From the NCBI GenBank assembly GCA_964532425.1, contig CAZHIA010000007.1:64008-128007 (forward strand): a DNA stretch of 64,000 nucleotides. Direction: 5' to 3'. This document shows positions 1 through 64,000 of this stretch, in pieces. The position numbers and the translations under genes are program-made. Below the pieces are notes generated by a model. The model was not told where the DNA came from and searched no databases. It saw only the letters and a list, made by a program, of their open reading frames with translations. The stretch comes from an uncultured Candidatus Saccharibacteria bacterium (GTDB lineage: Bacteria > Patescibacteriota > Doudnabacteria > UBA920). Every line of letters begins with the position of its first letter. The stretch's first letter is position 1.

Positions 1-2
1 GT

Positions 3-1115
3 TTTCTCTATAAGAATTTTTACGGCCATAATGTTTCCGCATCCGCGGCGTTGCTCGAAACAGCGGCTGGGGGCCGCCAGGCTGCAGTGCGGCCATCCAT
101 GCTGCCGTCCGTGCTTCGGGCATACAGCCAGCGCAAAGTTTATGAACAGTCGCCTTTGTCCAAGTGGTCATATGCGGGGTTGGTTGCCAAACAAGGATCC
201 AAAAAGGATACGGTAGATGAAGACTTTGAGTTTGGTTTCGAGGTTCTCGGGACGTTCAACCACCTGACAGAAGCGCAAGTGGTTGGCGCGGTCTGGGACC
301 TGATGGGGATGTTGGGAGTTAAGGATATTATTTTAGAGATCAACAATATCGGCAAGCCTGAGTGTCAAGCGGCGTATCAGGAAACCCTGACAGACTTTTT
401 GGCGAGCCGTAAGTATGATCTGTGCGATAGCTGCGTCGACAGCCTTTCGAGCCGGCCACTGAATGTTTTCCGCTGCTCGAATCTGGATTGCCAGGCTATT
501 GTCAGCGAAGCGCCGACGATTCTCGATTTTCTCGACCAGGAATCCCACAAGCACTTCACCAACATTTTGGAAGCTCTCGACGAGCTTGGAATTCCATACC
601 AACTAAATCCGTTTTTGGCCGGACCCGAAGGCCACAGCCAGACGAATTTTATCATCAAGTATAAGCAGAAGGACGCGACGGTGGTGGTGGGCGAGGGGGG
701 ATACCATGAAGGCCTCATGCAGTCCATATGCGGCAAGAATTTTTGCTGCTTCGGTTTTACCGGATCTTTGACTGCTATTCGGAAAATTCTGGAATTGACC
801 AAGACCACTGCAGACCGCGAGATTAAGAACGACGTATTTTTAGTGCCACTCGGGGAGCTGGCTGCCAAGAAGAGCCTGCGTCTGTTCCGTGACCTTACGG
901 GCGAACGGATTTCCGTGTATGACCATTTCGGAAATGTCGGGGTAAAGAACCAGCTCAAGCAGGCGGAAGTGTACAAAGCCCCTATAGCGCTGATTATGGG
1001 TCAGAAAGAAGCGGTTGATGAGATGGTGATACTTCGTGACGTCAAATCAGGAATGCAAGAAGTCATTTCATATGATAAAATAGTAGAAGAAGTAAAGAAG
1101 CGGCTTGGCCGCTGA
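3..1115 (+). CDS. hisS: histidine--tRNA ligase, C-terminal ~370 aa (5' end lies upstream of window)
   Basis: The frame is open to the window edge. A class II aaRS motif-3-like GEGGYHEGL...FGFTGSL and a C-terminal anticodon-binding-like domain are present. The insertion domain contains a Cys4 cluster (CDSC...C-x4-C). Confidence 0.7.
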   Translation, partial: FLYKNFYGHNVSASAALLETAAGGRQAAVRPSMLPSVLRAYSQRKVYEQSPLSKWSYAGLVAKQGSKKDTVDEDFEFGFEVLGTFNHLTEAQVVGAVWDLMGMLGVKDIILEINNIGKPECQAAYQETLTDFLASRKYDLCDSCVDSLSSRPLNVFRCSNLDCQAIVSEAPTILDFLDQESHKHFTNILEALDELGIPYQLNPFLAGPEGHSQTNFIIKYKQKDATVVVGEGGYHEGLMQSICGKNFCCFGFTGSLTAIRKILELTKTTADREIKNDVFLVPLGELAAKKSLRLFRDLTGERISVYDHFGNVGVKNQLKQAEVYKAPIALIMGQKEAVDEMVILRDVKSGMQEVISYDKIVEEVKKRLGR

Positions 1116-1206
1116 TCTGACATTTGACATGTAACATGTGACATTTGACTTTGACCTCTGCGGGTCAAATGTCAATTGTCAAAGGTCAAAGGTTTCTGAA
1201 ATTTCT
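1116..1206 (+). promoter_or_regulatory. conserved leader element, copy A (upstream of HIT gene)
   Basis: It fills the whole intergenic gap. It has TTGAC-containing 9-mer repeats (ACATTTGAC), ATGTCAC-type heptamers here in inverted orientation, and the hairpin TTTGACC...GGTCAAA. It ends GTCAAAGGTCAAAGGTTTCT before the ATG. Confidence 0.5.
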
Positions 1207-1548
1207 ATGCCCGAACAAGATTGCGTATTTTGCAACATCGTAAACCATACCCTGGACTCGGAAGTATTATTCGAGAATGACCGTATTTTCGTCATTCGCG
1301 ACATCTTGCCTAAGGCCCCGGTACACTTGCTGATTATTCCGAAAAAACACATCTTATCCATCAACCACCTTGCTGAGGAAGATTTTCCCCTCGTCGGTGA
1401 GATGATGTCCGTGGCCAAGCAGATGGGGGAGAAGTATGGAGTCTCGGAGACTGGGTACAAATTGATTTTCAACGTCGGCCGGGACGGTGGCATGGTTATT
1501 CCGCACCTCCACTTGCACCTGCTCGGGGGGAAGAATTTGGGGGAGTAA
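1207..1548 (+). CDS. HIT family hydrolase
   Basis: It carries the histidine-triad motif HLHLHLLGG near the C-terminus and has a typical HIT length and fold pattern. The start was chosen at the ATG that follows the conserved leader element. Confidence 0.8.
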   Translation: MPEQDCVFCNIVNHTLDSEVLFENDRIFVIRDILPKAPVHLLIIPKKHILSINHLAEEDFPLVGEMMSVAKQMGEKYGVSETGYKLIFNVGRDGGMVIPHLHLHLLGGKNLGE

Positions 1549-1584
1549 GGGAATAACAATAACTATAACTATAAGGATAACAAT

Positions 1585-1610
1585 AACCGCGGTGAGAGCT
1601 GCGGTTATTT
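1585..1610 (+). terminator. terminator-like hairpin after HIT gene
   Basis: The hairpin AACCGCGG-tgagagct-GCGGTT is followed by ATTT. Confidence 0.45.
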
Positions 1611-1868
1611 AGTGGAAAATTGGATAGTAATTCGGCTTAGGTTGTTCGGCAGAGCGGCGCGTATCGGCACGCGTCTTATGGCAAGCGGCTCGCTCCACGC
1701 TTCGTTTTCCAAATTCCGATACGCACCGCTCTGCCGATAAACGATTTCCGATGGTCCATTTGACCTATTTCATGCAATATAGTATAGTTATGTAAGAAAT
1801 CCTAAATCTTATATTAACTTTTAGAGCTGGAGATTAGGATTACATATTACAGAAAGAGGTGATACGTA

Positions 1869-2105
1869 ATGGTAGAGGTCAAGAAGAAAGAGAACGAATC
1901 TTTTGAAAGCCTGCTCCGCCGCTTTAATCGCAAGATCCAGCAAAGCGGTGTTTTGGTGCGCGCCCGCAAGATCCGTTTTTTTGAATCCCCGAAAAGCCGC
2001 AACCTGCAAAAGGTTGCCGCCCGCCGCAGAAGCCAGATTAAGGCCCAGAAGGAAGAGCTGAAGCGCATGGGCAAGCCGGCGCCGAGAAAATTCGGACGAA
2101 GATAG
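1869..2105 (+). CDS. rpsU: 30S ribosomal protein bS21
   Basis: It is a basic 78-aa protein with the LRRFNRK...RKxxAARR pattern typical of bS21, and it sits next to yqeY as in many genomes. Confidence 0.85.
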   Translation: MVEVKKKENESFESLLRRFNRKIQQSGVLVRARKIRFFESPKSRNLQKVAARRRSQIKAQKEELKRMGKPAPRKFGRR

Positions 2106-2222
2106 AATCATTTATAGCTAGTTCACGGATACGCGGATAGCACGGAAAACGCTGATACATTGTGCGGTTAATTCCGCGAAATTAGCGACATCCGCGTATC
2201 AGCGAGATAACTATATTATTTC

Positions 2223-2663
2223 ATGGTTACACTCCAACAAATCGAAGAAGAAATTAAAACCGCCCTCAAGGCCCGGGACCGGGTTGCTGCAGATACGCTG
2301 CGCGGCCTTAAAGTGCGCATCCAAAACGAGAAGATAGCCAAAATGCGGGACTTGTCCGACGACGAGCTAACGGCTTTGGTGAAATCCGAGATAAAACGCC
2401 GCAAGGAAGCGGCCGAGGCTTTTGTCAGTGGTAATAGGCAGGATATGGCGGACAAGGAATTGGCGGAATCGGCAATTTTGGAAAAATTCCTGCCCGAGCA
2501 GATGACTGAGGAACAGTTGAAGGCAATCATCGACCAAGCCGTTACTGAACAGGGTTACGCGTCCCAAGATTTCGGCAAAGCCATGGGATACTTGAAAGCC
2601 AAGGTGGGCCAGGCAGCCGATGGGGCTATGCTCGCCAAATTGTTGAAAGAAAAACTAAAGTAG
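2223..2663 (+). CDS. yqeY: GatB/YqeY domain protein
   Basis: It is 146 aa and shows the YqeY pattern (LKARD...L.T.R.L...I.N.EI...LSD.E....L.KE.K.R.E....F...GR.DLA.KE..E..ILE.FLP). Confidence 0.8.
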   Translation: MVTLQQIEEEIKTALKARDRVAADTLRGLKVRIQNEKIAKMRDLSDDELTALVKSEIKRRKEAAEAFVSGNRQDMADKELAESAILEKFLPEQMTEEQLKAIIDQAVTEQGYASQDFGKAMGYLKAKVGQAADGAMLAKLLKEKLK

Positions 2664-2735
2664 CTTATAGCTTTTAGCTGTCAGCTGATAGTTTTGTTTT
2701 GCTATAAGCTGGTAGCTATAGGCTAAAACCAATAC

Positions 2736-3986
2736 ATGCCCAAGGAACACTACATTACAGGACTCGATATCGGCACCCAGAACATCCGGGTCATTCAGGC
2801 CAAAGTCGCCCACGATACCGGCAATTTAAGCGTCATCGGCGCCAGTGAAGTGCCAGCAAGCGGTATCCGCAAGGGTGTTATTGTTGATATAGAAGAAGCT
2901 GTCTCATCCATTTCCCAGGCTTTGGAGCGCGTTGAGCGCATGACCGGCGTGCCAGTGGAGCGTGCGAACGTTGCCGTGGGTGGTAGCCATATTACCTCTG
3001 TCCCGAGCCATGGAGTTATAGCGGTTTCGCGCGCAGACGGAGAGATTACGGAAAATGACGTTGTCCGCGTGGTTGATGCCTCTCAAGCCATTTCCATTCC
3101 CAATAACCGGGAGGTGCTGCATGTCTTTCCGAAAACATTCATTTTGGACGGCCAGACTGGCATAAAAGATCCGCTGGGCATGACCGGCATCCGCCTGGAA
3201 GTAAACACAATCATTGTCCAAGCTGGGTTGCCGTTCGTGCGCAATTTGACCAAGGCCATAATGCAGGCGGGTTTGGAGATTGATGATCTAGTTTTAGCTC
3301 CCTGTGCGGCTTCGGAGAGCGTTTTAACCAAGCGTCAGAAAGATCTTGGCGTGGCGCTGGTGGATTTGGGTGCTGGCACGACGAGCGTGGCTGTCTACGA
3401 AGAAGGGGATTTGCTCCATACGACAGTCCTGCCGGTCGGCAGCATGCATATTACCAACGATATTGCTATTGGCCTCCGCTGCTCCATTGAGACTGCTGAA
3501 CGTGTGAAGTTGCTCTATGGACACTGTGATCCGCACCTTATCGACAAAATGGAAGAGATTGATTTGAGCAAGATAGATCCGACCGAAGAAGAGCGTGCCA
3601 TGCGCAGCTATGTGGTTGAGATTATCGAAGCCCGTCTTGAGGAGATTTTTGAACATGTTACAGCCGAGCTGAAGAAAATAGGTCGCGATGGCAAATTGCC
3701 GTCCGGCATCGTCCTGACCGGCGGAGGAAGCAAGCTGCCAGGAATTTTGGAATTTACGAAACGGAATTTGCGGCTGCCGGTTTCTTTAGGGAGGCCGCAG
3801 AATATTACGACCATCATTGACCGAGTGGATGATCCGGCGTTTGCTACGGTAACCGGCCTGGTACTGTGGGGTGGCAAGTACGCCTCGTCCGTGGGGGGAG
3901 CGCAGTTCTCCGGTATGGTCAACAAACTCATCCAAAGTCCGAACATGGAAAAAATCCGCAAGTGGTTTAAATCGTTCATGCCTTAA
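2736..3986 (+). CDS. ftsA: cell division protein FtsA
   Basis: It is an actin-fold protein with the LDIGT N-terminus and a DLGAGTT phosphate-2 motif. Its 416-aa length is typical for FtsA. Confidence 0.85.
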   Translation: MPKEHYITGLDIGTQNIRVIQAKVAHDTGNLSVIGASEVPASGIRKGVIVDIEEAVSSISQALERVERMTGVPVERANVAVGGSHITSVPSHGVIAVSRADGEITENDVVRVVDASQAISIPNNREVLHVFPKTFILDGQTGIKDPLGMTGIRLEVNTIIVQAGLPFVRNLTKAIMQAGLEIDDLVLAPCAASESVLTKRQKDLGVALVDLGAGTTSVAVYEEGDLLHTTVLPVGSMHITNDIAIGLRCSIETAERVKLLYGHCDPHLIDKMEEIDLSKIDPTEEERAMRSYVVEIIEARLEEIFEHVTAELKKIGRDGKLPSGIVLTGGGSKLPGILEFTKRNLRLPVSLGRPQNITTIIDRVDDPAFATVTGLVLWGGKYASSVGGAQFSGMVNKLIQSPNMEKIRKWFKSFMP

Positions 3987-4012
3987 AAATCCCGCAAGGG
4001 ATTTTTTATTTT
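3987..4012 (+). terminator. intrinsic terminator after ftsA
   Basis: The hairpin AATCCC-GCAA-GGGATT is followed by TTTTATTTT. Confidence 0.6.
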
Positions 4013-4043
4013 GTAGTGCAGGCCCGTGGCCTGCTCTGTCGGT
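4013..4043. repeat. REP-like palindrome family TGTAGTGCAGGCC-N-GGCCTGC
   Basis: The sequence TGTAGTGCAGGCCCGTGGCCTGCTCTGTCGG recurs at 27326-27352 (reverse complement), 51147-51179 and, partially, 52736-52760, always just downstream of a stop codon. Confidence 0.5.
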
Positions 4044-4088
4044 GTGGTTCCTACACCGCAGGGTAAGTGGTAAACCCTCGACGGTTAA

Positions 4089-4118
4089 TTGTCGATTGTG
4101 GTCCTTTTGTGCTATAAT
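4089..4118 (+). promoter_or_regulatory. putative promoter with extended -10 (TGTGCTATAAT) for the PP2C-domain gene
   Basis: The TGnTATAAT motif is at 4108-4118. The same extended -10 recurs upstream of ftsZ (9196-9204), groES, the 44309 gene and the 59897 gene. Confidence 0.45.
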
Positions 4119-4163
4119 TATGCTAAGTTTTGGTTTTGATCTGAAATAAAAACTGTCTTATTT

Positions 4164-7100
4164 ATGGGCAATGGTCACAATGGGGGTGAAAGGCCATACA
4201 TCAATGGCAATGGCTTTGATTCCTTAAAGGATTTTAAAATTACTCCTTCGGACCCTCAAGAACCCAAAGTAGAGGGTGTTTTACCGTCGGCGGAACAGCA
4301 AGTGTCAGAGGATAGAGTTGAAGCAGGTGCAGAAAACTGGATGTCGTTGATTTCCGATCAGGAACTTGAAAAGGCAGCAGGCCTGATTCACGATTTTGAC
4401 CTTAAAAATAGAAAAGCGCTCAGAGGATATGTTTATAGTCCTGAAGAATTTTGGAACGATTTTGAAGATTCGATATCCGATGAGTTTTTCAGAAATCCTG
4501 CATTCAAGAAAGCCCGGCGCGGCCTAGCTCCGCTGGCGTTACTTGATTTAGTGCGAGAAATAGTGGACGTAAACAAAAATCGGCTAACTGCCGAGTATCA
4601 ATCGACTCCTCCCATTCCGGGGTTTGTCGTTCCGGACTTGGCGGCGGCACAGGCACCGACTGCAGAACCAGCAGCGGGAGAACATGTTGAGCCTGTTCCG
4701 GGCGTGCATGTGGAAGCAGCAAGGCCTGAAGTAAAAGCTAGCGTGGAGCAGCAGAAGGCCTTCCGGGTTTTTATTAAAATATTGCAAGAAAAGCAAGCCA
4801 AGCAGGGAATTCGTACAATCGACGATAAGATCAGAAATTTTGAGGAAGCACTTCAGGAAGGATCGGTGAAAGCGGGAATGGCTGAGGATGCACTCCTGGC
4901 TATGCTCTACGAATTGTCCAGCCGCCAGCGCGAGTATGAGGAAGTGGTAGGAGCGATTGGCAATATGGATGCACCTGCGCGAAGACGACAGTTGGTCGGC
5001 CAGCTTATTACCTTGCTGGACCAGCAGTATGGCGCGGAAGCGGGTGAACAGGAAGCGGCTGAGTCCGGGCATGAGGCAGAAATCTTGCAGCAGGGAGAAA
5101 GCTACATCGTCGTACCCGGAGATCGCGGAGGCAGGAGGATGGTCGCTGATTTCCCGTCCGCGGAAGGCAGTGCGCGTTTTTCCGTTCCCGTTCCTGAATC
5201 GATGAACCTTGATACGCCTGATCAGGCGAATGATTTTTACAATTTTGTATATGAATTCCTTCTTGCCAATGTCCCTCCGGGCGGCCGGGGGGAAATTAGC
5301 CGTTTGAGCCGCGATGAGTACCGCAAGCTGGTGCACGCCTGGAATGTCCGCAAGCAGCCGCAAGCGAGACCAGTCCCGGCAAAACCGGCAGTAGTGCGGC
5401 TCATGCCTACTGCCCCAAAGCCCCCGCAAGCTGCAGAAGCGACGAGAGATCGGTTTGGTACGGCTAACGAAATTTATATGGAGATCAAGCCGAGGGTTGT
5501 GAAAATTCCTCAGGGGACGATCGGCGTATTTGTTGACAAAGGGGTTGAACGCGACTACCAGGAAGATCGTGCCGTCATCAACTCAGAAAAACTGGCCTTT
5601 GCTTCAGTTGATGGTATGGGCGGGATGGGAGAAAAGGGGTCTGGAGCATGGGCGGCACAGATGGCGGCTGAATGGTTCCATCGCGGTTTTGAGCAAGGCT
5701 TGTCATTCGAAGAGATTCAAGACCGGATCCACACTGCCCTGAAGGACTACGAAAAAGATAAGGACAAGAAAGGGGCCGGGATCTGTTATATTGCTGCCCG
5801 CATCGAGGGAAAAATGTTGAAGGGTGCCCAGGCGGGAGATGTCCGGCTGTTCGTTATTCGGAATGGTGTGATTGCATTTACTACCAAAGATCAGAATAAT
5901 GCAAACATTGGCCGTCCGAATGAAGTGACGAATGCAGTCAGTGGCGAGGATCGCGGCGAAACGATTGCATTCGAGTTTCCGCTTGAGCCTGGCGACCGGG
6001 TCGTTATGGCTTCCGACGGTCTTACCGGCAATCTAAGCAACGAACAGGTGGCAGCTTTGGTTCAGTACAAGAACACCGAGGAAGCCTTAGATGTTTTGCG
6101 GACCGAATCTGCACGCTTGATGGGTCAAAAAGACGGCAAGAAGGACAATATCAATGTCGTCATTTTTGATTACAACCCCGTTCAGCCGCCAGCTCCGGAA
6201 CCTGCTCCTGCAGCCGGACCGAAAAAGTTGGTGCCTGGCAAGATCAATAAACCTGCACCGACTTCTGCCCCTGTTGTGGCAGCCGTGGAAGCAGTCCCCA
6301 AAGCGGCTCCGGCAGAAACCGAACAACAGGCGAGCGAGAGGCTTTCGCGTGCAGCTGAACAATGCATTGCCGTTTTGCAGCAGGTGGGCAGGGAGCTACA
6401 AAGTGGCTTACCTTTCATGGAAGGTAGTGACCGGGTTGATCGTGCATTGGAAGAATGGGTGGCAGCTCGGGGTGATTTTCATAAGCATACACAAGCTGTC
6501 CGTAATTTGATTAGAGAACAGTCAAAAAATATCGAAGAAGCCTGGAAGGTTGTGGAAGAAACTATTAAGAAGAAAGAGCGGGAAGAGAAGCGGGTAGCTT
6601 CTGAGGCTGTGCCGGTTGAGCCTGCTGTTACTGGCGGCGAAGCTCCGGCTGATGGCGAGCCAAAAAAGAATGGCGACAAACTACCGCGCAATATCCGGGA
6701 TCTGATCCGTGACAACCAGCTTTCGCCCGATGAATTGACCTCGTTCTGCGAAAAGAGGTCGCTTGATCCTATTGCAACCTTCAAAAAAGCCCTAGACTAC
6801 GCCGGGTGCCCGGATGATCTGATTCAAGAGGCATCTTCAATGGACAAGTCTGAGGAAGCGCTTGCCCACTTATTTGCTCGGGTTATGGGCCTGCGCCGCG
6901 CCTCGTTCAGATCACACATGGGTCGTGGCGGCGAGGATGTTACGGACGTCGATGCTAAGACCCAAAATAATTTATATAACAATCTAGCTTCCCAATACCG
7001 AAGAGTGTGGCAGGAATATAAGGAGCGAGTACTGCCAGTTCATAGTCCGGAGCCTCCACCTCTTCATGAAGCCGTGCCGCCCGAACCTCCTAAACCACCG

Positions 7101-7460
7101 GAAAAAAGGAAGGAGCACGTGGAAAACTCCGGAGTCCTGCCGAACCGGGCGCAGTACGAAATATTTCCGGCAAGATCGCGTTTGGAGATTAATCTGCCGG
7201 CAAATGCTAGCCTGACGGAAACAATAGTGCAGCTGCTTCGGGAACATCCGGAATTAATCTCAGTATTCGGAGGCACGGGCGATCCCGCAGAGGCGGCACA
7301 GAAATGGTTTGCCGAGTACGCTGCCAGTTACGGCAGGCGGGGAGAGAAGGCGACGCAGTTTGATCGGAGTATCAGCGGCCTCGAAGTCAGTCTGGTCGGC
7401 GGCAAAGCCAGGGTCAACAGACTTTATAGCGCAAAAATTAGGAAACCAACAATTAGTTAA
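4164..7460 (+). CDS. large multidomain protein with central PP2C-type Ser/Thr phosphatase domain
   Basis: PPM motifs are present: DYQED, FASVDGMGGMG, VMASDGLTG and DNINVVIFD. The N- and C-terminal regions are long and Pro/Ala/Glu-rich with no recognisable domains. Confidence 0.6.
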   Translation: MGNGHNGGERPYINGNGFDSLKDFKITPSDPQEPKVEGVLPSAEQQVSEDRVEAGAENWMSLISDQELEKAAGLIHDFDLKNRKALRGYVYSPEEFWNDFEDSISDEFFRNPAFKKARRGLAPLALLDLVREIVDVNKNRLTAEYQSTPPIPGFVVPDLAAAQAPTAEPAAGEHVEPVPGVHVEAARPEVKASVEQQKAFRVFIKILQEKQAKQGIRTIDDKIRNFEEALQEGSVKAGMAEDALLAMLYELSSRQREYEEVVGAIGNMDAPARRRQLVGQLITLLDQQYGAEAGEQEAAESGHEAEILQQGESYIVVPGDRGGRRMVADFPSAEGSARFSVPVPESMNLDTPDQANDFYNFVYEFLLANVPPGGRGEISRLSRDEYRKLVHAWNVRKQPQARPVPAKPAVVRLMPTAPKPPQAAEATRDRFGTANEIYMEIKPRVVKIPQGTIGVFVDKGVERDYQEDRAVINSEKLAFASVDGMGGMGEKGSGAWAAQMAAEWFHRGFEQGLSFEEIQDRIHTALKDYEKDKDKKGAGICYIAARIEGKMLKGAQAGDVRLFVIRNGVIAFTTKDQNNANIGRPNEVTNAVSGEDRGETIAFEFPLEPGDRVVMASDGLTGNLSNEQVAALVQYKNTEEALDVLRTESARLMGQKDGKKDNINVVIFDYNPVQPPAPEPAPAAGPKKLVPGKINKPAPTSAPVVAAVEAVPKAAPAETEQQASERLSRAAEQCIAVLQQVGRELQSGLPFMEGSDRVDRALEEWVAARGDFHKHTQAVRNLIREQSKNIEEAWKVVEETIKKKEREEKRVASEAVPVEPAVTGGEAPADGEPKKNGDKLPRNIRDLIRDNQLSPDELTSFCEKRSLDPIATFKKALDYAGCPDDLIQEASSMDKSEEALAHLFARVMGLRRASFRSHMGRGGEDVTDVDAKTQNNLYNNLASQYRRVWQEYKERVLPVHSPEPPPLHEAVPPEPPKPPEKRKEHVENSGVLPNRAQYEIFPARSRLEINLPANASLTETIVQLLREHPELISVFGGTGDPAEAAQKWFAEYAASYGRRGEKATQFDRSISGLEVSLVGGKARVNRLYSAKIRKPTIS

Positions 7461-7471
7461 TTTTAAGCACT

Positions 7472-8611
7472 ATGTTTTACTCCATATTGCCAAATGAAGC
7501 CCGGGATGCAACCAGGAGCGCGCCAGTCGAGCGCCAACCGGAAGGTTTTGATCCCGAAAAAGCCCTCGACACTCCAGGGTTCGCTGCTTTTTATACGGAG
7601 GTCTTAAACAAGCGTGGGGAACAACTGGATCCAGAAGAGGTCGACCGGGCTGACATGGAAACATGCTTTAAGGCTTTTCAGGCGAAAAAGACCATTATTG
7701 CCGGCTATGAAAAGATCTATCGCGACGATTTTAAAGAGCGGTTTGGCGTCGTGATGAACAAGAAGGACCTGGAAGCCGTGTCTCGCGTCATCGAAGAAAA
7801 GATCAAGGAAGAACCGGGTGAAGTTCTGCAGATGCAGGCTAATTTGGAGACCATGGTCCAGAACGCCCGGTTCATGGATCAAAAACGGAAGAATCTTGCG
7901 AATTATTACAGTAAAGAGGAACTGCAAAACCGCCGGGTTGAGCGCGAGGAAGCTCTGCGCCGGGAGGAGGAAGGCTTGCGGGAGCGAGAGAAGCGGGGTT
8001 TTTGGGGATGGGAGATTGGCTCAAAAACAAAGCGTGGTTACCGCAAGGATATTAAAAAGATCGAGGGTGAGTTGGTGGCAATAGAGCATGCTTTGGCTGT
8101 CCATGCTAACTATGAGATAAGCAAGCGGGAACTGGAAGATGCACGAATGGAAGTGTTCGAGATGGCGGAAATGGCCGATGAAGTGCATGAGAAAGCTAAA
8201 GAGGTGCTGCTGAAGGAATTTGCCGATCTGAATAAACCGGTAGACCGGTTACATGGGTTGCTCGATAAGCTCGACAAAATAGAAAAAGATGCAGACAGTA
8301 CAAACCGTCCGTTGCTCGAATTAGATGAGATCGAGAATGTCCGCACCGAGCTTCAGGATACAATTGAGGATAAAGTCACCGAGGAGCTGCGGAAGGCTAT
8401 AAAAAGCATTCCCGACACTTCATCCTTAACGCTGAAGCGGGTTAACATGGCCCTTGCCAGTTTTATGAAGCGCCAGGAACGAGTGGGTATGAAGAAAGGG
8501 GAGGAAGCCAAGGAATGGGTCAAGCAAATGCTCAGTGAAGTGGCTCAAGAGCCGGGGGTTTCCGACTCGAAGAAATTCTTATTGGCTTATGTGCGTTCAA
8601 AAATAAGCTAA
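7472..8611 (+). CDS. hypothetical charged coiled-coil protein
   Basis: It is a 379-aa ORF rich in E/K/R heptad-like segments and has no recognisable domain. It starts 12 nt after the upstream stop. Confidence 0.45.
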   Translation: MFYSILPNEARDATRSAPVERQPEGFDPEKALDTPGFAAFYTEVLNKRGEQLDPEEVDRADMETCFKAFQAKKTIIAGYEKIYRDDFKERFGVVMNKKDLEAVSRVIEEKIKEEPGEVLQMQANLETMVQNARFMDQKRKNLANYYSKEELQNRRVEREEALRREEEGLREREKRGFWGWEIGSKTKRGYRKDIKKIEGELVAIEHALAVHANYEISKRELEDARMEVFEMAEMADEVHEKAKEVLLKEFADLNKPVDRLHGLLDKLDKIEKDADSTNRPLLELDEIENVRTELQDTIEDKVTEELRKAIKSIPDTSSLTLKRVNMALASFMKRQERVGMKKGEEAKEWVKQMLSEVAQEPGVSDSKKFLLAYVRSKIS

Positions 8612-8616
8612 CGACC

Positions 8617-8895
8617 ATGGACACAAACAAATTTTACGAATTGCTCAAAGCCGGCAAACTCAACGAGGCCAAGGCTTTGCTGGAAGAATACTTCAAGCAG
8701 AAGCCGTCCGAGGAAGAAAAGGCTGCTGTCATGGTGGCCGTGACCGACGCATATGTGCGGGCGAAGAATGAGATCGACCAGGCATATATTCAGGAACTTG
8801 ATGAGGCCGAGCGGCTGCTTAAAGAGATTAAAGCCGACGAGCAAAAGCTTGAAGACCAGCAAAAGCTCGACGAAGCCAGGAAGAACATCGGTTAA
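8617..8895 (+). CDS. hypothetical small coiled-coil protein
   Basis: It is a 92-aa helical, charged ORF that starts 6 nt after the upstream stop and is followed by an intrinsic terminator. Confidence 0.4.
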   Translation: MDTNKFYELLKAGKLNEAKALLEEYFKQKPSEEEKAAVMVAVTDAYVRAKNEIDQAYIQELDEAERLLKEIKADEQKLEDQQKLDEARKNIG

Positions 8896-8912
8896 AAATA
8901 GGATCGTTTAAA

Positions 8913-8946
8913 AAATACCTTCGTGAATACGAAGGTATTTTTTTGT
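8913..8946 (+). terminator. intrinsic terminator
   Basis: The hairpin AAATACCTTCG-tgaat-ACGAAGGTATTT is followed by a T run. Confidence 0.65.
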
Positions 8947-9176
8947 ATTTTATAGTAGCGAAGCTCTTAAATATCAGTTAGTACATAGGTATCAGGTAAA
9001 TCTTTTTATACCCCCTCCCCCTCACTATGTTCGGGTACTCCCCCTAATAGGGGGAGAGTGGTCGCAAAAATTCGGTGTTCCTTCCCTTCTAGGGAAGGTG
9101 TCATCCTCCCTGGCGGATGACGGAAGGGTATCTGAAGTGTGTACTGCGGGTTGGTTCCTCCCAATGTATCATGGCC

Positions 9177-9204
9177 TTCCCAGACCCGGCCATTATGCTA
9201 TAAT
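9177..9204 (+). promoter_or_regulatory. putative ftsZ promoter (TTCCCA ... TGCTATAAT)
   Basis: An extended -10 TGCTATAAT lies about 175 nt upstream of the ftsZ start within a hairpin-rich leader. Confidence 0.4.
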
Positions 9205-9379
9205 GAAACCGCACCTCTTGCCCAAAACGCTGCTTTTCAGTAGTATATAGGAAGAGAACTTCTTTTATCTAAAATATAATTTACCCTCCCAGCCATCCGC
9301 CCCGTGCGGACCCGTCTCGCCTTGCGAGCCGAGGCGGATAGACAGGGGAAACACCAGAGAATGGGTGTAGAGGGCGGAC

Positions 9380-10573
9380 ATGAAGAAACCTATGGAAGTT
9401 AAGCCAAAAATCGAATCGTTTGCACGCATCAAAGTGTTAGGAATTGGCGGCGGCGGCACGAACGCTATAAACCGGATGACTGAGCTAGGTATTAAAGGGG
9501 TTGAGTTTGTTGCGATCAATACCGATGCCCAGGCCTTGCATAACAACCAGGCAGACCGCAAAGTCCATATTGGCAAGAATATTACCAAGGGTTTGGGTTC
9601 CGGTATGAATCCGGAGCTCGGGCGCCAGGCGGCAGAGGAGTCAGTGGAAGAACTGGAAGAGGTGGTCGATAATGCCGACATGGTGTTCATTACCTGCGGA
9701 CTTGGCGGCGGTACCGGTACCGGCGCGGCTCCGACCGTGGCCGAATTGGCAAAGAACAAAGGTATACTGACGGTCGCCGTGGTAACCAAGCCGTTCACGT
9801 TTGAAGGCAGTAAGAGAAAGGAAGTGGCTGAAGTTGGCTATGACAATCTCAAGGATAAGGTGGATGCTATTATTTCCATCCATAACGACCGCATCCTCCA
9901 GATCATCGACAAGAAGACTTCGCTCATTGACGCTTTTAAAACAGTCGACGAGGTGCTACGCCAGGGTATTTCCGGAATTTCAGATCTCATCACTTCGCAT
10001 GGTGTAGTGAATGCCGACTTTGCCGACGTTCGCAGCATTATGCAAGATGCCGGCACGGCTCTTATGGGTATCGGCCGGGGCAGCGGCGAAAATCGCGCCG
10101 AAGAAGCAGCCAAGCAGGCTATTAATTCTCCGCTTTTGGAACTGGCTATCGATGGCGCCAAGGGCGTATTGTTCAACATTACCGGCGGCCCGAATTTGGG
10201 AATGTTCGAGATCGACGAGGCTGCCAAAGTTATTACCAAGAGTATCGATCCGGATGCCAAGGTCAAGTTTGGCGCGGTTATTGACGAGAACATGGGTGAC
10301 GATCTTCGCATTACGGTTATTGCCACCGGCTTTGACGAGGCGAACAAGCGTCCCAATCTGTTGTCAATGCCTACAGCTGACGAGGCCAAGAAGCCGGTCT
10401 ACCAGGAACCGAAGTACACGCCGCCTCCGGTAGAAATTCGAAAGCCGTTGTTTAATCCGAAACCAGTAGAACCGATCCAGCCCATGCAGCCGCGCAACGA
10501 CGAAGACGCTGCCTCATCTTCTCCGGACGACGAGTTGGATATACCGGCGTTCATTAGAAAGAAAATGAAATAA
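9380..10573 (+). CDS. ftsZ: cell division protein FtsZ
   Basis: It has the tubulin signature GGGTGTGAAP and the GIGGGGTNAINRM, NTDAQAL motifs. The C-terminal tail ends DIPAFIRKK. Confidence 0.9.
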   Translation: MKKPMEVKPKIESFARIKVLGIGGGGTNAINRMTELGIKGVEFVAINTDAQALHNNQADRKVHIGKNITKGLGSGMNPELGRQAAEESVEELEEVVDNADMVFITCGLGGGTGTGAAPTVAELAKNKGILTVAVVTKPFTFEGSKRKEVAEVGYDNLKDKVDAIISIHNDRILQIIDKKTSLIDAFKTVDEVLRQGISGISDLITSHGVVNADFADVRSIMQDAGTALMGIGRGSGENRAEEAAKQAINSPLLELAIDGAKGVLFNITGGPNLGMFEIDEAAKVITKSIDPDAKVKFGAVIDENMGDDLRITVIATGFDEANKRPNLLSMPTADEAKKPVYQEPKYTPPPVEIRKPLFNPKPVEPIQPMQPRNDEDAASSSPDDELDIPAFIRKKMK

Positions 10574-10580
10574 CATGGTA

Positions 10581-10614
10581 ACACCCCTTGGACAGATCCG
10601 AGGGGTGTTTTATA
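10581..10614 (+). terminator. intrinsic terminator after ftsZ
   Basis: The hairpin ACACCCCTTGG-acagat-CCGAGGGGTGT is followed by TTTAT. Confidence 0.65.
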
Positions 10615-10689
10615 TAGTGGGTAAACAAATAATTAGCCATCCAAGCGGGTTGGAATCGCGGCAGAAGGCTATGCTTGATTTCTGTAGGG

Positions 10690-10860
10690 GCTAGCGATAG
10701 CTGCCCGACTCTCAAATTTCAAATTACAATAACCAAATCCCAAATAAATTCCAATACCCAAAATAGTCAATGTACAAATCCTTTCTGGAGTTTTGAATTT
10801 GAGATTTGGATATTATTTGGTATTTGGGATTTGGAATTTGGTGCTTATAAAAGCGGGCGC
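10690..10860. repeat. CCAAAT/ATTTGG-rich inverted-repeat element
   Basis: The arms CAAATTTCAAATTACAATAACCAAATCCCAAATAAATTCCAATACCCAAAATA and TATTATTTGGTATTTGGGATTTGGAATTTGGTG are inverted. A related element lies at 42426-42550, sharing CCAAATAAATTCCAA. Confidence 0.45.
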
Positions 10861-10974
10861 CTCCTGCCTGCCGGTAGGTAGGGTCGGCTGCCCCTACGCT
10901 GCAACCCTGGTGCAGTAGGGGTGTGCGATAACATCCCTTACCTCAGACATAGGTTTTTAAGATATAATACCTCT

Positions 10975-12381
10975 ATGACTATCAATAAGAATTGGATGGT
11001 TCCGGCCATCCTTATATGCGTCTTTTGTTTTATGTTCTTCCACCAGCTCGGCACGTTTCCTATGGTGGACTGGGACGAGGGTATATACGCCCAAGTGGCC
11101 CGGCAGTCGCTCGAGCAGCATAGTCAGGCGGCTTTGCATTGGTACGGCAGCATAACGCCGGAAAATCCTTCCGGTCTATGGTTCGAGAAGCCGCCGTTCA
11201 TGATCTGGCTTACCGAACTGTCCTTCATGGTGTTCGGAGTGGGGGAATTTGCTGCCCGCCTGCCCAATGCGCTGTTTGCCCTGGCTATAGTGTTATTGTC
11301 TTATTACGCAGCCCGTCTCTTGTTCAAATCGCATGCAGCTGCCTGGTTGACCCTAGCTGCGTACTTTTTGGCCGACTACTTTATGAGCCAGGCGTACTTT
11401 TTGAAGTTTGATATGGCTGCCGCATTTTTTATATTACTTGCGGTTGTTTCCTATATCAAAGCCCGACAACAGGGCAGGTGGTGGTACGTATTTTGGGGAG
11501 CGGTCGGTTTGGGGGTCATGGTCAAAAGCGTTATTGGCCTCCTGCCCGTACCGCTGCTTCTGCTTTGGTCCGCCTGGGCCAGGGACTTCAGTTTTTTGAA
11601 AGACCGGCATTTTTATTTTGGCTCCGTATTTGCTGTTTTGATCGCCGCTCCGTGGCATATCATTATGGGCTTGCGCTATGGGCGGACTTTTTGGCAAACC
11701 TATCTGTTCCTTCATGTGGTGGAGCGCTTTACCGCGCCTCTGGAACAGTCCAAACTTAGTAATTGGTTCTATCTTTCTATCCTCTATAATAATCTGATAT
11801 TCTGTGCGGCAGCAGTTGCCGCAACTATATACGGCGCCTATCGCGGCTTCTTAAAGCGACAGCTGCCGTTTGCGATCATGGTTATTTCCGCGGTGACTCT
11901 TTTCATATTTTTCAGCTTTGCAGGGACTAAAAATTATGGGTACATTGTTCCGGCATACCCGTTCCTGGCTATGATAGTCGGTGGTGCAGCCGCAGAGGCA
12001 ATTGGAAAGTTGCGGCAGCCGCGCTACCAGGAGTTTGCCGTTCTCTCGGTGTGCGTTTTATGCGCTGTAGCGGGATTCGTATACAAGGCGAACAAACTCG
12101 ACCGGTATGCCCGCCTGCTGCCGTTCTATCGCGAGAGCAAGGCTATGGGATTGGTTCTCCATGACAAACTGCCGAATATGCCAATTGTGGTCAAAGACCG
12201 TTCAACTCCGGCATTTCTATTCTACCTTGATCGTCCAGTGGTCAGCAGCCCGGACCAGTTGCCGGATTTGGTCACTCAGTATATTCTGATTCTACCCGGA
12301 CCGCCCCAGTCGGCAATTCCGAACAGTCAGTTGTTGTTTGCGGGTCAGACCGCCGCCGGGTTATTGGTGGACCGGAAATAA
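10975..12381 (+). CDS. GT-C membrane glycosyltransferase, ArnT/PMT (GT39/GT83)-like
   Basis: It has more than ten predicted TM segments, and a DEGIYAQVAR motif in the first loop matches the DE..YA signature of ArnT/PMT. The start is uncertain: a GTG at 10921 is the alternative. Confidence 0.5.
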   Translation: MTINKNWMVPAILICVFCFMFFHQLGTFPMVDWDEGIYAQVARQSLEQHSQAALHWYGSITPENPSGLWFEKPPFMIWLTELSFMVFGVGEFAARLPNALFALAIVLLSYYAARLLFKSHAAAWLTLAAYFLADYFMSQAYFLKFDMAAAFFILLAVVSYIKARQQGRWWYVFWGAVGLGVMVKSVIGLLPVPLLLLWSAWARDFSFLKDRHFYFGSVFAVLIAAPWHIIMGLRYGRTFWQTYLFLHVVERFTAPLEQSKLSNWFYLSILYNNLIFCAAAVAATIYGAYRGFLKRQLPFAIMVISAVTLFIFFSFAGTKNYGYIVPAYPFLAMIVGGAAAEAIGKLRQPRYQEFAVLSVCVLCAVAGFVYKANKLDRYARLLPFYRESKAMGLVLHDKLPNMPIVVKDRSTPAFLFYLDRPVVSSPDQLPDLVTQYILILPGPPQSAIPNSQLLFAGQTAAGLLVDRK

Positions 12382-12396
12382 TTTTGTACTATCTTA

Positions 12397-12963
12397 ATGG
12401 AAAAGATTTTACAGTGCTATCCATTTAAAGATGCGGGGGTAAAAGTGGCCGAAGGGTTTGCCGCGTATGACGGGAATTTACGGACCGTACCCGGAGAAGT
12501 CCATCAGGGCATCGATTACGCGCTCCGCAAGAACAATGAGTTTGCGAGCTTCGAAGTATTTTCCATGTTCGAAGGCGATGTGCGGTTCGGTGTGAGCGAG
12601 AAACTCGGTAGATTTTTTGTCATCAGTGTGGAGACAGGGGAGTTGCGGTACGATTGCGTCTATGCCCATCTGGACCACATCAATGAAGACTTGCAGAAGT
12701 ACGCTATCATCCGGGGTGAGATGGATTTTGTCATCCCGGCCAGGTATAGCCTTGGTTGGGCGGGGACAGCCGGCAGCTCGCGGGGTGTGAGGCATCTGCA
12801 TATTGAAATTCATGAAAAGAACCTGAAGACCGGACAGCGGCGGAAGTTGGACCCCTACGGGGTGTACGGTCGGTTGTCCGGCGGCGGTTACCGACAGCCG
12901 GGAGAGAGTCTTGCGGGTTTAGATCATATCTGGATTTCAGACCAACCTGATCTGGTCTCGTAA
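12397..12963 (+). CDS. M23 family metallopeptidase-like protein
   Basis: It has HQGIDYA (HxxxD) and HLHIEIH (HxH) zinc-ligand motifs plus YAHL and DPYG elements typical of LytM/M23. No signal peptide is evident. Confidence 0.6.
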   Translation: MEKILQCYPFKDAGVKVAEGFAAYDGNLRTVPGEVHQGIDYALRKNNEFASFEVFSMFEGDVRFGVSEKLGRFFVISVETGELRYDCVYAHLDHINEDLQKYAIIRGEMDFVIPARYSLGWAGTAGSSRGVRHLHIEIHEKNLKTGQRRKLDPYGVYGRLSGGGYRQPGESLAGLDHIWISDQPDLVS

Positions 12964-13129
12964 ATACTTTTTATGCTTCGCTTTCGATGTATTTAGAATG
13001 CACAGTGAGAAGTGGTTGCAAAAGGATTTTCCCACCATACCTTGCTATGATCCCATGGCTATGGTATGCTCAAGTGTCCAATGATAGAGGAGGACGACAT
13101 CGCCGCAAGGCGAGTTAAGAGGTGATGCT

Positions 13130-14140
13130 ATGATGAAAGGACTGCATCGGCAGTTTTCTGAGATCGAATCCTTCTTCGAAAATGGGGGAGGCTGTCGGAA
13201 TCTTGCCGACGCGTTGTTATGCAATCACACCGGCTTCATGGAAGGCTTCTCCTCCAAGAAGATAATCGGCTACACGCGGAGCGCATTGCGCTACTTGTGC
13301 AGTCGCGGATACTCGGTAACACGCAAGGAGTGTCGCGAAATTTATGAGACGAACTTTTTCGTGCTCAAGGGTCCTGGCGAAGCCAGAATCTTCGCTCGAG
13401 AACTTGGGTTGCTGCCGGTAGACATCCGTTCGGCCGTCAGCGATTTGTTGGCGGAGCGTGTCTATAACTCATTTGAGTTTACTGCCAAGATTTGGCAGAA
13501 ACTGAATGAGTTGCGGAAGTCGGCTGGGTTTCGGCCGCTTTCAAAATCCGACCGACGCATCCTGCGATCACAGGTCCTCACCGCATATAACAGTGATCCG
13601 CACGAGCAGTTAGAGTATTTGGCCGAGAGTCTTCGTTTCCTCGGGTGGGAGCTGCTGCCGTACGTACGGGAACTGCACCGCTATCCGTTTGCCGGACTGC
13701 TGGCAGGAACGGATGACGGCTACAGCCCGCTCGTCGAACTCTATGCCGGCCTCATCGTAGATCGGCGCATGACAAAAGCGGAGGTGATCGAGGAACTGAC
13801 GACATACGACCTGCTCTTCAGCGATCTGGTCGGCTGGCCTGAACTGGCAAAGTACGGGGCTCGCGTGGAAGAAGACTACTTCCTCCAGCGGCTTACCTTA
13901 CCGGTCGAGATCGAGGACCATGCCCGCATGCTGTACCTGCTGAAAGTCCTGTGTGATGACTGTCGCGAGTGGAACGGAATTGCGGAGCAGATTGCCCGCA
14001 ATTTACTCAGTGATAGTCGCCAGGCCGCCGAGAGCCGCAGAATCTTTTGGAGATATGGGTTCGACCTGGACCAACTCGCCGGAAATTTCACAGATACGGT
14101 TTCCCGAGGATCGGTACTATCGGTTGCTGCCGCTGTGTAG
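13130..14140 (+). CDS. hypothetical protein
   Basis: It is a 336-aa ORF with a GAGGTGA RBS 5 nt upstream and no recognisable motifs. Confidence 0.45.
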   Translation: MMKGLHRQFSEIESFFENGGGCRNLADALLCNHTGFMEGFSSKKIIGYTRSALRYLCSRGYSVTRKECREIYETNFFVLKGPGEARIFARELGLLPVDIRSAVSDLLAERVYNSFEFTAKIWQKLNELRKSAGFRPLSKSDRRILRSQVLTAYNSDPHEQLEYLAESLRFLGWELLPYVRELHRYPFAGLLAGTDDGYSPLVELYAGLIVDRRMTKAEVIEELTTYDLLFSDLVGWPELAKYGARVEEDYFLQRLTLPVEIEDHARMLYLLKVLCDDCREWNGIAEQIARNLLSDSRQAAESRRIFWRYGFDLDQLAGNFTDTVSRGSVLSVAAAV

Positions 14141-14182
14141 ATAGCCTGCGCACTCCCAAGAGGGGAGTGCGCTCTTTTAATT

Positions 14183-14342
14183 GTCATTGCGAGAAGATAA
14201 GGGCTTTGACTTATCGACGAAGCAATCTGACGCCTTTGGTGTCATCCCAAGTGTCAACCTCAGACGGACCTGCCGACGGCACGACATCCGAGGGGTCTCC
14301 TTTATAGGAAGGATTGCTTCGCTTCAGATAAGGCCCTGAAGC
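14183..14342. repeat. MITE-like element, family GTCATTGCGAG...CTCGCAATGAC
   Basis: The terminal inverted repeats are GTCATTGCGAG at 14183 and CTCGCAATGAC at 14332. The sub-terminal inverted repeats are GAAGCAATC and GATTGCTTC. It is 160 bp with no ORF. Confidence 0.6.
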
Positions 14343-14643
14343 TCGCAATGACAACGGTCTTGCAAAAAAAATCTATCTGTGCTATAATATATGTAGATTC
14401 ATTCCGGCAGAAACAAAAAACAAAAGAAAATTGAATATTTTCTTTAACACCTTGCAAAAAGGTGGTTGTTGCTGTGGAATATAAAGGTCGATAGGGCCAA
14501 TGGTCCTACAGAATCTTCTAAGAAACAAACAATAAAAACAAAATCACAAAAGAGAGGGTTCCGTCCGGCGGTGTATGCGTGGAGGGAAAGGAGTATATCC
14601 GCGCGAATACTTCTTTACGCCAGCTGTCCGGCGGTGCAAACTT

Positions 14644-15084
14644 ATGAATAACTTCTTAGTAGAAGAGACTCCGGGTAAGGTCGTGGGCCTGCTCGGGGCT
14701 ACGCTGTTCTCGCTCGCGTTCCTGTTCGCAGTGACCGCCAGCGATGCAAGTTTTATGGGAACGAAAACCCATGTGGCAGATCCGTTTTCTCCTGCCAAGG
14801 TAATGGCGGTGCTGGATGGTGTTTCCAATTCGTACAGTAATTTTTTGGACACGAATCTGTTCCAGCCGAGCAAGAATGATTTCGCCATGGTCAGTGACAA
14901 CGTGACGTGGCTGGCCATGAACGCTTCAGATGGAATGAAGAATTCCCTGGGCGTGCAGGATCCCGTTGTACCGCAGGTGATGCCGGTTGCCGGGAGGGTT
15001 GCCGGAGCGTCAGTAACTCGGGCGCAAGAGACAAGTGGACCGTTTCATATGCTCGATAATATTTATACGCTGTTAACCCAGTAG
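14644..15084 (+). CDS. hypothetical membrane-anchored/secreted protein
   Basis: It has an N-terminal hydrophobic helix (VVGLLGATLFSLAFLFAV). A long A-rich leader follows the promoter at about 14360-14390. Confidence 0.4.
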   Translation: MNNFLVEETPGKVVGLLGATLFSLAFLFAVTASDASFMGTKTHVADPFSPAKVMAVLDGVSNSYSNFLDTNLFQPSKNDFAMVSDNVTWLAMNASDGMKNSLGVQDPVVPQVMPVAGRVAGASVTRAQETSGPFHMLDNIYTLLTQ

Positions 15085-15166
15085 GTGCTTGGAGGTGTTA
15101 CGATTACAAATCCCCGGATGTGCCCCCGGGGATTTTAGTTTGCGTGGACCGCTGAGGAGTCGCGGA

Positions 15167-15186
15167 TATCCGCCAGCTGGCGGAAC
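15167..15186. repeat. REP-like palindrome ATCCGCCAGCTGGCGGAAC
   Basis: There are identical 19-20-nt copies at 15167-15186 and 18973-18991, each shortly downstream of a gene stop. Confidence 0.5.
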
Positions 15187-15274
15187 ACTGAATCAACGCT
15201 GAGTGTATATTCGAGTGAGTAATAAAATTCGCAGGTCTTAGTCATATACGGTGCTAAGATTTAATGTGACCTGT

Positions 15275-15694
15275 ATGGCTAACAAATCGCAAAAGGAACA
15301 GGCAAACAAAATCATCGAACAGGCCATTCAAAAGGAGCAGTCAATGCAATCAGATAGCCCTTCAGGTCAAAACGAGGTCCAAAGGATTGCTGTTGATTGT
15401 TCCAATGCCCGCAACATGTGCTTGCAGACGCTTAACTACTGCTTGTCCCAGAGTGGCAAATATTCAGACAAGGAGATTATTAAGCGCATAGAAGACTGCG
15501 CTGTGTTGTGTGAGGCAACGATCAGTTTTCTTTTGCGGGACAGCAGGCTGCTCGGACCCTTGCTGCGCGTATGTGCCACTGCCTGTGAAAAGTGCAGCCA
15601 GTCTTGCGAGCAGATCCCCGGGGACGAGCAGTTGGAGACCTGTGCTCACTACTGCCGGGTCGCCTTTCAATCTTGTTCGAGCATGAATGGTTAA
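15275..15694 (+). CDS. Cys-rich four-helix-bundle protein (DUF326/Csp-like)
   Basis: Regularly spaced Cys residues (C..C...C) recur in predicted helices, which resembles four-helix-bundle copper-binding proteins. Confidence 0.45.
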   Translation: MANKSQKEQANKIIEQAIQKEQSMQSDSPSGQNEVQRIAVDCSNARNMCLQTLNYCLSQSGKYSDKEIIKRIEDCAVLCEATISFLLRDSRLLGPLLRVCATACEKCSQSCEQIPGDEQLETCAHYCRVAFQSCSSMNG

Positions 15695-15704
15695 AAGCTA
15701 AAAA

Positions 15705-15745
15705 TGAACAGCCTGCACGATAACACGTGCAGGCTGTTTGGTATT
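15705..15745. terminator. bidirectional terminator between convergent genes
   Basis: The hairpin AACAGCCTGCACG-ataaca-CGTGCAGGCTGTT is flanked by A/T runs. Confidence 0.6.
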
Positions 15746-16101
15746 TAGAACAATGACCCGAGGATACTCTCGGTCTCCTGGCGCTGGCTCTTAAACCATT
15801 GGTCGGCTGCGGAACGAGCTTTCTGTTCGAGCTGCCGGTTAGTGGAATGGGGAGGGAGCTGCCCTTTCTGGAACATCGGGCTGAGTTCGTCAACTACCGC
15901 CCCGGCGATGGTCATGGCCAGACTCTCTGGTAGGCCGTGCTCTTGCATCAGCGTGCCGCTGAGCTCCCTGGTGAGGCGGTCTTGTGCGAAATGAATCGGG
16001 TTTTCCCTGGTGACGTTGGCGTGGGCAGAGTAACGCTGCCACTGAACCAGCATAGCAGCCGGCTCGAACCGCGATCGGGTCTGTGTCGCTGTCATTGCCA
16101 T
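15745..16101 (-). CDS. hypothetical protein
   Basis: It is a 118-aa ORF with a GAAGGAGGA RBS on the minus strand. A bidirectional terminator lies between it and the convergent gene. Confidence 0.4.
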   Translation of the reverse strand: MAMTATQTRSRFEPAAMLVQWQRYSAHANVTRENPIHFAQDRLTRELSGTLMQEHGLPESLAMTIAGAVVDELSPMFQKGQLPPHSTNRQLEQKARSAADQWFKSQRQETESILGSLF

Positions 16102-16201
16102 TCCTCCTTCGAGCGAGTATAGCGCAGATTGTCGTTTAGGTCAATAGGTTTATTTATCTGTTCAATTTACCAGTCAACATTTATGGTATTTCTCCAAACG
16201 T

Positions 16202-16245
16202 CATTGTGGGGATGACCTCACAATTGTGAGGTCATCCCCACAATG
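16202..16245. repeat. perfect 44-bp palindrome
   Basis: The sequence CATTGTGGGGATGACCTCACAA is joined to its exact reverse complement with no spacer. It sits about 100 bp upstream of the minus-strand gene 15745-16101. Confidence 0.6.
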
Positions 16246-16373
16246 TAGTTTTTATTATGTTGGGATTGGAATACAAATGTGAGGTAGGGAAAAGTAGGTT
16301 GGTGTTGTCCGTCTTTGTTGAAAAAAATAAGCACACTCGGAAGTGTGCTTATAAAGTAAATGCATAGCAGCCG

Positions 16374-17849
16374 TCAGGTAGAAAGTTGGCCTTGCGTGGA
16401 GGGTTGTTCCATCACATATTTGATGAGCAGCGGCCAGACGAGTGTGGCATCGGTGTGAACTTCGGCGAACAGCCCGTGTGGATCCATTTTCCCCCATGAC
16501 ATGTTTTCTGAGTATGAGCAGCTGCCCAGGTTCCCATACCATGGCTGGTCCGGGGCGATACGGCAGCCGTAAGCATAGAGGAGCGGATCGCGCCAGGCCC
16601 CCAGGCGTTTTTTAATCAGGTCTTCGGCAACCGGGTCGTTCTGCGCGTTGTTGCGCGGCACGCCGCCGCCGATGCTGATAATGCCGGTGCGACTCAGGTT
16701 CAGTCTCGCCTCGAGCCGGTGCAGCGTATCAAATTCGGGATTGATGAAAATTCCTCGCTGTCCCTGCTGGCGCTGCAGCATGTTATAGGTCATTACATCG
16801 TTGCCGATCTCGCTGTCCGTGAATGCTGGAACATATATTGGCACGTTGCACTCATAGGCGGACCGGAGGATAGAGGGGTGACCAGGGTAATGCTCGGACA
16901 GATACTGTCCAATGAGTCGGAGAAAACTATGCGTTGACAGCACACTGCCATCAGGAATGTTTTCAAGCACGGCGCGCAGGACTTCTTCGATGTGGTCGAA
17001 GTTTGTCTCCGGCTCTAACGTATCGGTCACCCGGTTTAAGCGCAGGCTGGCCAGCAATTGGTCGCTGTGAGCCGGGTTGTGCTTGTAATGCCTCAGACCA
17101 GTGCCGGCAATTAACCCGTGGGCCATGAGCGCCCCGGTCGAGAATATTGCGTTCACCATGCCGAGCTCGATCATGTCCCGAATGACGAGCGAGAACTGTG
17201 CCACGGTCATAGCGCCGCTCAGCGTCAGGGTTTTGTGGCAAGCAGGATCCTTGATCATGCCAGTGAGCGCGGCTGCTGCCTGTTTTATTTCACCTGCCAG
17301 GCCGGTTTCGGGAAGCTGGTCCACGAATTCAGTAGCCGTGATCTTGGTCCCTTTCAACCGTTCAGAGAGGGCAGCGGAGATGCAAGGGATGACAAAGTTC
17401 GGGTCGGCAAAGACCGCGTTTGGGAAGTGCCCGTCCTTAATTTGACCGTTCCGACACATGCCGTACTGGTTGATGAACAGGATTGGCAGCTCCGGGCGTT
17501 TTTTTACGAAGTTCTGAATATGGTTATTTAGGGGACCAATGATCACGAGGGGTTCAGTGTAGTTCAGATCGATTGTTCCTTGTGGCAGAAGGACGGTCTG
17601 CACCCAACCCTCCTCTACCATCGCGTCTGTGAGCAATGCATAGGTTTGGGGGTCGGTGTTGTCCGTCAGTATTGCGTGGGGGCTTCGGGATTCCTGAATC
17701 CATGCCATCCATGTATGGGCCGCCTCGCCAATCATGCGGGCGCCGAACGAGCAATGGGCCATGCCGGCCACAATTTTGCCGACAGAATCGCACTTCCGCA
17801 GGTCGAGCGGGGAGAGGGGCTCCAGGTTCAGTGGGATTTTATCATACAT
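16374..17849 (-). CDS. deoxyhypusine synthase family protein (DHS-like)
   Basis: From memory, the C-terminal region matches DHS: TGIISIGGGVPRNN against DHS TGMIILGGGVVKHH, and ENMSWGKMD...DATLVWPLL against EAVSWGKIR...DASLVFPLL. The start was set at MYDK, which has a GGAGGA RBS. Confidence 0.6.
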   Translation of the reverse strand: MYDKIPLNLEPLSPLDLRKCDSVGKIVAGMAHCSFGARMIGEAAHTWMAWIQESRSPHAILTDNTDPQTYALLTDAMVEEGWVQTVLLPQGTIDLNYTEPLVIIGPLNNHIQNFVKKRPELPILFINQYGMCRNGQIKDGHFPNAVFADPNFVIPCISAALSERLKGTKITATEFVDQLPETGLAGEIKQAAAALTGMIKDPACHKTLTLSGAMTVAQFSLVIRDMIELGMVNAIFSTGALMAHGLIAGTGLRHYKHNPAHSDQLLASLRLNRVTDTLEPETNFDHIEEVLRAVLENIPDGSVLSTHSFLRLIGQYLSEHYPGHPSILRSAYECNVPIYVPAFTDSEIGNDVMTYNMLQRQQGQRGIFINPEFDTLHRLEARLNLSRTGIISIGGGVPRNNAQNDPVAEDLIKKRLGAWRDPLLYAYGCRIAPDQPWYGNLGSCSYSENMSWGKMDPHGLFAEVHTDATLVWPLLIKYVMEQPSTQGQLST

Positions 17850-18513
17850 ACTATTATTCCTCCTTGTATGACAGTTTAGTATGCCGAAAAAGGTGGGGGT
17901 TGGCAAGCCCAGGCGCAATCCGATTGTGCCTGGGCAGGTCATCGTTCGTTGTTTGGTTATAGGGTTCTGTGGCCGGCCTTATTGATGATCACCATCGAGG
18001 ATAAACCTGTTCAAAACGATTAATTGAGTACTCAGGCGTGATCTTCCTTAAGAAAGCTGGTCCTCGATGGTGACCATCATCTGTCTCATGACTCAAATCT
18101 TACCCTGTCGCTATAGGTTTGCTCAGCAGGCTAAACTATGGTCAATTAATAAATCTGTGGATAAAAAACAACAATATCAGAAATTGCTAGCAATTCCGTC
18201 ATTTCTGTTAGGATACTAGCTATAGTATTATGAAGGAGGTAAATATTACTACATATGGTGAATTCGCCATATGGAGGGTGAGAAACAAAAGCACGTATTA
18301 GTAAGCAATAATTGTCCCCAGGAGGTCGCTTTTTCTGCCAAAAAAGCCGTATTTTTTTACGCTAAAATAGGGGTGGAAATTATAGAGTCTGAGCCGTCGG
18401 ATTAACTCCGCGGCGAAGGCAACACTCCGGAAAGGGGAGGCAGGAGCCAACGGTGACGGTGGAAGGGGAAAACCCCTTTCGGTTCTCGCCGGGGTTTCCC
18501 CCTCCAATGCATT

Positions 18514-18960
18514 ATGCGCTGTCCAAACTGTCAAAATGAGGATACAAAGGTAATCGATTCGAGGCCGGTTGATGACGCCAGTGCCATACGGCGCCGGCGC
18601 CAGTGCGAAAAGTGCGAGTTCCGCTTTTCTACGTATGAGGAGATTGAAATTCTGGACCTGACCGTGGTCAAGAGGGACGAGACCAAAGAGCCTTATAGCC
18701 GGGAAAAGCTGGAACGGGGGATTAAGCGGGCCTTTGAGAAGCGCGAGCACAATGACCAAACCTTGAGAAAGCTTATTTCCGGCATTGAACAGGATATCCA
18801 GAAAAAAGCCAAGGATGGAGAGATTCGGAGCTCAGATATCGGTGACATTGTCATGCGGCGAATGAAACGGATCGACAAGGTGGCCTACATCCGTTTCGCC
18901 TCGGTCTACCGCTGCTTCGAGGACGTGGAAGAATTTAAGGCGGAACTGCAAAAACTGTGA
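18514..18960 (+). CDS. nrdR: transcriptional repressor NrdR
   Basis: It has an N-terminal zinc ribbon (MRCPNCQ...C..C) and an ATP-cone, and sits immediately upstream of the RNR gene. Confidence 0.85.
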   Translation: MRCPNCQNEDTKVIDSRPVDDASAIRRRRQCEKCEFRFSTYEEIEILDLTVVKRDETKEPYSREKLERGIKRAFEKREHNDQTLRKLISGIEQDIQKKAKDGEIRSSDIGDIVMRRMKRIDKVAYIRFASVYRCFEDVEEFKAELQKL

Positions 18961-19158
18961 TAGTAATCTCGAATCCGCCAGCTGGCGGAACAAATGCAGC
19001 GCAAATATTCGAATTGCTATTGGCCGTATATCCAATCAAGAGCGGTGTGTAGTATTAGTATATTTGTGTTTGATTCGTTATATTAGAGAATACTCCTTTA
19101 CATTAAGTTAACAACCATTAACCATCCATCATCAGGTGGAATAACAAGAGAGCAATCC

Positions 19159-21843
19159 ATGCAATCCAAAGTCAACCTCCAAACCCGGGACACAAATGCC
19201 TTGTCAGAACTGGGCGAAAAGATCTTTTTAGACCGTTATGCAGTAAAAGACGTTAAGCGCGAAACTCTTGCCGTGGGCGACACGGTGGTGGTTTTGGTCA
19301 ACCCAAAAACCGGACAGCGGGAGATCGGTACCATCGAATCGATTAACCAGGAAACTCGTGAGGTCCAGGTGCGCATGCGTGACGGCCAACTGGAGTCGCG
19401 TGTCATCGAACACGTGGATAAGCCGCTCGAGCTGGTTCCCGAGCAGATGTTTGACCGGATTGCCAAACATATTGCTTCCGTGGAGCGCACCCAGGAAAAA
19501 CAGAAGGAATGGGAAGAGAAGTTCCGATCCCTGATGGATGACTGGAAGTACGTGCCGGCCGGCCGCATTTTTACCGGCGCTGGCACCGGACAGAACCTGA
19601 CCTTTTATAATTGCTACGTCATCCCGTCTCCTAAGGACAGCCGCCATGGCATCTTTGACACGCTTGGCCAGATGGCCGAGATCATGTCCCGCGGCGGTGG
19701 CGTGGGTATTCCGCTGTCTTCGCTGCGCCCGCGCTATGCATACGTTAAAGGCGTGAATGGCAGATCTTCCGGATCGGTCTCGTGGGGCAGCCTCTACAGT
19801 TTTGTTACCGGCCTCATTGAACAGGGAGGCAGCCGGCGCGGCGCGCTCATGTTGATCCTTGAAGTGTGGCACCCGGATGTCATTGATTTCATCAATTCCA
19901 AAAAAGAAGCCGGCAAGATCACCAACGCTAATATCTCCGTGGGTATTACCGACGACTTCATGCAGGCGGTCAAGAATGACCAGCCGTGGGATCTAGTCTT
20001 CCCGGACACTTCGGACCCGCTCTATCAGGACCATTGGGACGGCAATATGCGCAAGTGGAAAGAAATGGGCGGCAAGGTTATTAAGCACAAGACCGTACGT
20101 GCGGCTGACATTTGGCGCAATATTATCGAGTCGGCCTGGTCGTCTGCCGAGCCGGGCATGTACTTCGTGGACCGTGCCAACTATTATTCCAACTCGTGGT
20201 ATTACTCGCCGCTGATGTGCACAAACCCCTGCGGGGAGCAGCCGTTGCCGGCCTGGGGCGTATGTAATTTGGGTCATGTCAATCTTTCCAAATTTGTCAG
20301 CAAGGATACCAAGGAAGTCAAATGGAATGATTTGAAGCAGGCGGTCCAATACGCCGTACGCTTCCAGGACAATGTCATCGATGCTACCCCATACTTCTTT
20401 GAGGAGAATCGCAAGCAGCAATTGAGCGAGCGTCGCGTGGGTATGGGCACTGTCGGTTTGGCTGAAATGCTCGTTCACTTGGAACTCCGCTACGGCAGCC
20501 CTGAGGCCGTACAATTTATCGATAAGTTGTACCAGTTCATTGCACTGACCGCTTACGAGACCTCTGTCGAACTGGCGCGTGAGAAGGGTGCGTTTGCCCG
20601 CTTTGATTCGGAAAAATTCTTGCAGTCCGGCTATATGAAGCAGATGCCTGAGTACATTCGCGACTTGGTCGCCAAGTACGGCATCCGCAATGTGACCATT
20701 ATGACCCAGGCGCCGACCGGCACCGTGGGAACCATGGTCGGGACTTCCACCGGCATCGAGCCGTTCTTCTCCTGGACCTATTTCAGAAAGAGCCGCCTCG
20801 GCGTGCACGAGGAAAAGATCAAGCTGGCCCAGGACTGGCTCGAGAAGCATCCGGGACAGGAATTGCCGAATCACTTCGTGACCGCAATGGAGCTTACCCC
20901 GGAAGAACACGTGCGCATGCAGGCCGCAGTGCAGAAGTGGACCGACGCTGCCATTAGCAAGACCGTTAATGCCCCGTCGAATTACACTGTCGAAGAGACC
21001 GAGAAATTGTACGAGCTGCTGTATGATTCCGGTTGCAAGGGCGGCACTATTTATCGTGACGGCAGCCGCGACGAACAAATTTTGGCTACTGACCACAAAA
21101 AGCTCGGCAAGGATGCCGCTGACCAGGTGGAAGCGAAGAAAAACTCTCCCAACCCCTCTTTAGAAAAGAGGGGAGAGACTGCAGACAATCGCGTGCAAGA
21201 GGTTATGTCCGTTTCCGGCGATAACATTCAGATGAAGATTGCCCCGCGCCAGCGGCCGAACGCCATGCATGGCATGACCTATAAGATGCCGACCGCGTAT
21301 GGCAGCCTCTACATTACGGTCAATGAGGATGAGCATGGACCGTTTGAGGTCTTTGCGACCATGGGCAAGGCCGGCGGATTCTTCTCCGCCCAGACCGAAG
21401 CCATTACGCGATTGATCTCTACTGCACTGCGTTCCAATATTGCCATTGAAGAAATTATCGACCAGCTCAAAGGCATCCGCGGGCCGGATGTGACCTTCTC
21501 TGAAGACGGCATGATCTATTCTTTGCCGGACGCCATTGCCAAGGTTTTGGAAAAGCACATCAAGCGCCACCAGCAGGAACTGAACTTGCCGATCACGGAA
21601 TCCAAGCAGCAGATGCAGCTGGAAGTGCCGAAGCCACAGGCCGAAGTTGTGCAGGAAAAAGTCGTGGAGACCATCTCCGAAGAGAAGATCCAAACCAACG
21701 GCCATATGACCTACAAGAAAACGCAGAAGGTTTCCATTGCCAACTTAGGCAACGCGCCAGTCTGTAACTCCTGCGGCGCCATGCTCGTCTTTGCCGAAGG
21801 GTGCATGAAGTGCGAGAGCTGCGGGTATAGCAAGTGTGGATAG
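19159..21843 (+). CDS. nrdJ: ribonucleoside-diphosphate/triphosphate reductase, class II adenosylcobalamin-dependent
   Basis: It has the CTNPCGEQPL active-site motif of class II RNR and the C-terminal Cys cluster CNSCGAMLVFAEGCMKCESCGYSKCG. Confidence 0.85.
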   Translation: MQSKVNLQTRDTNALSELGEKIFLDRYAVKDVKRETLAVGDTVVVLVNPKTGQREIGTIESINQETREVQVRMRDGQLESRVIEHVDKPLELVPEQMFDRIAKHIASVERTQEKQKEWEEKFRSLMDDWKYVPAGRIFTGAGTGQNLTFYNCYVIPSPKDSRHGIFDTLGQMAEIMSRGGGVGIPLSSLRPRYAYVKGVNGRSSGSVSWGSLYSFVTGLIEQGGSRRGALMLILEVWHPDVIDFINSKKEAGKITNANISVGITDDFMQAVKNDQPWDLVFPDTSDPLYQDHWDGNMRKWKEMGGKVIKHKTVRAADIWRNIIESAWSSAEPGMYFVDRANYYSNSWYYSPLMCTNPCGEQPLPAWGVCNLGHVNLSKFVSKDTKEVKWNDLKQAVQYAVRFQDNVIDATPYFFEENRKQQLSERRVGMGTVGLAEMLVHLELRYGSPEAVQFIDKLYQFIALTAYETSVELAREKGAFARFDSEKFLQSGYMKQMPEYIRDLVAKYGIRNVTIMTQAPTGTVGTMVGTSTGIEPFFSWTYFRKSRLGVHEEKIKLAQDWLEKHPGQELPNHFVTAMELTPEEHVRMQAAVQKWTDAAISKTVNAPSNYTVEETEKLYELLYDSGCKGGTIYRDGSRDEQILATDHKKLGKDAADQVEAKKNSPNPSLEKRGETADNRVQEVMSVSGDNIQMKIAPRQRPNAMHGMTYKMPTAYGSLYITVNEDEHGPFEVFATMGKAGGFFSAQTEAITRLISTALRSNIAIEEIIDQLKGIRGPDVTFSEDGMIYSLPDAIAKVLEKHIKRHQQELNLPITESKQQMQLEVPKPQAEVVQEKVVETISEEKIQTNGHMTYKKTQKVSIANLGNAPVCNSCGAMLVFAEGCMKCESCGYSKCG

Positions 21844-21852
21844 TGTAAAATC

Positions 21853-21888
21853 GAGGCGGCGGATATTCCGCCGCCTCTTCTTATCTTA
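21853..21888 (+). terminator. intrinsic terminator after nrdJ
   Basis: The hairpin GAGGCGGCGG-atatt-CCGCCGCCTC is followed by TTCTTATCTT. Confidence 0.6.
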
Positions 21889-21930
21889 ATTATTTTATGT
21901 GTCCAGTTTCGGGTTATTTCATACTAGGTT

Positions 21931-22872
21931 ATGAATAAGAGTAAGAAAATGTACAAGGATAAAAATCCAGTAAATATACCACAAAAGGCTAACTGGTTTA
22001 AGTCGGTGGCTGCTTGGCTCTTTGTGAAAGTTGCTTGGGGGGCTATAGTGTCTGGTGCAGTTTTTGCATTTTTTTGGCTAAATGGGAATGTAAGTTTTTG
22101 TGATTTTAATCTAGGTTTTGTTTCAGGGAAAATTAGAACCACAAAAAATTCAGAAATCTGCGACTCTAACAAGACAATGCAGGCACAGCTAGTTTCTCAT
22201 GATCAAAAAAATCCAAACACTCCATCCGTAGCTGGTGCTCAAGTAATCAAATGTAATTTTAGAAGTGGTGGATGGATTGATAAGGATCGCTTTAAGACCT
22301 TAGATCAGGAAAAAGTTACTTTACGGTCACCTAGCAAAAAAGGGAATGAAGGTGCTGTTATGAAATATGAAACGAGAGTCTCGCCCCCCTTTGCTAACGC
22401 TATCTCGTTTTTGCCTCTTACTCCTGATAAAGGAAATTTAATCCATGGTTACGATCAAGTTTATAGAGCTATAATTGCCGAAAGTAACTACGCTACCTTT
22501 AGTCTCGAAAAAAATAAAAATTATGCAACTGCAAATCGGAATATCGAATGGGAAAAAGTGAAGGAGCTCGATAGCCAATCTTTCAGACCATTATTTAGAA
22601 ACCAGATAGTCCCCAATACAGAAATACTGTCAACCATGAAAGTGTTGCCAGAAGCAGATTCTAATTCTCTTAGAGTCGAGTTTGTTGTGTCATATTATCC
22701 AATTTCTGATTCAGATCACAGAACCACACAGACTTTTATCTACAAAATTGGTTTACCAATAAATCCTGAAAATTTGAATGAGAGGATTATGACAGGCCTT
22801 ATAAATCCAGTCTCAAAAAAAACCTCCGAAGTGGATGCTGAGTTTAAAAGCTGTGAAATTATGATTGAATAA
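21931..22872 (+). CDS. hypothetical membrane-anchored protein (AT-rich, likely foreign)
   Basis: This 313-aa ORF lies in a roughly 35% GC segment and has one N-terminal TM helix. It is Asn/Lys-rich. Confidence 0.45.
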   Translation: MNKSKKMYKDKNPVNIPQKANWFKSVAAWLFVKVAWGAIVSGAVFAFFWLNGNVSFCDFNLGFVSGKIRTTKNSEICDSNKTMQAQLVSHDQKNPNTPSVAGAQVIKCNFRSGGWIDKDRFKTLDQEKVTLRSPSKKGNEGAVMKYETRVSPPFANAISFLPLTPDKGNLIHGYDQVYRAIIAESNYATFSLEKNKNYATANRNIEWEKVKELDSQSFRPLFRNQIVPNTEILSTMKVLPEADSNSLRVEFVVSYYPISDSDHRTTQTFIYKIGLPINPENLNERIMTGLINPVSKKTSEVDAEFKSCEIMIE

Positions 22873-22940
22873 GTAATAACCTCAAAGTAGTGTTTCCTCC
22901 ATGTTAATTTATGCAATAATTTTTTTTTTAATGTATTTAT

Positions 22941-23522
22941 ATGAAAACAATTTTGTATTTAGCCCAAAGCTTGAACGGGTTCATTGCTAAGGAGAATGGG
23001 GATACGGCGTGGGTGGGAAGCGAGGACAAGGAACGATTTAAGAACATGACCATGAAGGCCCGGAATGCGGTCATGGGAAGGAACACGTATGAGATTATGG
23101 AAGCCGAAGGCGATTTTCCGTTGGATGGCCGGCTCAACGTGGTCATGACGCGCAATCTGCAGCCATCGACTGAGAATGTCATGTTTACGGACAAGACCCC
23201 GGGAGAAGTTATTGATTTCATGAAGGAGCAGGGTTTTACCGAGACCATGGTTATTGGCGGTGGCCGCATTGCCAAGTCATTTTTGGAAGCCGGATTGATC
23301 GATGAACTTTATATATCCATCGAACCCATTCTGTTCGGCAAAGGTGTGCCGCTTATTGGCGGCGAGTTTGTTGAACAGGGCGAGTTGGAGGTAAATTTGG
23401 AGTTTTTGGATTTTATGCGGATCTCGGAAAACGAGTTGCAGTTACACTACCGCGTCGTGTCTCAGAAAGACATGGAGTCAGGCACGGGTAAAGAAATTGA
23501 AGAGTTTATGAATAAAGAATGA
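22941..23522 (+). CDS. dihydrofolate reductase family protein (RibD C-terminal domain-like)
   Basis: It shows the pattern LNGFIA...W......F......A.VMGR.TYE...PL..R.N.V.TR....IGGG.IA.SFL.AGL.DEL typical of RibD_C/YwjB-type reductases. Confidence 0.6.
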   Translation: MKTILYLAQSLNGFIAKENGDTAWVGSEDKERFKNMTMKARNAVMGRNTYEIMEAEGDFPLDGRLNVVMTRNLQPSTENVMFTDKTPGEVIDFMKEQGFTETMVIGGGRIAKSFLEAGLIDELYISIEPILFGKGVPLIGGEFVEQGELEVNLEFLDFMRISENELQLHYRVVSQKDMESGTGKEIEEFMNKE

Positions 23523-23526
23523 AACC

Positions 23527-23814
23527 ATGAACTCTTACTTCGTATATATTTTGGCGAGCCAAAGGAATGGCACATTGTATATCGGAGTGACGAATAATCT
23601 GATTAAGCGCGTTTGGCAACATAAGAATAAAGTCGTTGATGGTTTTACAAAGAAATACGGAGTTGGCATATTGGTTTATTTCGAGGAGACGTCGGAGATC
23701 GAATCAGCGATTCAAAGAGAAAAGCAGTTGAAGAAATGGAATCGTGCTTGGAAGATTAGGCTCATTGAAGAAAAGAATCCGTTTTGGAAAGATCTTTACA
23801 ACGGACTTTTATAA
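23527..23814 (+). CDS. GIY-YIG nuclease family protein
   Basis: It has the YFVYIL...GTLYIGVTNNL.RR motif of the GIY-YIG/URI domain. It is 95 aa. Confidence 0.7.
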   Translation: MNSYFVYILASQRNGTLYIGVTNNLIKRVWQHKNKVVDGFTKKYGVGILVYFEETSEIESAIQREKQLKKWNRAWKIRLIEEKNPFWKDLYNGLL

Positions 23815-24030
23815 AGAGATGTGTCATCCTCGGGCCGAGTGCATCCGAGGTCCCGGGGATCCATATGCCTGGATTCCCGCCTCCGCGGGAATGACACAGG
23901 GGAGAGCGAGAATGACAAGGGGAAAGTAGGAGTGACGCTAAAAATTATTAAGTACGTATAATGCTGGTGAGGTTAGAATTTTGACATAAAAAATACCGGA
24001 CCACTATTGTGGTCCGGTGGGGTACCGAAG

Positions 24031-24531
24031 CTATTCGGCTGATCGCTCAACGGGCGGTGGCTCGCTGGCTGTCGCCGGTTGGTCTCCATCCTTAATATAA
24101 TCGGCGAACTGCTGGAGCTTGCGAGTAAGTCCCTCGTTCTCGGCGCGCAACTTGGCGGCAGTGTCGTTAGCAGCTGCCTTTTCCTCGGAAAGCTTTCCGA
24201 GCACGCCTGCAAATCGCTCCGCGGCTTGCCTGTTGGCTTCAGCATGGGCCGCAGCCTGCTCTTCTATCTCTCGCTTGAGCTGTCGCAGGCCGAAGTCCTT
24301 CATACTCACTTTCAAGTCGGTCAGGGCCAGGCTCGTTTCGGCGGTGTCACGCTGCATTGTCAGTTCGGCGATCGCAGCCGCAACCTCAGTGTTGTGATCC
24401 ACTAGCGCCTGTTCGAGCAATTTAGCATGATGCCTCATTGCGTCGTCCATGTATGGATCCAGGACGTAGAACAAAGCCTTGAAAGAGCTGATGATCGCAG
24501 GGATCATCTGAGCGTTGTAATGGTGAGCCAT
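24031..24531 (-). CDS. hypothetical coiled-coil protein
   Basis: It has a CAGGAGGAAATAATG RBS. It is helical and charged with a P/E-rich C-terminus. Confidence 0.45.
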   Translation of the reverse strand: MAHHYNAQMIPAIISSFKALFYVLDPYMDDAMRHHAKLLEQALVDHNTEVAAAIAELTMQRDTAETSLALTDLKVSMKDFGLRQLKREIEEQAAAHAEANRQAAERFAGVLGKLSEEKAAANDTAAKLRAENEGLTRKLQQFADYIKDGDQPATASEPPPVERSAE

Positions 24532-24562
24532 TATTTCCTCCTGATGTTTTTTGACAGTTCGA

Positions 24563-24931
24563 CTACTGCGCCGGCTCCGTGCTTTCTTTTTCGGGTGGGG
24601 TCGGGATCTGGGTTTTGAGGGCCGCGTTCTCCCCGGTCAGCTGAAGGTTGGCAGCTTCCAGCTCCTTGATCTGATTCCGCAGTATTTGGATCTCCTGATT
24701 CCGGAGCGTTAACGAGTTGCTTTTGTCCTCGAGCGCGGTGGTAATCTTCTCGTACTCACGAGCGACGGCAGCGATCTCCTGTTCGGCAGACCCATAAGTG
24801 TCTATGAGCTGGTCTGCCAGGACGCTACCGAGAGCGAATCTCTCCGGCGGGATAGATTGTCTGAGTTCAAGAAAAAGCTTTCGGCACTCCTTACCCAGTA
24901 GGTCGAACATTCGAATGTTTATGCGAGTCAT
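24563..24931 (-). CDS. hypothetical coiled-coil protein
   Basis: The start was chosen at MTRINIRM because it has an AGGAGG RBS. Its architecture resembles the neighbouring minus-strand gene. Confidence 0.45.
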   Translation of the reverse strand: MTRINIRMFDLLGKECRKLFLELRQSIPPERFALGSVLADQLIDTYGSAEQEIAAVAREYEKITTALEDKSNSLTLRNQEIQILRNQIKELEAANLQLTGENAALKTQIPTPPEKESTEPAQ

Positions 24932-24989
24932 ACTTCCTCCTGTCGTGTTTTGAAATTCGAACTCCAAACTATACTAAATTTTTAATAAT

Positions 24990-25616
24990 ATGTCAACCCT
25001 TCAGAGAAAACCAAAAAAAGATAAACCGGTCATAGCCAAAAAAGGTCTGGTCATCGCCTACATTGGCGACGGCAAGGGTAAGACCGGTGCGGCCATGGGA
25101 CTAGCCGTGCGCGCGGCCGGTAGCGGCATGGATGTCTGCATTTTGCAATTCGTAAAATCCAAAAAACCCGAAGGCCGGAATCTGCAACCCGGCGAATGGC
25201 CGCTCTCGAATGAAATCGTTTTTTTTGACGGCATCTCGGGCAGCGGCAAGATCGGCTGCATTGATACCGAGCAGTTAGGGGAGGGGTTCGTTGGAATCTT
25301 GGGCGACAAAAAAGACCGCGACGTACACATCCGCGAAGCCCTCAGAGGGTTGGAATCGGCCCGTCAACTGATATTGTCAGGTAAGTACCAACTGATTATT
25401 TTGGATGAAATTATCTCCGCCCTGGAGCTGAATTTGCTTACCGAGCAGGATATTGTCGAGCTGATCAAAATCAAGCCTGAGATGCTTCACCTCTGTATGA
25501 CCGGCCATAAAAAATTCAAAAAGATTATTGCAGCCTGCGACCTGGTCACGGAAATGAAGATGATCAAGCATCCGTACTACGAGGGAGTGCTGGCGCAGCG
25601 GGGAATAGACTATTAA
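24990..25616 (+). CDS. cobO: cob(I)yrinic acid a,c-diamide adenosyltransferase (CobA/CobO/BtuR family)
   Basis: It has the GLVIAYIGDGKGKTGAAMGLAVRAAGSGM P-loop region and YQLIILDEI motif typical of ATP:corrinoid adenosyltransferase. Confidence 0.75.
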   Translation: MSTLQRKPKKDKPVIAKKGLVIAYIGDGKGKTGAAMGLAVRAAGSGMDVCILQFVKSKKPEGRNLQPGEWPLSNEIVFFDGISGSGKIGCIDTEQLGEGFVGILGDKKDRDVHIREALRGLESARQLILSGKYQLIILDEIISALELNLLTEQDIVELIKIKPEMLHLCMTGHKKFKKIIAACDLVTEMKMIKHPYYEGVLAQRGIDY

Positions 25617-25744
25617 AAATTGAACAAAATTGATCAAAATTAAATAAAATTGACAAAATTGCCACTGCATAGTTTCGTGGCGTCACTTGTCAAAATTATT
25701 TATCGACATTAGAATACAAGGGTAAATTAAAAAGAAAGAAGACA

Positions 25745-26110
25745 ATGGCTCAATCGAGAACAAAAATTTTCGTCTGGATTTTGGTGCTGGTGATCCTTGT
25801 TGGCGGGGGTATATATGCCTATCGCTATCAGAAGACCCACAGCAGCCAGCAACAGGGCAGCGGTATTTCATATAAAGGCCAGAATGGCAAGACGGCTTTG
25901 GACCTTCTTAAGTCCAATTATAAAGTTGAGACGCAGAGCTTTACCGGCGGCGAGTTCGTAAAGTCCATCAACGGCCAAACACCGGACAACAATCATTTTT
26001 GGGCGTTCTATGTCAACGGCCAAGAGGCTACCATTGGTGCTTCGCAGTACGTGACCAAAGACGGTGACACGGTTGAATGGAAGATGAAGCAGATAAATTC
26101 AAAACTGTAA
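25745..26110 (+). CDS. DUF4430-like membrane-anchored protein (putative cobalamin-binding)
   Basis: An N-terminal TM is followed by a small beta domain with GKTALDLL...YG.FV..ING......FW.FYVNG..A..GA......GD.VEW, which resembles DUF4430 proteins. It is adjacent to cobO and an ECF S component. Confidence 0.45.
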   Translation: MAQSRTKIFVWILVLVILVGGGIYAYRYQKTHSSQQQGSGISYKGQNGKTALDLLKSNYKVETQSFTGGEFVKSINGQTPDNNHFWAFYVNGQEATIGASQYVTKDGDTVEWKMKQINSKL

Positions 26111-26158
26111 GCAGTGAATAGTGCCGAATGCATAGCGAATAGTAAATAGATAACTATA

Positions 26159-26671
26159 GTGATATATTTTATCATCATACTCGCAGTTGTCTCGAGGTTT
26201 GTCCCTCACCTGTCGAACGCGGCACCCATAACGGCGCTGGCGATTTTTGCCGCAGTCCACATGACAAAAAAGGAAGCGCTGGGTGTCACGCTGGTGGCGC
26301 GATTCGTTTCCGATATATTCTTAGGGTTCTTTGCCTGGCCTCTGATGGTGGCCGTGTATGCATCTCATGCGGCCGGGATAGGGTTAGGCTCGTGGATCAA
26401 AAATTCTAAGTCCGCGTCCAGACGCTGGATGAAGATTGGCGCTTCCGGCGTGGCTTCGTCGCTGCTCTTTTTTCTGGTCACGAATTTTGCTTTTCTCTAC
26501 AGCACCTATCCGCACACCTGGGCCGGCATTGTTGCCGCCTATACCAATGGCCTGCCGTTCCTGCGGGGAACCCTGGCAGGGGATGTTGGGTACACTGTAG
26601 CATTCTTTGGGTTATATGAACTGGCCGCAGTCTTAATGAAGCGCAGAAAAAAAGTTCTCATAACAGCATAA
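26159..26671 (+). CDS. ECF-transporter S component-like membrane protein (CbrT-like?)
   Basis: It has a GTG start and is 170 aa with 5-6 TM helices. Its size and context suggest a substrate-capture subunit. Confidence 0.4.
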   Translation: MIYFIIILAVVSRFVPHLSNAAPITALAIFAAVHMTKKEALGVTLVARFVSDIFLGFFAWPLMVAVYASHAAGIGLGSWIKNSKSASRRWMKIGASGVASSLLFFLVTNFAFLYSTYPHTWAGIVAAYTNGLPFLRGTLAGDVGYTVAFFGLYELAAVLMKRRKKVLITA

Positions 26672-26793
26672 TATTCGGGATGATTGATGTTATTTGTTGA
26701 TCACCGCAGCAAGTCACAGGTCAATTGTCAGTTCTATATAAATTACCGCACCTGGAAATTCCAGGTGCGGTTTCGTTTTGTCTGAACTTCATC

Positions 26794-27204
26794 TCAGGCC
26801 GTAGCCCTTATTGCGAGCGGGTTGTGTTCGCTGACAATTTTAAGGCCGGCTTTTTTTATAGCCGTTCGGGCAAAGTCTCCGATCCAGTTATCGCAGCCAA
26901 GCATGGCAGCCCGGCCGAGGTCTACCTTGAGCGTGTGTATGCCCGAACCATTGCCGTTTTTGCAGCATAGAAGGCTGTGAAAGCCGTTGCACAATCCATG
27001 GTCGGATTTGACTCCCAACAACAGTTGGCTTCGCGTCATGACGCGCTTCCTGCATAGTCCTTCGTATTCGTAGCAGACCATGCTGGAAATTTCTGCTTCG
27101 GGCAGCTGAGGCATAGCCGACCGGAGCCTCTGCAGAATTAACTGTCCAGGAGCGTGACTGGCTTTACTGTCAGGTTTGAATTCAATCAAAAAGACGTGCT
27201 TCAT
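26794..27204 (-). CDS. hypothetical protein
   Basis: It is a 136-aa ORF with an AGGAGGA RBS on the minus strand and contains Cys/His-rich segments. It has no confident family assignment. Confidence 0.45.
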   Translation of the reverse strand: MKHVFLIEFKPDSKASHAPGQLILQRLRSAMPQLPEAEISSMVCYEYEGLCRKRVMTRSQLLLGVKSDHGLCNGFHSLLCCKNGNGSGIHTLKVDLGRAAMLGCDNWIGDFARTAIKKAGLKIVSEHNPLAIRATA

Positions 27205-27482
27205 TCAGTATCCTCCTGAAACTCTTGGCTATCCCGAAGAGTACCGTATTCTGCCTGCCCGGTCAATGGTTATTTAAAAAAGCCTTTCAGCAACAAGTGA
27301 CCTGTAACACTAAACATTTACAAAGGGCAGGCCACGGGCCTGCACTACAGTCACAGATCAAAGGTTAATCATCAAATGTCTCTTGGAGTATTTGTTTAGG
27401 ATTTCGGATTTGAAATCGCGGGCGCCTGTCGGCGGCCCCTACACAGCAAAGTATGTCCATCGAAATGTGTTATGATATGGGC

Positions 27483-27707
27483 ATGAAGATTTCCATTACC
27501 GCCCATCCAAATAGCAAGAAACCGCGCATCGAGGGGGATAATCAAAACGGGTTGCACGTGTTTGTTAAAGAACCGCCTGTAGATGGCAAGGCCAACGAGG
27601 CCGTGCGGCGGGCACTGGCCGAATATTTTAAAGTTGCGCCTTCCTTGGTCACTTTGGTCCGTGGTGGGGGAGGGAAGAGGAAGGTGTTTGAAATTGATCA
27701 TGAGTGA
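27483..27707 (+). CDS. DUF167 (YggU) family protein
   Basis: It shows MKISI...KANEAVRRALAEYFKVAPSLVTLVRG...RKVFEI, which matches the UPF0235 pattern. Confidence 0.65.
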   Translation: MKISITAHPNSKKPRIEGDNQNGLHVFVKEPPVDGKANEAVRRALAEYFKVAPSLVTLVRGGGGKRKVFEIDHE

Positions 27708-27746
27708 CATGATTGATCAGGATTGACAAGATTGTTAACCCAATTC

Positions 27747-29303
27747 ATGTTCAATCATTTAAATCATTTAAGTCTTGTCACTGTGCCCTTGTCCAAATCC
27801 AAAATTTTCATCTTCATCTGCATTTCTTTCAGTGCCGGCATCGGCATTGCTTCGGTTATTACTATCGATCGGTTCATACTCTTTGCCTGGCTGGCCGCAG
27901 CGTGTACAATATTTGCCGTATGTTTTGGTCGCCACCGGAAGACAGCGCTGCTTGCGCTGTTTTTATTTTTTGCGGGTAGCGGAGCATGGCGGCTTTCAGC
28001 GGCTGTCGTGCAAAGCGAATATCAGGACCAGATCGGCTCTTCCGTGCAAATAGAAGGGTACATTGTTGCCGAGCCGGATGTGAGGCAGGATCGACAGTAT
28101 CTAGCGTTTCGTCCTGACGGCCACCGGCAGAACATCCAGCTGTTCATGCCGTTGTATGCGGAGTATGCATACGGCGACCGGGTGGTGGTCAAAGGCAAGC
28201 TCGCTGAGGCCAAGGTCTTCGAAGATTTTGACTATCGGGGGTACTTGCAGCGGTTTAATATTTTTGCGGTCATGAACCGCCCGCAGGTGCTCGTATTAAA
28301 ATCGGGGCAAGGCAATCCCGTTATCCAGGGCCTGCTGGCGGTCAAACATGCATTCGCCGCCAATGTGGCCCAAAAGTTCCGTGAACCGCATGGTAGCCTG
28401 CTGCTCGGTATACTTATTGGGGCCAAGAAGGCCATGCCGCAGCCGGTGCTCGATGATTTTGCCGCAACCGGGACTTCCCACATTGTTGCCGTGTCCGGTT
28501 ACAATATCAGCGTCATCGTCATGGCACTCGGATATTTGGCTTACGCAGTCGGCCGGCGCTGGAGCTTTGCGGCTGCCGCGGTGTTTATTATCGGTTTCGT
28601 AATCATCTCCGGAGCTTCCGCTTCGGTCGTGCGGGCTGCTGTTATGGGCAGCCTGTTAATGATTGCAATGGCCATTGGCAGGCAATATGCCGTGGGACCT
28701 GCCATGTTTGGGGCAGCCGCGTGCATGCTCTTCATCAATCCGAAAATTCTGTTTTATGATATCGGTTTTCAGTTATCGTTTGCCGCGACCATGGGCATTG
28801 TCTACTTTATGCCGCTGCTCGAGCGCCTCACGGAACACTGGCCGAAGCTGTGGACCGTCAAGAGTAATTTGCTGGTGACATTGTCGGCCACTGCTGCGAC
28901 GTTGCCGCTTTCGCTGGCTCACTTCGGCTTGTTGAGCATTGTCGCCCCGCTCGTGAATGTCCTGGTACTACCCATCGTGCCATATGCCATGCTGTATGGA
29001 TTTTTGTCGGCAGTGCCCATTGCCGGAACCGGATTCGCTTTTGTCACGAGTCTGGTATTGACCTACATATTGACGGTCATTACGTGGTTCGCCCGGTTGC
29101 CGTTCAGCCATGTCCAAATTGCCACGAGCGGATGGGTGGCAGCGCTGCTCTATGGCGTTTTAGTGTTAATATATTTTTCGCTGCGATGGATGGCGTTTAA
29201 GCGGGCGGTTAAAATGCAAGGATGTTCGCCGATCGCTGATAAAACGCTGACAGGTACGCCTGCCTGCTCGCCTCGCTTTCGCTCTGGCGAAGCGGGCCGG
29301 TAG
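27747..29303 (+). CDS. comEC: ComEC/Rec2 family competence channel protein (no beta-lactamase domain)
   Basis: It has multiple TM helices and the competence-domain motif TGTSHIVAVSGYNISVI. An N-terminal DUF4131-like segment is present. The start is uncertain: TTG 27723 versus ATG 27747. Confidence 0.7.
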   Translation: MFNHLNHLSLVTVPLSKSKIFIFICISFSAGIGIASVITIDRFILFAWLAAACTIFAVCFGRHRKTALLALFLFFAGSGAWRLSAAVVQSEYQDQIGSSVQIEGYIVAEPDVRQDRQYLAFRPDGHRQNIQLFMPLYAEYAYGDRVVVKGKLAEAKVFEDFDYRGYLQRFNIFAVMNRPQVLVLKSGQGNPVIQGLLAVKHAFAANVAQKFREPHGSLLLGILIGAKKAMPQPVLDDFAATGTSHIVAVSGYNISVIVMALGYLAYAVGRRWSFAAAAVFIIGFVIISGASASVVRAAVMGSLLMIAMAIGRQYAVGPAMFGAAACMLFINPKILFYDIGFQLSFAATMGIVYFMPLLERLTEHWPKLWTVKSNLLVTLSATAATLPLSLAHFGLLSIVAPLVNVLVLPIVPYAMLYGFLSAVPIAGTGFAFVTSLVLTYILTVITWFARLPFSHVQIATSGWVAALLYGVLVLIYFSLRWMAFKRAVKMQGCSPIADKTLTGTPACSPRFRSGEAGR

Positions 29304-29499
29304 GCAGGCTGAACTAACGCTGATAAGTTGTGCGAGTACTGAATTTATTACCACAATCAGGTTTGGTGAACATATCGTATTCAGCAATCTTTCGGCGTCG
29401 AAATCAGCGTGCATTCAGCGGTATGGGGTGTTTGCTCCTTGTCTGTCTATATGATAAAATCATTAAAGAATTCTTAAATACTAAGACTTTAAGGAACGC

Positions 29500-30288
29500 A
29501 TGTCAAACAAAACTCTCAGCATCATCGTAGCTGTGATTGTTATCCTGTTCGCAGGAGGAATATACGGCTACCGCGTCTATTCGAACAGGCAGGCAGCGGA
29601 AGTTGAAGGAACCGAACCGGAAGCCAGTACTCCACCCGGATCGACGGAACTCCAACAAGCGGCCCAGCAGCAAGCGACCACGACACCTCAACAACCAACT
29701 AATCAACCAGCCATGAATCAGCCCACTGCCGGCAACTGCCAACGCAATTTTAATCCGGACACATTAAAGAATGCCAAAGTTGACATTGCCAATCGCACCG
29801 TCGAGATGGACATTAAAGATTTTGGCAAAGTCCAGGTGCAGCTGTACGACAAGGATGCACCTAAGACCGTGGAGAACTTTTTGCGGCTGACTAATGCCGG
29901 TTACTATAACTGCCTGACCTTCCACCGCATCGCCCAGGACTTCGTCATTCAAGGAGGGGACCCGACCGGAACCGGTTCGGGAGGGGATAGCGCCTTCGGC
30001 GGTGAATTTGCGGACGAGCTAAATCCGGAAACGCCGAGCTATAAAGCCGGGTATGTTAAAGGCGTCCTGGCCATGGCTAATCGCGGACCGAATACCAACA
30101 CCAGCCAGTTCTTCATTATGCTAGCAGACCGTCCGTTGCCGAATAACTATACTATTTTCGGAAAAGTCATAGCCGGTCAGGATGTCGTCGACAAGATCGG
30201 CAAAGTGCCGGTTACTCCTCAAATGGGTCCGACCGATGGAGCTCCCAAAGTTCCGGTGGTTATGGAGAGTGTTAAGATTATCAAGTAG
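29500..30288 (+). CDS. peptidyl-prolyl cis-trans isomerase, cyclophilin type, with N-terminal membrane anchor
   Basis: It has the FHRIAQDFVIQGGDPTGTGSGG and SQFFIML cyclophilin motifs and an N-terminal TM helix. Confidence 0.85.
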   Translation: MSNKTLSIIVAVIVILFAGGIYGYRVYSNRQAAEVEGTEPEASTPPGSTELQQAAQQQATTTPQQPTNQPAMNQPTAGNCQRNFNPDTLKNAKVDIANRTVEMDIKDFGKVQVQLYDKDAPKTVENFLRLTNAGYYNCLTFHRIAQDFVIQGGDPTGTGSGGDSAFGGEFADELNPETPSYKAGYVKGVLAMANRGPNTNTSQFFIMLADRPLPNNYTIFGKVIAGQDVVDKIGKVPVTPQMGPTDGAPKVPVVMESVKIIK

Positions 30289-30379
30289 CATTTAACATTT
30301 AACACCTGACATTTAACCTTTGACAGCTGCAATTGCAGGAAGTCAAATGTCACATGTCATATGTCAAAGGTTTTCTAAA
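30289..30379 (+). promoter_or_regulatory. conserved leader element, copy B (upstream of ndk)
   Basis: It has ACATTTAAC repeated three times, CCTTTGACA, the heptamers ATGTCAC ATGTCAT ATGTCA, and then GTCAAAGGTTTTCT before the ATG. CCTTTGAC and GTCAAAGG can pair. Confidence 0.5.
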
Positions 30380-30874
30380 ATGGAACGATCACTCGTTTTG
30401 CTCAAACCCGATGCGGTTGACCGCGGACTCGTCGGAGAAATTATCCAGCGCTTCGAGCGCGTGGGTCTCAAGATCGCCGGTTTAAAAATGCTCCACCCCA
30501 AGCGCGAGCATGCCGAGAAACATTATACGGAAGATCTGACCATCCGCCGCGGGCAGCATGTCCGTGACCTTATGATCGAGATGTTGACTTCAGGTCCTAT
30601 CGTAGCCGTATGCCTGGAAGGCGTAGAAGCGGTGGAACTGGTCCGTAAGATGGTCGGCACCACCGAGCCGAAGTCTGCCGCTCCGGGAACCATCCGCGGC
30701 GATTACGCGCATGTCTCGTTCAAGCACGCGGATGAAAAGAAGATCGGCGTGTATAATCTCATTCATGCCTCCGGCAGCGTTGAAGAAGCCAAGCAGGAAG
30801 TGGATGTCTGGTTCGCGCCGGAAGAGCTTGTTGACCATAAACCGGCGTATACGCAGAAGACGATAGCGTACTAG
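30380..30874 (+). CDS. ndk: nucleoside diphosphate kinase
   Basis: It has ERSLVLLKPDAV, GLVGEII.RFE and the active-site region NLIHASGSVEEA. The start follows the conserved leader element. Confidence 0.85.
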   Translation: MERSLVLLKPDAVDRGLVGEIIQRFERVGLKIAGLKMLHPKREHAEKHYTEDLTIRRGQHVRDLMIEMLTSGPIVAVCLEGVEAVELVRKMVGTTEPKSAAPGTIRGDYAHVSFKHADEKKIGVYNLIHASGSVEEAKQEVDVWFAPEELVDHKPAYTQKTIAY

Positions 30875-30913
30875 GGGACAAGTAAGGAGTAAATAGTAAA
30901 CAGCGATAAGTAG

Positions 30914-30984
30914 GGGCGGGCATTGCCCGCCCTTTAAAGTTTCAAAAACAGCCATATTTATTAATAATATGGCTGTTTTTTGGT
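30914..30984 (+). terminator. tandem terminators after ndk
   Basis: A GGGCGGGCATTGCCCGCCC hairpin is followed by AAAAACAGCCATATTTATTAATAATATGGCTGTTTTTT. Confidence 0.65.
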
Positions 30985-31049
30985 TATTGACATTTTGCCT
31001 AAAAAATGCTATAATTATAGGAAAATTTGAACTGGAGGGTTTAAATCAT

Positions 31050-31295
31050 ATGTCTCGCAAAGAGAAGATTTTTGAAGCCGCGGTGTACAGTTTAATCGCG
31101 GCTAGTGTCCTTTTCATCGGCCTCTTGGCAATCACTGCCCCTCACAATCCGCAGCTGGCCAACCGCCCGGCTGCGACTACGGCCGTCCAGAAGAAAGAAG
31201 CACCGAAAAGACAAGGTATGTCTGACGCGGCCATCGTCGGCGCCACGCTCGGCGGCCCTGAAGGTATGATGGCAGCCGAACTGCTCTTTAACTAG
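31050..31295 (+). CDS. hypothetical small membrane protein
   Basis: It is 81 aa with a GGAGGG RBS and one TM helix. Confidence 0.4.
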   Translation: MSRKEKIFEAAVYSLIAASVLFIGLLAITAPHNPQLANRPAATTAVQKKEAPKRQGMSDAAIVGATLGGPEGMMAAELLFN

Positions 31296-31396
31296 TTCGG
31301 TACGAGACATTCGCACCAGTCCCGAACATCGCTTCGGGACCATTCTTGAGCCTATTTGTGCAAACGGGCTCAAGAGTGAACAGGAGGAATTTTAGA
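31296..31396 (+). promoter_or_regulatory. conserved structured leader, copy 1 (paralog array)
   Basis: The hairpin GTCCCGAA...CTTCGGGACC is followed by TTCTTGAGC-hairpin-GCTCAAGAGTG and then AGGAGG. The same architecture appears at 32348-32441 and 32901-33008. Confidence 0.45.
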
Positions 31397-31894
31397 ATGG
31401 AAAACCGGAATGAGTTGCCAGCAGGCTTTGATGACGGCTTTTGGGCCCTCGTCGGTGTTTGTTTTTTAGTCTCCCTGCTCTTCTGGATCGGTGTATGGGA
31501 CTTCCAGGAGTATCTGAAGTCTTTCAGCACCGAGGCAATCCACGTGAACGCGGTTGTCGCCGGCAAGGGCGACATACAGCGCTTTAACCTTGAGCAGGGT
31601 GCCACGACGGGCACTGCTGTGGCTGTAGGTACAGCCTTGGCCGGTGGCAGCAAGAAAGCCGTTGCGATCAATGGCATCGCGAGCACACTCACCTCGGGGT
31701 TTCTTTCTGCCGAAGGCTGCCGCATGCCGCTCACTGTAGAAGGTGAACCCAAGCTCCTCAAAGCGCCGGAAGAAGCATGCAAATCCGGTAAGTTTCCGGC
31801 CGGTACTGCTGTGACCATCAAAAAGGTCACGGAGTACCGTAGTCTCGGTGATCCGCACACCAAGACCGTCAACAAGGTCTGGTACGAGTGGTAA
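31397..31894 (+). CDS. membrane-anchored small protein, paralog family member
   Basis: It has an AGGAGG RBS, an N-terminal TM and a beta-rich domain. Its leader is conserved with the next two paralogs. Confidence 0.45.
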   Translation: MENRNELPAGFDDGFWALVGVCFLVSLLFWIGVWDFQEYLKSFSTEAIHVNAVVAGKGDIQRFNLEQGATTGTAVAVGTALAGGSKKAVAINGIASTLTSGFLSAEGCRMPLTVEGEPKLLKAPEEACKSGKFPAGTAVTIKKVTEYRSLGDPHTKTVNKVWYEW

Positions 31895-31927
31895 CCAGGT
31901 ATTCAATCGGATTTCCGGAGGCATGAT

Positions 31928-32347
31928 ATGACCGATTTCTTGAATGAATTATTCGAATCAATCTCGTTCATGTGGTCTGATGGTGCGCCTGGCAAGGTAG
32001 TTACGGTTTTGGTCCTAGCCGTATTAGTGATACTTGCTGGATTGGTGGCGTGGGGGCTATACGCGCTGCTGGAGTCGGCGTTCATATCGACCCGCGCTGC
32101 CATTGGTACGGTGGTAAAGAAGGAATATCAACCGGAGACCAGTGACTACATTTATATCGATGGAATTCCGTATCCTTCCACTTCCGGCCCCTCTTATAAC
32201 CTCCTTGTTGAAACGCAAGGGGAATATGGGTGGATTTCCGTAACGCCGGAGTTCTATACCAAGGTCAAGGTCGGCAGACAAGTCCGCGTCGCTATCGGAC
32301 ACGGCCGGCTTACCGGTAAGTTGCAAGTAAAGCAGATTTATGGCTAA
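31928..32347 (+). CDS. membrane-anchored small protein, paralog family member
   Basis: An N-terminal TM is followed by a domain ending ...GKLQVKQIYG, similar to the 33009 protein, which ends ...EIKVIQIYA. Confidence 0.45.
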   Translation: MTDFLNELFESISFMWSDGAPGKVVTVLVLAVLVILAGLVAWGLYALLESAFISTRAAIGTVVKKEYQPETSDYIYIDGIPYPSTSGPSYNLLVETQGEYGWISVTPEFYTKVKVGRQVRVAIGHGRLTGKLQVKQIYG

Positions 32348-32441
32348 CCAGCCGTCGTCTGTATCCCCAAGCTGAGCGCTTGGGGACCTTTCTCCAGTCT
32401 CCCGAAGGGGGATTGAAGATTGGTACCCTTAAGGAGGGAAT
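32348..32441 (+). promoter_or_regulatory. conserved structured leader, copy 2
   Basis: It reads CCCCAAGC...GCTTGGGGACCTTTCTCCAG...GATTGAAGATTGGTAC...AAGGAGG. Confidence 0.45.
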
Positions 32442-32900
32442 ATGGATATGATTTTTTCGATTGTTGTCGGACTCGTGATCTACGTGCTTGGGTATTGGCT
32501 CATCGGGCTTCCTATGGCCCGAAAAGGCCTGGAAGTATGGAAGAGGAGCTACCCGACCGGGAGCAATGGCGGATTTTGGGGATTCATTCTTTTCCCGGTG
32601 ATGAGTTCCGAGGGAAATGTGGGTAGCATCTGTCAATCGACGTTTTTGATGAGCACGATTGGGAGCTTTGACCTATTCAGCTGTTGGGAAAATGAACGCC
32701 TTGAAGCGGAACACAAGTACATTACCGCTTCGGCTGCGTTTTGGCCATCGCGTATAGCGTTCAATCTGATCGCGATGGCGGTCATGACCGTCTTAGGCCT
32801 ATTGGGTCTGGTCTTAATGGCCTTCATTGAAGGTCTGCCGGCACTGGCCTCAAAGGCGTACAAGTCCGTGACCGGCCAGCGGGCTACGACAAGCAGTTGA
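32442..32900 (+). CDS. hypothetical multi-pass membrane protein
   Basis: It has an AAGGAGG RBS and 3-4 TM helices. Confidence 0.45.
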   Translation: MDMIFSIVVGLVIYVLGYWLIGLPMARKGLEVWKRSYPTGSNGGFWGFILFPVMSSEGNVGSICQSTFLMSTIGSFDLFSCWENERLEAEHKYITASAAFWPSRIAFNLIAMAVMTVLGLLGLVLMAFIEGLPALASKAYKSVTGQRATTSS

Positions 32901-33008
32901 CGTCAATCGGACAACGGCACCCGAAGCTTCGGCTTCGGGACCTTTCTTGAGTCCACAAGACTTGTGGGTTCAAGATTGGTACAGAAACCAAAAAAGGAGG
33001 ACTTGAAT
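32901..33008 (+). promoter_or_regulatory. conserved structured leader, copy 3
   Basis: It reads CCCGAAGCTTCGGCTTCGGGACCTTTCTTGAG...TTCAAGATTGGTAC...AAGGAGG. Confidence 0.45.
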
Positions 33009-33494
33009 ATGAAGAGCGGATCTGATTTTGATTCCGTGTGGTCTGCCCTGCGTGAAATGGTTTCGGTCCTCTATGGACTGGTAGTTACATACGCGCTGTT
33101 TATCGCGGGTATCTACCAAAGTGGAGGATGGTGGCGGGTGGTCGCGGTTGTTGTAGCAATCGCTACTCTTTTGCTGATCGTGGCGTGCGTGATCGCATTC
33201 AGCGTGATGCTGGACAAGGCTTGGTTGCCGGTCCGGCAGGCAAAAGCCATACTGCTCCGCAAAGACAGTCCGGTAGGCTCGGCTTCGGTGGAATATGCAG
33301 GCCAAAGGGTACAGGTGGGCGTCATCGTCGAGGTGACCGGATTCAACCTATTATTTGGCCTCCCGGAAGGCAGGGCCTGGGTTGAGGTGCCGGTTGAGGT
33401 CTACCAATACCTTGCGCTCGGCAAATACTACCGCGTGGACTATACGCGGACCCGCTGGGGCGGGGAGATCAAGGTCATCCAAATCTACGCTTAG
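33009..33494 (+). CDS. membrane-anchored small protein, paralog of 31928..32347
   Basis: It has an AAGGAGG RBS and a TM followed by a domain with a conserved C-terminal ...IQIYA. Confidence 0.45.
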   Translation: MKSGSDFDSVWSALREMVSVLYGLVVTYALFIAGIYQSGGWWRVVAVVVAIATLLLIVACVIAFSVMLDKAWLPVRQAKAILLRKDSPVGSASVEYAGQRVQVGVIVEVTGFNLLFGLPEGRAWVEVPVEVYQYLALGKYYRVDYTRTRWGGEIKVIQIYA

Positions 33495-33571
33495 GCCGGT
33501 ACGAAGGTGCCGGTCTTTTCTTATTGCTGTTTTTTCAGCGGTCTGGTAGAATGGTCCTTCAAGGAGGAACC

Positions 33572-33865
33572 ATGAATTTGCATCTGCCTACTTGGTGGGA
33601 CATTTTCAGCCAGGCGGGGATACTCCTCAGTGTAGTCGGATATCTCATGCTAGCCAAAAAGAACAGATGGGGCTGGGTTATTGGCCTCGCTTCGCAGCCG
33701 TTCTGGTTTTATTCATCCATTACCAACCATCAGATTGGGATCATAATAAACACGGTATTCTTTTCCGCTGCCCAGCTCTACGGTATCTGGAAATGGTTCG
33801 GTCACAATCCGGAATGCGAGGGAAAAAAGCTGGTTCTTCAGACTGCCAAAGACGAGGTTGTGTAG
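33572..33865 (+). CDS. hypothetical small membrane protein
   Basis: It has a promoter-like TAGAAT box and an AAGGAGG RBS, and three predicted TM helices. Confidence 0.4.
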   Translation: MNLHLPTWWDIFSQAGILLSVVGYLMLAKKNRWGWVIGLASQPFWFYSSITNHQIGIIINTVFFSAAQLYGIWKWFGHNPECEGKKLVLQTAKDEVV

Positions 33866-34081
33866 TCATGTTTGAAGAACCGGATACACCTCCGCAAAAT
33901 CGTTTTCCGGCGGGACTGGCGCTTCCCACAATTTTGGCAGTGCTCGCTATTGCGGCGATCGTGGTTTTCTATGCCGCGGCCCATTGATGCGCGTACCTCT
34001 TGCCTTGCCTTGTAATCGGGGCAGGGCTTTTATAAACAACAAAGACCGGTTTTGAACCGGTCCCTGCTTCAGCGTTAATTC

Positions 34082-34105
34082 AGCCTGCCTACCGGCAGGC
34101 AGGCG
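34082..34105. repeat. REP-like palindrome GCCTGCCTACCGGCAGGCAGGC
   Basis: It is near-identical to 48967-48990, with degenerate copies at 10865-10890 and 53795-53815. Confidence 0.5.
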
Positions 34106-34130
34106 TACCTGTCAGCGCATGATCAGCGGT

Positions 34131-35636
34131 TTATTTCTTGCGAAAAAATCTCGGTAGTTTGAAGTCCTGCAATTTGAGTTCCTTAACGCGCTGGATAATG
34201 CCTTTGTCATGCTCGTTAAGGTAGTGGCGGATTTTGTTGCGCGCACTGCTGGTCTTGGCTGCAGCCAGCCAGTCGCGGGAAATGACTGCCTCTTTTTTTG
34301 ACTTGATGATTTCGACCACGTCGCCTTTGTTGAGTTCGTCGGTGATTTTTGCCATCTTGCCGTTGACCTTGGCGCCCATCATGTGGTAGCCGAGGTCGCT
34401 GTGTACCGCAAAAGCAAAATCAATAACCGTGGCGCCGACCGGCAGGTCTTTAATGTCGCCTTGCGGTGTAAAGACAAAAATGCGGTCACGGAAAAAGTCG
34501 ATTTTTAGACTTTCTAAATATTCTTCCGGGTCCGTGGTTTCTTCCTGCCAGGATTGCAATTCTTTGATCCAGTTGGCCTGCAGGCGGCCGGCCTCTTCCG
34601 GTTTGCCTTCCTCAGTATAGAACCAGTGGGCGGCAATGCCGCGCTCCGCCTCTTCGTGCATAAGGTCGGTGCGAATCTGTAATTCAAACACGTTCCCGTG
34701 CTGGTCGAACACGGTGGTGTGCAGGCTCTGGTAGCCGTTTGGCTTGGGCGTGCTGATAAAATCCTTAATGCGTCCCGGCACCGGCTGGAAGTGCTTATGG
34801 ATGATCCCTAAAATAGCGTAGCAATCAGCCGTGGATTTGGAGATGATGCGTAAGGCGATAATATCGTAAATTTTCGTGATATCGCCGTCATACTTTTTGA
34901 GTTTGTTGAACAGGGAATAGAGCCGTTTAACGCGACCGGAAATTTCCATGTATTTCTGTCCTTCTGTCCTGAAAATGTGCGCGAGCTTCTTTTCCATGTC
35001 CTTCAGAGACTCTTCGCGTTTCTGCAAGGCCTCTTCCAGCTTATTCTTAGTCTCGGCATATTCCTTCGGGTACACGATCTCGAACGCCAGGTCTTCCAGC
35101 TCGTCTTTCCAAGCTCCAATGCCCAGGCGTCCGGCAATGGGCGCATACATCTCCAGCGTCTCCAGTGCCACCTTGTGCTGCTTCTGCGGCGGGAGATGTT
35201 CAATGGTTCGCATGTTGTGGAGCCGGTCGGCCAACTTGATGAGAATGACGCGCACGTCTTCGCCCGTGGCGATGAACAACTTGCGCAGGTTTTCCACGTA
35301 CATCTTGTCTTTGGCTTCCTTCAGCCGGACCTGACCGAGCTTGGTTACGCCGTCAATGAGCCGGGCGACCTCTTCTCCGAATTTTTCTTTGATAGTGTCC
35401 AGAGTGACTTGGGTATCTTCCGGAACATCATGCATTAGTGTTGCTGCCAGTGTCGGTACGTCCGGAAAAATCTGTCCGAGAATAATAGCTGCACCTTGCG
35501 GATGGACGAAGTAGTCTTCGCCGCTCTTGCGTTTCTGTCCGTCGTGGGCATTTTGGGCAAGATCAAAAGCGTCCTGAAGGATCTTTTCTTCCTCTGGAGA
35601 GAATTTATGCGGGATACTTTTGAGAAAATTGTCCAT
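34131..35636 (-). CDS. RelA/SpoT family (p)ppGpp synthetase/hydrolase (HD + synthetase + TGS, no ACT/C-terminal domains)
   Basis: It has the HD motif MHDVPEDT, the synthetase motif GYQSLHTTV and a TGS region. It is 501 aa. Confidence 0.8.
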   Translation of the reverse strand: MDNFLKSIPHKFSPEEEKILQDAFDLAQNAHDGQKRKSGEDYFVHPQGAAIILGQIFPDVPTLAATLMHDVPEDTQVTLDTIKEKFGEEVARLIDGVTKLGQVRLKEAKDKMYVENLRKLFIATGEDVRVILIKLADRLHNMRTIEHLPPQKQHKVALETLEMYAPIAGRLGIGAWKDELEDLAFEIVYPKEYAETKNKLEEALQKREESLKDMEKKLAHIFRTEGQKYMEISGRVKRLYSLFNKLKKYDGDITKIYDIIALRIISKSTADCYAILGIIHKHFQPVPGRIKDFISTPKPNGYQSLHTTVFDQHGNVFELQIRTDLMHEEAERGIAAHWFYTEEGKPEEAGRLQANWIKELQSWQEETTDPEEYLESLKIDFFRDRIFVFTPQGDIKDLPVGATVIDFAFAVHSDLGYHMMGAKVNGKMAKITDELNKGDVVEIIKSKKEAVISRDWLAAAKTSSARNKIRHYLNEHDKGIIQRVKELKLQDFKLPRFFRKK

Positions 35637-35916
35637 AGAAACATTTGGAGAGACAACCTAAAGGTTTTCTCTTCCAATACCTCTCTTTCCAATATAGGAT
35701 TCTCGGGTGCGAAGTAAATTCGACACCCTCGAAGCTATAGATATTATGACGGAAATTAAGGAGGTTATCAAATTTATATGGTACGGATGTTAGTGTAGGG
35801 GAGGGTTCCTCCTACGCTAAAGCTTCGGCGGACAAGCGCGACCGGCCCGTACGGCGCTAAAAGAAACTATTTTATCAAAAAGAACCACCACAAAAAGAGT
35901 ATGTGTGGTGGTTTGA

Positions 35917-36135
35917 TCAAATGGCGATCGAGGGAATGTCGGCGGAGAACAACGGGCGCTGCTTGCGGGCGTCCTTAGCTGCACCGGCGACACTGTACTT
36001 AAAAATGCGGATGTGCTTACGCGGCGCTTTCTGCTTACCGCTTAGTCTGCCGGTGTGAAAGTCCGAGTAGATCCGGTGCAGCGGTACCCCAAGCTGCTCG
36101 GCAGCTTCCTTAGGCGGGATTCCCTGCTTGGCCAT
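35917..36135 (-). CDS. helix-turn-helix DNA-binding protein
   Basis: It has an AAGGAGG RBS and the HTH-like segment KEAAEQLGVPLHRIYSDFHTGRL. Its own rho-independent terminator lies downstream on the minus strand. Confidence 0.5.
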   Translation of the reverse strand: MAKQGIPPKEAAEQLGVPLHRIYSDFHTGRLSGKQKAPRKHIRIFKYSVAGAAKDARKQRPLFSADIPSIAI

Positions 36136-36188
36136 GATATACCTCCTTGGTATAATTGGTGTAGTAATTTCAAGCATTTATAATTGGC

Positions 36189-36269
36189 GTCATCCTGAGT
36201 CCCGAATGCATCTGAGGGCGAAGGATCTCAAATGAGATTCTTCGGTCGTCTGACTTCCTCAGAATGACG
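36189..36269. repeat. MITE-like element, variant termini GTCATCCTGAG...CTCAGAATGAC
   Basis: It is an 81-bp element with the internal inverted repeat GAAGGATCTC...GAGATTCTTC, and sits immediately upstream of fpg. Confidence 0.5.
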
Positions 36270-36287
36270 CTGTGTAAACAAATCCCT

Positions 36288-37214
36288 ATGCCAGAGCTTC
36301 CTGAAGTTCAAACCATTGTAACCGAACTGAATAGAAAACTCAAGGGCCGGAAAATTCAGGCCGTGAAAGTCAATGCCCCGAAGATGATCAGTATCGGCCC
36401 CCATACGGTCAGTAATGTCAGAACAGTTAAAAGTTCTCAAGTTATCAAGTTTCAAGAACTGCTCAAAGGGTTAAAGATTGAAAGTGTCAGGCGCCGGGCC
36501 AAGCTTTTGATTTTTGATTTGTCTAGCCCACTTTCCATGCTGGTACATTTAAAAATGACCGGACAGTTTATTTTCGAGGACCAGGCCCAGTACAAAAAAA
36601 CTGGCGGCAAGTATCGCATTCTCAACAAATTGAATGCGCCTCTCGTGGAATTGCCTTCTAAACATACTCATGTCGTGTTTGATTTTACTGACGGATCGCA
36701 TTTATATTTTAATGACGTGCGGAAGTTCGGGTACTTGAAACTGGTGCCGGATGACGAGATAGATAAGGTAAAAGATCTCAAGGGGTACGGGCCTGAACCA
36801 CTGGATAAAAAGTTCACTTATGGTCTCTTTGCGGAAATTATGAAGCGGCGGCCGAACGGCAAAATCAAGCAGGTACTTATGGATTCAATGCTGATTGCCG
36901 GCATCGGAAATATTTATAGCGACGAGATCCTTTTTCATGCCAGGGTTCGTCCGGTGCGCACTATTTCATCATTGACTGAAAAAGAATTGAAGGCTGTCTA
37001 TAAGTATATCCCGATCGTACTCAAGAAGGGGATTGAGGCCAAAGGTTCTTCGGTCGGTGATTTTATCCGCACTGACGGTAGTTGGGGGCAGATGGGTAAA
37101 TTCCACTACGTCTATGGCCGCGGCGGCCTACCCTGTAAAAAATGCGGCACCACCATCGAAACCGTTAAGATGAACGGCCGGACAGGGAGTTTTTGCTCTC
37201 ATTGCCAAAAATAA
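36288..37214 (+). CDS. mutM: formamidopyrimidine-DNA glycosylase (Fpg/Nei family)
   Basis: The N-terminus is MPELPEV, with the catalytic Pro2. It has an H2TH domain and a C-terminal zinc finger CKKCG...CSHCQ. Confidence 0.8.
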   Translation: MPELPEVQTIVTELNRKLKGRKIQAVKVNAPKMISIGPHTVSNVRTVKSSQVIKFQELLKGLKIESVRRRAKLLIFDLSSPLSMLVHLKMTGQFIFEDQAQYKKTGGKYRILNKLNAPLVELPSKHTHVVFDFTDGSHLYFNDVRKFGYLKLVPDDEIDKVKDLKGYGPEPLDKKFTYGLFAEIMKRRPNGKIKQVLMDSMLIAGIGNIYSDEILFHARVRPVRTISSLTEKELKAVYKYIPIVLKKGIEAKGSSVGDFIRTDGSWGQMGKFHYVYGRGGLPCKKCGTTIETVKMNGRTGSFCSHCQK

Positions 37215-37226
37215 TTCGCTTCTATT

Positions 37227-37339
37227 GTCATTGCGAGCCCCGCCCTTTTTGCATCAAAAGGGTGGGGCGAAGCAATCTTTCCACATTGTGAAATAATAGA
37301 TTGCTTCGTTATTCGGATGCACTCATTCCTCGCAATGAC
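37227..37339. repeat. MITE-like element, same family
   Basis: It shows the same terminal and sub-terminal inverted-repeat architecture, GTCATTGCGAG...GAAGCAATC...GATTGCTTCG...CTCGCAATGAC, over 113 bp. Confidence 0.6.
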
Positions 37340-37370
37340 AGTTGTAGGGGCGGGTCTGTGACCCGCCCAA

Positions 37371-37415
37371 TGTTTTTGAAATAAAAATCCGCCCCAGTCA
37401 TTCGACGGGGCGGAT
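37371..37415 (-). terminator. intrinsic terminator for minus-strand gene 37423..37959
   Basis: On the minus strand the hairpin AATCCGCCCC-gtcgaatgact-GGGGCGGATT is followed by TTTTATTTC. Confidence 0.6.
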
Positions 37416-37422
37416 TGTGCGT

Positions 37423-37959
37423 TTACAGTTGGTCGGTGTATTCGCGCATAGATCGTTGGAGCTGTAGAGACTTTTTGCGCAAGTCTGCACGTAACCCATT
37501 GAGGCGCTCAAGGGCCAGAGGGAGGTGCGAGATGGTGCTTATATCGGCCTCGGCAATGAGGAATCCATAGAGTTTGGATAACTCTTCGCGAACCAGGAAC
37601 CCGATCTCGCACGGGCTGGTTGATACGGCAGTGCGCTTGATGGCGACTATTTGCCCGTGTCCGAGCCAATTCTCGCAGCGCTGGCGGGACCATCCCGTAG
37701 CTAAAGCGAGAAATTCTTCCTCGGCTAGTGCTCCACAAACTACCCTCGGCTGGATTTTGTCTTCGGTAAATGCTTCCGTAAATGTTTGGTACAGGTGATA
37801 GAGGGGGCTGTTTGCCGTGCGGTAGAACAAGTGGATGTCCGACCCGAACAGGTTCAGTGTATCGCTGTGAGAATTCACGTGGAAGAGAATCCGGACAATT
37901 ACCCGGGATTGACTCTCTTTGTTAAGCCATTTCCAAAATGTTTGCGCTTCGCTACTCAT
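37423..37959 (-). CDS. hypothetical protein
   Basis: It is a 178-aa ORF, and a minus-strand intrinsic terminator at 37371-37415 follows its stop. Confidence 0.4.
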   Translation of the reverse strand: MSSEAQTFWKWLNKESQSRVIVRILFHVNSHSDTLNLFGSDIHLFYRTANSPLYHLYQTFTEAFTEDKIQPRVVCGALAEEEFLALATGWSRQRCENWLGHGQIVAIKRTAVSTSPCEIGFLVREELSKLYGFLIAEADISTISHLPLALERLNGLRADLRKKSLQLQRSMREYTDQL

Positions 37960-38169
37960 ATATCCTCCAGTTGCCTAGGGTAACCCGTCGGCTATGGTTT
38001 TTGATTGCCTCTTGGCAATCTGCGTAGTATAGAAGGAATAGGTGAGGGGTGTCAAACGGGTAAGGTTCCGAGTAGTTTGCAATGTAAGGAACGGTCTAGA
38101 CCGTTCCCTACGAAAACTGTTGCATAAATTGAAAAACACGGACACCCTGAATGGGGTGTCCGTGTAGTG

Positions 38170-38559
38170 TTACGCGGCAGCTTTGGCGGCTGCCGGCGTC
38201 AAATCGAAGGAGAGAAACATCTGGGGGCCGGTGTCCATCGACAGGTATGCTTGGGGGTGCGGAGGAAAGCCGACTTTGTACCACGGAAGCTTTTCCGTCA
38301 GCCGAGCTTGCAAGATCAGACGGTGGCGAATGATCGTCCCTGTCGCTTCGTCTTTTACCTCCACAACCTTAACCGGTTCCCAGCAGGCAATCCGAATCTG
38401 GTGGCGACCGTTCTGCCCGTCTTGATTGACGAACTCCGCGGTTAGCTGGGTTTCGTCATCCAGTTTCCCTGTCGGGGTTAACGGTACGGTGCGGGCGAAC
38501 TCTCGGTATGGTTCCAATTCCGGGATCTTCGTTTCGGTGTCTCTATCTATTACTCTCAT
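38170..38559 (-). CDS. hypothetical protein
   Basis: The start was chosen at MRVIDR because it has an AAGGAGG RBS. An alternative start at 38622 is possible. Confidence 0.35.
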   Translation of the reverse strand: MRVIDRDTETKIPELEPYREFARTVPLTPTGKLDDETQLTAEFVNQDGQNGRHQIRIACWEPVKVVEVKDEATGTIIRHRLILQARLTEKLPWYKVGFPPHPQAYLSMDTGPQMFLSFDLTPAAAKAAA

Positions 38560-38964
38560 TTTAACTGCTATTCCTCCTTTCGCCATTGCTGTATGGTAAG
38601 GCCAGAAAGCGGGTATTGTCAAGTGAAGTTTTACTTATGGTATATTGCAGGGAATGTTTCCTGTAGGGGCGTGCGACTTTATCCGCCGAAGTCTTGGCGT
38701 AGGCGGGAGTTGTCCGTCGTACGTTAATAAATATTCCCATATGATAGTTCCAGCGGGCGCCTGACGGCTGCCCCTACGCTGCAAGGCACACCTGTCTGTT
38801 GTAGGGGCGTGCGACAGCAGCCCGTTCTCCTGATGATTTTGTGATGCGCTTTAACTGGCGCCTGAGGGCTGGTCGCCCACAAGAAAAGCCTGCCGAATTC
38901 TGCTCTGGGGAACCTTTGGCACCGGGATGGCCGCATGTTAGAATACCAGTGAAAGGAAAATCCT

Positions 38965-39192
38965 ATGGAAACCAATATCAACCCGGTGCCAAAACCAGTC
39001 AGCCAGGAACAAATGTTGCAGGAAATTTACGAAAATACCCGCAAGACTATGAATTACATGAAGTGGCAGCTCTATATAACCATTGCCCTGGTGGTCTTGC
39101 CGCTGCTGGCTACGCTTATTATGATCCCGGTCCTCATGAAGAGCTTGAGTACGCTTGGTGGCGTATATGGGGCCGGTGGTCTTTTACAGTAA
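38965..39192 (+). CDS. hypothetical small membrane protein
   Basis: It is 75 aa with an AAGGA RBS and one TM helix. Confidence 0.4.
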   Translation: METNINPVPKPVSQEQMLQEIYENTRKTMNYMKWQLYITIALVVLPLLATLIMIPVLMKSLSTLGGVYGAGGLLQ

Positions 39193-39204
39193 CATTAACA
39201 CGAA

Positions 39205-39300
39205 TATGATACGGATATACGGATAGGTGCTGATGATACGGATAATACTGATGAGGTCCCATCCGTATCCATCAGTATCATCCGCATGCATCCGTATATC
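39205..39300. repeat. iteron-like array of ATACGGAT / ATCCGTAT octamers
   Basis: There are at least three direct GATACGGAT(A) copies, followed by inverted ATCCGTAT(C) copies and a TGATGATAC...GTATCATCCG symmetry. Confidence 0.45.
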
Positions 39301-39314
39301 GGTATCTCACAATT

Positions 39315-39659
39315 ATGGAAAACGAAAAATGGGAACAGCTTGTCCAAATGGTGAAGACCAAGTTTGACGACGTGGAGCTCTCCACGGAAGATCTTGAGCT
39401 GGAGACTCAGGATGGCCCTGTCAAACAGGGAACCATGGACATTCTGATTTTCGAAAATAATGGCGGGCGCTTCAAGTTGACGCGAGAGAACCGGCCGGTG
39501 GTGCTCGAAAAAAAAGAACACTTCAGCCACCGGATGGGGGACACAGCTCGGACCGAGTACAAATTTTCCGAGACGGAATATTCGCACAAGCTCAGAGTAT
39601 ACAAGGAGACAGGATATGAGGAGTGGGAAGAGATAACTTTGGATAAACTTAGGATATAG
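39315..39659 (+). CDS. hypothetical acidic protein
   Basis: It is 114 aa and sits downstream of the ATACGGAT repeat array. Confidence 0.4.
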   Translation: MENEKWEQLVQMVKTKFDDVELSTEDLELETQDGPVKQGTMDILIFENNGGRFKLTRENRPVVLEKKEHFSHRMGDTARTEYKFSETEYSHKLRVYKETGYEEWEEITLDKLRI

Positions 39660-39660
39660 A

Positions 39661-39705
39661 AATACAGTAGAAATACAATTGAAATAAATAGAAATACAAT
39701 TGTAT
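39661..39705. repeat. left inverted repeat flanking the four-helix-bundle gene
   Basis: GAAATACAGTAGAAATACAATTGAAATAAATAGAAATACAATTG is the reverse complement, at most positions, of 40096-40146. Confidence 0.5.
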
Positions 39706-40084
39706 GAACCAGAACACATATGTGCATTTGTACGACTTGGAGGTGTATAAGCTAGCTCGAGAGCTTTCTCGGGTCGGTTGGCAAATTTACGAGAAGTTAG
39801 ACTGGCAAACTAAGAAGATCATGGGAGACCAGTTTATAGAGTCAACAGATTCCACTGGAGCAAACATAGCAGAGGGGTACGGGCGGTTCCATTTTTTGGA
39901 TAAAATAAAGTTTTACTACAATAGTCGTGCATCGCTATTTGAATGTGGGTTACACTGGATAAGTTTATTAGAAGAGAGAGAAAAGGTGGAGCATGATTTG
40001 GCTTTGGAGTTTAAGAATGTTGCTAAGCAGTTATCAGTTAAGTTGAATAATTTTATTACTGTTTCGTATCAGCACCGCAAGTAA
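39704..40084 (+). CDS. four-helix-bundle protein (23S rRNA intervening-sequence protein / DGR Avd-like family)
   Basis: It shows YKLARELS....Y......K...GDQ...S..S...NIAEGYGR........Y..RAS..E, which is typical of this family. The gene is AT-rich and flanked by roughly 40-bp inverted repeats. Confidence 0.6.
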   Translation: MNQNTYVHLYDLEVYKLARELSRVGWQIYEKLDWQTKKIMGDQFIESTDSTGANIAEGYGRFHFLDKIKFYYNSRASLFECGLHWISLLEEREKVEHDLALEFKNVAKQLSVKLNNFITVSYQHRK

Positions 40085-40095
40085 TTGTCCGGTAC

Positions 40096-40146
40096 TATTG
40101 TAATTCTACTATATTTCTACTGCATTTCAATTGTATTTCTATCTCA
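40096..40146. repeat. right inverted repeat flanking the four-helix-bundle gene
   Basis: ATTGTAATTCTACTATATTTCTACTGCATTTCAATTGTATTTCTATCTC mirrors the left flank. Confidence 0.5.
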
Positions 40147-41127
40147 ATGCTTAAAGATCAGGTATTATCCACATTACGTTTCTTCGATCTCCAAGACTTC
40201 CCGCTCACGTTAACTGAGCTGTGCATGTATTTGGTTGCGGAACCGTCCGAGCTCGGCGGTACCCAGCAGAACTCGTGGGAGTACGCGGGGCAGCAGGCTG
40301 GGGGACAACCGGCAGGCATGGATGAAATATTACAATGCCTGGAGCAGGACTGCCGGGGTTTGTACGAAACGGACCGGGGATTTTATTTTTTGCCTGGCCG
40401 TAGCCGGATTGTGGCGCAGCGGCTGCTGGGTTATTTGGGCGGCATTGGCCGGCAGCGGCGCATTTGGCGCTACAGCGGGTTTTTGCGGCACATCCCATTC
40501 GTGCGCGGTGCGGCTCTTTCGGGTTCGCAGGCACTGGGCCAGCAGAAGGAATCGTCCGATATTGATCTGCTTATTTTTACTGATCCGGCATTTTTATGGC
40601 TGGCACGGACACTGGTGACCGGATATTTCCAACTAATCGGCATGCGTCGCCATGGGCGCTATGTCGCGGGCCGGTTCTGCCTCAATCACTATATTGCCGG
40701 GACTAAAGAGTTGTCCGCATTCCGCAATTTGTACACGGCGCTCGAATACGCCAAACTTCGACCGCTCGCGTATCCTCAAGCGATTGCCAGGTTTCAGGTT
40801 GCGAACCGTTGGATACAATTTTATCTGCCGAATTTTTCTGCTGGAAACCCTGCGAATCAACCCCAGTCGCGGGCACAGTACCGATTGGAACAGTGGCTGG
40901 GCGGACGGTTCGGTAAATCTTTAGAACGCATATTAAAATCCTGGCAGCAACCAAAGATCCGCCAGGAAAAATTCATTATCGTAGAAATGGACGAGCTGTC
41001 GTTCCATCCCGACAGCAAGCAGCAATATCTGCTGCAGCGTTTTTTTAGTCCCTCAGCCCAGGTTTTACAAACTCCAAAAGTAACAATAACGGATACCGGT
41101 ATAGTTGATACTGCAAATCGAAATTAA
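40147..41127 (+). CDS. nucleotidyltransferase-domain protein
   Basis: It has the Pol-beta-type NTase motif GSQALGQQKESSDIDLLIF. Its 3' end overlaps the convergent methyltransferase gene by about 80 nt, so the true end is uncertain. Confidence 0.45.
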   Translation: MLKDQVLSTLRFFDLQDFPLTLTELCMYLVAEPSELGGTQQNSWEYAGQQAGGQPAGMDEILQCLEQDCRGLYETDRGFYFLPGRSRIVAQRLLGYLGGIGRQRRIWRYSGFLRHIPFVRGAALSGSQALGQQKESSDIDLLIFTDPAFLWLARTLVTGYFQLIGMRRHGRYVAGRFCLNHYIAGTKELSAFRNLYTALEYAKLRPLAYPQAIARFQVANRWIQFYLPNFSAGNPANQPQSRAQYRLEQWLGGRFGKSLERILKSWQQPKIRQEKFIIVEMDELSFHPDSKQQYLLQRFFSPSAQVLQTPKVTITDTGIVDTANRN

Positions 41128-41809
41128 GACTATCCTGCCGGCTTCCGAGTTCTTCAATCCGCGCGTGCACGAACTGTGCCGCGCGGGCTTTATTAATGTA
41201 GTCGGCGAGCGTATAGGCATTGGAACTGATAAGGATGTTGTCCTCGCCTGCCGGGTTAAACTGCCGCACTATGCCGGACTGGGTCGCGTAGTTTCCGGTA
41301 AGGCGCAACGTCGGCTTCCGGCCGAGTGCGAGATCGGTAATGCTTCGCTTCCAGACTGCAGCCGGAAAAGTGTAGTACGGATTCGGTATGGTGACGATGA
41401 GACGGCCGCCGGGTTTAGCCACGGCAAACAGATTTTTGTACATCGCATCGAGATCGCTAATGTCCGGCGCTGCCATGTTGAGGATGACGGTATCGAACGT
41501 CTCACTCGGGTAGGGGAGCGGTCCGGTCAGGTCGGCAGTTTGGAAGTCGATCTCCGGAAAGTGATGCTTGGCGTAATCGACAAAATGCGGAGACGAGTCG
41601 CAGCCAAAAACATGGCGGTAAACCAGGCCCAAGGTGCCACAAAGCCAGCCCGGACCACAACCGGCGTCCAGGATGGAAGTAGGTTTAAAAGCGGCGAGGG
41701 ATTTGAGGATGGCTTTACTCAGGGTATCTTTTTGTACCTGGCCATTGGCAGAATCCAAGAATGCTAAATATCCCGCTGCCGCGGCCTGGTCTTGATAGCC
41801 GTTGTTCAT
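41045..41809 (-). CDS. class I SAM-dependent methyltransferase
   Basis: It has motif I ILDAGCGPGW and a Rossmann-fold pattern. Confidence 0.65.
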   Translation of the reverse strand: MNNGYQDQAAAAGYLAFLDSANGQVQKDTLSKAILKSLAAFKPTSILDAGCGPGWLCGTLGLVYRHVFGCDSSPHFVDYAKHHFPEIDFQTADLTGPLPYPSETFDTVILNMAAPDISDLDAMYKNLFAVAKPGGRLIVTIPNPYYTFPAAVWKRSITDLALGRKPTLRLTGNYATQSGIVRQFNPAGEDNILISSNAYTLADYINKARAAQFVHARIEELGSRQDSLNFDLQYQLYRYPLLLLLEFVKPGLRD

Positions 41810-41895
41810 ACTGGTATTATAACATTTACGAGTTGCTTCGGGGGCATTTGCAGGAAGGGAAGCTAATGGCTTCCCCTACGTAGTGACCCTGTCTT

Positions 41896-41920
41896 TGTAG
41901 GGGCGGATATTATCCGCCCG
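41896..41920. repeat. REP-like hairpin family TGTAGGGGCGGATAnTATCCGCCCG
   Basis: It matches 52794-52818 at 24 of 25 positions. Related TTGTAGGGGCGGGTCTGTGACCCGCCC lies at 37342-37368, and TGTAGGGGCGTGCGAC lies at 38655 and 38800. Confidence 0.5.
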
Positions 41921-41990
41921 CTCGATTACTGGCATAGTTATTAGTTTAGTAGTTTCGTATATTTTAGTATTTAGTAGAGAGTGGGCGAGT

Positions 41991-42017
41991 TTAGCAATCT
42001 GCTTGACAGAGTGCTAA
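41991..42017 (+). promoter_or_regulatory. CIRCE (HrcA operator) overlapping groES promoter
   Basis: The sequence TTAGCAATC-N9-GAGTGCTAA differs from the consensus TTAGCACTC-N9-GAGTGCTAA at one position. The TTGACA -35 (42003-42008) sits inside the spacer and TATAAT is at 42025-42030. Confidence 0.7.
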
Positions 42018-42116
42018 TGTGCGCTATAATACATTTTGAGATTACTCGATAAACAAGATAAGTAATTGCCGATGCCGCTAACATAAGCGGTCCATAGGCA
42101 CATCAGGAGAGATTGT

Positions 42117-42425
42117 ATGAAAGTCAAACCGTTAGGCAACCGGATCCTGGTAAAACAGCTTTCAACCGAAGAGGTGACCAAGTCGGGAATTGTTTTGCCC
42201 GGATCTATGGATAAGGAAAAGAAGGCCCAGGGTAAAATTGTGGAAGTCGGCCCGGGCGAGGAAATAAAAACGCTTGGCCTGAAAGTTGGCGATGTCGTGG
42301 TCTTTTCCAATTACGCCGGAACTGAAGTGGAGATTGAGGAGAATGGCGAGAAAGTCGAGTACAAAGTTTTGTACGTCGGCAAGGAAAAGGATGACAGCGA
42401 CGTGGTGGCAATAATAGAGCAATAA
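42117..42425 (+). CDS. groES: co-chaperonin GroES
   Basis: It shows KPLGNRILVK...GIVLPGS...GKIVEVGPG, and a CIRCE operator lies upstream. Confidence 0.9.
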   Translation: MKVKPLGNRILVKQLSTEEVTKSGIVLPGSMDKEKKAQGKIVEVGPGEEIKTLGLKVGDVVVFSNYAGTEVEIEENGEKVEYKVLYVGKEKDDSDVVAIIEQ

Positions 42426-42550
42426 CAATACATTCATCAAAATTCCAAATCACAAATCACAAATTCCAAATAAATTCCAAACTTCAAATTCAAATGAGTA
42501 AGCAGTTTTGGAGTTTGGAAATTGAAAATTATTTGTAATTTGATACTTGG
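42426..42550. repeat. CCAAAT/ATTTGG-rich inverted-repeat element (groES-groEL spacer)
   Basis: It reads AAATTCCAAATCACAAATCACAAATTCCAAATAAATTCCAAACTTCAAATTC...TTTGGAGTTTGGAAATTGAAAATTATTTGTAATTTGATACTTGGTACTTGGAATTTT. Confidence 0.45.
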
Positions 42551-42577
42551 TACTTGGAATTTTTCCGAAGGAATATT

Positions 42578-44221
42578 ATGGCGAAAATTATCAAATACGG
42601 TTATGAGGCCAAGCAGGCCATCAAGGCCGGCGTGGACAAGGCGGCGAACGTCGTCAAAGTTACTTTAGGTCCTACCGGTAAGACAGTCATTTTGGACAAA
42701 GGTTTCGGCAGCCCGTCCGTAACAGACGACGGCGTGACCGTGGCTAAAGATATTGAACTCGAAGACAAGTTTGAAAATGTCGGCGCCTCTCTCATTCAGG
42801 AAGTGGCCAATAAGACTAATGAAGAAGCTGGTGACGGTACGACCACGGCAACCGTGCTGGCCCAGAAGATGATCGAAGAGGCTTTCGGCGCCGTGGCGAT
42901 CAACTCTTCCCGCGCCAATGACATTAAGAAGGGGATGGACAAGGCTGTGTCTTTTGTAGTGGAAGAACTGCATAAAATGAAGAAAGACATCAAGGACCGC
43001 GGCGAGATTCAGCAGGTGGCGACCATTGCCTCGCTCGATCCGGAAGTCGGCAAACTTATTGCCGAGGCTATGGAAGAAGTTGGCCATGACGGCGTGATCA
43101 CGGTTGAGGAAGGCCAGACCATTGGACTCGAAAAGGAAGTGGTCAAAGGCATGCGCTTTGACAAGGGATTCGTTTCCCCGTACATGATGACCAACACCGA
43201 GCGCATGGAAGCCGTGTGGGAAGACCCGTTCATTTTAATTACTGATAAGAAAATTTCCAGCGTGCAGGATGTCCTGCCGCTGCTCGAAAAAGTCGCCCAG
43301 AGCGGCAAGAAGGATCTCGTTATTATTGCCGATGACGTGGAAGGTGAAGCTTTGGCAACATTCATCCTGAACAAGATCCGCGGCACGTTCAATGTCCTGG
43401 CCGTGAAAGCCCCGGGATTCGGCGACCGCAGGAAGGAAATGCTCCAGGACATTGCGGTCTTAACCGGCGGCGAAGTCATTACCGAAGATTTGGGACTTAA
43501 GCTGGATAAGTCTGAACTCTCCCAGCTTGGCCGCGCCCGCCGCGTAGTTGCGACCAAGGAACATACGACTATCATTGACGGTGCGGGCGACAAGAATGCC
43601 ATCGAGGGCCGCGTACAGCAGATCCGGAATGCCATCAAAGATTCCACTTCCGATTTTGACCGCGAGAAATTGCAGGAACGCATGGCCCGGCTGGCTGGCG
43701 GCGTGGGCGTCATTAAAGTCGGCGCCTTTACCGAGACCGAGATGAAAGCTAAAAAATTCAAGATCGAAGACGCGCTTAATGCCACCAAAGCTGCCGTGGA
43801 AGAGGGAATCATCCCGGGCGGCGGCGTGGCTTTGGCCAAGGTCGCTCCGAAGCTCGACGGTTTCGGCAAGGATCTGACTGACGGCGAGAAGGCCGGTGTC
43901 AAGGTCATCCGCAATTCCCTGGAAGCGCCGATCCGCCAGATCGCCATCAACTCCGGCGTGGAAATTACTCCTATCTTGAGCAAGATCCACAATTCCAGTG
44001 ATCCGAACGTGGGGTATAACTTTGCCACGTTGACCGAGGCTGACATGCTCAAAGAAGGCATTGTCGATCCGCTGAAGGTCGCGCGCTTGGCCCTGGAGAA
44101 CGCGGTGTCTATCGCGTCCACCCTGGTCACCAGCGAGGCGATCGTCGTCGACAAACCCGAACCCAAGACCCCGGCTGCCCCCGGCGGCCATATGGGCGGC
44201 ATGGGTGGGATGGATTACTAG
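42578..44221 (+). CDS. groL: chaperonin GroEL
   Basis: It shows AKIIKYG...[23 protein letters not shown] and a C-terminal GGM repeat. Confidence 0.9.
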
Positions 44222-44237
44222 AATACATTTCCGATAT

Positions 44238-44272
44238 GTAAGGCGCTTTTTTAAGCGCCTTACTTTTAATTT
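44238..44272 (+). terminator. intrinsic terminator after groEL
   Basis: The hairpin GTAAGGCGC-tttttt-AAGCGCCTTAC is followed by TTTTAATTT. Confidence 0.65.
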
Positions 44273-44308
44273 GTGCTATAATAAGACAAAAGTAACTAAT
44301 ATATTTAT

Positions 44309-44623
44309 ATGTTTTCCGAAAAACAATTACATGAAACGGCAGGGCCGTGGGATGCCCGCTTGGACGAAATGTATGAGGGTTTTGACCATGATCAAAATTT
44401 TACCCACCACTTTCCCTCCCAGGAAGAATTTGACCGGTTTGTGTCCCTGCAAGTGGCTGATTACATAAAAAATCATGATGCTGAGCACGTATCTAACCCT
44501 CCAGATGCAACACTCAACGCCGCTTTTGCTGCGGTGAGGGGGATGATTGCTACCATAGTCGAAACAGGCAAATTTCATCCGGACAGCGACGTGACCATGA
44601 CCCATTCCCAATCGACCCGGTAG
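44309..44623 (+). CDS. hypothetical protein
   Basis: It is a 104-aa ORF that follows an extended -10 TGTGCTATAAT. A bidirectional terminator lies downstream. Confidence 0.4.
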   Translation: MFSEKQLHETAGPWDARLDEMYEGFDHDQNFTHHFPSQEEFDRFVSLQVADYIKNHDAEHVSNPPDATLNAAFAAVRGMIATIVETGKFHPDSDVTMTHSQSTR

Positions 44624-44647
44624 GGTGTAGAAACATGTGCAAATTAT

Positions 44648-44689
44648 AAATGTCACAATGAGGATGCTCATTGTGACATTTTCGTTTTT
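44648..44689. terminator. bidirectional terminator
   Basis: The hairpin AAATGTCACAATGAG-gatg-CTCATTGTGACATTT has a perfect 15-bp stem and is followed by TCGTTTTT. Confidence 0.6.
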
Positions 44690-44972
44690 AGCTCGGAAGT
44701 GAAACTTTCTTGGCATGGGGGCTGGCTCCGGAGGCTGGAAGGGGAAGGTGGGCAATTTGCTGCCGGGCTTGCTCCCATTCCGAGAGCGGCATGGCAGCAA
44801 ATAACGGGTTGTTCTCTGCCTCGGTCAGCAGGTTGAAAATTTGCTCTTTGGTGGTGGCCAGCCAGCGGTGGCTTTTTCCGGAGATTCGGATCTTGATATA
44901 GACAAACTTCAGGGAAAGCCTTCCGAGCGGCAGCTTGAACGGTTGAAATACGATCGTGCTGTCCGCGGACAT
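44688..44972 (-). CDS. hypothetical protein
   Basis: It is a 94-aa ORF convergent with the previous gene. Confidence 0.35.
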   Translation of the reverse strand: MSADSTIVFQPFKLPLGRLSLKFVYIKIRISGKSHRWLATTKEQIFNLLTEAENNPLFAAMPLSEWEQARQQIAHLPLPASGASPHAKKVSLPS

Positions 44973-45067
44973 GGGTCCTCCTTAGTATCTTGTAATTTTA
45001 AATCGGGTCAGTCTCGTTGTCAATTAGCCGGTTTTTAAAAAATTTGTTATTATTATGGCATAATTAT

Positions 45068-46456
45068 ATGGCCGAGACTCTCCGATATTATGAATCGTTT
45101 CCGGACTTCTCTGTAATGAGAAAAGACCGGGACAGTGCGTATCCAGACGAACTGGAACTGGTTCCTTTGCGGCCTTTGGTCCACAATACAAGTCACGCAG
45201 AGCGGACACGTATCATGACTGCAGTGCTGGAAGCGGTCGCCAGTCTAAAGACCCGAGGAACGGCCGAACAGATACTGATCGGAATTTTTGAAAGAAATTC
45301 CAACGAGCAGACAATCTTACTGAGCCGGTGGGAAGATTCTCTTCTCAGAACTTTTCAGCACTTGCCACCCGATGCGGACATTGATAAGGAAGTGGCAACT
45401 GCGTTGGCTCCGCTTTCGGCGTACGTCCAGCGGTTTTACCATGAACACAAGCGGCATATTGAGCAACAGGCTCTGAATCGGGGTGTACAACCTCGAGAGC
45501 TAGCCCCTGCTGATTTTTTGGGAAGGATCACAACTCCCCAAGGTGTCATTAGTCCGCTCAAGTACATTCGGGCGCGCGATAGGGCATTCCCCTTGCAGCA
45601 GGAAAAAGGTGTTTACGAGAAGGGTGATCAGCATGCTTTTTATTTAAACGAGAGGCTCGATGCTGGCGATGCGGTGGACTTGGTAGAAGTAATTTATCAT
45701 CAGTCATCGGCTGGGATGGGTATCCGTGAAGTGCGATTGGTCCAGATTGCCTCGAGTGATATCCATGTTCAGGATAAAATAGAACAAGTCAGACAAAAGC
45801 ATCCGAGGCTGGTGGGAGAATGGGAGGGCAGGCTGGAACGGTTCAATGAAATGTATTTTCCGGAACTAAAATTTCCGGATCGCGCTGCGGAAGATACATA
45901 TTTTGACGAACAGCTATTATTGTTTGCAGAAACGCTAGAGACGATGAGCGAGTCTGAAGATCAGAATAAGCGTACTAAGAAATTTGAGAAACTGGTGAAC
46001 CGGATCGGTATGGCCTATGGCCTCCCCACTCAGCAGCTGCCGCTTGAAGCACGGGCACGCATCGGCTCGAGGGTGTTTTACGATTTTTTGATTACCGCTG
46101 TCCGTAACGACTTTTTTATCCATGAAATCGCAGACGCTATCAGCGAGGAGTTGAAGCATATACAAAAGAACTCTGATCGGGGCTATGCGGTGCGGCTCTA
46201 TATAGACCACCTCCAGGAATTGGTCGATCATGATGCTGTGACTTACAGTCCCCAAGTTGCCGAGCAGGTGAGAAACGTAACTGACCGCATCCGGGCTGAG
46301 TTCCCAAATCTTGATTGGCGCGGTTCCTATCCGCAGACAGTCAGTATTCCTAAATTCCGTTCGGTAGTTGCGGTGGCCGATAAAAAAACATTTTACAACC
46401 AAGAAATTCCGGTGTCGGGGAAGCCGGGTAAATATCTGGTGCACCGGATACATTAA
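45068..46456 (+). CDS. hypothetical protein
   Basis: It is a roughly 460-aa ORF with the start chosen at MAETLRYYE. No nuclease or transposase motifs were found. Confidence 0.45.
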   Translation: MAETLRYYESFPDFSVMRKDRDSAYPDELELVPLRPLVHNTSHAERTRIMTAVLEAVASLKTRGTAEQILIGIFERNSNEQTILLSRWEDSLLRTFQHLPPDADIDKEVATALAPLSAYVQRFYHEHKRHIEQQALNRGVQPRELAPADFLGRITTPQGVISPLKYIRARDRAFPLQQEKGVYEKGDQHAFYLNERLDAGDAVDLVEVIYHQSSAGMGIREVRLVQIASSDIHVQDKIEQVRQKHPRLVGEWEGRLERFNEMYFPELKFPDRAAEDTYFDEQLLLFAETLETMSESEDQNKRTKKFEKLVNRIGMAYGLPTQQLPLEARARIGSRVFYDFLITAVRNDFFIHEIADAISEELKHIQKNSDRGYAVRLYIDHLQELVDHDAVTYSPQVAEQVRNVTDRIRAEFPNLDWRGSYPQTVSIPKFRSVVAVADKKTFYNQEIPVSGKPGKYLVHRIH

Positions 46457-46524
46457 TCCTTGACCGTTATAGAACCCTCTGGTATACTTTGTCTTCGACC
46501 TAGTATAGCGGAGGACTAAATTAT

Positions 46525-46821
46525 ATGAGTGAAAAGATGGAATTAGGCTCAAAAGCCTATGAAGCGCCGGAAGGGTTAGATTCGGCGATGGGGGATCTGC
46601 GGCTTGTTCCGTTGCAACAATCGGGAGCAGATCGTGCCGAACAGTCTCCAGCCATTTGGGATCCTGCCGCTTTCCGTGTTTCTTTAAACGAATTTTTACC
46701 GCAGCTAGTACAAATCCGCCAGCAACGAAAGATGGGTTCTATTACCGGACTGCAGGCAGATGAGCGCACGAAGATGGTTTTAGATCAGGCGCGGGCTAGA
46801 TATCGGGAGCAACACTCATGA
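46525..46821 (+). CDS. hypothetical protein
   Basis: It is a 98-aa ORF with a GGAGGA RBS, and a terminator follows. Confidence 0.45.
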   Translation: MSEKMELGSKAYEAPEGLDSAMGDLRLVPLQQSGADRAEQSPAIWDPAAFRVSLNEFLPQLVQIRQQRKMGSITGLQADERTKMVLDQARARYREQHS

Positions 46822-46829
46822 CAAGCGAA

Positions 46830-46870
46830 AAATCGGGAAAAGGCGAAGCCTGACCCGATTTTTATTATAA
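46830..46870 (+). terminator. intrinsic terminator
   Basis: The hairpin AAAATCGGG...CCCGATTTT is followed by TATTAT. Confidence 0.55.
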
Positions 46871-46926
46871 TTTATGATTATTTATGGCTTAATTAAGCCA
46901 TATTTTCAGTATTGGCGGGATAACTC

Positions 46927-46955
46927 TTGACAAAAAACAGCTTTTGGTGTATACT
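46927..46955 (+). promoter_or_regulatory. consensus sigma70-type promoter with no downstream ORF
   Basis: It reads TTGACA, a 17-nt spacer, then TATACT, and is preceded by an AT-rich UP-like region and the palindrome TGGCTTAATTAAGCCA. Confidence 0.5.
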
Positions 46956-47728
46956 GTTGAGTTAAATAAAAAATTGTAGTTTAAATAACGCTCTTACCAA
47001 TCATATAGCTGTGCCTCGAATGTTTTACAGGAGACAATCGGGTGCACGGTTTACGTCCGGCACTGGTTTCTGTGAGTTCAGTATAAACCAGGTCAATTAT
47101 TTCGATTACTAGTTGGTATTTATGTTAGCTTGCAGAAACTAGTGCTGGACACCATCATGCTCCTAATAGGGCTTAAACCCTTTTGGGGGCGCGATAAAGC
47201 CGTGTATTCTATACAAGAATAACTTTTCCAGAGATTCTCCTGTATAAAATATACGGTTTTTTGTTTAGGAGTAATCTCTAATATACGAATCTAGCACAAA
47301 TATACGAATACAGCACACCATCATTTATTTCTTAGAGCGGCCAATAGCTATTTGAATATTTGCGCTGTATTAGCCATATTCGAGATCACTATAATTGTTT
47401 CCAGTATTCCGGATCGGAGAAGGTCAACTTTATGGGTCCGATACGACCCACCGCCTCATCTCTGATCCAGAGTGGTGGAAATAATATCAATGTTGTGTCA
47501 TTCCGGCCCCGGAGCCGGAATCCATGCTCCCTTATCGTTCCTTACTATTCACTAAGCTTTGTTTACTAAAATCCGTAGTTATCCGTAGATTGGCATTCAT
47601 TGGTAGATTTGTAAATTTTCTCTACCATCGTGGGCCTAACAGGAAGGCAAACATTTTAGGATCGAGACGATCCGTCGGCCTCATCCTTTTGCTTAGACCC
47701 ACAATGGTGGATGAAAATCTTCCTCTGT

Positions 47729-47790
47729 GTCATTCCGAACTTGTTTCGGAATCCAGAGAAATGGATCCTGAAATGAATTCAGGATGACAC
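47729..47790. repeat. MITE-like element variant (GTCATTCCGAAC...TCAGGATGAC)
   Basis: It contains paired hairpins, TTCCGAAC-ttgt-TTCGGAATCC and GGATCCTGAAATGAATTCAGGATGAC. Confidence 0.4.
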
Positions 47791-47923
47791 TATAGGTTCT
47801 TGTCTGTATTGCAGAACCGATTTAAGTCGGTTCTGCAATTCAGGGAAGGACGTAGTCCTGGCAAGGCCAGGACGCAGTGATCCGGAACTGAAGTGAACAC
47901 TACAAGCCACAGGAGGCTAACAA

Positions 47924-48733
47924 ATGTCATTCGGACACGAATCTCACGAAGGTTTCGGGGATTTCTTTTCCTCTCAACGGAAACCCAACGGCCGCGACTA
48001 CACCGGGTCCAACCCGGTAGCAGACGCGCTCCGCGAAGTTCTCTCGGGCCTCGGTGGTCCCGAGCTGGGTGCCACCCTCAAGGTGGGCGCCATCGCAAAG
48101 AAGAACGAAGATGATGAGGTCAAGACGGCGCTCTTCGAAGCCCTGAAAACCCGCGCCTCGCTGAAAACGATCACCGAGATCGGTGATCAGACTGTCAAAG
48201 AGTACGAGAAGGCCGTCGCCGAGCGCGACAAGACAATCGCCGAACGCGACAAGGCCATGGCGGCTCTGCGCCAGCAGAGTCGCGAGTTGCAGATCAAGCT
48301 CTCCAACGCTGATGCGGCCAAGATGGTCGCCGAGTCGAACGAGCGGTTTGCCAAATCGCAGCTTCAGGCAGCTCGTGACACGAGGGATCAGTACTGGGGT
48401 GAAATTTCCAACCTCACGGCGGAGATCGGCGAGATCGGCGAGCGCGAGCAGCGCTTGCTGCAACTGGTGAGCGAAATCAATGCCGCGCTTTCCGCCGGAG
48501 CTACGCTGACCCCTGAGGATATCGCCGGCGCGAAGGGTCGTGCGACGAACCTGAACTACAAAGGCAAGAAGTTCCTGAAGGTCAACGTGAAGCCGGCCCC
48601 GGCGCCGGAAGCACCGGCCGAGAACCCGGTCCCGCCGGCGGCAGATGCTGCCGCGCCCGTGAAGGAGACACCGGCACCTGAGAATCCGCTCGCCGGACTC
48701 GGGCCGGAAGGGCTCACCAACGGCGATTTCTAG
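47924..48733 (+). CDS. hypothetical coiled-coil protein with Pro/Ala-rich tail
   Basis: It has an AGGAGG RBS. The GC-rich coding region is bounded on both sides by ORF-free structured regions and by inverted CCACAATGGTGGAT motifs. Confidence 0.5.
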   Translation: MSFGHESHEGFGDFFSSQRKPNGRDYTGSNPVADALREVLSGLGGPELGATLKVGAIAKKNEDDEVKTALFEALKTRASLKTITEIGDQTVKEYEKAVAERDKTIAERDKAMAALRQQSRELQIKLSNADAAKMVAESNERFAKSQLQAARDTRDQYWGEISNLTAEIGEIGEREQRLLQLVSEINAALSAGATLTPEDIAGAKGRATNLNYKGKKFLKVNVKPAPAPEAPAENPVPPAADAAAPVKETPAPENPLAGLGPEGLTNGDF

Positions 48734-48778
48734 TCCGAATGTAACAATGAGAGTGGCACTGCCTAGCAGTGCCACTCT

Positions 48779-49761
48779 CAACCATCTAATTCACTATTTC
48801 TCTAATTCACTAATTTACTAGCTAGTTTGTTTCTTCCATCATGGGCCAGAGCAGAGAAGGTTAACCAAATTTGGGTCGCTATGACCCTTCGGCCTCGTCA
48901 CTGCTGTGACCCATAATGGTAGAAGTAAAACACAATTTTAGAAGGGAAGATTGCCGCGCTCGGATGCACCTGCCTACCGGCAGGCAGGCTCGCTCGCAAT
49001 GACATGTAAGACTTTGTCATTGCGAGGAGAAAAGGACTTTAACTTTTCGACGACTTGTCCGCTGTAGCCTTGGCGAAGGTGGAAGCAATCTTTCGGTGTC
49101 ATTCCGGAGACCACGAAGCGAAGCGGAGAGTCATCCGGAATCCATTCTCTATAGTTGCCATACTATTCACTAGTCACTGACCACTATTTTGTATCCACCA
49201 TTGTGGATCTAAGCACGGAAGGTAAAATTTTTATGTCGCCTGTGGCGGCACCGACCTCATCCGAATGCTTTGATTCACAATAGCGGATGCAATCCGCTGG
49301 AGCCAGCCTGCTGGGCCAGGCTCGCATTCATAAAATGAAAATAAAGAATAGAGAATAGCCCCTCCGCGCACCAGGAGGGGGTGGATCACCGGGACTCGAA
49401 CGAGTGACAACGAATCCATAAAGGACGATTCGAGGATCAAGGACCATACATGAGCGTGCATGGGGCGTTTAAGTCCCATAACCGAGCGGTGAAAGCTGCT
49501 CAAATATTTAACCCTGCCGGGCGGCGACAATTATCCCCGGCATAAAGCCCTGAAAAGCAGGAGGAGGAAAAAGGACATGCGCTACAAGTTTCGTTTATGA
49601 ATCTCTACGGGTCTAGACCGGGACTGACCCAACCGGTTGCTGGCTCCGGCGGGAGATCACGGCGTATCCAAAACCACGCGCTGGGCAAGCCTCGCTTGCC
49701 CTTCTTTCTGAGCTAGCCTATCTGTAATGTTTAGATAGGCAGCTGAGAAGGAAGGAGGATT
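48779..49761. other. ORF-free structured region (~1 kb) rich in family repeats
   Basis: No credible ORF was found. It contains REP and MITE family copies and the hairpins CCCCTCC...GGAGGGGG and GGGTCGCTATGACCC. It carries the inverted partner of CCACAATGGTGGAT, whose other copy is at 47700. Confidence 0.4.
48993..49150. repeat. composite of MITE-family termini (head-to-head CTCGCAATGAC/GTCATTGCGAG, then GTCATTCCGGAG...CATCCGGAATCC)
   Basis: The family motifs are juxtaposed, and it shares the CGCTGTAGCCTTGGCGAAGGTGGAAGCAATC block with the element at 50280-50310. Confidence 0.4.
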
Positions 49762-50007
49762 GTGAAGAAAGAGAAAAAAAGTGACGCTCCGAGAGAGAGG
49801 AGCGTTTGGGCGGCCCGTTACGGCCACCAAATCGAAAGGTTTGCGGGATCGGCTTTCCCTCGCCGGCGACGGCAGGATGAGCCATCAGAGTTCGAGAGTG
49901 AAGTGACTGCGGTCGAAGACCGGCATCTCTACGGAGCTCGCTCGAACCGACGCCCCTCGCTTGAGGAGCTCGAGAACCCCTTCGCGAATCTTAACCAGCC
50001 CCACTAG
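49762..50007 (+). CDS. hypothetical small charged protein
   Basis: It has a GTG start preceded by GAAGGAAGGAGG and is 81 aa. Confidence 0.4.
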   Translation: MKKEKKSDAPRERSVWAARYGHQIERFAGSAFPRRRRQDEPSEFESEVTAVEDRHLYGARSNRRPSLEELENPFANLNQPH

Positions 50008-50150
50008 GGCGCGCAGCGGGGGAGCCTTCCAAAAGCTCCCCCACATCACTTTGGGTTTCAAGGGTAAACATTTTATGGGTCGCTTTGACCCACCGGCACC
50101 ATTTGAAACTCAGTGTGATGCGGATGCATATTTAAAGATTTGTTTTATTT

Positions 50151-50238
50151 GTCATTGCGAGGGAGTGCATCCGACCGAAGCAATCTTTTATGGTAAAGAT
50201 TGCCACGCTCCTCGGCTGCACTCGGAGCTCGCAATGAC
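50151..50238. repeat. MITE-like element, same family
   Basis: It reads GTCATTGCGAGGGAGTGCATCCGACCGAAGCAATC...GCTGCACTCGGAGCTCGCAATGAC over 88 bp. Confidence 0.55.
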
Positions 50239-50449
50239 ATAGGGATGCAGTACTCTCCTGCAATATTAGGAGGAGTGGCTGCGACCTGTCCACCGTAGCC
50301 TCGGCGAAGGCGGGAGCAGACGAGGTGGTAAATGTCCTTAACTCTGTGGCAAGAAGTTTGGCGGTAACTCGGTAATCCGGTTTATTGCCAAGCTCCTTCC
50401 CGCAAGGGAAAAAATCAAAGCTGTTCATTTACAAGGAGAATACACAAAA

Positions 50450-51151
50450 ATGGCCGCTCAGGCGACTGCTACTGCTCAAGCTCATTCCACTGCTCCGCGC
50501 AGTGGGAAACCGTTCAACCGCAAACCGGTGCCGGTCGCGGTCAGTCACGTGACTCTCACCTTGACCTTTCGCCAGAAAACCAAGAATGGTATCACGAAGG
50601 TTTTGGCCACGGCGAACGAGGGGAGTCGGGTAGTTACCTACTACCCGGACCGCAAAGAATCCAGGCCGCCGCTCAACGTGGCGATGGATTGCGAAGTCAT
50701 CGATCAAACGACCGCGAACGACGCGTTCGCGATCCGTATCGTGAAAGTCCTCGGCCCGTCCGAATCAGCGCGGCTCGCCGCGATCACCACATCCGCGGCT
50801 GCTGCAGCAAAGGCTACGATGGCAGCCATCAACCCTCAGCCCAAGGCTGAGGAGGTGGTGGACCAGCTCATCGCCGCGGCTATGCCCGCGGCTGCTGCGG
50901 AGCCCGTTCCGGTCGCCGAGAAAATCGTCGCGCCGGAAGTCCACGAGACGCCGGGTCAGCCCAAGGCTGCGGACCAGACGCCTGCTCCCGCGCCTGAGAA
51001 GACAACCGAGCCGTCCAAGCCCAAGAAGAAGTTCACAAGCAAAGACGGTAAGGTATTCAACGACAAGGGTCGTAGTCCGCGCGGCAAGCGCGGCGGGGCG
51101 AGTGCGGTGGACCCCATTCGGGCCGAAATGGAGGCCATGGGGTTGATGTAG
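50450..51151 (+). CDS. hypothetical Ala/Pro-rich protein
   Basis: It is a 233-aa ORF in a GC-rich region with a basic C-terminus. Confidence 0.45.
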   Translation: MAAQATATAQAHSTAPRSGKPFNRKPVPVAVSHVTLTLTFRQKTKNGITKVLATANEGSRVVTYYPDRKESRPPLNVAMDCEVIDQTTANDAFAIRIVKVLGPSESARLAAITTSAAAAAKATMAAINPQPKAEEVVDQLIAAAMPAAAAEPVPVAEKIVAPEVHETPGQPKAADQTPAPAPEKTTEPSKPKKKFTSKDGKVFNDKGRSPRGKRGGASAVDPIRAEMEAMGLM

Positions 51152-51498
51152 TGCAGGCCATTGGCCTGCTCTTGTGCGGACAATATAACAGGAGGAACGT
51201 TATGCGTTAAAAAGCCAGCGTAGTTCAAGAAACTACATTTGAATAAAACGGCGGCGAAAAGGTTTTACAGGTAGACCTTGCGGAAAGCCGGAAATTTCCG
51301 CTCAATATGATCTGTCCGTGGCGGGTAGCGCTGGGAGAGCATGCTCTCCCTTCTCTTCAGAGTTCATTTTCATCTTTTGGCGTCATTCTGAGCCGAGGCA
51401 TCCGAGGCGAAGAATCTCTCATCGAAAGTGAATTGTGAAGAGAAGGAATTCTCGTCAGACTTAGGGTCTGATTATATCGAATCAAGGAGGCATTTGCC

Positions 51499-52470
51499 AT
51501 GTCAGGTTTTACAGTTGAACGTTTCGTGCGTATTGCCCTAAACGGGGAGCGCATTATCGGCCTTTGTGGGCCAAGCGGTGAGCATGTCGAGTTAATACCG
51601 GTCACGGTGAACGGGAAAAAACAGCTGAAGGCTGTCTGGTCCCGTTGCCACCGGCTGGAGTATACGGAACCGGAAGCAACGCCGGTAACACTCGACAAGG
51701 TTCCCGAAGCGCTGCTTCCCCGACTGGGGTTCGTCCGGGTTGGGGAGAAAGACATCGTCGTCCAAATCGATTGGGAGTATGTAGAAGGCGTGGGACAAAC
51801 CTCTGTTTACCGGACGCACAAAGCCGGCGACTGGGTTCCGGCGCATGTCGCGAACTATGGGACTGTACGTCCCGACGGGAGCTCTTTTGTGAAGGAGACC
51901 CGTTTCCGGAACAGCCGGCCGTACGAGGTCAAACTTCGGGTCGACAACAAAGGCGGCGAGCCCGTCGTTGTCGATTATGAAGCCGAAAGGCGGAAGCAGG
52001 TGTTCGAAGTAAAGCGGGACACACTGCAGCAAGCCGGCTACATGCCTTGGCGGATCAATAAGCTGGTTGCAGCTCTTGGTCCCACCTACGCAGTGTACGC
52101 CCATGATTGGCTGTGCGACGCGGTGTGTGATTTGCTGCGTGATGGGTTCGAAGACCCGCAACGGCAGCTGCAGTCTGCATTGCGTCGGGCGCTGGCCTCG
52201 AAGGAGCAGAACCTTTTTGCTTCGGCAGTCGAACGGGTGTTGTACGATGACTTCAATTACATATATTTTGGTCATCGGAATCTCACCGATCTCGCCAAAG
52301 GCGCACTCTTGATTCTCGATACCGGCGGTTTGCCGGCTAAGACGGTCAAAGAGTATTGGCCATCTTTGGACCCGGAAGACTACAAGCTTTCGCAGGAGGC
52401 GCGTCGGCTCCAGCTCCGCAAAGAGCAGGATCATAAGGTTCTGCTGGATACGGTCCTCGGCACGGTATAA
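51499..52470 (+). CDS. hypothetical protein
   Basis: It is a 323-aa ORF with an AAGGAGG RBS 9 nt upstream. The overlapping minus-strand ORF was judged to be a shadow. Confidence 0.5.
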   Translation: MSGFTVERFVRIALNGERIIGLCGPSGEHVELIPVTVNGKKQLKAVWSRCHRLEYTEPEATPVTLDKVPEALLPRLGFVRVGEKDIVVQIDWEYVEGVGQTSVYRTHKAGDWVPAHVANYGTVRPDGSSFVKETRFRNSRPYEVKLRVDNKGGEPVVVDYEAERRKQVFEVKRDTLQQAGYMPWRINKLVAALGPTYAVYAHDWLCDAVCDLLRDGFEDPQRQLQSALRRALASKEQNLFASAVERVLYDDFNYIYFGHRNLTDLAKGALLILDTGGLPAKTVKEYWPSLDPEDYKLSQEARRLQLRKEQDHKVLLDTVLGTV

Positions 52471-52934
52471 AAACATGTGTGCGGTCACCTTCGGTGACCG
52501 CCTCTCTTCCGAACTCGTTTATGCGGGTTGGGAAGAGGGGATGATATTGATCGAAATTCTGTGCAGTGCAGGCCCGCTTCGCTATCGCTTGAGCGAGGCG
52601 AGCCCTTGGCCTGCTCCCCGTGTCATTGCGATTTTAGAGGTAAATTCCCATGATGAAGCGATCTAAACCTCGTGTTAGGTAAGATTGCTTCGTCGTTCGG
52701 CTGCACTCACTTCTCGCAATGACAAACAGCGGGTAATGTAGTGCAGGTCCTCTGACTACGCACAAGGCTACGTCGTACTAGTCGGCCTGCCAGTGTAGGG
52801 GCGGATAGTATCCGCCCGAAAGAAGGGAAGATAATATCTTCCCCTTACATAACGCAATAGATTTATTGCCAGAATTGAAAACTTAAAGAATTGAGTTTAT
52901 AATTCTGTCAGTATATAAACCTGTAGGGGGATTC

Positions 52935-53111
52935 ATGGGAAGTTTTTTTTCGCAGTACTTAGAAGAGCGGCGCTTGTATAAGCGCCAACGGCAGATTGAT
53001 CAAAACTTGGGCGTGTCACGCTCCTGGATCGGACTGTCCGGCTGGATAGTCCGAGGCGGGTATGTCGCATTTCTCGCCTTGATGTTTCTCTGGATCTATA
53101 CGAGGAGGTAG
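52935..53111 (+). CDS. putative small membrane protein (58 aa)
   Basis: It has an AGGGGGATT RBS and a C-terminal TM helix. It is the first of three tightly packed mini-ORFs. Confidence 0.3.
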   Translation: MGSFFSQYLEERRLYKRQRQIDQNLGVSRSWIGLSGWIVRGGYVAFLALMFLWIYTRR

Positions 53112-53115
53112 TTGA

Positions 53116-53262
53116 ATGCTTATTGTAGCCGGAATTAGTCTGGCTTTGCTCATCTCAATAATCTCCGTGAGAGCGGCCTTCTTCCCTTCGTCTGAGCCGG
53201 GTCAAACGGATGACTCTAATGATCAGCCCGAATTTCCCGCTGTGTGGAAGAGTGAGTCATGA
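53116..53262 (+). CDS. putative small membrane protein (48 aa)
   Basis: It has a GAGGAGGT RBS and an N-terminal TM helix. Confidence 0.3.
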   Translation: MLIVAGISLALLISIISVRAAFFPSSEPGQTDDSNDQPEFPAVWKSES

Positions 53263-53405
53263 CCTGGGTGGACGCTCTCGTGCAGACCCTTGCCGGGTTT
53301 GCATTCTTCTTCGGTTCCATCTTCCTCCCGCCGCTGCTTGCGGTTAGCTACATCAAGTGGCGGGAGCACCGCGAACGAAAACACGAATCCGAAAAGGGGA
53401 CATGA
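53259..53405 (+). CDS. putative small membrane protein (48 aa)
   Basis: It has an ATGA start/stop overlap with the previous mini-ORF, which suggests translational coupling. A TM helix is present. Confidence 0.3.
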   Translation: MTWVDALVQTLAGFAFFFGSIFLPPLLAVSYIKWREHRERKHESEKGT

Positions 53406-53638
53406 ACCTTACGTCTCCTTTTCCCCTCTAACCTGTCGGCGATGTGCTGATACGTACGTAATGGGGCAACCCTAGCCGTATTTACCAGCATCCTGTCTCG
53501 CCGGCGGGTTTGAGGGAATGACTATTGAACAAAATTAAATAAAATTAATTAAAATTAAGTAAAATTGGAACGCAAGGGCTGCTCAGAGCAAGTTCAATAT
53601 TGTAATATACAAGTCTTCCGATATGGGAAGTCTTTTTT

Positions 53639-53762
53639 ATTTGCGACGTAGAGCGAGGAGGTGGAAGCTTGCTTTCAATTTCCGAGCCGAGGAGCAAATA
53701 TTTATAATATTTGCGACGTAGAGCGAGGAAATGGAATCAAAATTCCAATTTCCGAGCCGAGC
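53639..53762 (+). repeat. tandem duplication of a ~54-bp unit (period 70)
   Basis: ATTTGCGACGTAGAGCGAGGA...CAATTTCCGAGCCGAG occurs twice, at 53639-53692 and 53709-53762. There are only two copies and the spacers differ, so it is not CRISPR-like. Confidence 0.5.
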
Positions 53763-53985
53763 CTGCCTGCCCCGGCACCATCATATGGTGCTCGGGCCTG
53801 CCGGTAGGCAGGGAGCAAATATAGGTTCAATTTCTTGGCAGCTTGCAGTATGGAACCTCTATTTTGTCCACTTTGACAACCCTAACTTTAGGGAATACAA
53901 TAGGCCTATAGTTTCCAGCTTGTCGCTGGCTGCTGTGTCCTCGGCAGTCAACATCCAGGCTTGGAAAGCCACCAGGAGGAAGTGA

Positions 53986-54492
53986 ATGAAGCATTATTTT
54001 GATCCGGATGAACGTCCGGATTGCAATGACCCACAGTATGATGAGCCAGATGTTTTGGCGACTGAATCGAACCGTAACGGTGCCGGCAAAAAAACCGCCA
54101 CGATCAAACCGAAGAAACACGTGATGATCGTGAACGGAGAGCGGGTGCCGAAACGGGTGGTGAGATTCCTCGCTCAAACAGCTCCGGCGGAACTGGACCA
54201 GTTGAGTCCTTTTGACCTCCAGGCACTGCTTGCGTGCCGCAACTGCGATCCTCCCCAGGATCCGGGTACCGATCTGTTCGACAATGCACCGCTGGTACCG
54301 CTTGATGAGATTGAAGAGGGTTCTGGGACCCGGTCTCACATACAGCGCGCATTGCCGGATCTGGCAGACATCGAAGGCATGACAAACTTCGAGGAAGACC
54401 CGGTGGGTCAGTTTGAAGAGGCCATCCCTCATACAGCGGGGGAGCGTGAACTTGGATTGTGGCCCAATTCGATCCACTTCACAACGGCTTAG
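53986..54492 (+). CDS. hypothetical acidic protein
   Basis: It is a 168-aa ORF with an AGGAGGAAG RBS and has no C-terminal CxxC pairs. Confidence 0.45.
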   Translation: MKHYFDPDERPDCNDPQYDEPDVLATESNRNGAGKKTATIKPKKHVMIVNGERVPKRVVRFLAQTAPAELDQLSPFDLQALLACRNCDPPQDPGTDLFDNAPLVPLDEIEEGSGTRSHIQRALPDLADIEGMTNFEEDPVGQFEEAIPHTAGERELGLWPNSIHFTTA

Positions 54493-54636
54493 CTGATGTT
54501 GTGGCGGTAACCGGATTTCGTCCGGTTGCCGCCGTATTTTAATTTGACGCCAGGCGGCAATTACGATATAATGCGTACAGTTTGCAATCTGACTTATCAT
54601 TTTGCATTTTTAACTTTTAACTTTTCTCTGATCACT

Positions 54637-54807
54637 ATGGGAGTTCCCAAGAAGCATAAGACCAGAAGCGGTCGCGACCAGCGGCGCAGCCATCATGCCT
54701 TGAAAGCCACCAGTTTTGCCACTTGCAAGAACTGCGGCAGTGCAACCATGCCCCACCTTCCCTGTAAGAACTGCGGGCACTACAAAGGCAGAAAAGTCAC
54801 GAAATAA
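54637..54807 (+). CDS. rpmF: 50S ribosomal protein bL32
   Basis: It is 56 aa and shows KKHKTRSGRDQRRSHHAL...C.NCG......CKNCGHYKGRKV. Confidence 0.8.
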   Translation: MGVPKKHKTRSGRDQRRSHHALKATSFATCKNCGSATMPHLPCKNCGHYKGRKVTK

Positions 54808-54891
54808 GATAAACATTTGACAATTAACCTTTGACATTTGACCACTGTGATCGAGTTACATGTCACATGTCAAAGGTCAAAGGTTTTCTTT
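54808..54891 (+). promoter_or_regulatory. conserved leader element, copy C (upstream of nusB)
   Basis: It has ACATTTGACA, CCTTTGACATTTGACC, ATGTCACATGTCA and GTCAAAGGTCAAAGGTTTTCT before the ATG. Its architecture matches copies A and B. Confidence 0.5.
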
Positions 54892-55380
54892 ATGGCCAAT
54901 CGCCACATGTGCCGCACTATCGCCATGCAGTCCCTGTTCGAGTGGGACTTCAAAGGCAAAAAGGACGATCTCAAAGAGATCATCGATAACAATTTGGAAC
55001 AATTCGGTTCCGGTCTCGATGACGCGGCCTTTGCGTATGAGCTGGCCCAGGGCGTGGCGGGAAAGATTACTGACATCGACGCACTCATTACCAAGTACGC
55101 ACCCGAGTGGCCTATTGACCAAATCACTCTCGTTGATCGCAACGTACTGCGCATTGGCATTTTTGAACTGATGTTCCTGAAAGACGTACCTCCTAAAGTA
55201 GCCATCAACGAAGCTGTGGAGATAGCTAAAGCCTTCGGGGGAGAGAATAGCGGCAAGTTCTTAAACGGCGTTCTTGGCAGTCTCTATAAAACCTTGGATC
55301 CGGAAGAGAGTAAACCCAAGGAACCTCCGACCCCGGACATTTCAACCACTGATGTCGCCAACGACCAGTCAATATCGTAA
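54892..55380 (+). CDS. nusB: transcription antitermination factor NusB
   Basis: It shows R.ARE.A.Q.L...[32 protein letters not shown] and KFLNGVLG. The start follows the conserved leader element. Confidence 0.8.
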
Positions 55381-55604
55381 GTTCATTACCGATAGGTTTT
55401 CCTATCGGTATTTATTTTAAAAATATGCATTGAAAATAAAAATAGCTATTCCTCACAATTCAACGATCGTTGAATTGTAGGGAATAGGGGGAGGGTTAGG
55501 AGTGAAATATGTGTGAGCACTGTCTCAAAAATCCCTAGGTTTGATATTTTTAAATTAATATTGTATATTTAAGCCAAGTTTTACCAATAGAAACTAAAAT
55601 ATCC

Positions 55605-57764
55605 ATGCGGCAAAAATTAAATATAGGAATTTTACTTACGCTCGGCGCGATTTTGGGATCGTGCTTTTTTTATACCCAAAGGGCACATGCCGGGGCGCTG
55701 CCGGTCTATATAAGCCAGGTGCAGATTACCGGCGGCTCCGGCCATACGAATGATGATTTCGTGGAATTGTTCAATCCGAATTCTCAAGCGGTGAATTTGA
55801 AAGGATACCGCTTGGTCAAGCGGACCGCAGCTGGGACTGTCGACACCCTGATCAAATCCTGGACGAGTGATACCATAATACCGCCGTTCAGTTTTTATTT
55901 ATGGGCTAACACGGGCTGTGCGAATCTTCCGTACCCTGCCGATGGAACTACGTCGGGAACACTGTCCGATGATAACGGCGTTGCCGTGCGGTTTGGAGCC
56001 AGCGACAGCGGAGCGTTGATCGACAGTATTTCCTGGGGCAAGGCGAATAATACGTTCCGGAATGTATCAGCGCAGAACCCAGGTGCGGGGCTGGCCTTGC
56101 AGCGCCAAGACCTATATACCGAGAACTCAAATTTTTCTATAGCAGCTTCGCACCCGCGAAACAGTTCCGTTGCGGACAAGCCGGCACCACCATCCAGCGG
56201 CGGTACAGCCACTTCCACCCCGCAGTCAGAAACTCCGGCGGCGGTTACGGTGGAAGGAACCGAATATAAGAATAAAGCCGAAGGCATAGTCTTCTCCGAG
56301 CTGCTGGTGAACCCGGAAGGGGAGGATGGCGGGCAGGAAGTTGTCGAACTCGAGAACACCGGCCTGGAAGCGGCGGATCTTCGCAAATGGATTTTGCGGG
56401 ACGGAAGCGGTACGTCGACGGTCGATTTTACGATTGGATCTGTCCAGCTGCTGCCAGGCGATGTGGCAACCATTACCCTTCCTGCCGGGTCATTTGCATT
56501 AGATAATCAGGGTGATGCTATCGCGTTGCTCTACCCAGATGGCAGCCAGGCGGACGCACTCCAGTACAAAGGACCAGCACCAGAGAGATTGAGTTATCAA
56601 AAGTATAAAGACGGCTGGGTCTGGTCGTTGCCAAGCCTTGGTCGAAAAAATTTTACTAAAACCTATATAGGGCAATCGGGGCTTGGCGTGCGTATCAGCG
56701 AGGTGCTAGCAAATCCCGTGGGGGAGGATGAAGGTAAGGAATGGGTAGAGCTACTCAATTTGGGGGAGGAGGCAATCCCTTTAGCTGGTTATCGTCTTGA
56801 TGATGCCGGTACTACGCTTGGGCCAAGTAATCACGCGGTGGCTCTGGATGACCAGGGAGTCCTTTTACCCGGCGAGTTTTTGGTCGTGGCCATACCTGAG
56901 GATGCGTTCCAGCTGAAAAACGACCATGGAGAGCTGCGCTTGTTTGATGCACAGCAGAAAATGGCCGATGCGGTAACGTATGAAGAAGCGCCGGAAGGCA
57001 AAAGCTACGCAAGAAGCGCGGACGGCGCGTGGGCTTACGGCATTCCTACCCCCGGAGCCGCCAGTCTGGTTGATCAGCCACTTTCCGGGGCTTTCATTTC
57101 CGAACTATTGCCGAATCCTGGTGAGGGTAGGGAAGAATTCATGGAATTGGGCAATGCTTCTTTGGAGCCGGTACTCTTAAAGGATCTGGTTCTCGGGTCT
57201 GACAGCCAGCGAAAAGCCCTCGAAAAGGACGTGTTGTTGCAACCTGGGCAGTTATTCGTATTCGGGGCGTCTGAGCTTCCATTTTCTTTGCGCAATTCGG
57301 GCGGCCGTATCGAGCTTTTCGATCAATACGGCAGACGGCTTTCCGCGGTTGATTACCCTGCTGCTCCGGCGGGGCAGTCGTATTCCCGGGACAGTGGCGG
57401 AAGTTTTTTTTGGACCGATGTGCCTACGCCCGGGACAGCGAATACGATCATTCAGGCGGCAGCCGTGGAAAAGGAACCGGCCGCAACCGTACCAGCAAGC
57501 AGGTCTGTGTCCGAAGCAACAGTATACAAGCGCTTGTACGCTCAGCAGCAGGAGCTGAATGCCAGATTGGAAGGGGAGCTGGCTGCTCTGCAACAATCCG
57601 TGGCTCTGTTGGGGCCATCGGAGAACCGTATCGTAGAACAGGTTGTCCCCACGTCTGATACAATGCAAACCGCGCCGACGCAACATCGCGAGGGTTGGTT
57701 GTACGGGATTATCTCCTTATTGGCGCTGGTGTTAGCCATATTACTCTATCGGCGAATTGCCTGA
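55605..57764 (+). CDS. secreted surface protein with four lamin-tail domains (LTD) and C-terminal membrane anchor
   Basis: It has a signal peptide, four repeats of the LTD signature (I/V)SE(L/V)..NP.G.D...E(F/W)VEL.N, and a C-terminal TM. Confidence 0.7.
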   Translation: MRQKLNIGILLTLGAILGSCFFYTQRAHAGALPVYISQVQITGGSGHTNDDFVELFNPNSQAVNLKGYRLVKRTAAGTVDTLIKSWTSDTIIPPFSFYLWANTGCANLPYPADGTTSGTLSDDNGVAVRFGASDSGALIDSISWGKANNTFRNVSAQNPGAGLALQRQDLYTENSNFSIAASHPRNSSVADKPAPPSSGGTATSTPQSETPAAVTVEGTEYKNKAEGIVFSELLVNPEGEDGGQEVVELENTGLEAADLRKWILRDGSGTSTVDFTIGSVQLLPGDVATITLPAGSFALDNQGDAIALLYPDGSQADALQYKGPAPERLSYQKYKDGWVWSLPSLGRKNFTKTYIGQSGLGVRISEVLANPVGEDEGKEWVELLNLGEEAIPLAGYRLDDAGTTLGPSNHAVALDDQGVLLPGEFLVVAIPEDAFQLKNDHGELRLFDAQQKMADAVTYEEAPEGKSYARSADGAWAYGIPTPGAASLVDQPLSGAFISELLPNPGEGREEFMELGNASLEPVLLKDLVLGSDSQRKALEKDVLLQPGQLFVFGASELPFSLRNSGGRIELFDQYGRRLSAVDYPAAPAGQSYSRDSGGSFFWTDVPTPGTANTIIQAAAVEKEPAATVPASRSVSEATVYKRLYAQQQELNARLEGELAALQQSVALLGPSENRIVEQVVPTSDTMQTAPTQHREGWLYGIISLLALVLAILLYRRIA

Positions 57765-57986
57765 AGAATATCGGAAAAATTATCGCAATTATTCCCTCTT
57801 TTTTACGTCACATAAATTGCAAACCTCAATGATTATAAGGTTTTCCACTGGTCTGGATGAAAATTTTGGTCTATAATGCAACTAGTAGCGCGGCTTTCAT
57901 GCCCGTTTGCATACACGAAAAGAATAATTAACTGACTTCAGGCCTGGTGCCTGGGCTAGCGACACGGGAATTAAGACAACAATCTT

Positions 57987-58268
57987 ATGAACAAACTTCA
58001 GCTCACAGAGCAGTTGGCGGCCCGCCTCTCCATCACCCATAGTGAAGCAGAACGCTTCTTGAATACGCTGATACAAATGATTTACGAAACTCTCCGCGGC
58101 GGCGACAAGGTGAACATTTCCGGCTTCGGCCAGTTCTCTGTTTCTCATCGTGCTCCTCGTATTGGGGTTAACCCGCGCAATCCGTCTCAAAAGATCCAGA
58201 TCCCGGAACTGAACACTCCGAAATTCAAAGCCGGGGAAGCTTTCAAAGAGGCGATCAAACTCCGCTAG
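57987..58268 (+). CDS. hup: HU family DNA-binding protein
   Basis: It is 93 aa and shows the arm region GFGQFSVSHRAPRIGVNPRNPSQKIQIPELNTPKFKAG. Confidence 0.85.
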   Translation: MNKLQLTEQLAARLSITHSEAERFLNTLIQMIYETLRGGDKVNISGFGQFSVSHRAPRIGVNPRNPSQKIQIPELNTPKFKAGEAFKEAIKLR

Positions 58269-58341
58269 TTAATTTGCCTTGCCGGTCGCCGGGGGTATCA
58301 AAAAAGATGCACCCGGACCGCAGGGGTAAAATAAAACAAAT

Positions 58342-59655
58342 ATGAAGCATTATTGGGGCCAGTATGTATCTGCCTTTTGTATGGCAGCTTTTTTGGCGTT
58401 GTCCGGTTTTACACCGGCGCGGGCACAGTATAATGACCTGTTGTTCGGACAGGAACATTCCTACAGTGTTGTTTTTCGGGGGAACGGGGAGGCAATCGTG
58501 TATGCAAAAATCGTGGTGACGAACCAAAATACGGAATCGCTTTCCGAATTTTCTTTCGAGGTACCGCGTGCCACGGTATCAGATCTGGTCGCTTACCAGC
58601 AGCAACTTCCGCGGCGCTGCACCAAGCAGCACTATGATTATCAGACTGGCCAGCAGATTTGCGACCAGTATAGCGAGCCGGATTACGGCCAAAATTACTA
58701 TGGTGGGTATTATGGTCTTGATGGCCAGCCACAGTATTTTAAAATGCCTGTCGGGAAAAACGGGAACAAGTACACGCTTGCGCTCCCGTCGCCCCTGTCG
58801 ACTGACCAGGCGACAGCCTTTATAATTTCCTATGCGGCCAAAGGATATGTGAAAAATACCGCCGGATTGTATTCGTTCGATTTTGAAACTCTCAAGGTCG
58901 ATTCCCGCATCAGCACGGCGCGCGTTTCTGTCGATGTCGACACCGACCTGGCCATACGGGGTAAGCGGAGTGAAGTGAATTACCAGACTGGCCAATTAGC
59001 CGCTGTCAGCGAGTCGAATTCGCTTGCCGGTGCCAAAAGCGCTTCACTGGACCGCCTGGCTTCCAGCATCGGTACATACGGCGCGATGGTCAAACAGGCA
59101 AAAGGACTTGCGGCAGGGGAGTCTTTGTCGGTCAAAGGGGAATATGCCCGCAGCGCGTGGCGGTTATATGTCAGCTCCATTATCTGGTTCATCATAATTA
59201 TCGCAGCTATTATTGTAGGAATCTTTTATGGGGTCAGGTTTTTCCGTCGCCGGCATCCGGCAGTAAACCGTGCCGGTGTCACACCGGTCGCAGTGATGCC
59301 GGGGATCGCGGCTGGTGGAAACCTGCTCATTCCGTGCGCTGTTACCGGCCTCGTCTCTGCTGCTGCAGTCATTGCCGTGACCTTTGGCTTGCAGGTGTTT
59401 AGCAGGGTGCTCGATAATTTGGTTTCGGGCATGGGTGATGTGTTCCAGGTGGTCATGGTCATTGTGGTCCTGCTCATTTACGCGGTTTTGATTTTCGGGC
59501 CTGGCATCTGGCTAGCTTCCAAAAGAGGATGGAAAGCTCTGCTCTATGCCGTCCTGCTGGAGCTGGCCTGGTTGATCATCTTGGGTCTGCTGTTCGCCCT
59601 ATTGTTCCAGAACGGGTTGTATACCACCGGTTATTACCCGGGGCTGCGCTATTGA
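58342..59655 (+). CDS. hypothetical membrane protein with N-terminal extracytoplasmic domain
   Basis: It has a signal peptide, a Tyr/Gly-rich segment, and 4-5 C-terminal TM helices. Confidence 0.5.
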   Translation: MKHYWGQYVSAFCMAAFLALSGFTPARAQYNDLLFGQEHSYSVVFRGNGEAIVYAKIVVTNQNTESLSEFSFEVPRATVSDLVAYQQQLPRRCTKQHYDYQTGQQICDQYSEPDYGQNYYGGYYGLDGQPQYFKMPVGKNGNKYTLALPSPLSTDQATAFIISYAAKGYVKNTAGLYSFDFETLKVDSRISTARVSVDVDTDLAIRGKRSEVNYQTGQLAAVSESNSLAGAKSASLDRLASSIGTYGAMVKQAKGLAAGESLSVKGEYARSAWRLYVSSIIWFIIIIAAIIVGIFYGVRFFRRRHPAVNRAGVTPVAVMPGIAAGGNLLIPCAVTGLVSAAAVIAVTFGLQVFSRVLDNLVSGMGDVFQVVMVIVVLLIYAVLIFGPGIWLASKRGWKALLYAVLLELAWLIILGLLFALLFQNGLYTTGYYPGLRY

Positions 59656-59676
59656 ATAATAAACAAAAAAACGCTA

Positions 59677-59715
59677 CAATATACTCACGTCAATTGACGT
59701 GAGTATATTGTTTGT
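59677..59715 (+). terminator. hairpin terminator upstream of tRNA-Gly
   Basis: It is a perfect palindrome, CAATATACTCACGTCAATTGACGTGAGTATATTG, followed by TTTGT. Confidence 0.55.
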
Positions 59716-59790
59716 GCGGGTATCGTATAGCGGTTATTATCTCAGTTTTCCAAACTGATGATGGGGGTTCGACTCCCCCTACCCGCTCCA
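59716..59790 (+). tRNA. tRNA-Gly (anticodon UCC), CCA encoded
   Basis: The acceptor pairs GCGGGTA with TACCCGC. The anticodon stem is TCAGT/ACTGA with the loop TTTCCAA, giving anticodon TCC. The T-arm is GGGGG-TTCGACT-CCCCC and the discriminator is U73. Hairpin terminators flank it on both sides. Confidence 0.8.
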
Positions 59791-59791
59791 C

Positions 59792-59828
59792 AAAAGCACC
59801 CTGCCTTAAGGCAGGGTGCTTTTGTCTA
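59792..59828 (+). terminator. intrinsic terminator after tRNA-Gly
   Basis: The hairpin AAAAGCACCCTGCC-ttaa-GGCAGGGTGCTTTT is followed by a T-rich run. Confidence 0.65.
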
Positions 59829-59896
59829 TGTGCATATCTCTTTTTAGAATTATGCTATAATTAAGACAAATTCAGTGTCCAATTAAACAATAAGTT

Positions 59897-62782
59897 ATGC
59901 TTACCTTGAAACAAAAGATATACGCCTTATTGGCGTGTTTGGTCGTTCTCTCCACCGGGTTTGCCTATAACCAGGTGCAAGCATTGAGCTTTCAAGAACT
60001 GCGGGGTAATGTGCTCAGTGCGACCACTGCCGATTCTGTCCAGCTGACGTCGGCCGGTAATCGCAATCTGAAAGTTACGGCTACTCCGGTCTCGTTTGAC
60101 GGAGCGAACTGGACCTACCGGTTCGATTGGCAGCGGACTGCCAAGCGCGCGGGTTCACTGTATGTGAACCAGAAAGCCATCGCGGCTTCGGCTGATCCAG
60201 CCGGCAGCGCGACCGTGGTCTTGCCGCCGAGTTCCCGCGCCAGGATAGAATTTTACGGATCCCCGAACGGCAAAGGGTCATTGCTTTTGAGAAAATATCT
60301 CACGACCCAGCCGGCTGTAAGCCAACCGACGACGAATTTGACCGCGGAGACGGCCAAAACCGCAGCCCAGACCAGTGATGTTTGTACATCGCAGGGGACC
60401 ATAGGTGATTTTGAAGGATATAATTCAAGCAGTCAGACCTGGTGGTTCACGTTGCCGCGCGACCCGGACCATGAAGGTTGTAGTCCTGCTTGCGTAGTGA
60501 ACGATCAAACCAAAGAGGCCGATATTAACTGGCGCTGTACCGGCGGTTTGCCTACTGATGTTACTGGGACAACTACTCAACCGTCCATGTGTAGGTTTTT
60601 TGCCGCCCCTTCCTGTCCTGATGGCAGCAAACCGGTATTTACCGATCCAAATTCCTGTAATTACACCTGCCCAACCAAAACCTGCCAGCCACGCCCTGCG
60701 TGCCTAGACAACGGTCCGGTTCGTTGTTATCTCCAGGAGCCGGCTGAAGGCTGGTGCCCGGTTACTCGACCGACCAGCTCGGCTGTCTCCATTACCAAAT
60801 TGGATCCGACTTCCGGTGCCATAGGTACCAGAGTCACGATCACCGGAACAGGGTTTACGGAAGCTGCTATAACCGCATCCATCCCGGGCAATACAACGCC
60901 TTTGAATACGGTTCTGTTCAACGGTATGAAGGTAGGGCAGTATTATTCCTTTGACGGAAAAACTTTGTCTTTCACCGTACCGTCATCCCTAGCACCAAAT
61001 TGCGCTCAAGGCCAAATTTGTCCGACGTATGCAATGGTAGTAACCCCCGGCGACTACAAAGTCACGGTGAGCAACGTAAACGGAACCAGTAATAGCGTGA
61101 CATTTACTGTTACGACCGGCGAAGCCCGGGCTTGCACGATGGAAGCTAAATTATGCCCGGACAACAAGACATACGTCAGTCGCGACCCACTCAATAATTG
61201 TGAATTCAAACCGTGTCCAACGGTTGCAATGTGTGATTACGCGGCTCCTCCGCAGGGGTGTTCTTATATCCCAGGACCGAATTATAATTCCACAACTCAG
61301 TGCGGCATGATACTTTCTTGCCCTGCAAGGAGCGTTTCCATTACGACTTCAGATCCCCTGAATGTAACCAAGGGTACGGCCAGTACCATCACCTTTTACG
61401 CCTCCGCAGCCAGCGTTGGAGCTTTTTCTCCGATAAATCAATATAAGTTCACTGAAACCGGCAGCGTACCTGGAATGACATTCACCTCCTGTCCGCCCTG
61501 CAATGCCGGGCCGGGGATGATGTGCTCGATGGTCTGCAGTGCCAATTCTGTAGCCTTAACCGGAACGCCGACAACAGCCGGGTCGTATCCGATTACTATC
61601 ACGGCTACCGATTCCAACGGCAATACCGGGACCCAGAATTTTACGGTAACCGTGAGCGGAGGTGGTAGTACGTGTACGTACCCAATACCTATGCCGCTTT
61701 GTCCCAATGGTGGCACGCCAGTGTTTAACTCATCTACGTGTTCGTATGCATGTCCCACTGTTGACTGCCCGCTGTACTGGTACTTTGACAACACCAGCAC
61801 TTCCTGCCAGCAAAAGCGTTTCTGTGGCAGCTTCATGTATCTTGGCCTGGAGACGTTTAGCACCCAGGAGCAGTGCAATACTGCGCTGCAAAACAAGAAT
61901 AAGCCAGCAAGCTGCGACAGCCTGCAAAATGGGGCCGGCGCTTCCTATTTCAGCATGTGCAAATCTTCTGGTTATACCAGTGTCTGCTTCAATAAGAATA
62001 CCGGCGATTACCAAGGATGCGTGAGCAGTAGCCGTGATGATTGTACTACCTACAACGTAAACGCTGGCCAAAATATGCTCTGTCCCATACCGGGTGTGCC
62101 GACTGTTCCGGTTATTAACAGCTTTAGCCCATCTTCAGGCGCAGTTGGGACCCCGATATCTATACTGGGAACCGGATTTGACGCAACAGGTAATTACGTA
62201 AATTTTGGCGGGTATGGCATTCAGAACATGCCTTCTACTAATGACGGTAAGAGCATCAGTGTAACCGTTCCGCCTATCAGTACCGGCACGGTCCAGGTCT
62301 CTGTTTCCAGTTCCCGCGGACAATCCCAGCCGGTGAGCTTTACGGTTACGAACGCGTCGGTAGTATGTTCAACCGAAGCCAGACTTTGCCCGGACAATAA
62401 AACCTACGTGAGCAGGACTGGTCCAAATTGCGAGTTTGCCCCATGCCCTCCGGTTGTTCCGATTTGTCCGAATTATACCCCGCCTGCGCCAGACTGGTGC
62501 GCTACCGGTTCCATTGTGTCCCAGGGTATTGGTCCTGATGGATGCCAGTTGCCCCCGAAGTGCGTGTATCCGGATGTTCCTCCGACCTGTAATTATTACG
62601 TCGCTCCCACTTGTCCCAATGGCGGCAAGCCGGTATTCAGGTCGGGAACGTGCGATTATAGCTGTCCGACCACCCCAACCCCAACGTGTCAGTATACTAC
62701 CGGGTTATACTGTCCGAATAACAGTTACAATTATGACAGTAATGGTTGTGTGAGCGGCTGCAAGGTCGTAACCAGTTATTAG
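59897..62782 (+). CDS. large secreted Cys/Thr-rich surface protein with IPT/TIG-like domains and repeated Cys modules
   Basis: It has a signal peptide, the TIG-like segments ITKLDPTSGAIGTRVTITGTGF and INSFSPSSGAVGTPISILGTGF, and repeated CP(D/N)G.KPVF....C.Y.CPT and LCPDNKTYVSR..NCEF.PCP modules. Confidence 0.55.
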   Translation: MLTLKQKIYALLACLVVLSTGFAYNQVQALSFQELRGNVLSATTADSVQLTSAGNRNLKVTATPVSFDGANWTYRFDWQRTAKRAGSLYVNQKAIAASADPAGSATVVLPPSSRARIEFYGSPNGKGSLLLRKYLTTQPAVSQPTTNLTAETAKTAAQTSDVCTSQGTIGDFEGYNSSSQTWWFTLPRDPDHEGCSPACVVNDQTKEADINWRCTGGLPTDVTGTTTQPSMCRFFAAPSCPDGSKPVFTDPNSCNYTCPTKTCQPRPACLDNGPVRCYLQEPAEGWCPVTRPTSSAVSITKLDPTSGAIGTRVTITGTGFTEAAITASIPGNTTPLNTVLFNGMKVGQYYSFDGKTLSFTVPSSLAPNCAQGQICPTYAMVVTPGDYKVTVSNVNGTSNSVTFTVTTGEARACTMEAKLCPDNKTYVSRDPLNNCEFKPCPTVAMCDYAAPPQGCSYIPGPNYNSTTQCGMILSCPARSVSITTSDPLNVTKGTASTITFYASAASVGAFSPINQYKFTETGSVPGMTFTSCPPCNAGPGMMCSMVCSANSVALTGTPTTAGSYPITITATDSNGNTGTQNFTVTVSGGGSTCTYPIPMPLCPNGGTPVFNSSTCSYACPTVDCPLYWYFDNTSTSCQQKRFCGSFMYLGLETFSTQEQCNTALQNKNKPASCDSLQNGAGASYFSMCKSSGYTSVCFNKNTGDYQGCVSSSRDDCTTYNVNAGQNMLCPIPGVPTVPVINSFSPSSGAVGTPISILGTGFDATGNYVNFGGYGIQNMPSTNDGKSISVTVPPISTGTVQVSVSSSRGQSQPVSFTVTNASVVCSTEARLCPDNKTYVSRTGPNCEFAPCPPVVPICPNYTPPAPDWCATGSIVSQGIGPDGCQLPPKCVYPDVPPTCNYYVAPTCPNGGKPVFRSGTCDYSCPTTPTPTCQYTTGLYCPNNSYNYDSNGCVSGCKVVTSY

Positions 62783-62904
62783 GCCGAACTGGAAGATGGT
62801 GCGTAGTGTGTAAAGGGAAAACATTCCTGAGAAGAACAGTAATAGGGTTTTTGCATCAAGCAAAAACCCTATTATTCTATGGTACAATAAGTGAGAAGTA
62901 TCGC

Positions 62905-64000
62905 ATGAACGCGTTGAAACCAATCCTTCACCACCGATATACTAAACTGGCTGGCCTATTGCTGGCTTTTTTGGCATTGGGAGCATGGTGTACGGTGTTG
63001 GTGGCCCGTCCCATTAATCTCTCTACTGCAGATTTGGGACGGCATATTACGAACGGGAAGGTTTGGATGGAAGGCGCTGACCGCTGGCAAATGCTGCATA
63101 CCAATTATTATTCTTATACGAACCAGAATTTTCCTTTTGTAAACCATCACTGGGGGAGTGGCGTAGTATTTTACGGACTTTATCAGTTGGTGGGTTTTAC
63201 CGGATTGTCAGTTGTCTATGTATTGCTGAGTGTTGTTATGGCGGGGTGGTTTATGTGGCTTGCGATTCGCAAATCGAACCTGGTATTGGCTATTTTGGCT
63301 GCGGCTGCCTTTGTCCCTATGGCCGTTTCGCGCGCTGAAGTTCGTCCTGAGGTCTTTACCTATCTGTTGTGCGGAATCTACTATTGGCTTCTGGATGCCC
63401 ACCGGGGCGGTCGCAGTTCCGGCAAGGCTTTGTATTGGCTCATTCCACTAACTGCACTCTGGATTAATCTGCATATCGGGTTTATCGTCGGCATTGGCAT
63501 TACCTTTGTGTTCTGGCTGGAACAGGCAGTACAGTTTGTCCGTAAGCGCCCCAACTCGGCGCCGTTTTTGACGATCATTTTAGCCGGATCAGCTCTGGCC
63601 GCCCTGCTCAACCCGGCAGGCTTGTGGGGCGTGGTCTATCCGCTCAACATCTTTCGCCACTATGGGTACTTGATCGTAGAGAATCAGTCTATTTTCTTTT
63701 TGCAGCGCCTCGGCATAAATTCTATGGGGTATTTGGTCGTAATGGTGGCCATCACCTGGACCAGTTTTGCAGCCCGGGCTATTCATGAACGAAAGATTAC
63801 AGATTGGCCGCTTCTTATTTTGAACCTCGTATTCGCCTTTATGGCAGCTAAAGCGTTGCGGAACTATCCGTTTTTTGCCCTGTTCGGCATTGTAGCGTTG
63901 GCTGCCAATATTCATGCGGTGATTAAGGGTTTTCAGAAGCCTGCAGCACGGAAGGTGAAGGCCGGGGTGATGGCTGTTGCAGTTGTTCTAGCTGCGGGCT
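62905..64000 (+). CDS. polytopic membrane protein, partial (3' end beyond window); possibly GT-C-like
   Basis: The frame is open from ATG 62905 to the window end and has many TM helices. It is absent from the ORF track only because it lacks an in-window stop. Confidence 0.45.
   Translation, partial: MNALKPILHHRYTKLAGLLLAFLALGAWCTVLVARPINLSTADLGRHITNGKVWMEGADRWQMLHTNYYSYTNQNFPFVNHHWGSGVVFYGLYQLVGFTGLSVVYVLLSVVMAGWFMWLAIRKSNLVLAILAAAAFVPMAVSRAEVRPEVFTYLLCGIYYWLLDAHRGGRSSGKALYWLIPLTALWINLHIGFIVGIGITFVFWLEQAVQFVRKRPNSAPFLTIILAGSALAALLNPAGLWGVVYPLNIFRHYGYLIVENQSIFFLQRLGINSMGYLVVMVAITWTSFAARAIHERKITDWPLLILNLVFAFMAAKALRNYPFFALFGIVALAANIHAVIKGFQKPAARKVKAGVMAVAVVLAAG

Follow-up and report, generated by a model that had tools for sequence, protein, structure and literature searches.

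Hairpins located between the cistrons of an operon have well-known precedents, among them the early RNase III sites of phage T7, the REP stabilisers of E. coli (malEFG/hisJQMP) and the hairpins of the Rhodobacter puf operon. In the T7 case, the early sites found in one transcription unit resemble each other. To our knowledge, post-transcriptional control in the bacteria of the Candidate Phyla Radiation (CPR) is almost unstudied. In plastids, the intercistronic expression elements (IEE) are stem-loops placed around cleavage sites (PMC2230500). In this work, we focus on a small membrane-protein operon, g1-g5, that is specific to one species and lies in an uncultured Doudnabacteria (CPR) genome; the whole stretch of DNA that was analysed, 64 kb in length, will be called the window. 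Three of the four intercistronic spacers of this unit carry, ahead of g2, g4 and g5, a module of about 62 nt in which two hairpins, P1 and P2, abut each other. Like the T7, REP, puf and plastid elements, the module puts stem-loops between the cistrons of one predicted transcript, one hairpin closely following the stop codon of the upstream gene and another closely preceding the ribosome-binding site of the downstream one. As for the T7 sites, the copies within the transcription unit resemble each other, and P2 contains an internal loop between its lower and upper stem. The sequences of these elements are however unrelated to that of the module, which consists of two different hairpins in a fixed order, and is found in one operon of one CPR lineage only. 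REP elements occur genome-wide, whereas the module does not, within the 64 kb examined.

The operon belongs to a 3.3 kb island, the g1-g7 cluster, inside the variable spacer between ndk and relA. This spacer is a hot spot in which related genomes carry different genes, and the g1-g7 cluster was not found in about 40 related genomes. Two terminator hairpins on the ndk side (30902-30980) lie directly 5' of the operon promoter (30987-31015, + strand), which matches the consensus at 12 of 12 positions (TTGACA, 17 nt, TG-TATAAT) and has an extended -10. The g1-g5 genes end on an intrinsic terminator (33493-33535, + strand) made of a stem and a T-tract, which is kept in L048, the sole and diverged orthologous locus available for comparison. 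The promoter scan of the leaders returned no promoter-like site inside them. As predicted from these signals, g1-g5 is one transcription unit, which has one strong promoter and one strong terminator. A putative g6-g7 promoter (33524-33552, + strand; TTGCTG, 17 nt, TGG-TAGAAT) was read from the letters of this region, and its extended -10 is kept in L048; the promoter scan did not call this site, and a separate g6-g7 promoter is what we infer here.

The earlier note had described six consecutive small genes as a tandem array of paralogues, each starting with a transmembrane (TM) helix and each placed behind a near-identical leader. The genes are indeed small, consecutive and on the + strand, and there are seven of them (g1 to g7). 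N-terminal hydrophobic helices are found by the hydropathy scan in six of the seven ORFs; g6 falls below the threshold of the scan and is called a membrane protein because of its match to the PnuC/NMN-transporter family of Pfam. Four genes are orphans. The first one, g1 (31050-31295, 81 aa), has one N-terminal TM helix and forms a singleton cluster among 15 billion proteins, with no family match. The second one, g2 (31397-31894, 165 aa), has one TM helix and a Gly/Ala-rich extracytoplasmic part, and its single-sequence AF2 model is uninformative (pLDDT 46). The g4 product (32442-32900; 152 aa, or 150 aa from the second ATG) has at least two TM helices, and its gene sits between module copies 2 and 3. 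The last orphan, g7 (33868-33987, 39 aa), has a single TM helix, and its start is inside a hairpin in which 33832-33843 is paired with 33870-33881. As for g6 (33572-33865, 97 aa), it is a half-size PnuC-like membrane protein that reaches 36.6 bits against Pfam PF04973 (PnuC / NMN_transporter; cut-off 27.3) over profile positions 4-70 of 175, which corresponds to a half-length, 3-TM version, and that also matches phrog_2421 (E = 7e-11).

The array is not one of paralogues, since only g3 (31928-32347, 139 aa) and g5 (33009-33494, 161 aa, two TM helices and an OB-fold domain) are similar, with 25% identity over 134 aa (BLAST, E = 3e-8), all the other gene pairs having E > 0.01. The kinship that had been proposed between the genes at 31397, 31928 and 33009 thus stands for the last two, while g2 was rejected as a relative (BLAST E = 0.7, hhalign probability 0.5%), as was g4 (family-profile probability 0.1%). 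Above the word filter, g5 has one other relative, P0002 (62% identity). When g5, P0002 and g3 are combined in one profile, a real family is retrieved, the best matches of which are phrog_6716 and phrog_4392; no PDB sequence was found with the family profile. The AF2 model of g3 (pLDDT 96.6) displays N-terminal helices and then a beta-barrel, and in Foldseek it comes closest to phage proteins that are themselves uncharacterised (Vibrio phage River4, E = 1.3e-8, TM-score 0.76). Both g3 and g5 are membrane-anchored OB-fold proteins of an uncharacterised family that is also present in phages. The same succession of an N-terminal TM helix and a small OB-like beta-barrel characterizes the DUF2500 (PF10694)/DUF3592-type proteins, a weak and fold-level likeness. 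Foldseek gives weak matches of g3/g5 to the DUF2500 structure 3q6c, together with 3rd4 and 2l0c, which we take to be related to it, and 2 of the 44 family members touch PF10694 at about 1e-3 (~8e-4). Unlike these proteins, however, g3 and g5 have no Pfam match at E <= 1, and the phage proteins remain their best structural matches. Membership of DUF2500 was rejected for both.

The three copies of the module are all on the + strand, at 31319-31378 (copy 1; P1 31319-31340, P2 31341-31378), 32365-32424 (copy 2; P1 32365-32385, P2 32386-32424) and 32920-32980 (copy 3; P1 32920-32939, P2 32940-32980). P1 is an 8-bp GC-rich hairpin that begins 17-23 nt past the upstream stop codon (23 nt past that of g1 for copy 1). 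P2 is a 16-17-bp hairpin (ACC-UU-UCUUGAG...CUCAAGA-UU-GGU), and because P1 abuts it without any linker, stacking of the two could give about 25 bp; for comparison, intercistronic sites of the RNase III type have about two helical turns of double strand, often with an internal loop. The Shine-Dalgarno (SD) sequence follows the end of P2 by 4-14 nt (4 nt in copy 1). This AAGGAGG had been counted as an element of the leader; it is a plain SD sequence, also found before g1, g3 and g6. Nor is every gene behind a leader, since g3 is preceded by a 33-nt spacer only, without module.

The leaders of g2, g4 and g5 have in common GCTT(C/G)GGGACC(A/T)TTCT(T/C)(G/C)AG and (C/G)AAGA(G/T)TG(A/G), and the 64 kb contain exactly three occurrences of the 15-mer GGGACCWTTCTYSAG, all of them at module sites; with 2 mismatches allowed, shuffles contain 0.8 matches to it. 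The repeat is real, and it is less than near-identical: the identity of the whole core is 61-74% among copies, the high values (80-95%) being those of two blocks of 20 and 17 nt, and the tips of P2 are unrelated in sequence, with their pairing still present. The flanking coding DNA (150 nt on each side) shows 47-55% identity, against a shuffled baseline of 47 +/- 3%, so the similarity of the leaders stops short of the genes. An unfiltered covariance-model (CM) search of the 64 kb window retrieved the three copies only (72.8, 77 and 83.1 bits for copies 1, 2 and 3), the next best match being at 12 bits (E = 0.56). No copy was found in 45 related Doudnabacteria loci, and the pattern was absent from viral and metagenome pattern scans; the module is not a widespread functional class. 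No family of Rfam 15 matches it, the sole gathering-level match in the window being a tRNA, and at E <= 10 over 30850-34150 nothing overlaps the three modules. We also observed a REP-like palindrome of different sequence, which is scattered across the same window.

Each leader folds as two adjacent hairpins, with z-scores of -5.2, -3.1 and -4.4 for copies 1, 2 and 3, and the module persists in the MFE structure of a longer mRNA context. RNAalifold predicts P1 and P2 independently, and 6 pairs display compensatory double changes; in particular, both hairpins of copy 2 show compensatory replacements of G-C by C-G as compared with copies 1 and 3. In the four-sequence alignment that includes the orthologue, 85.5% of the cells are paired; the corresponding values are 76% for shuffles and 30-58% when the partners are slid. 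None of 500 shuffles matches the observed pairing or covariation score, in a control that ignores relatedness and with statistics that are weak because the sample is of only four sequences from two lineages. In all four copies, orthologue included, the + strand is more stable than the - strand by 2.8-9.3 kcal/mol because of G.U pairs, and this bias therefore favours an RNA over a DNA structure. These observations support the structured RNA leader put forward in the earlier note, the repeated leader being a structured element probably maintained at the RNA level. Its loops vary from copy to copy; what is conserved is either base-paired or lies where the two helices meet. The unpaired probability of the SD is 0.77, 0.37 and 0.62 for copies 1, 2 and 3; it is not consistently hidden by the module, and the copies share no alternative fold that would sequester it. 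The SD being mostly unpaired, the module therefore fits a stabiliser rather than a translational occluder. A riboswitch or other ligand-binding leader was considered and rejected, for there are no conserved unpaired nucleotides and no alternating SD-sequestering platform. The UU/UU internal loop of P2 is found in copies 2 and 3, between cistrons, and neither this loop nor the ACC/GGU extension is kept in copy 1 or L048.

We tentatively propose that the module is an intercistronic mRNA processing and stability element, the stems of which would be kept while its copies are locally recombined or duplicated, a reading that we find plausible and that falls somewhat short of probable. Cleavage by an endonuclease would take place at, or close to, either the P1/P2 junction, which is conserved, or the UU/UU internal loop. 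P1 would then serve the upstream segment as a protective 3' hairpin, and P2 would serve the downstream cistron as a protective 5' hairpin beside the ribosome-binding site. P1 and its U-rich tail may in addition terminate a fraction of the transcripts, such a leaky termination possibly existing alongside the processing and stability role. Through the cleavage, stabilisation and termination that we infer here, segments of differing abundance would be obtained from one promoter. The copies would have arisen, and stayed alike, through recombination or duplication at the locus that accompanied the gain or loss of genes; g4 and one copy form an indel relative to L048, and the stems would have been kept by compensatory change. 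Against this role, the g2-g3 junction works without a module; the low conservation of the leader in L048, the lack of the ACC/GGU extension and of the UU/UU loop in copy 1 and L048, and the absence of the module from the related loci speak against it as well.

The history of the copies has to be considered in the light of L048, in which both hairpins of the leader are kept, with a P1 of entirely different sequence and the base of P2. No segment of the locus is less conserved than the leader: its identity is 57%, as compared with 71% for the coding sequences and 77% for the terminator/promoter spacer, and under the CM the L048 leader reaches only 9.6 bits, the paralogous copies scoring 73-83 bits. 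Selection on the primary sequence is therefore weak or lineage-specific, and the idea that this sequence is under stronger selection than the coding regions is not supported. L048 lacks g4 between its g3-like and g5-like genes, and lacks one module copy as well. As the orthologous leader is less conserved than both the coding sequences and the paralogous copies, and as g4 is missing there, the copies appear to have spread or been homogenised locally. The similarity within the genome would thus owe much to recent copying or concerted evolution, a view close to the alternative of gene conversion that had been raised for the leaders. One could go further and regard the module as a neutral relic: a palindromic spacer, for instance an old terminator, which local duplication, recombination or gene conversion has copied together with gene indels and which is simply tolerated. 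The paralogous cores are indeed more alike (61-74%) than the leader of copy 3 is to its orthologue (58%); direct repeats of the module lie on both sides of the g4 indel; and the module is restricted to one species-level lineage, in which the genes are orphans. However, the differences are unevenly distributed, with two well-conserved blocks and a tip that is replaced and yet paired, six pairs carry double changes, both hairpins are kept in L048 despite extensive sequence change, and the G.U pairs favour the transcribed strand. Neither neutral drift following a duplication nor a contiguous conversion tract would be expected to leave a conserved base, a variable tip and a preserved pairing, and a single tract cannot yield such a block-tip-block mosaic. 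We consider the neutral relic unlikely, while granting it a real share of the probability.

It is also conceivable that partial intrinsic termination at P1 is the main function, lowering expression stepwise for g2-g3, g4 and g5, P2 being incidental. The module resembles intra-operon attenuator terminators in that the GC-rich stem of P1, closed by a stable loop (UUCG in copy 3), is followed by a pyrimidine/U-rich stretch, ACCUUUCUU, and in L048 UUUCUUGAAU comes directly after P1. A loose terminator scan, which asks for 5 or more T in an 8-nt stretch beginning 0-2 nt past the stem, is passed by P1 and its tail in copy 3, whereas copies 1 and 2 fail even at this level. Indeed, unlike that of intrinsic terminators, the U-tract is poor: it is interrupted, begins 2-3 nt past the stem, and doubles as the 5' arm of another conserved hairpin, while the clear terminators of this genome (33493-33535, 34002-34036) have UUUU immediately after the stem. 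Moreover, the 3' arm of P2, conserved and covarying, is transcribed after the termination decision and would be left unexplained. All this makes termination as the main function quite improbable.

A regulated riboregulator would switch the downstream cistron, either as a binding site for a protein or ligand or through a put/EAR-like action on RNA polymerase. The HK022 put RNA has a two-stem architecture. It mediates factor-independent antitermination (PMC11658703). The two stems of the module, about 65 nt in all, resemble it superficially, and the junction sequence is conserved in the three copies; however, the module lacks conserved unpaired nucleotides, bulges and any multi-helix junction, its loops vary among all copies, no SD-sequestering fold is common to the copies, Rfam is silent even at E <= 10, no strong terminator downstream within the operon would need antitermination, and the conserved blocks do not persist in the orthologue, which leaves such a regulator very unlikely.

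CALIN arrays can lack an integrase, so that a missing IntI alone is not decisive. The locus is like integron attC/CALIN arrays in several respects: small promoter-less orphan membrane-protein genes stand behind one promoter; the imperfect palindromes repeated between genes have a conserved inverted base and a variable centre; a gene with one repeat (g4 and a module) forms a presence/absence unit between lineages; and the island occupies a hot spot with different genes in related genomes. A DNA-level recombination site at cassette boundaries, or a small REP/MITE-type mobile repeat, is nevertheless the least credible reading, since the three modules have no RYYYAAC / GTTRRRY (R''/R') core sites or extrahelical bases and possess a separate first hairpin, the 30 largest ORFs of the window, scanned with Pfam, proved to be housekeeping genes only, without any Phage_integrase domain or recombinase, the G.U strand asymmetry points to RNA rather than to folded single-stranded DNA, no target-site duplications or terminal inverted repeats exist beyond the hairpins, and a mobile repeat would be represented by only 3 copies in 64 kb, every one of them within a single operon. 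A slim chance exists that the module combines both natures, being the junction signal of a CPR gene-cassette system and a transcript processing signal for a lineage-specific factor. Were this true, membrane-protein genes devoid of promoters would be gained and lost at the hot spot according to an integron-like logic, without integron parts, g4 with one module being a unit of this type.

The module is a local, lineage-restricted feature, and it opens no long-standing question. If the processing and stability role that we favour is true, a CPR bacterium would provide a compact and portable intercistronic element, possibly usable as a part in synthetic operons. As for Doudnabacteria themselves, the locus shows accessory membrane-protein genes accumulating at one hot spot, between ndk and relA.

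The interval bounded by ndk (30320-30874) and by a RelA/SpoT-family gene that runs convergently on the - strand (34131-35636) holds seven small + strand open reading frames, namely g1 (31050-31295, 81 aa), g2 (31397-31894, 165 aa), g3 (31928-32347, 139 aa), g4 (32442-32900, 152 aa), g5 (33009-33494, 161 aa), g6 (33572-33865, 97 aa) and g7 (33868-33987, 39 aa). By a hydropathy scan, g1 to g5 and g7 have hydrophobic helices at the N-terminus, and g6 does not. A perfect TTGACA-17-TATAAT promoter is found on the + strand at 30987-31015, a clear stem followed by a T-tract forms a terminator after g5 (33493-33535, +), and a second terminator follows g7 (34002-34036). An extended -10 promoter (TGG-TAGAAT, 33544-33552), kept in the ENA contig L048 that carries the only orthologous g5 leader, appears to serve g6-g7 specifically. 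Judging from these signals, g1 to g5 are thus a single predicted operon, running from one promoter to one terminator, and g6-g7 probably form a second transcription unit. Translation of g4 could start at either of two ATGs in the same frame, 6 nt from each other (ATGGATATG, 32442-32450); the NCBI call uses the first, and the Logan call the second, which gives 150 aa. The Shine-Dalgarno (SD) sequence lies 4 nt from the first ATG and 10 nt, by count, from the second, so that the second start is favored. The g6 stop codon and the g7 start codon are covered by a 12-bp inverted repeat (33832-33843 and 33870-33881, GGUUCUUCAGAC and GUUUGAAGAACC), which may couple or mask the translation of g7.

A RelA-family protein search gave 45 related loci, mostly in MAGs of Candidatus Doudnabacteria or Patescibacteria (62-79% identity), which keep the gene order comEC-ppi-ndk-relA. 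Across 39 related genomes the spacer between ndk and relA runs from 13 bp to about 2.1 kb, against 3.26 kb here (30875-34130). Synteny and local searches showed that relatives of g1-g7 are encoded in none of the 45 loci, and the long spacers of other genomes are occupied by genes of unrelated small membrane proteins or of lipoproteins, or by an RHH-like gene. This makes the cluster an island specific to its lineage, set in a variable hot spot. Among ~15 billion proteins, g1, g2, g6 and g7 are singleton clusters, and the only member of the g4 cluster is the same gene in its 150-aa form. The island had no BLAST match in collections of phages and plasmids. The 30 largest ORFs of the window are housekeeping genes (such as hisS, ftsA, ftsZ, RNR and groEL), and no recombinase was found among them. 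Two other features of the region can be mentioned. The GC content drops to 0.41 at 22001-24000, against ~0.50 elsewhere in the window, with a DHFR/RibD_C gene inside. Copies of a GC-rich, REP-like palindrome (GCCTGCCTACCGGCAGGCAGGC) are dispersed over the window, at 10862-10883 (-), at 29245-29323 (in inverted form, its loop enlarged by a 28-nt insertion), and at 34083-34104, 48968-48989 and 53796-53812, a count that no shuffle reached; the copies at 29.2 and 34.1 kb have longer flanks in common and, in inverted orientation, bracket the ppi-ndk-island segment.

The earlier note described these genes as a tandem array of paralogues, but g3 and g5 are the only paralogous pair (25% identity over 134 aa, E = 3e-8), and g2 and g4 are unrelated to their family. 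A search with the g3 sequence found only itself, while a profile built from g5, g3 and P0002, the g5-like protein of L048, retrieved 174 representatives at E <= 1e-3 among 1.84 billion proteins. Most have ~140 residues and begin with a TM helix, and the consensus reads ...DSxFLP...G.V..K..P...W.L...SV...Y...G..V.V.Y..GRxSG..YIK.I. Matches to DUF2500 or DUF7489, at ~1e-3, are few, and 9 of 44 members match phrog_6716 and 7 of 44 phrog_4392, both of unknown function; the profile has no match among PDB sequences. The AlphaFold2 model of g3 made with the family alignment (pLDDT 96.6) shows N-terminal helices followed by a beta-barrel. Foldseek searches of solved structures gave weak OB-fold matches only, including the DUF2500 structure 3q6c, and also 3rd4 and 2l0c, which we take to be related. 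Good full-length matches were found among uncharacterized phage proteins (Vibrio phage River4, E = 1.3e-8, TM-score 0.76), and a Caulobacter phage CcrPW protein also matches (E = 2e-6). The DUF2500-like guess made earlier is thus fair as to the fold of g3 and g5, but it is not a family assignment. A single-sequence model of g2 was uninformative, and PADLOC and NCBIfam gave nothing meaningful on the cluster proteins. The three-TM g6 is a half-length PnuC-like protein, matching the PnuC/NMN-transporter family (PF04973) over profile positions 4-70 of 175 only and phrog_2421 at E = 7e-11; such half-transporters occur in phages, and g6 may be one. Four g3/g5-family members in other organisms (P0010-P0013) are single genes in ordinary chromosomal neighborhoods, with neither repeated leader nor arrays. 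At the P0010 locus, a 700-nt gap upstream of the gene contains two sets of direct repeats (L077, 3476-3759), one of 38 nt with 89% identity and one of 25 nt with 96% identity; their sequence is unrelated to the leaders.

Three of the four intra-operon spacers, those before g2, g4 and g5, contain a repeated module (copies 1 to 3, at 31319-31378, 32365-32424 and 32920-32980). They have in common a 20-nt block, GCTT(C/G)GGGACC(A/T)TTCT(T/C)(G/C)AG, 80-95% identical between copies, and a second block of 17 nt that ends in AAGA(G/T)TG(A/G). A degenerate 15-mer matches the 64 kb at three places and no more, each of them in one of these leaders. The repeat noticed earlier is therefore real, and it stops at the gene boundaries, since the coding DNA on each side (150 nt) is at background identity (47-55%). 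"Near-identical" was too strong a description, as the whole 61-63-nt core is 61-74% identical between copies, against a shuffled baseline of 47 +/- 3%. Nor does the AAGGAGG included in the conserved leader belong to it: this is an ordinary SD, found before g1, g3 and g6 as well. The modules stand ahead of three mutually unrelated genes, and the paralogue g3 has none. We also observed that the 13-mers starting at the stop codons of g1 (31293-31305, TAGTTCGGTACGA) and g5 (33492-33504, TAGGCCGGTACGA) are similar and that copies 2 and 3 end in GGTAC, which may be a trace of unit joining or chance.

The fold of every copy consists of two hairpins set directly side by side, an 8-bp GC-rich stem (P1) and a long stem (P2) with the consensus ACC-UU-UCUUGAG...CUCAAGA-UU-GGU, with fold z-scores of -5.2, -3.1 and -4.4 for copies 1 to 3. 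Unguided RNAalifold gives the same two helices, with six pairs in which both sides have changed and pairing is kept. A C-G pair in P1 of copies 1 and 3 is replaced by G-C in copy 2, and the tips of P2 have no sequence in common and are paired in all. When the L048 leader is added, 85.5% of the cells of the four-sequence alignment pair, against 76.4 +/- 2.4% after shuffling (0 of 500 shuffles were as high as the real alignment) and 30-58% in slid-partner controls; double changes are found in six pairs of this alignment. In all four leaders, the + strand is more stable than its reverse complement because of G.U pairs (-33.7 vs -30.9, -36.2 vs -31.5, -36.6 vs -30.3 and -20.9 vs -11.6 kcal/mol), an asymmetry which points to the transcript, and not the DNA, as the constrained molecule.

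P1 starts 17-23 nt past the upstream stop codon, which by our estimate is too far for a terminating ribosome to cover, and P2 ends 4-14 nt ahead of a strong SD that is largely unpaired (P(unpaired) of 0.77, 0.37 and 0.62 in copies 1 to 3). The module is kept in the MFE of longer transcripts, and a promoter scan found no promoter-like sites within the leaders. The copies have no conserved loop or junction nucleotides and no alternative fold in common that would sequester the SD. Together with the hairpin positions and the exposed SD, this fits an intercistronic processing or stability element, possibly with partial termination at P1, a reading that we favor tentatively. The transcript would be cut near the conserved P1/P2 junction or the internal loop, P1 becoming the 3'-end hairpin of the upstream mRNA segment and P2 the 5'-end hairpin of the downstream one, while P1 with its ACCUUUCUU tail may also terminate some of the transcripts. 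P1 of copy 3 with its tail passes a loose terminator scan, but the tract is poor beside the clear terminators of this genome. T7 RNase III sites and the REP and puf stabilizers are analogues of such a module, and the plastid IEE is another (PMC2230500).

Possible, but a good deal less probable, is that the copies are a neutral relic of recombination. On the 714 bp of the L048 contig, a gene ends in ...HGRLTGKLLIKRVHG, similar to the end of the g3 protein, ...GHGRLTGKLQVKQIYG. After it come a leader of 87 nt, the gene for P0002 (the only g5 relative above the word filter, 62% identity) and the conserved terminator/promoter. As g4 is missing, g4 and one module copy are an indel that separates the two lineages. 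Primary sequence is not strongly kept between them: the leader of L048 is 57% identical to that of g5 (71% for the g5 coding sequence), BLASTN aligns it only from the SD onward, and paralogous module copies are closer to each other than orthologous ones, which is the signature of recent copying or concerted evolution. The P1 of L048 has an entirely different sequence in which the hairpin is kept (UGCUCUG-C-GGC GAAA GUC-U-CGGGGUA), and the P2 base is retained (UUUCUUGAAUCC...GGGUUAAAGA). The block-tip-block mosaic with its re-paired tip does not look like the product of a single contiguous conversion tract or of neutral decay after duplication. Of the earlier proposal of structured leaders selected as RNA, the maintained helices hold (RNAalifold, covariation, strand bias), but the sequence similarity would come largely from local copying. 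The g5-g6 spacer with its terminator and promoter (33495-33571, L048 623-697) is 77% identical, above both coding sequence and leader.

That the modules act mainly as attenuating terminators is unlikely. A regulated riboregulator or put-like element is less likely still. The likeness to put RNA lies in its architecture, and a put-like antiterminator was considered and rejected. Factor-independent antitermination is cited for put in PMC11658703. Riboswitches and ribozymes were rejected, given the lack of conserved loop or junction nucleotides and of any Rfam match on the leaders in gathering or permissive scans (E <= 10), and so was a thermometer or other SD occlusion, given the exposed SD. In-frame N-terminal extensions of g2 and g5 were also considered and rejected. 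An attC-, REP- or MITE-like DNA site is very improbable, as searches found neither the defining motifs of attC, nor an integrase among the 30 largest ORFs of the window, nor dispersed copies in the 64 kb and the 45 related loci.

With a covariance model made from copies 1 to 3, these reach 73-83 bits and the L048 leader 9.6 bits; a search of the window with filters off finds no fourth copy (next best match 12 bits), and the model finds none in the 45 related Doudnabacteria loci. The arms of the g6/g7 inverted repeat are faintly like the P2 base (8.5 bits, not significant). DNA pattern scans gave 16 chance matches in a viral collection, none with the two-hairpin fold, and 0 matches in a metagenome collection with a strict pattern; a g5-leader pattern gave 10, all by chance or self-complementary by construction, one of them in a high-GC acyl-CoA dehydrogenase locus. 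As far as these sequences tell, the module belongs to a familiar type of feature, of which it is a new, unnamed example with a very narrow distribution. We conclude that two processes would have contributed to it, local spread by recombination tied to gene gain and loss, and selection keeping the two helices.

Follow-up and report, generated by a model that had tools for sequence, protein, structure and literature searches.

Small RNAs of Gram-positive bacteria such as RsaE/RoxS and 6C RNA have a sigma70 promoter of their own and a conserved hairpin ahead of the terminator hairpin, with no ORF, and the locus described here is organized in the same way. 6S RNA (ssrS) forms one rod interrupted by a central bubble, and RNAs of this kind are often missed by homology searches. 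In rRNA and lambda nut leaders, which carry BoxB and BoxA, the single-stranded BoxA is bound by NusB/E. The Patescibacteria (CPR) are a very large and almost wholly uncultured part of the bacterial tree, with tiny genomes that are without many classical regulators, and to our knowledge their non-coding RNAs, apart from rRNA, tRNA and the universal ones, have hardly been charted.

The stretch of DNA analyzed here (64,000 nucleotides, referred to as the window) is from a Patescibacteria (CPR) genome. A sequence-only reading of the window had proposed that a promoter drives about 1 kb of ORF-free, highly structured sequence encoding one or more novel ncRNAs, and it expected a transcript of roughly 300 nt that starts near 46962. 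For positions 46961–47262, which we call RNA-1, this proposal is supported by homologues, synteny and covariation, and the segment is very probably a genuine conserved structured RNA gene; the rest of the region is a mosaic of other elements.

The RNA-1 locus and its predicted fold

The near-textbook promoter seen in the sequence-only reading is real. It consists of TTGACA (46927–46932), a 17-nt spacer and TATACT (46950–46955), and with a score of 11/12 it is the top site between 46300 and 50000. Upstream there is a 98-aa gene (46525–46821), and a terminator-like hairpin of its own probably parts it from the RNA-1 promoter; a homologue was sought for a 479-aa ORF also located upstream, and none is detectable. 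The groES upstream region has an ordinary CIRCE operator. That the region is free of ORFs is essentially right, as those in 46822–47923 are all short, the longest being 47524–47787 (87 aa) and 47360–47569 (69 aa). The 87-aa ORF was called by an automatic gene caller on a Logan contig; no Pfam match is recorded for it, it spans a structured repeat and a palindrome, and the call over these neighbors of RNA-1 is spurious. The genome is not as uniformly gene-dense as was supposed, and the window contains several repeat-filled, ORF-poor stretches of 0.7–1.4 kb each (e.g. 48734–49761 and 52471–53826). The features of the RNA-1 locus are as follows.

46883–46910, + strand: terminator-like hairpin (46883–46902) and T-run of the upstream 98-aa gene, TATGGCTTAATTAAGCCATA TTTTCAG
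46927–46955, + strand: sigma70-type promoter, TTGACA-17-TATACT
46961–47262, + strand: RNA-1, very probable conserved structured ncRNA gene of ~300 nt, bounded by the predicted 5′ end and the last base of the U-tract
46961–46989, + strand: P1, 5′-terminal hairpin of the GUUA...UAAC type, recovered as the same hairpin when the window and homologues are MFE-folded independently
46989–47006, + strand: single-stranded linker, CGCUCUUACCAAUCAUAUAG in the window and ..CAUUAACAAUCAAAUA.. in relatives
47007–47051, + strand: P2 hairpin, with conserved UUUUACAGGAGA(A) apically at 47023–47034
47055–47150, + strand: P3, long helix, a ~40-bp hairpin in the window, with covariation and with G·U pairs on the + strand
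47157–47192, + strand: P4, core hairpin of invariant sequence, in which AUGCUCCUAAU and UUGGGGGCGC flank an apical hairpin that varies; three U·G wobbles are fixed
47199–47262, + strand: P5, the long hairpin of the terminator; its inner stem, ACAAGAAU/AUUCU-CC-UGU, is conserved, and a U6 tract is at 47257–47262

The minimum free energy of 46962–47270 is −116.9 kcal/mol, compared with −69.2 ± 4.7 for shuffled sequences (z = −10.2; 0 of 100 shuffles as good). When 14 homologues are folded, each independently, P2, P4 and P5 recur, as do P1 and P3 where present. The sequence of P3 is almost wholly replaced between the window and its relatives, in which the equivalent helix encloses 40–140 nt of variable sequence, and the pairing is preserved by compensatory changes. 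Both sides are changed in 16 of 17 pairs, no shuffle of 500 is as good, and 93% of cells are paired, compared with 44–50% in slid controls. The value of 93% is biased upward because the strands were picked partly for complementarity.

P4 is a AUGCUCCUAAU...AUUGGGGGCGC hairpin in which U·G wobbles are fixed at three positions; these would be A·C mismatches on the opposite strand and thus fit the + strand only. The invariance of its lower stem among the metagenome matches is imposed by the search pattern, and the sequence is kept in three homologues (L004, L007 and L080) found by covariance model and not by that pattern. Since the lower stem does not vary, covariation says nothing about its pairing, for which the arguments are energy and the wobbles; P4 and P5 together are 96.6% paired, with eight pairs changed on both sides. 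The 3′ end had been described as a weak hairpin, and P5 is in fact a ~24-bp interrupted hairpin (47199–47257) followed by UUUUUU (47257–47262). This stem-loop and U-tract (47199–47262) is conserved in the homologues, and the conservation of the P5 sequence far exceeds the requirements of a terminator.

A long-range pairing across the RNA had also been proposed, and the complementarity is real although the coordinates were slightly off: UUUUACAGGAGA at 47023–47034 is matched by its complement UCUCCUGUAUAAAA at 47237–47250. The 3′ strand of P5 (UUCUCCUGUA, 47235–47244) is complementary to the P2 loop, and complementarity of at least 6–7 bases is present in all 16 sequences having P2. In two of the homologues (L005 and L099) changes are absorbed as G·U pairs, and the three sequences in which P5 is without CUCCUG (L089, L107 and L109) have no ACAGGAG loop either. 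The complementarity is conserved with true covariation almost nil, and AGGAG is changed to AGGAA in several members without a compensating change; the contact may form in the RNA, and would involve the 3′ strand of the upper P5 stem, leaving the basal 9–10 bp beside the U-tract uninvolved.

Homologues, coding potential and downstream genes

RNA-1 matches no family in Rfam 15 (4227 covariance models). At gathering thresholds the whole window yields tRNA-Gly only, and at E ≤ 5 the interval 46800–49800 gives only miRNA/snoRNA noise, none of it over RNA-1. Scans of homologue loci (14 at gathering thresholds, eight at E ≤ 1) give nothing over RNA-1 or the e-element (see below), and the same scans detected tRNAs and a SAM riboswitch. 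ARAGORN likewise reports tRNA-Gly only and no tmRNA. The earlier view, formed by eye, was that the region matches none of RNase P, tmRNA, SRP or 6S. Rfam finds no known RNA genes downstream of groEL in more distant Patescibacteria, and RNA-1 is not described in the full-text literature searched or in a 2026 preprint on intergenic features.

There are about 40 homologues of RNA-1, in six related genomes and ~37 metagenome contigs. In the related genomes the 3′ half was matched by blastn (L003 and L005) or the RNA was matched by covariance models (L004, L006, L007 and L080), and scanning metagenomes for a pattern yielded 48 loci, of which ~37 are true homologues. RNA-1 is ~300 nt in the window and 118–395 nt in relatives. 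The minimal forms are two hairpins (~118 nt), and the 3′ domain (P4 and P5) is present in every member, with P1, P2 and P3 in the larger forms only. In all loci with enough flanking sequence groEL is upstream on the same strand, with the exception of the near-identical L084 and L090, which have no groEL within ~2.2 kb upstream. Downstream, nusB is on the same strand as RNA-1 in every homologue locus where it is detected. In Patescibacteria with a GroEL identity of 66% or lower, no RNA-1 was found in the vicinity of groEL. Of 39 homologues whose upstream sequence is long enough, 37 have a TTGACA-17-TAnnnT promoter scoring 11–12 of 12 at 23–290 nt before the conserved core, and the remaining two have no such promoter in the 330 nt scanned; a hairpin with a U5–7 run terminates nearly all homologues. 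At this position the related genomes have no protein gene; what they have is a non-coding homologue equipped with a promoter and a terminator of its own.

Coding capacity within RNA-1 was considered and rejected, because neither the small ORFs (47011–47112 and 47130–47222) nor the frame opened by the P4 AUG has a conserved frame or length. Frames from this AUG end after 5 to >50 codons in the homologues, and, as the length of the apical loop ranges from 35 to 37 nt, their phase is not constant; in L007 the AUG is replaced by GGG.

The main rival to a discrete small RNA is that RNA-1 is a cis-acting leader or attenuator, whose strong promoter serves downstream genes that are variable, often secreted, and ancestrally nusB. 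The conserved hairpins would set read-through past P5, with a factor or the 30S subunit on the P2 loop or P4 deciding whether P2 pairs with the P5 3′ strand. The order of elements (promoter, structured domain, intrinsic terminator, gene) is that of a leader, and part of the terminator hairpin has its complement in the P2 loop. In L090 nusB directly follows RNA-1, and in L112 an uncharacterized ORF follows at +308. In the small forms the next ORF is 99–144 nt past the core, which is 40–85 nt past the terminator, and several of these ORFs start with a signal-peptide-like sequence, an arrangement that fits a leader and an independent sRNA equally.

However, the downstream genes are mutually non-homologous. 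The first ORFs do not cluster with one another and are not homologous between genomes, and beyond RNA-1 only nusB and the genes past it are conserved. In the window, the next ORF (269 aa, starting at 47924) is ~660 nt past the terminator, a gap occupied by a MITE, e-elements and palindromes, and a minus-strand ORF also precedes nusB. There are plausible separate downstream promoters (e.g. TTGGCA-16-TAAATT at 47590–47617), and P5 is conserved in sequence well past what termination needs. Because the P2 loop reaches only the upper terminator stem and leaves the basal pairs intact, it would be a poor antiterminator. On balance we consider a leader unlikely.

The synteny with nusB brings in a second possibility, that RNA-1 is a Nus-factor (BoxA) element similar to those of rRNA leaders, recruiting or titrating NusB and NusE and tied to nusB as its conserved downstream neighbor. 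The linker in the window reads CGCUCUUAC (46989–46997), which we take to be the lambda nutR BoxA sequence. In addition, the 5′ strand of P4 (UGCUCCUAAU) resembles GYUCUUUAANA, the BoxA consensus of the gamma-proteobacteria, in which autoregulation of Nus factors through BoxA is widespread (PMC5725501). At the level of the family, identification of the linker (46989–47006) as BoxA is unsupported: in a mismatch test the 5′ regions match GYTCTTTAANA or the lambda-like variant no better than shuffles do, with the exception of a few members, although this consensus is gamma-proteobacterial and may not be that of this lineage. The lambda-like GYTCTTANNA is matched perfectly by the window alone and is not shared by relatives. 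The P4 motif is locked in a stable hairpin, whereas the BoxA bound by NusB/E is single-stranded, and nusB is 0.3–7.6 kb from RNA-1 with unrelated genes intervening. A BoxA function is therefore highly improbable.

The downstream mosaic and the e-element

The ~650 nt following RNA-1 is a mosaic and not one long structured RNA. It contains a MITE, two e-elements, small palindromes and the 5′ region of the 269-aa gene, and additional e-elements are present further downstream.

47265–47395, + strand: MITE-like repeat whose ends are inverted (AGTAATCTCTAAT...ATTCGAGATCACT), inserted between RNA-1 and e-element copy 1
47401–47478, + strand: e-element copy 1 (53.3 bits, E 6e-11)
47495–47523, + strand: small palindrome GTGTCATTCCGG...CCGGAATCC, 17 nt past e-element copy 1
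47622–47710, + strand: e-element copy 2 (75.4 bits, E 6e-17)
47727–47754, + strand: second copy of the small palindrome, 17 nt past an e-element
47811–47848 (12-bp stem) and 47857–47877, + strand: two perfect stem-loops in the 5′ region of the 269-aa ORF
48833–48922, + strand: e-element copy 3 (68 bits)
49195–49286, + strand: e-element copy 4 (60.6 bits)
50043–50121, + strand: e-element copy 5, more diverged (42.5 bits, E 5e-8)

Several of these components had been recognized in the sequence-only reading and are present. The MITE copy is borne out by a second copy on the minus strand at 18952–19102 (74% over 152 nt), and the direct repeats (two copies of AATATACGAAT at 47280–47317) are inside the MITE. 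The MITE is missing from the homologues, in which an e-element can directly follow the terminator. The two stem-loops are also there, and no homologues of them were found. The small palindromes (GTGTCATTCCG...CGGAATCC, at 47495–47523 and 47727–47754) have three copies in the window, all in this region, with none expected by chance.

The e-element is a conserved structured hairpin element of ~85 nt. Most genomes have a single copy; in the window it is multiplied five-fold, with copies interleaved with ORFs. It adjoins RNA-1 in the same orientation in the large-form genomes where it is detected, and the two border a hypervariable interval of orphan genes between groEL and nusB. The ORFs in this interval give only weak coiled-coil noise against Pfam, PADLOC and PHROGs. 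Folding energies differ between e-element strands by a mean of only ~1 kcal/mol, with the minus strand favored in 9 of 17 copies; G·U pairs are present on the + strand, and two conserved C·A mismatches would be G·U on the other. A viral form of the e-element was considered, and all seven pattern matches in viral sequences were rejected as chance by covariance models.

We also considered whether RNA-1 and the e-element form one RNA-based system, with the e-element as a recombination site at a cassette boundary, or a processing site, and RNA-1 as guide, scaffold or regulator. We think this improbable; if true, it would be a CPR platform for cassette capture or cassette expression, similar in logic to integrons and bridge RNAs and unrelated to them. 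No integrase or other recombinase domain was found near the e-elements, and the ORFs flanking RNA-1 have no recombinase or nuclease domain in Pfam, PADLOC or PHROG searches. An IS110-type bridge RNA or an IscB/TnpB omega RNA was rejected for RNA-1, as the flanking ORFs have no cognate domain and the locus is syntenic between housekeeping genes.

A further explanation is that the region is no functional RNA and folds well only by chance, being debris of repeats or mobile elements or what is left of a decayed gene. The surrounding ~3 kb is rich in MITEs and palindromes, the genome has many ORF-poor gaps, and long hairpins like P3 are typical of repeats and mobile elements. For 47265–47395 and the small palindromes this explanation is correct. 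For 46961–47262 it is largely refuted, and as an account of the region we regard it as extremely unlikely. RNA-1 has no second copy in the 64-kb window and one + strand match per related locus, at a constant syntenic position and orientation, and it is accordingly rejected as a MITE or dispersed repeat. Conservation extends to its promoter and terminator, P3 remains paired by compensatory changes despite near-total replacement of its sequence, and there is neither a protein homologue nor a conserved frame. Viral contigs and phage records do not contain RNA-1: its pattern has no match in IMG/VR, and blastn gives no match among the phage records.

Proposed function and comparison with known systems

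The support for RNA-1 consists of conservation, synteny, promoter and terminator signals, lack of a conserved frame, covarying helices and + strand wobbles. Our preferred reading as a whole, to which we give a probability of roughly 0.45, is that RNA-1 is a single-copy ncRNA gene of one Patescibacteria clade, with its own promoter and acting in trans. The near-consensus sigma70 promoter would transcribe it, and the P5 hairpin and U-tract would release it as a discrete and probably abundant RNA. The functional core is predicted to be the 3′ domain. In P4, the anti-Shine-Dalgarno-like GCUCCUAAU would pair with the Shine-Dalgarno-like AUUGGGGGC through the three fixed wobbles, with both strands almost invariant, and P5 is the terminator hairpin, in which a CC bulge and the apical stem are conserved. 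The 5′ domain (P1, P2 and the long P3) may be accessory, docking onto P5 through the P2 loop (ACAGGAGAA:UUCUCCUGU). As to partner and role, we infer that RNA-1 would most likely act in trans, offering a protein, the ribosome or the 30S subunit a site to bind, a role as mRNA leader being disfavored; our best guess for the part that contacts the protein or ribosome is the invariant 3′ domain. Pairing with the ribosome-binding sites of groES/groEL or other genes was tried and rejected, as the complement of the P4 5′ strand (ATTAGGAGC) has six matches in the window and 13 are expected.

RNA-1 is unlikely to be dispensable, because it has a consensus promoter, a covarying multi-helix fold, a hairpin invariant on both strands and a fixed position between two housekeeping genes. 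If confirmed, it would be an additional Rfam family, improving the annotation of CPR genomes, and a handle on regulation or RNP biology in the Patescibacteria. The e-element and the orphan-gene hot-spot that it borders are a second testable lead.

Beyond the arrangement noted at the outset, RNA-1 is similar to RsaE/RoxS and 6C RNA in being single-copy and syntenic, and its pyrimidine-rich CUCCU could pair with Shine-Dalgarno regions. However, there is no sequence or covariance-model similarity to these RNAs, the CUCCU motifs of RNA-1 are in stems rather than loops, and, unusually for a seed-type sRNA, its large forms add at the 5′ end a domain of several helices, up to ~290 nt long, that probably makes a long-range contact. 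By analogy with 6S RNA, RNA-1 would be a strongly transcribed RNA of the housekeeping type, 150–300 nt in length and poorly conserved in sequence. It differs in being a string of hairpins with a universal two-hairpin 3′ domain (MFE folds of the 14 homologues give 3–5 separate hairpins and not a single extended helix of the 6S type) and in varying more than three-fold in size, and the Rfam 6S models give no match at E ≤ 1–5.

With riboswitch and attenuator leaders RNA-1 shares the order of elements and an upstream loop complementary to part of the terminator, but it lacks a conserved class of downstream gene, its alternative pairing misses the base of the terminator, and none of the riboswitch models in Rfam match it. 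As in the rRNA and lambda nut leaders, there are a strong promoter, a 5′ hairpin, a U/A-rich single-stranded CGCUCUUAC and a nearby nusB; the family differs in having no conserved BoxA consensus and no rRNA following it, and in ending in a terminator. The e-element differs from integron attC sites in that it is without conserved RYYYAAC/GTTRRRY boxes, the equivalent CCUAAG/CUUAG positions covarying freely, and in being single-copy in most genomes. Both are nevertheless imperfect hairpins of ~60–140 nt with structure conserved over sequence and with fixed unpaired bases, and the same-orientation copies of the e-element, interleaved with orphan ORFs in a hypervariable interval, are reminiscent of an integron.

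A conserved unit downstream of groEL

A near-textbook promoter had been proposed from the sequence alone, and it is present at 46927-46955, where it is the best promoter site within 46300-50000. With a promoter-like site of its own and a terminator-like hairpin (46883-46902), the upstream 98-aa ORF (46525-46821) forms a unit separate from the proposed structured ncRNA gene RNA-1. The following ~1 kb had been read as free of translatable sequence, and there are indeed only short ORFs between 46822 and 47923; the longest (47524-47787; 87 aa) was annotated as a gene on a public contig of the same sequence (L001:5601-5864) with no recorded Pfam family match, overlaps a palindrome and an e-element (a second conserved structured hairpin), and was probably predicted in error. 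Long-range complementarity is found with a slight shift (47023-47034 with 47237-47250), as are the direct repeats, two perfect stem-loops and small palindromes, all with small coordinate shifts. Dinucleotide shuffles of 46962-47270 fold at -69.2 +/- 4.7 kcal/mol and the native sequence at -116.9 kcal/mol (z = -10.2). The proposal of a structured ncRNA region of ~1 kb holds for the first ~300 nt (RNA-1) and not for the other 650 nt, where there are a MITE-like repeat, e-elements and palindromes.

Features of the RNA-1 unit (window coordinates)
46927-46955, + strand: promoter; TTGACA (46927-46932), 17-nt spacer, TATACT (46950-46955), 11 of 12 positions matched
46961-46989, + strand: P1, 5' hairpin
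46989-47006, + strand: linker, A/U-rich, single-stranded
47007-47051, + strand: P2, hairpin with tip carrying UUUUACAGGAGA(A)
47055-47150, + strand: P3, long helix
47157-47192, + strand: P4, invariant core hairpin
47193-47198, + strand: spacer, GAUAAA
47199-47257, + strand: P5, long hairpin
47257-47262, + strand: U-tract following P5

Two Logan metagenome contigs carry the same DNA as the window. The window GroEL (42554-44221) has 72-80% identity to GroEL of Patescibacteria (CPR) MAGs (L003-L007) and at most 66% to GroEL of other Patescibacteria; Candidatus Doudnabacteria is the label of the related records L006 and L080. A CIRCE-type operator (41991-42017; TTAGCAATC-N9-GAGTGCTAA) overlaps the -35 TTGACA (42003-42008) of the groES-groEL promoter, the -10 TATAAT of which is at 42025-42030, and is predicted to be an ordinary HrcA-type heat-shock control signal of a CPR genome.

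When 44222-50450 was compared with the GroEL loci by sensitive blastn, the only part to match was 47135-47266, and in L005 the promoter region too. The matches in L003 and L005 are directly downstream of groEL, with a TTGACA-17-TATAAT-type promoter, a variable 5' part, AUGCUCCUAAU-hairpin-AUUGGGGGCGC, and a long hairpin and U-tract. L006, L004, L007 and L080 were added by a covariance model built on the 3' part, and the pattern ATGCTCCTRATN{8,22}TTGGGGGCRC recovered 48 metagenome loci, of which ~37 have the full RNA-1 context and 11 are not homologues, being coding or GC-rich sequence unrelated to it. The richer model R3, of the 3' domain, has exactly one + strand match per related genome locus, and in Patescibacteria whose GroEL is more distant it finds nothing up to 10 kb from groEL. 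RNA-1 does not appear to be mobile: it has no second copy within the 64-kb window, and neither IMG/VR nor phage records contain the pattern. All homologue loci with enough upstream sequence have groEL upstream on the same strand, bar the near-identical L084 and L090, and nusB is downstream, also on the same strand, at 0.3-7.6 kb (54892-55335 in the window). A TTGACA-17-TAnnnT promoter (11-12 of 12 positions) lies 23-290 nt upstream of the core, the P4 and P5 region, in 37 of the 39 homologues for which the scanned upstream sequence was long enough; two further homologues, too short upstream, are left out of the count.

Frames opening at a conserved AUG, which L007 lacks, shift in phase with apical-loop length and end after 5 to >50 codons; because frames are not kept among the homologues, a coding role for RNA-1 is rejected. 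A decayed protein gene had been named as an alternative, and the related loci instead have a homologous unit with promoter and terminator and without a conserved reading frame; repeat debris or a decayed gene is excluded as an explanation of RNA-1.

Architecture of RNA-1

When folded independently by MFE, 14 homologues show one and the same order of elements. Sizes in the family range from 118 nt to 395 nt. The smallest forms (e.g. L006) have a short 5' tail followed by P4 and P5, which suggests that these two helices are the universal functional core. The strongest structural evidence is P3, which in most relatives is ..CCCCACGCCAAUCUUCA / UGAGGAUUGGUGUGGGG.., enclosing 40-140 variable nucleotides; in the window equivalent (CCGGCACUGGUUUCUGU / GCAGAAACUAGUGCUGG) nearly all bases are replaced and 17 of 17 pairs are kept. 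Among 12 distinct sequences in fixed register, 93% of cells pair and 16 of the 17 pairs have changes on both sides; location of the strands by sequence anchors and complementarity inflates the percentage paired and not the fixed-register count of compensatory changes. None of 500 shuffles reaches any of five measures, and slid controls pair at 44-50%.

In P4 the apical hairpin covaries, and the pairs of the lower stem (G-C, C-G, U·G, C-G, C-G, U·G, A-U/G·U, A-U, U-A and a closing U·G) do not vary, although among metagenome homologues this constancy is forced by the search pattern. L004, L007 and L080, found by covariance model, have the same P4 sequence, with changes that are all G·U-compatible. 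Read from the other strand, the fixed U·G pairs would turn into A·C mismatches, a point in favour of an RNA made from the + strand. P5 is 95.5% paired with both-sided changes in six pairs, and its sequence conservation, including a CC bulge, is well above the needs of a terminator. The P2 loop, ACAGGAGAA, can pair with UUCUCCUGU, a stretch of the P5 3' strand that includes this bulge, and at least 6-7 bp of the complementarity are kept in all 16 sequences with a P2; changes in L099 and L005 are absorbed by G·U pairs, and the three members without CUCCUG in P5 also lack the ACAGGAG loop. This complementarity is conserved, with covariation not proven, and would fit an alternative pairing as well as a tertiary contact of pseudoknot type. 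We note that AUGCUCCCUUAU (47516-47527), just after the first GTGTCATTCCGG...CCGGAATCC palindrome, resembles the invariant P4 5' strand AUGCUCCUAAU, possibly by coincidence.

Possible roles of RNA-1

RNA-1 is a conserved single-copy syntenic unit with a promoter, a terminator, a covarying fold, no reading frame and + strand polarity, and it is very probably a genuine structured RNA gene; we infer that it is produced as a discrete, abundant RNA. The model we favour, with a probability of about 0.45 for the statement as a whole, is that it would act in trans, as an RNA or a component of an RNP. Both P4 strands and much of P5 are conserved in sequence, a sign that a macromolecule may recognise them. 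In formal terms P4 pairs a Shine-Dalgarno-like strand with an anti-Shine-Dalgarno-like strand of the same molecule (GGGGG with CUCCU); given also an AGGAG-like P2 loop and a second CUCCU in P5, the 30S subunit or an RNA-binding protein is a reasonable guess for a partner.

The main rival is a cis-acting leader, consistent with the promoter-structure-terminator-gene layout and with the small forms, where an ORF, often with a signal peptide, lies 40-85 nt past the terminator. We consider this rather unlikely and favour action in trans because the alternative pairing leaves the terminator base untouched, the genes downstream show no relationship to each other, and in the window they are parted from RNA-1 by repeats of 660 nt in all and, further on, by a minus-strand ORF. 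The nusB synteny, together with CGCUCUUAC (46989-46997) in the single-stranded linker, a sequence identical to lambda nutR BoxA, prompted consideration of a Nus/BoxA role. However, CGCUCUUAC is not conserved in the homologues, and a family-level consensus test failed, albeit with a gamma-proteobacterial consensus (PMC5725501) that may not be this lineage's; such a role is a weak possibility.

The e-element, other repeats and known RNA families

The interval from RNA-1 to nusB (47263-54891) is hypervariable, spanning 7.6 kb in the window and 0.3-3 kb in relatives, and contains orphan ORFs, MITEs and e-elements. Its ORFs have no Pfam, PADLOC or PHROG assignment and none is common to different genomes.

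Repeats and e-elements (window coordinates unless a related locus is named)
47265-47395: MITE-like repeat with inverted ends, containing AATATACGAAT repeats
18952-19102, minus strand: second copy of this repeat
47401-47478, + strand: e-element copy 1, ~85-nt hairpin
47622-47710, + strand: e-element copy 2, ~85-nt hairpin
48833-48922, + strand: e-element copy 3, by covariance model
49195-49286, + strand: e-element copy 4, by covariance model
50043-50121, + strand: e-element copy 5, by covariance model
L003:11768-11848, L085:862-945, L127:913-996: e-elements in relatives, among others
1120-1198, 30288-30376, 54813-54889; 25599-25658, 53514-53573; 10714-10754, 42440-42480: short-period word repeats
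14181-14353, 37298-37340, 48993-49053, 50152-50239, 52682-52724: small palindromic repeats

The e-element has an outer stem (CACAAUCGUGGGCCUAAG / CUUAGACCCACAAUUGUG) with two fixed C·A mismatches, conserved internal loops (GAAGGCAAA and CGGCCUCAUC) and a variable inner hairpin. Across 16 sequences 89.5% is paired, 17 of 21 pairs have both-sided changes and none of 500 shuffles is as good, which supports the fold. Its covariance model finds a single copy in 20 of the large-form RNA-1 loci (those with P1, P2 and P3) and five in the window, with none elsewhere in the 64 kb, none in small-form loci, and no match in L005, L089, L098, L100 and L109. Where present, it is always on the RNA-1 strand, 0-250 nt past the RNA-1 terminator.

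A GTGTCATTCCG...CGGAATCC palindrome follows window copies 1 and 2 by 17 nt each; the MITE and palindromes, and not RNA-1, are repeat debris. The stem-loops at 47811-47877 are within the 5' region of a 269-aa ORF, and no homologues of them were detected. MITE-like palindromic repeats of the TGTCATTGCGAG...CTCGCAATGACA / AGATTGCTTCG type form a dispersed family in ORF-poor gaps across the window. Short-period word repeats (ACATTTGACATGTAACATGTGAC, ATTGAACAAAATTGATCAAAATT, AAATTCCAAATCACAAATC) occur in many intergenic regions, often just upstream of genes, with one in the groES-groEL gap and one immediately ahead of nusB.

In the whole window Rfam 15 finds only tRNA-Gly, and 46800-49800 gives no credible match at a cut-off as loose as E <= 5, in agreement with the sequence-only reading, which saw no RNase P, tmRNA, SRP or 6S RNA; ARAGORN finds no tmRNA in the window. 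Rfam scans of RNA-1 and the e-element, in the window and 22 homologue loci, gave no family. These scans did pick up tRNAs in the loci, as well as a SAM riboswitch (RF00162; L108:4766-4869, 60.3 bits) that lies ~4 kb downstream of RNA-1 on a related metagenome contig, so standard riboswitches occur in this lineage and the scans are working. A literature search found no description of RNA-1, which lacks the defining features of 6S RNA, a riboswitch leader, a BoxA element, a MITE and a transposon-associated guide RNA. In kind RNA-1 is a predicted promoter-to-terminator bacterial structured small RNA, apparently of a new family; this testable family and its companion element come from a phylum that has been little explored. 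Although the e-element is without attC core sites and has no integrase nearby, it is like integron attC sites in that structure is conserved and not sequence, and in being repeated between ORFs.
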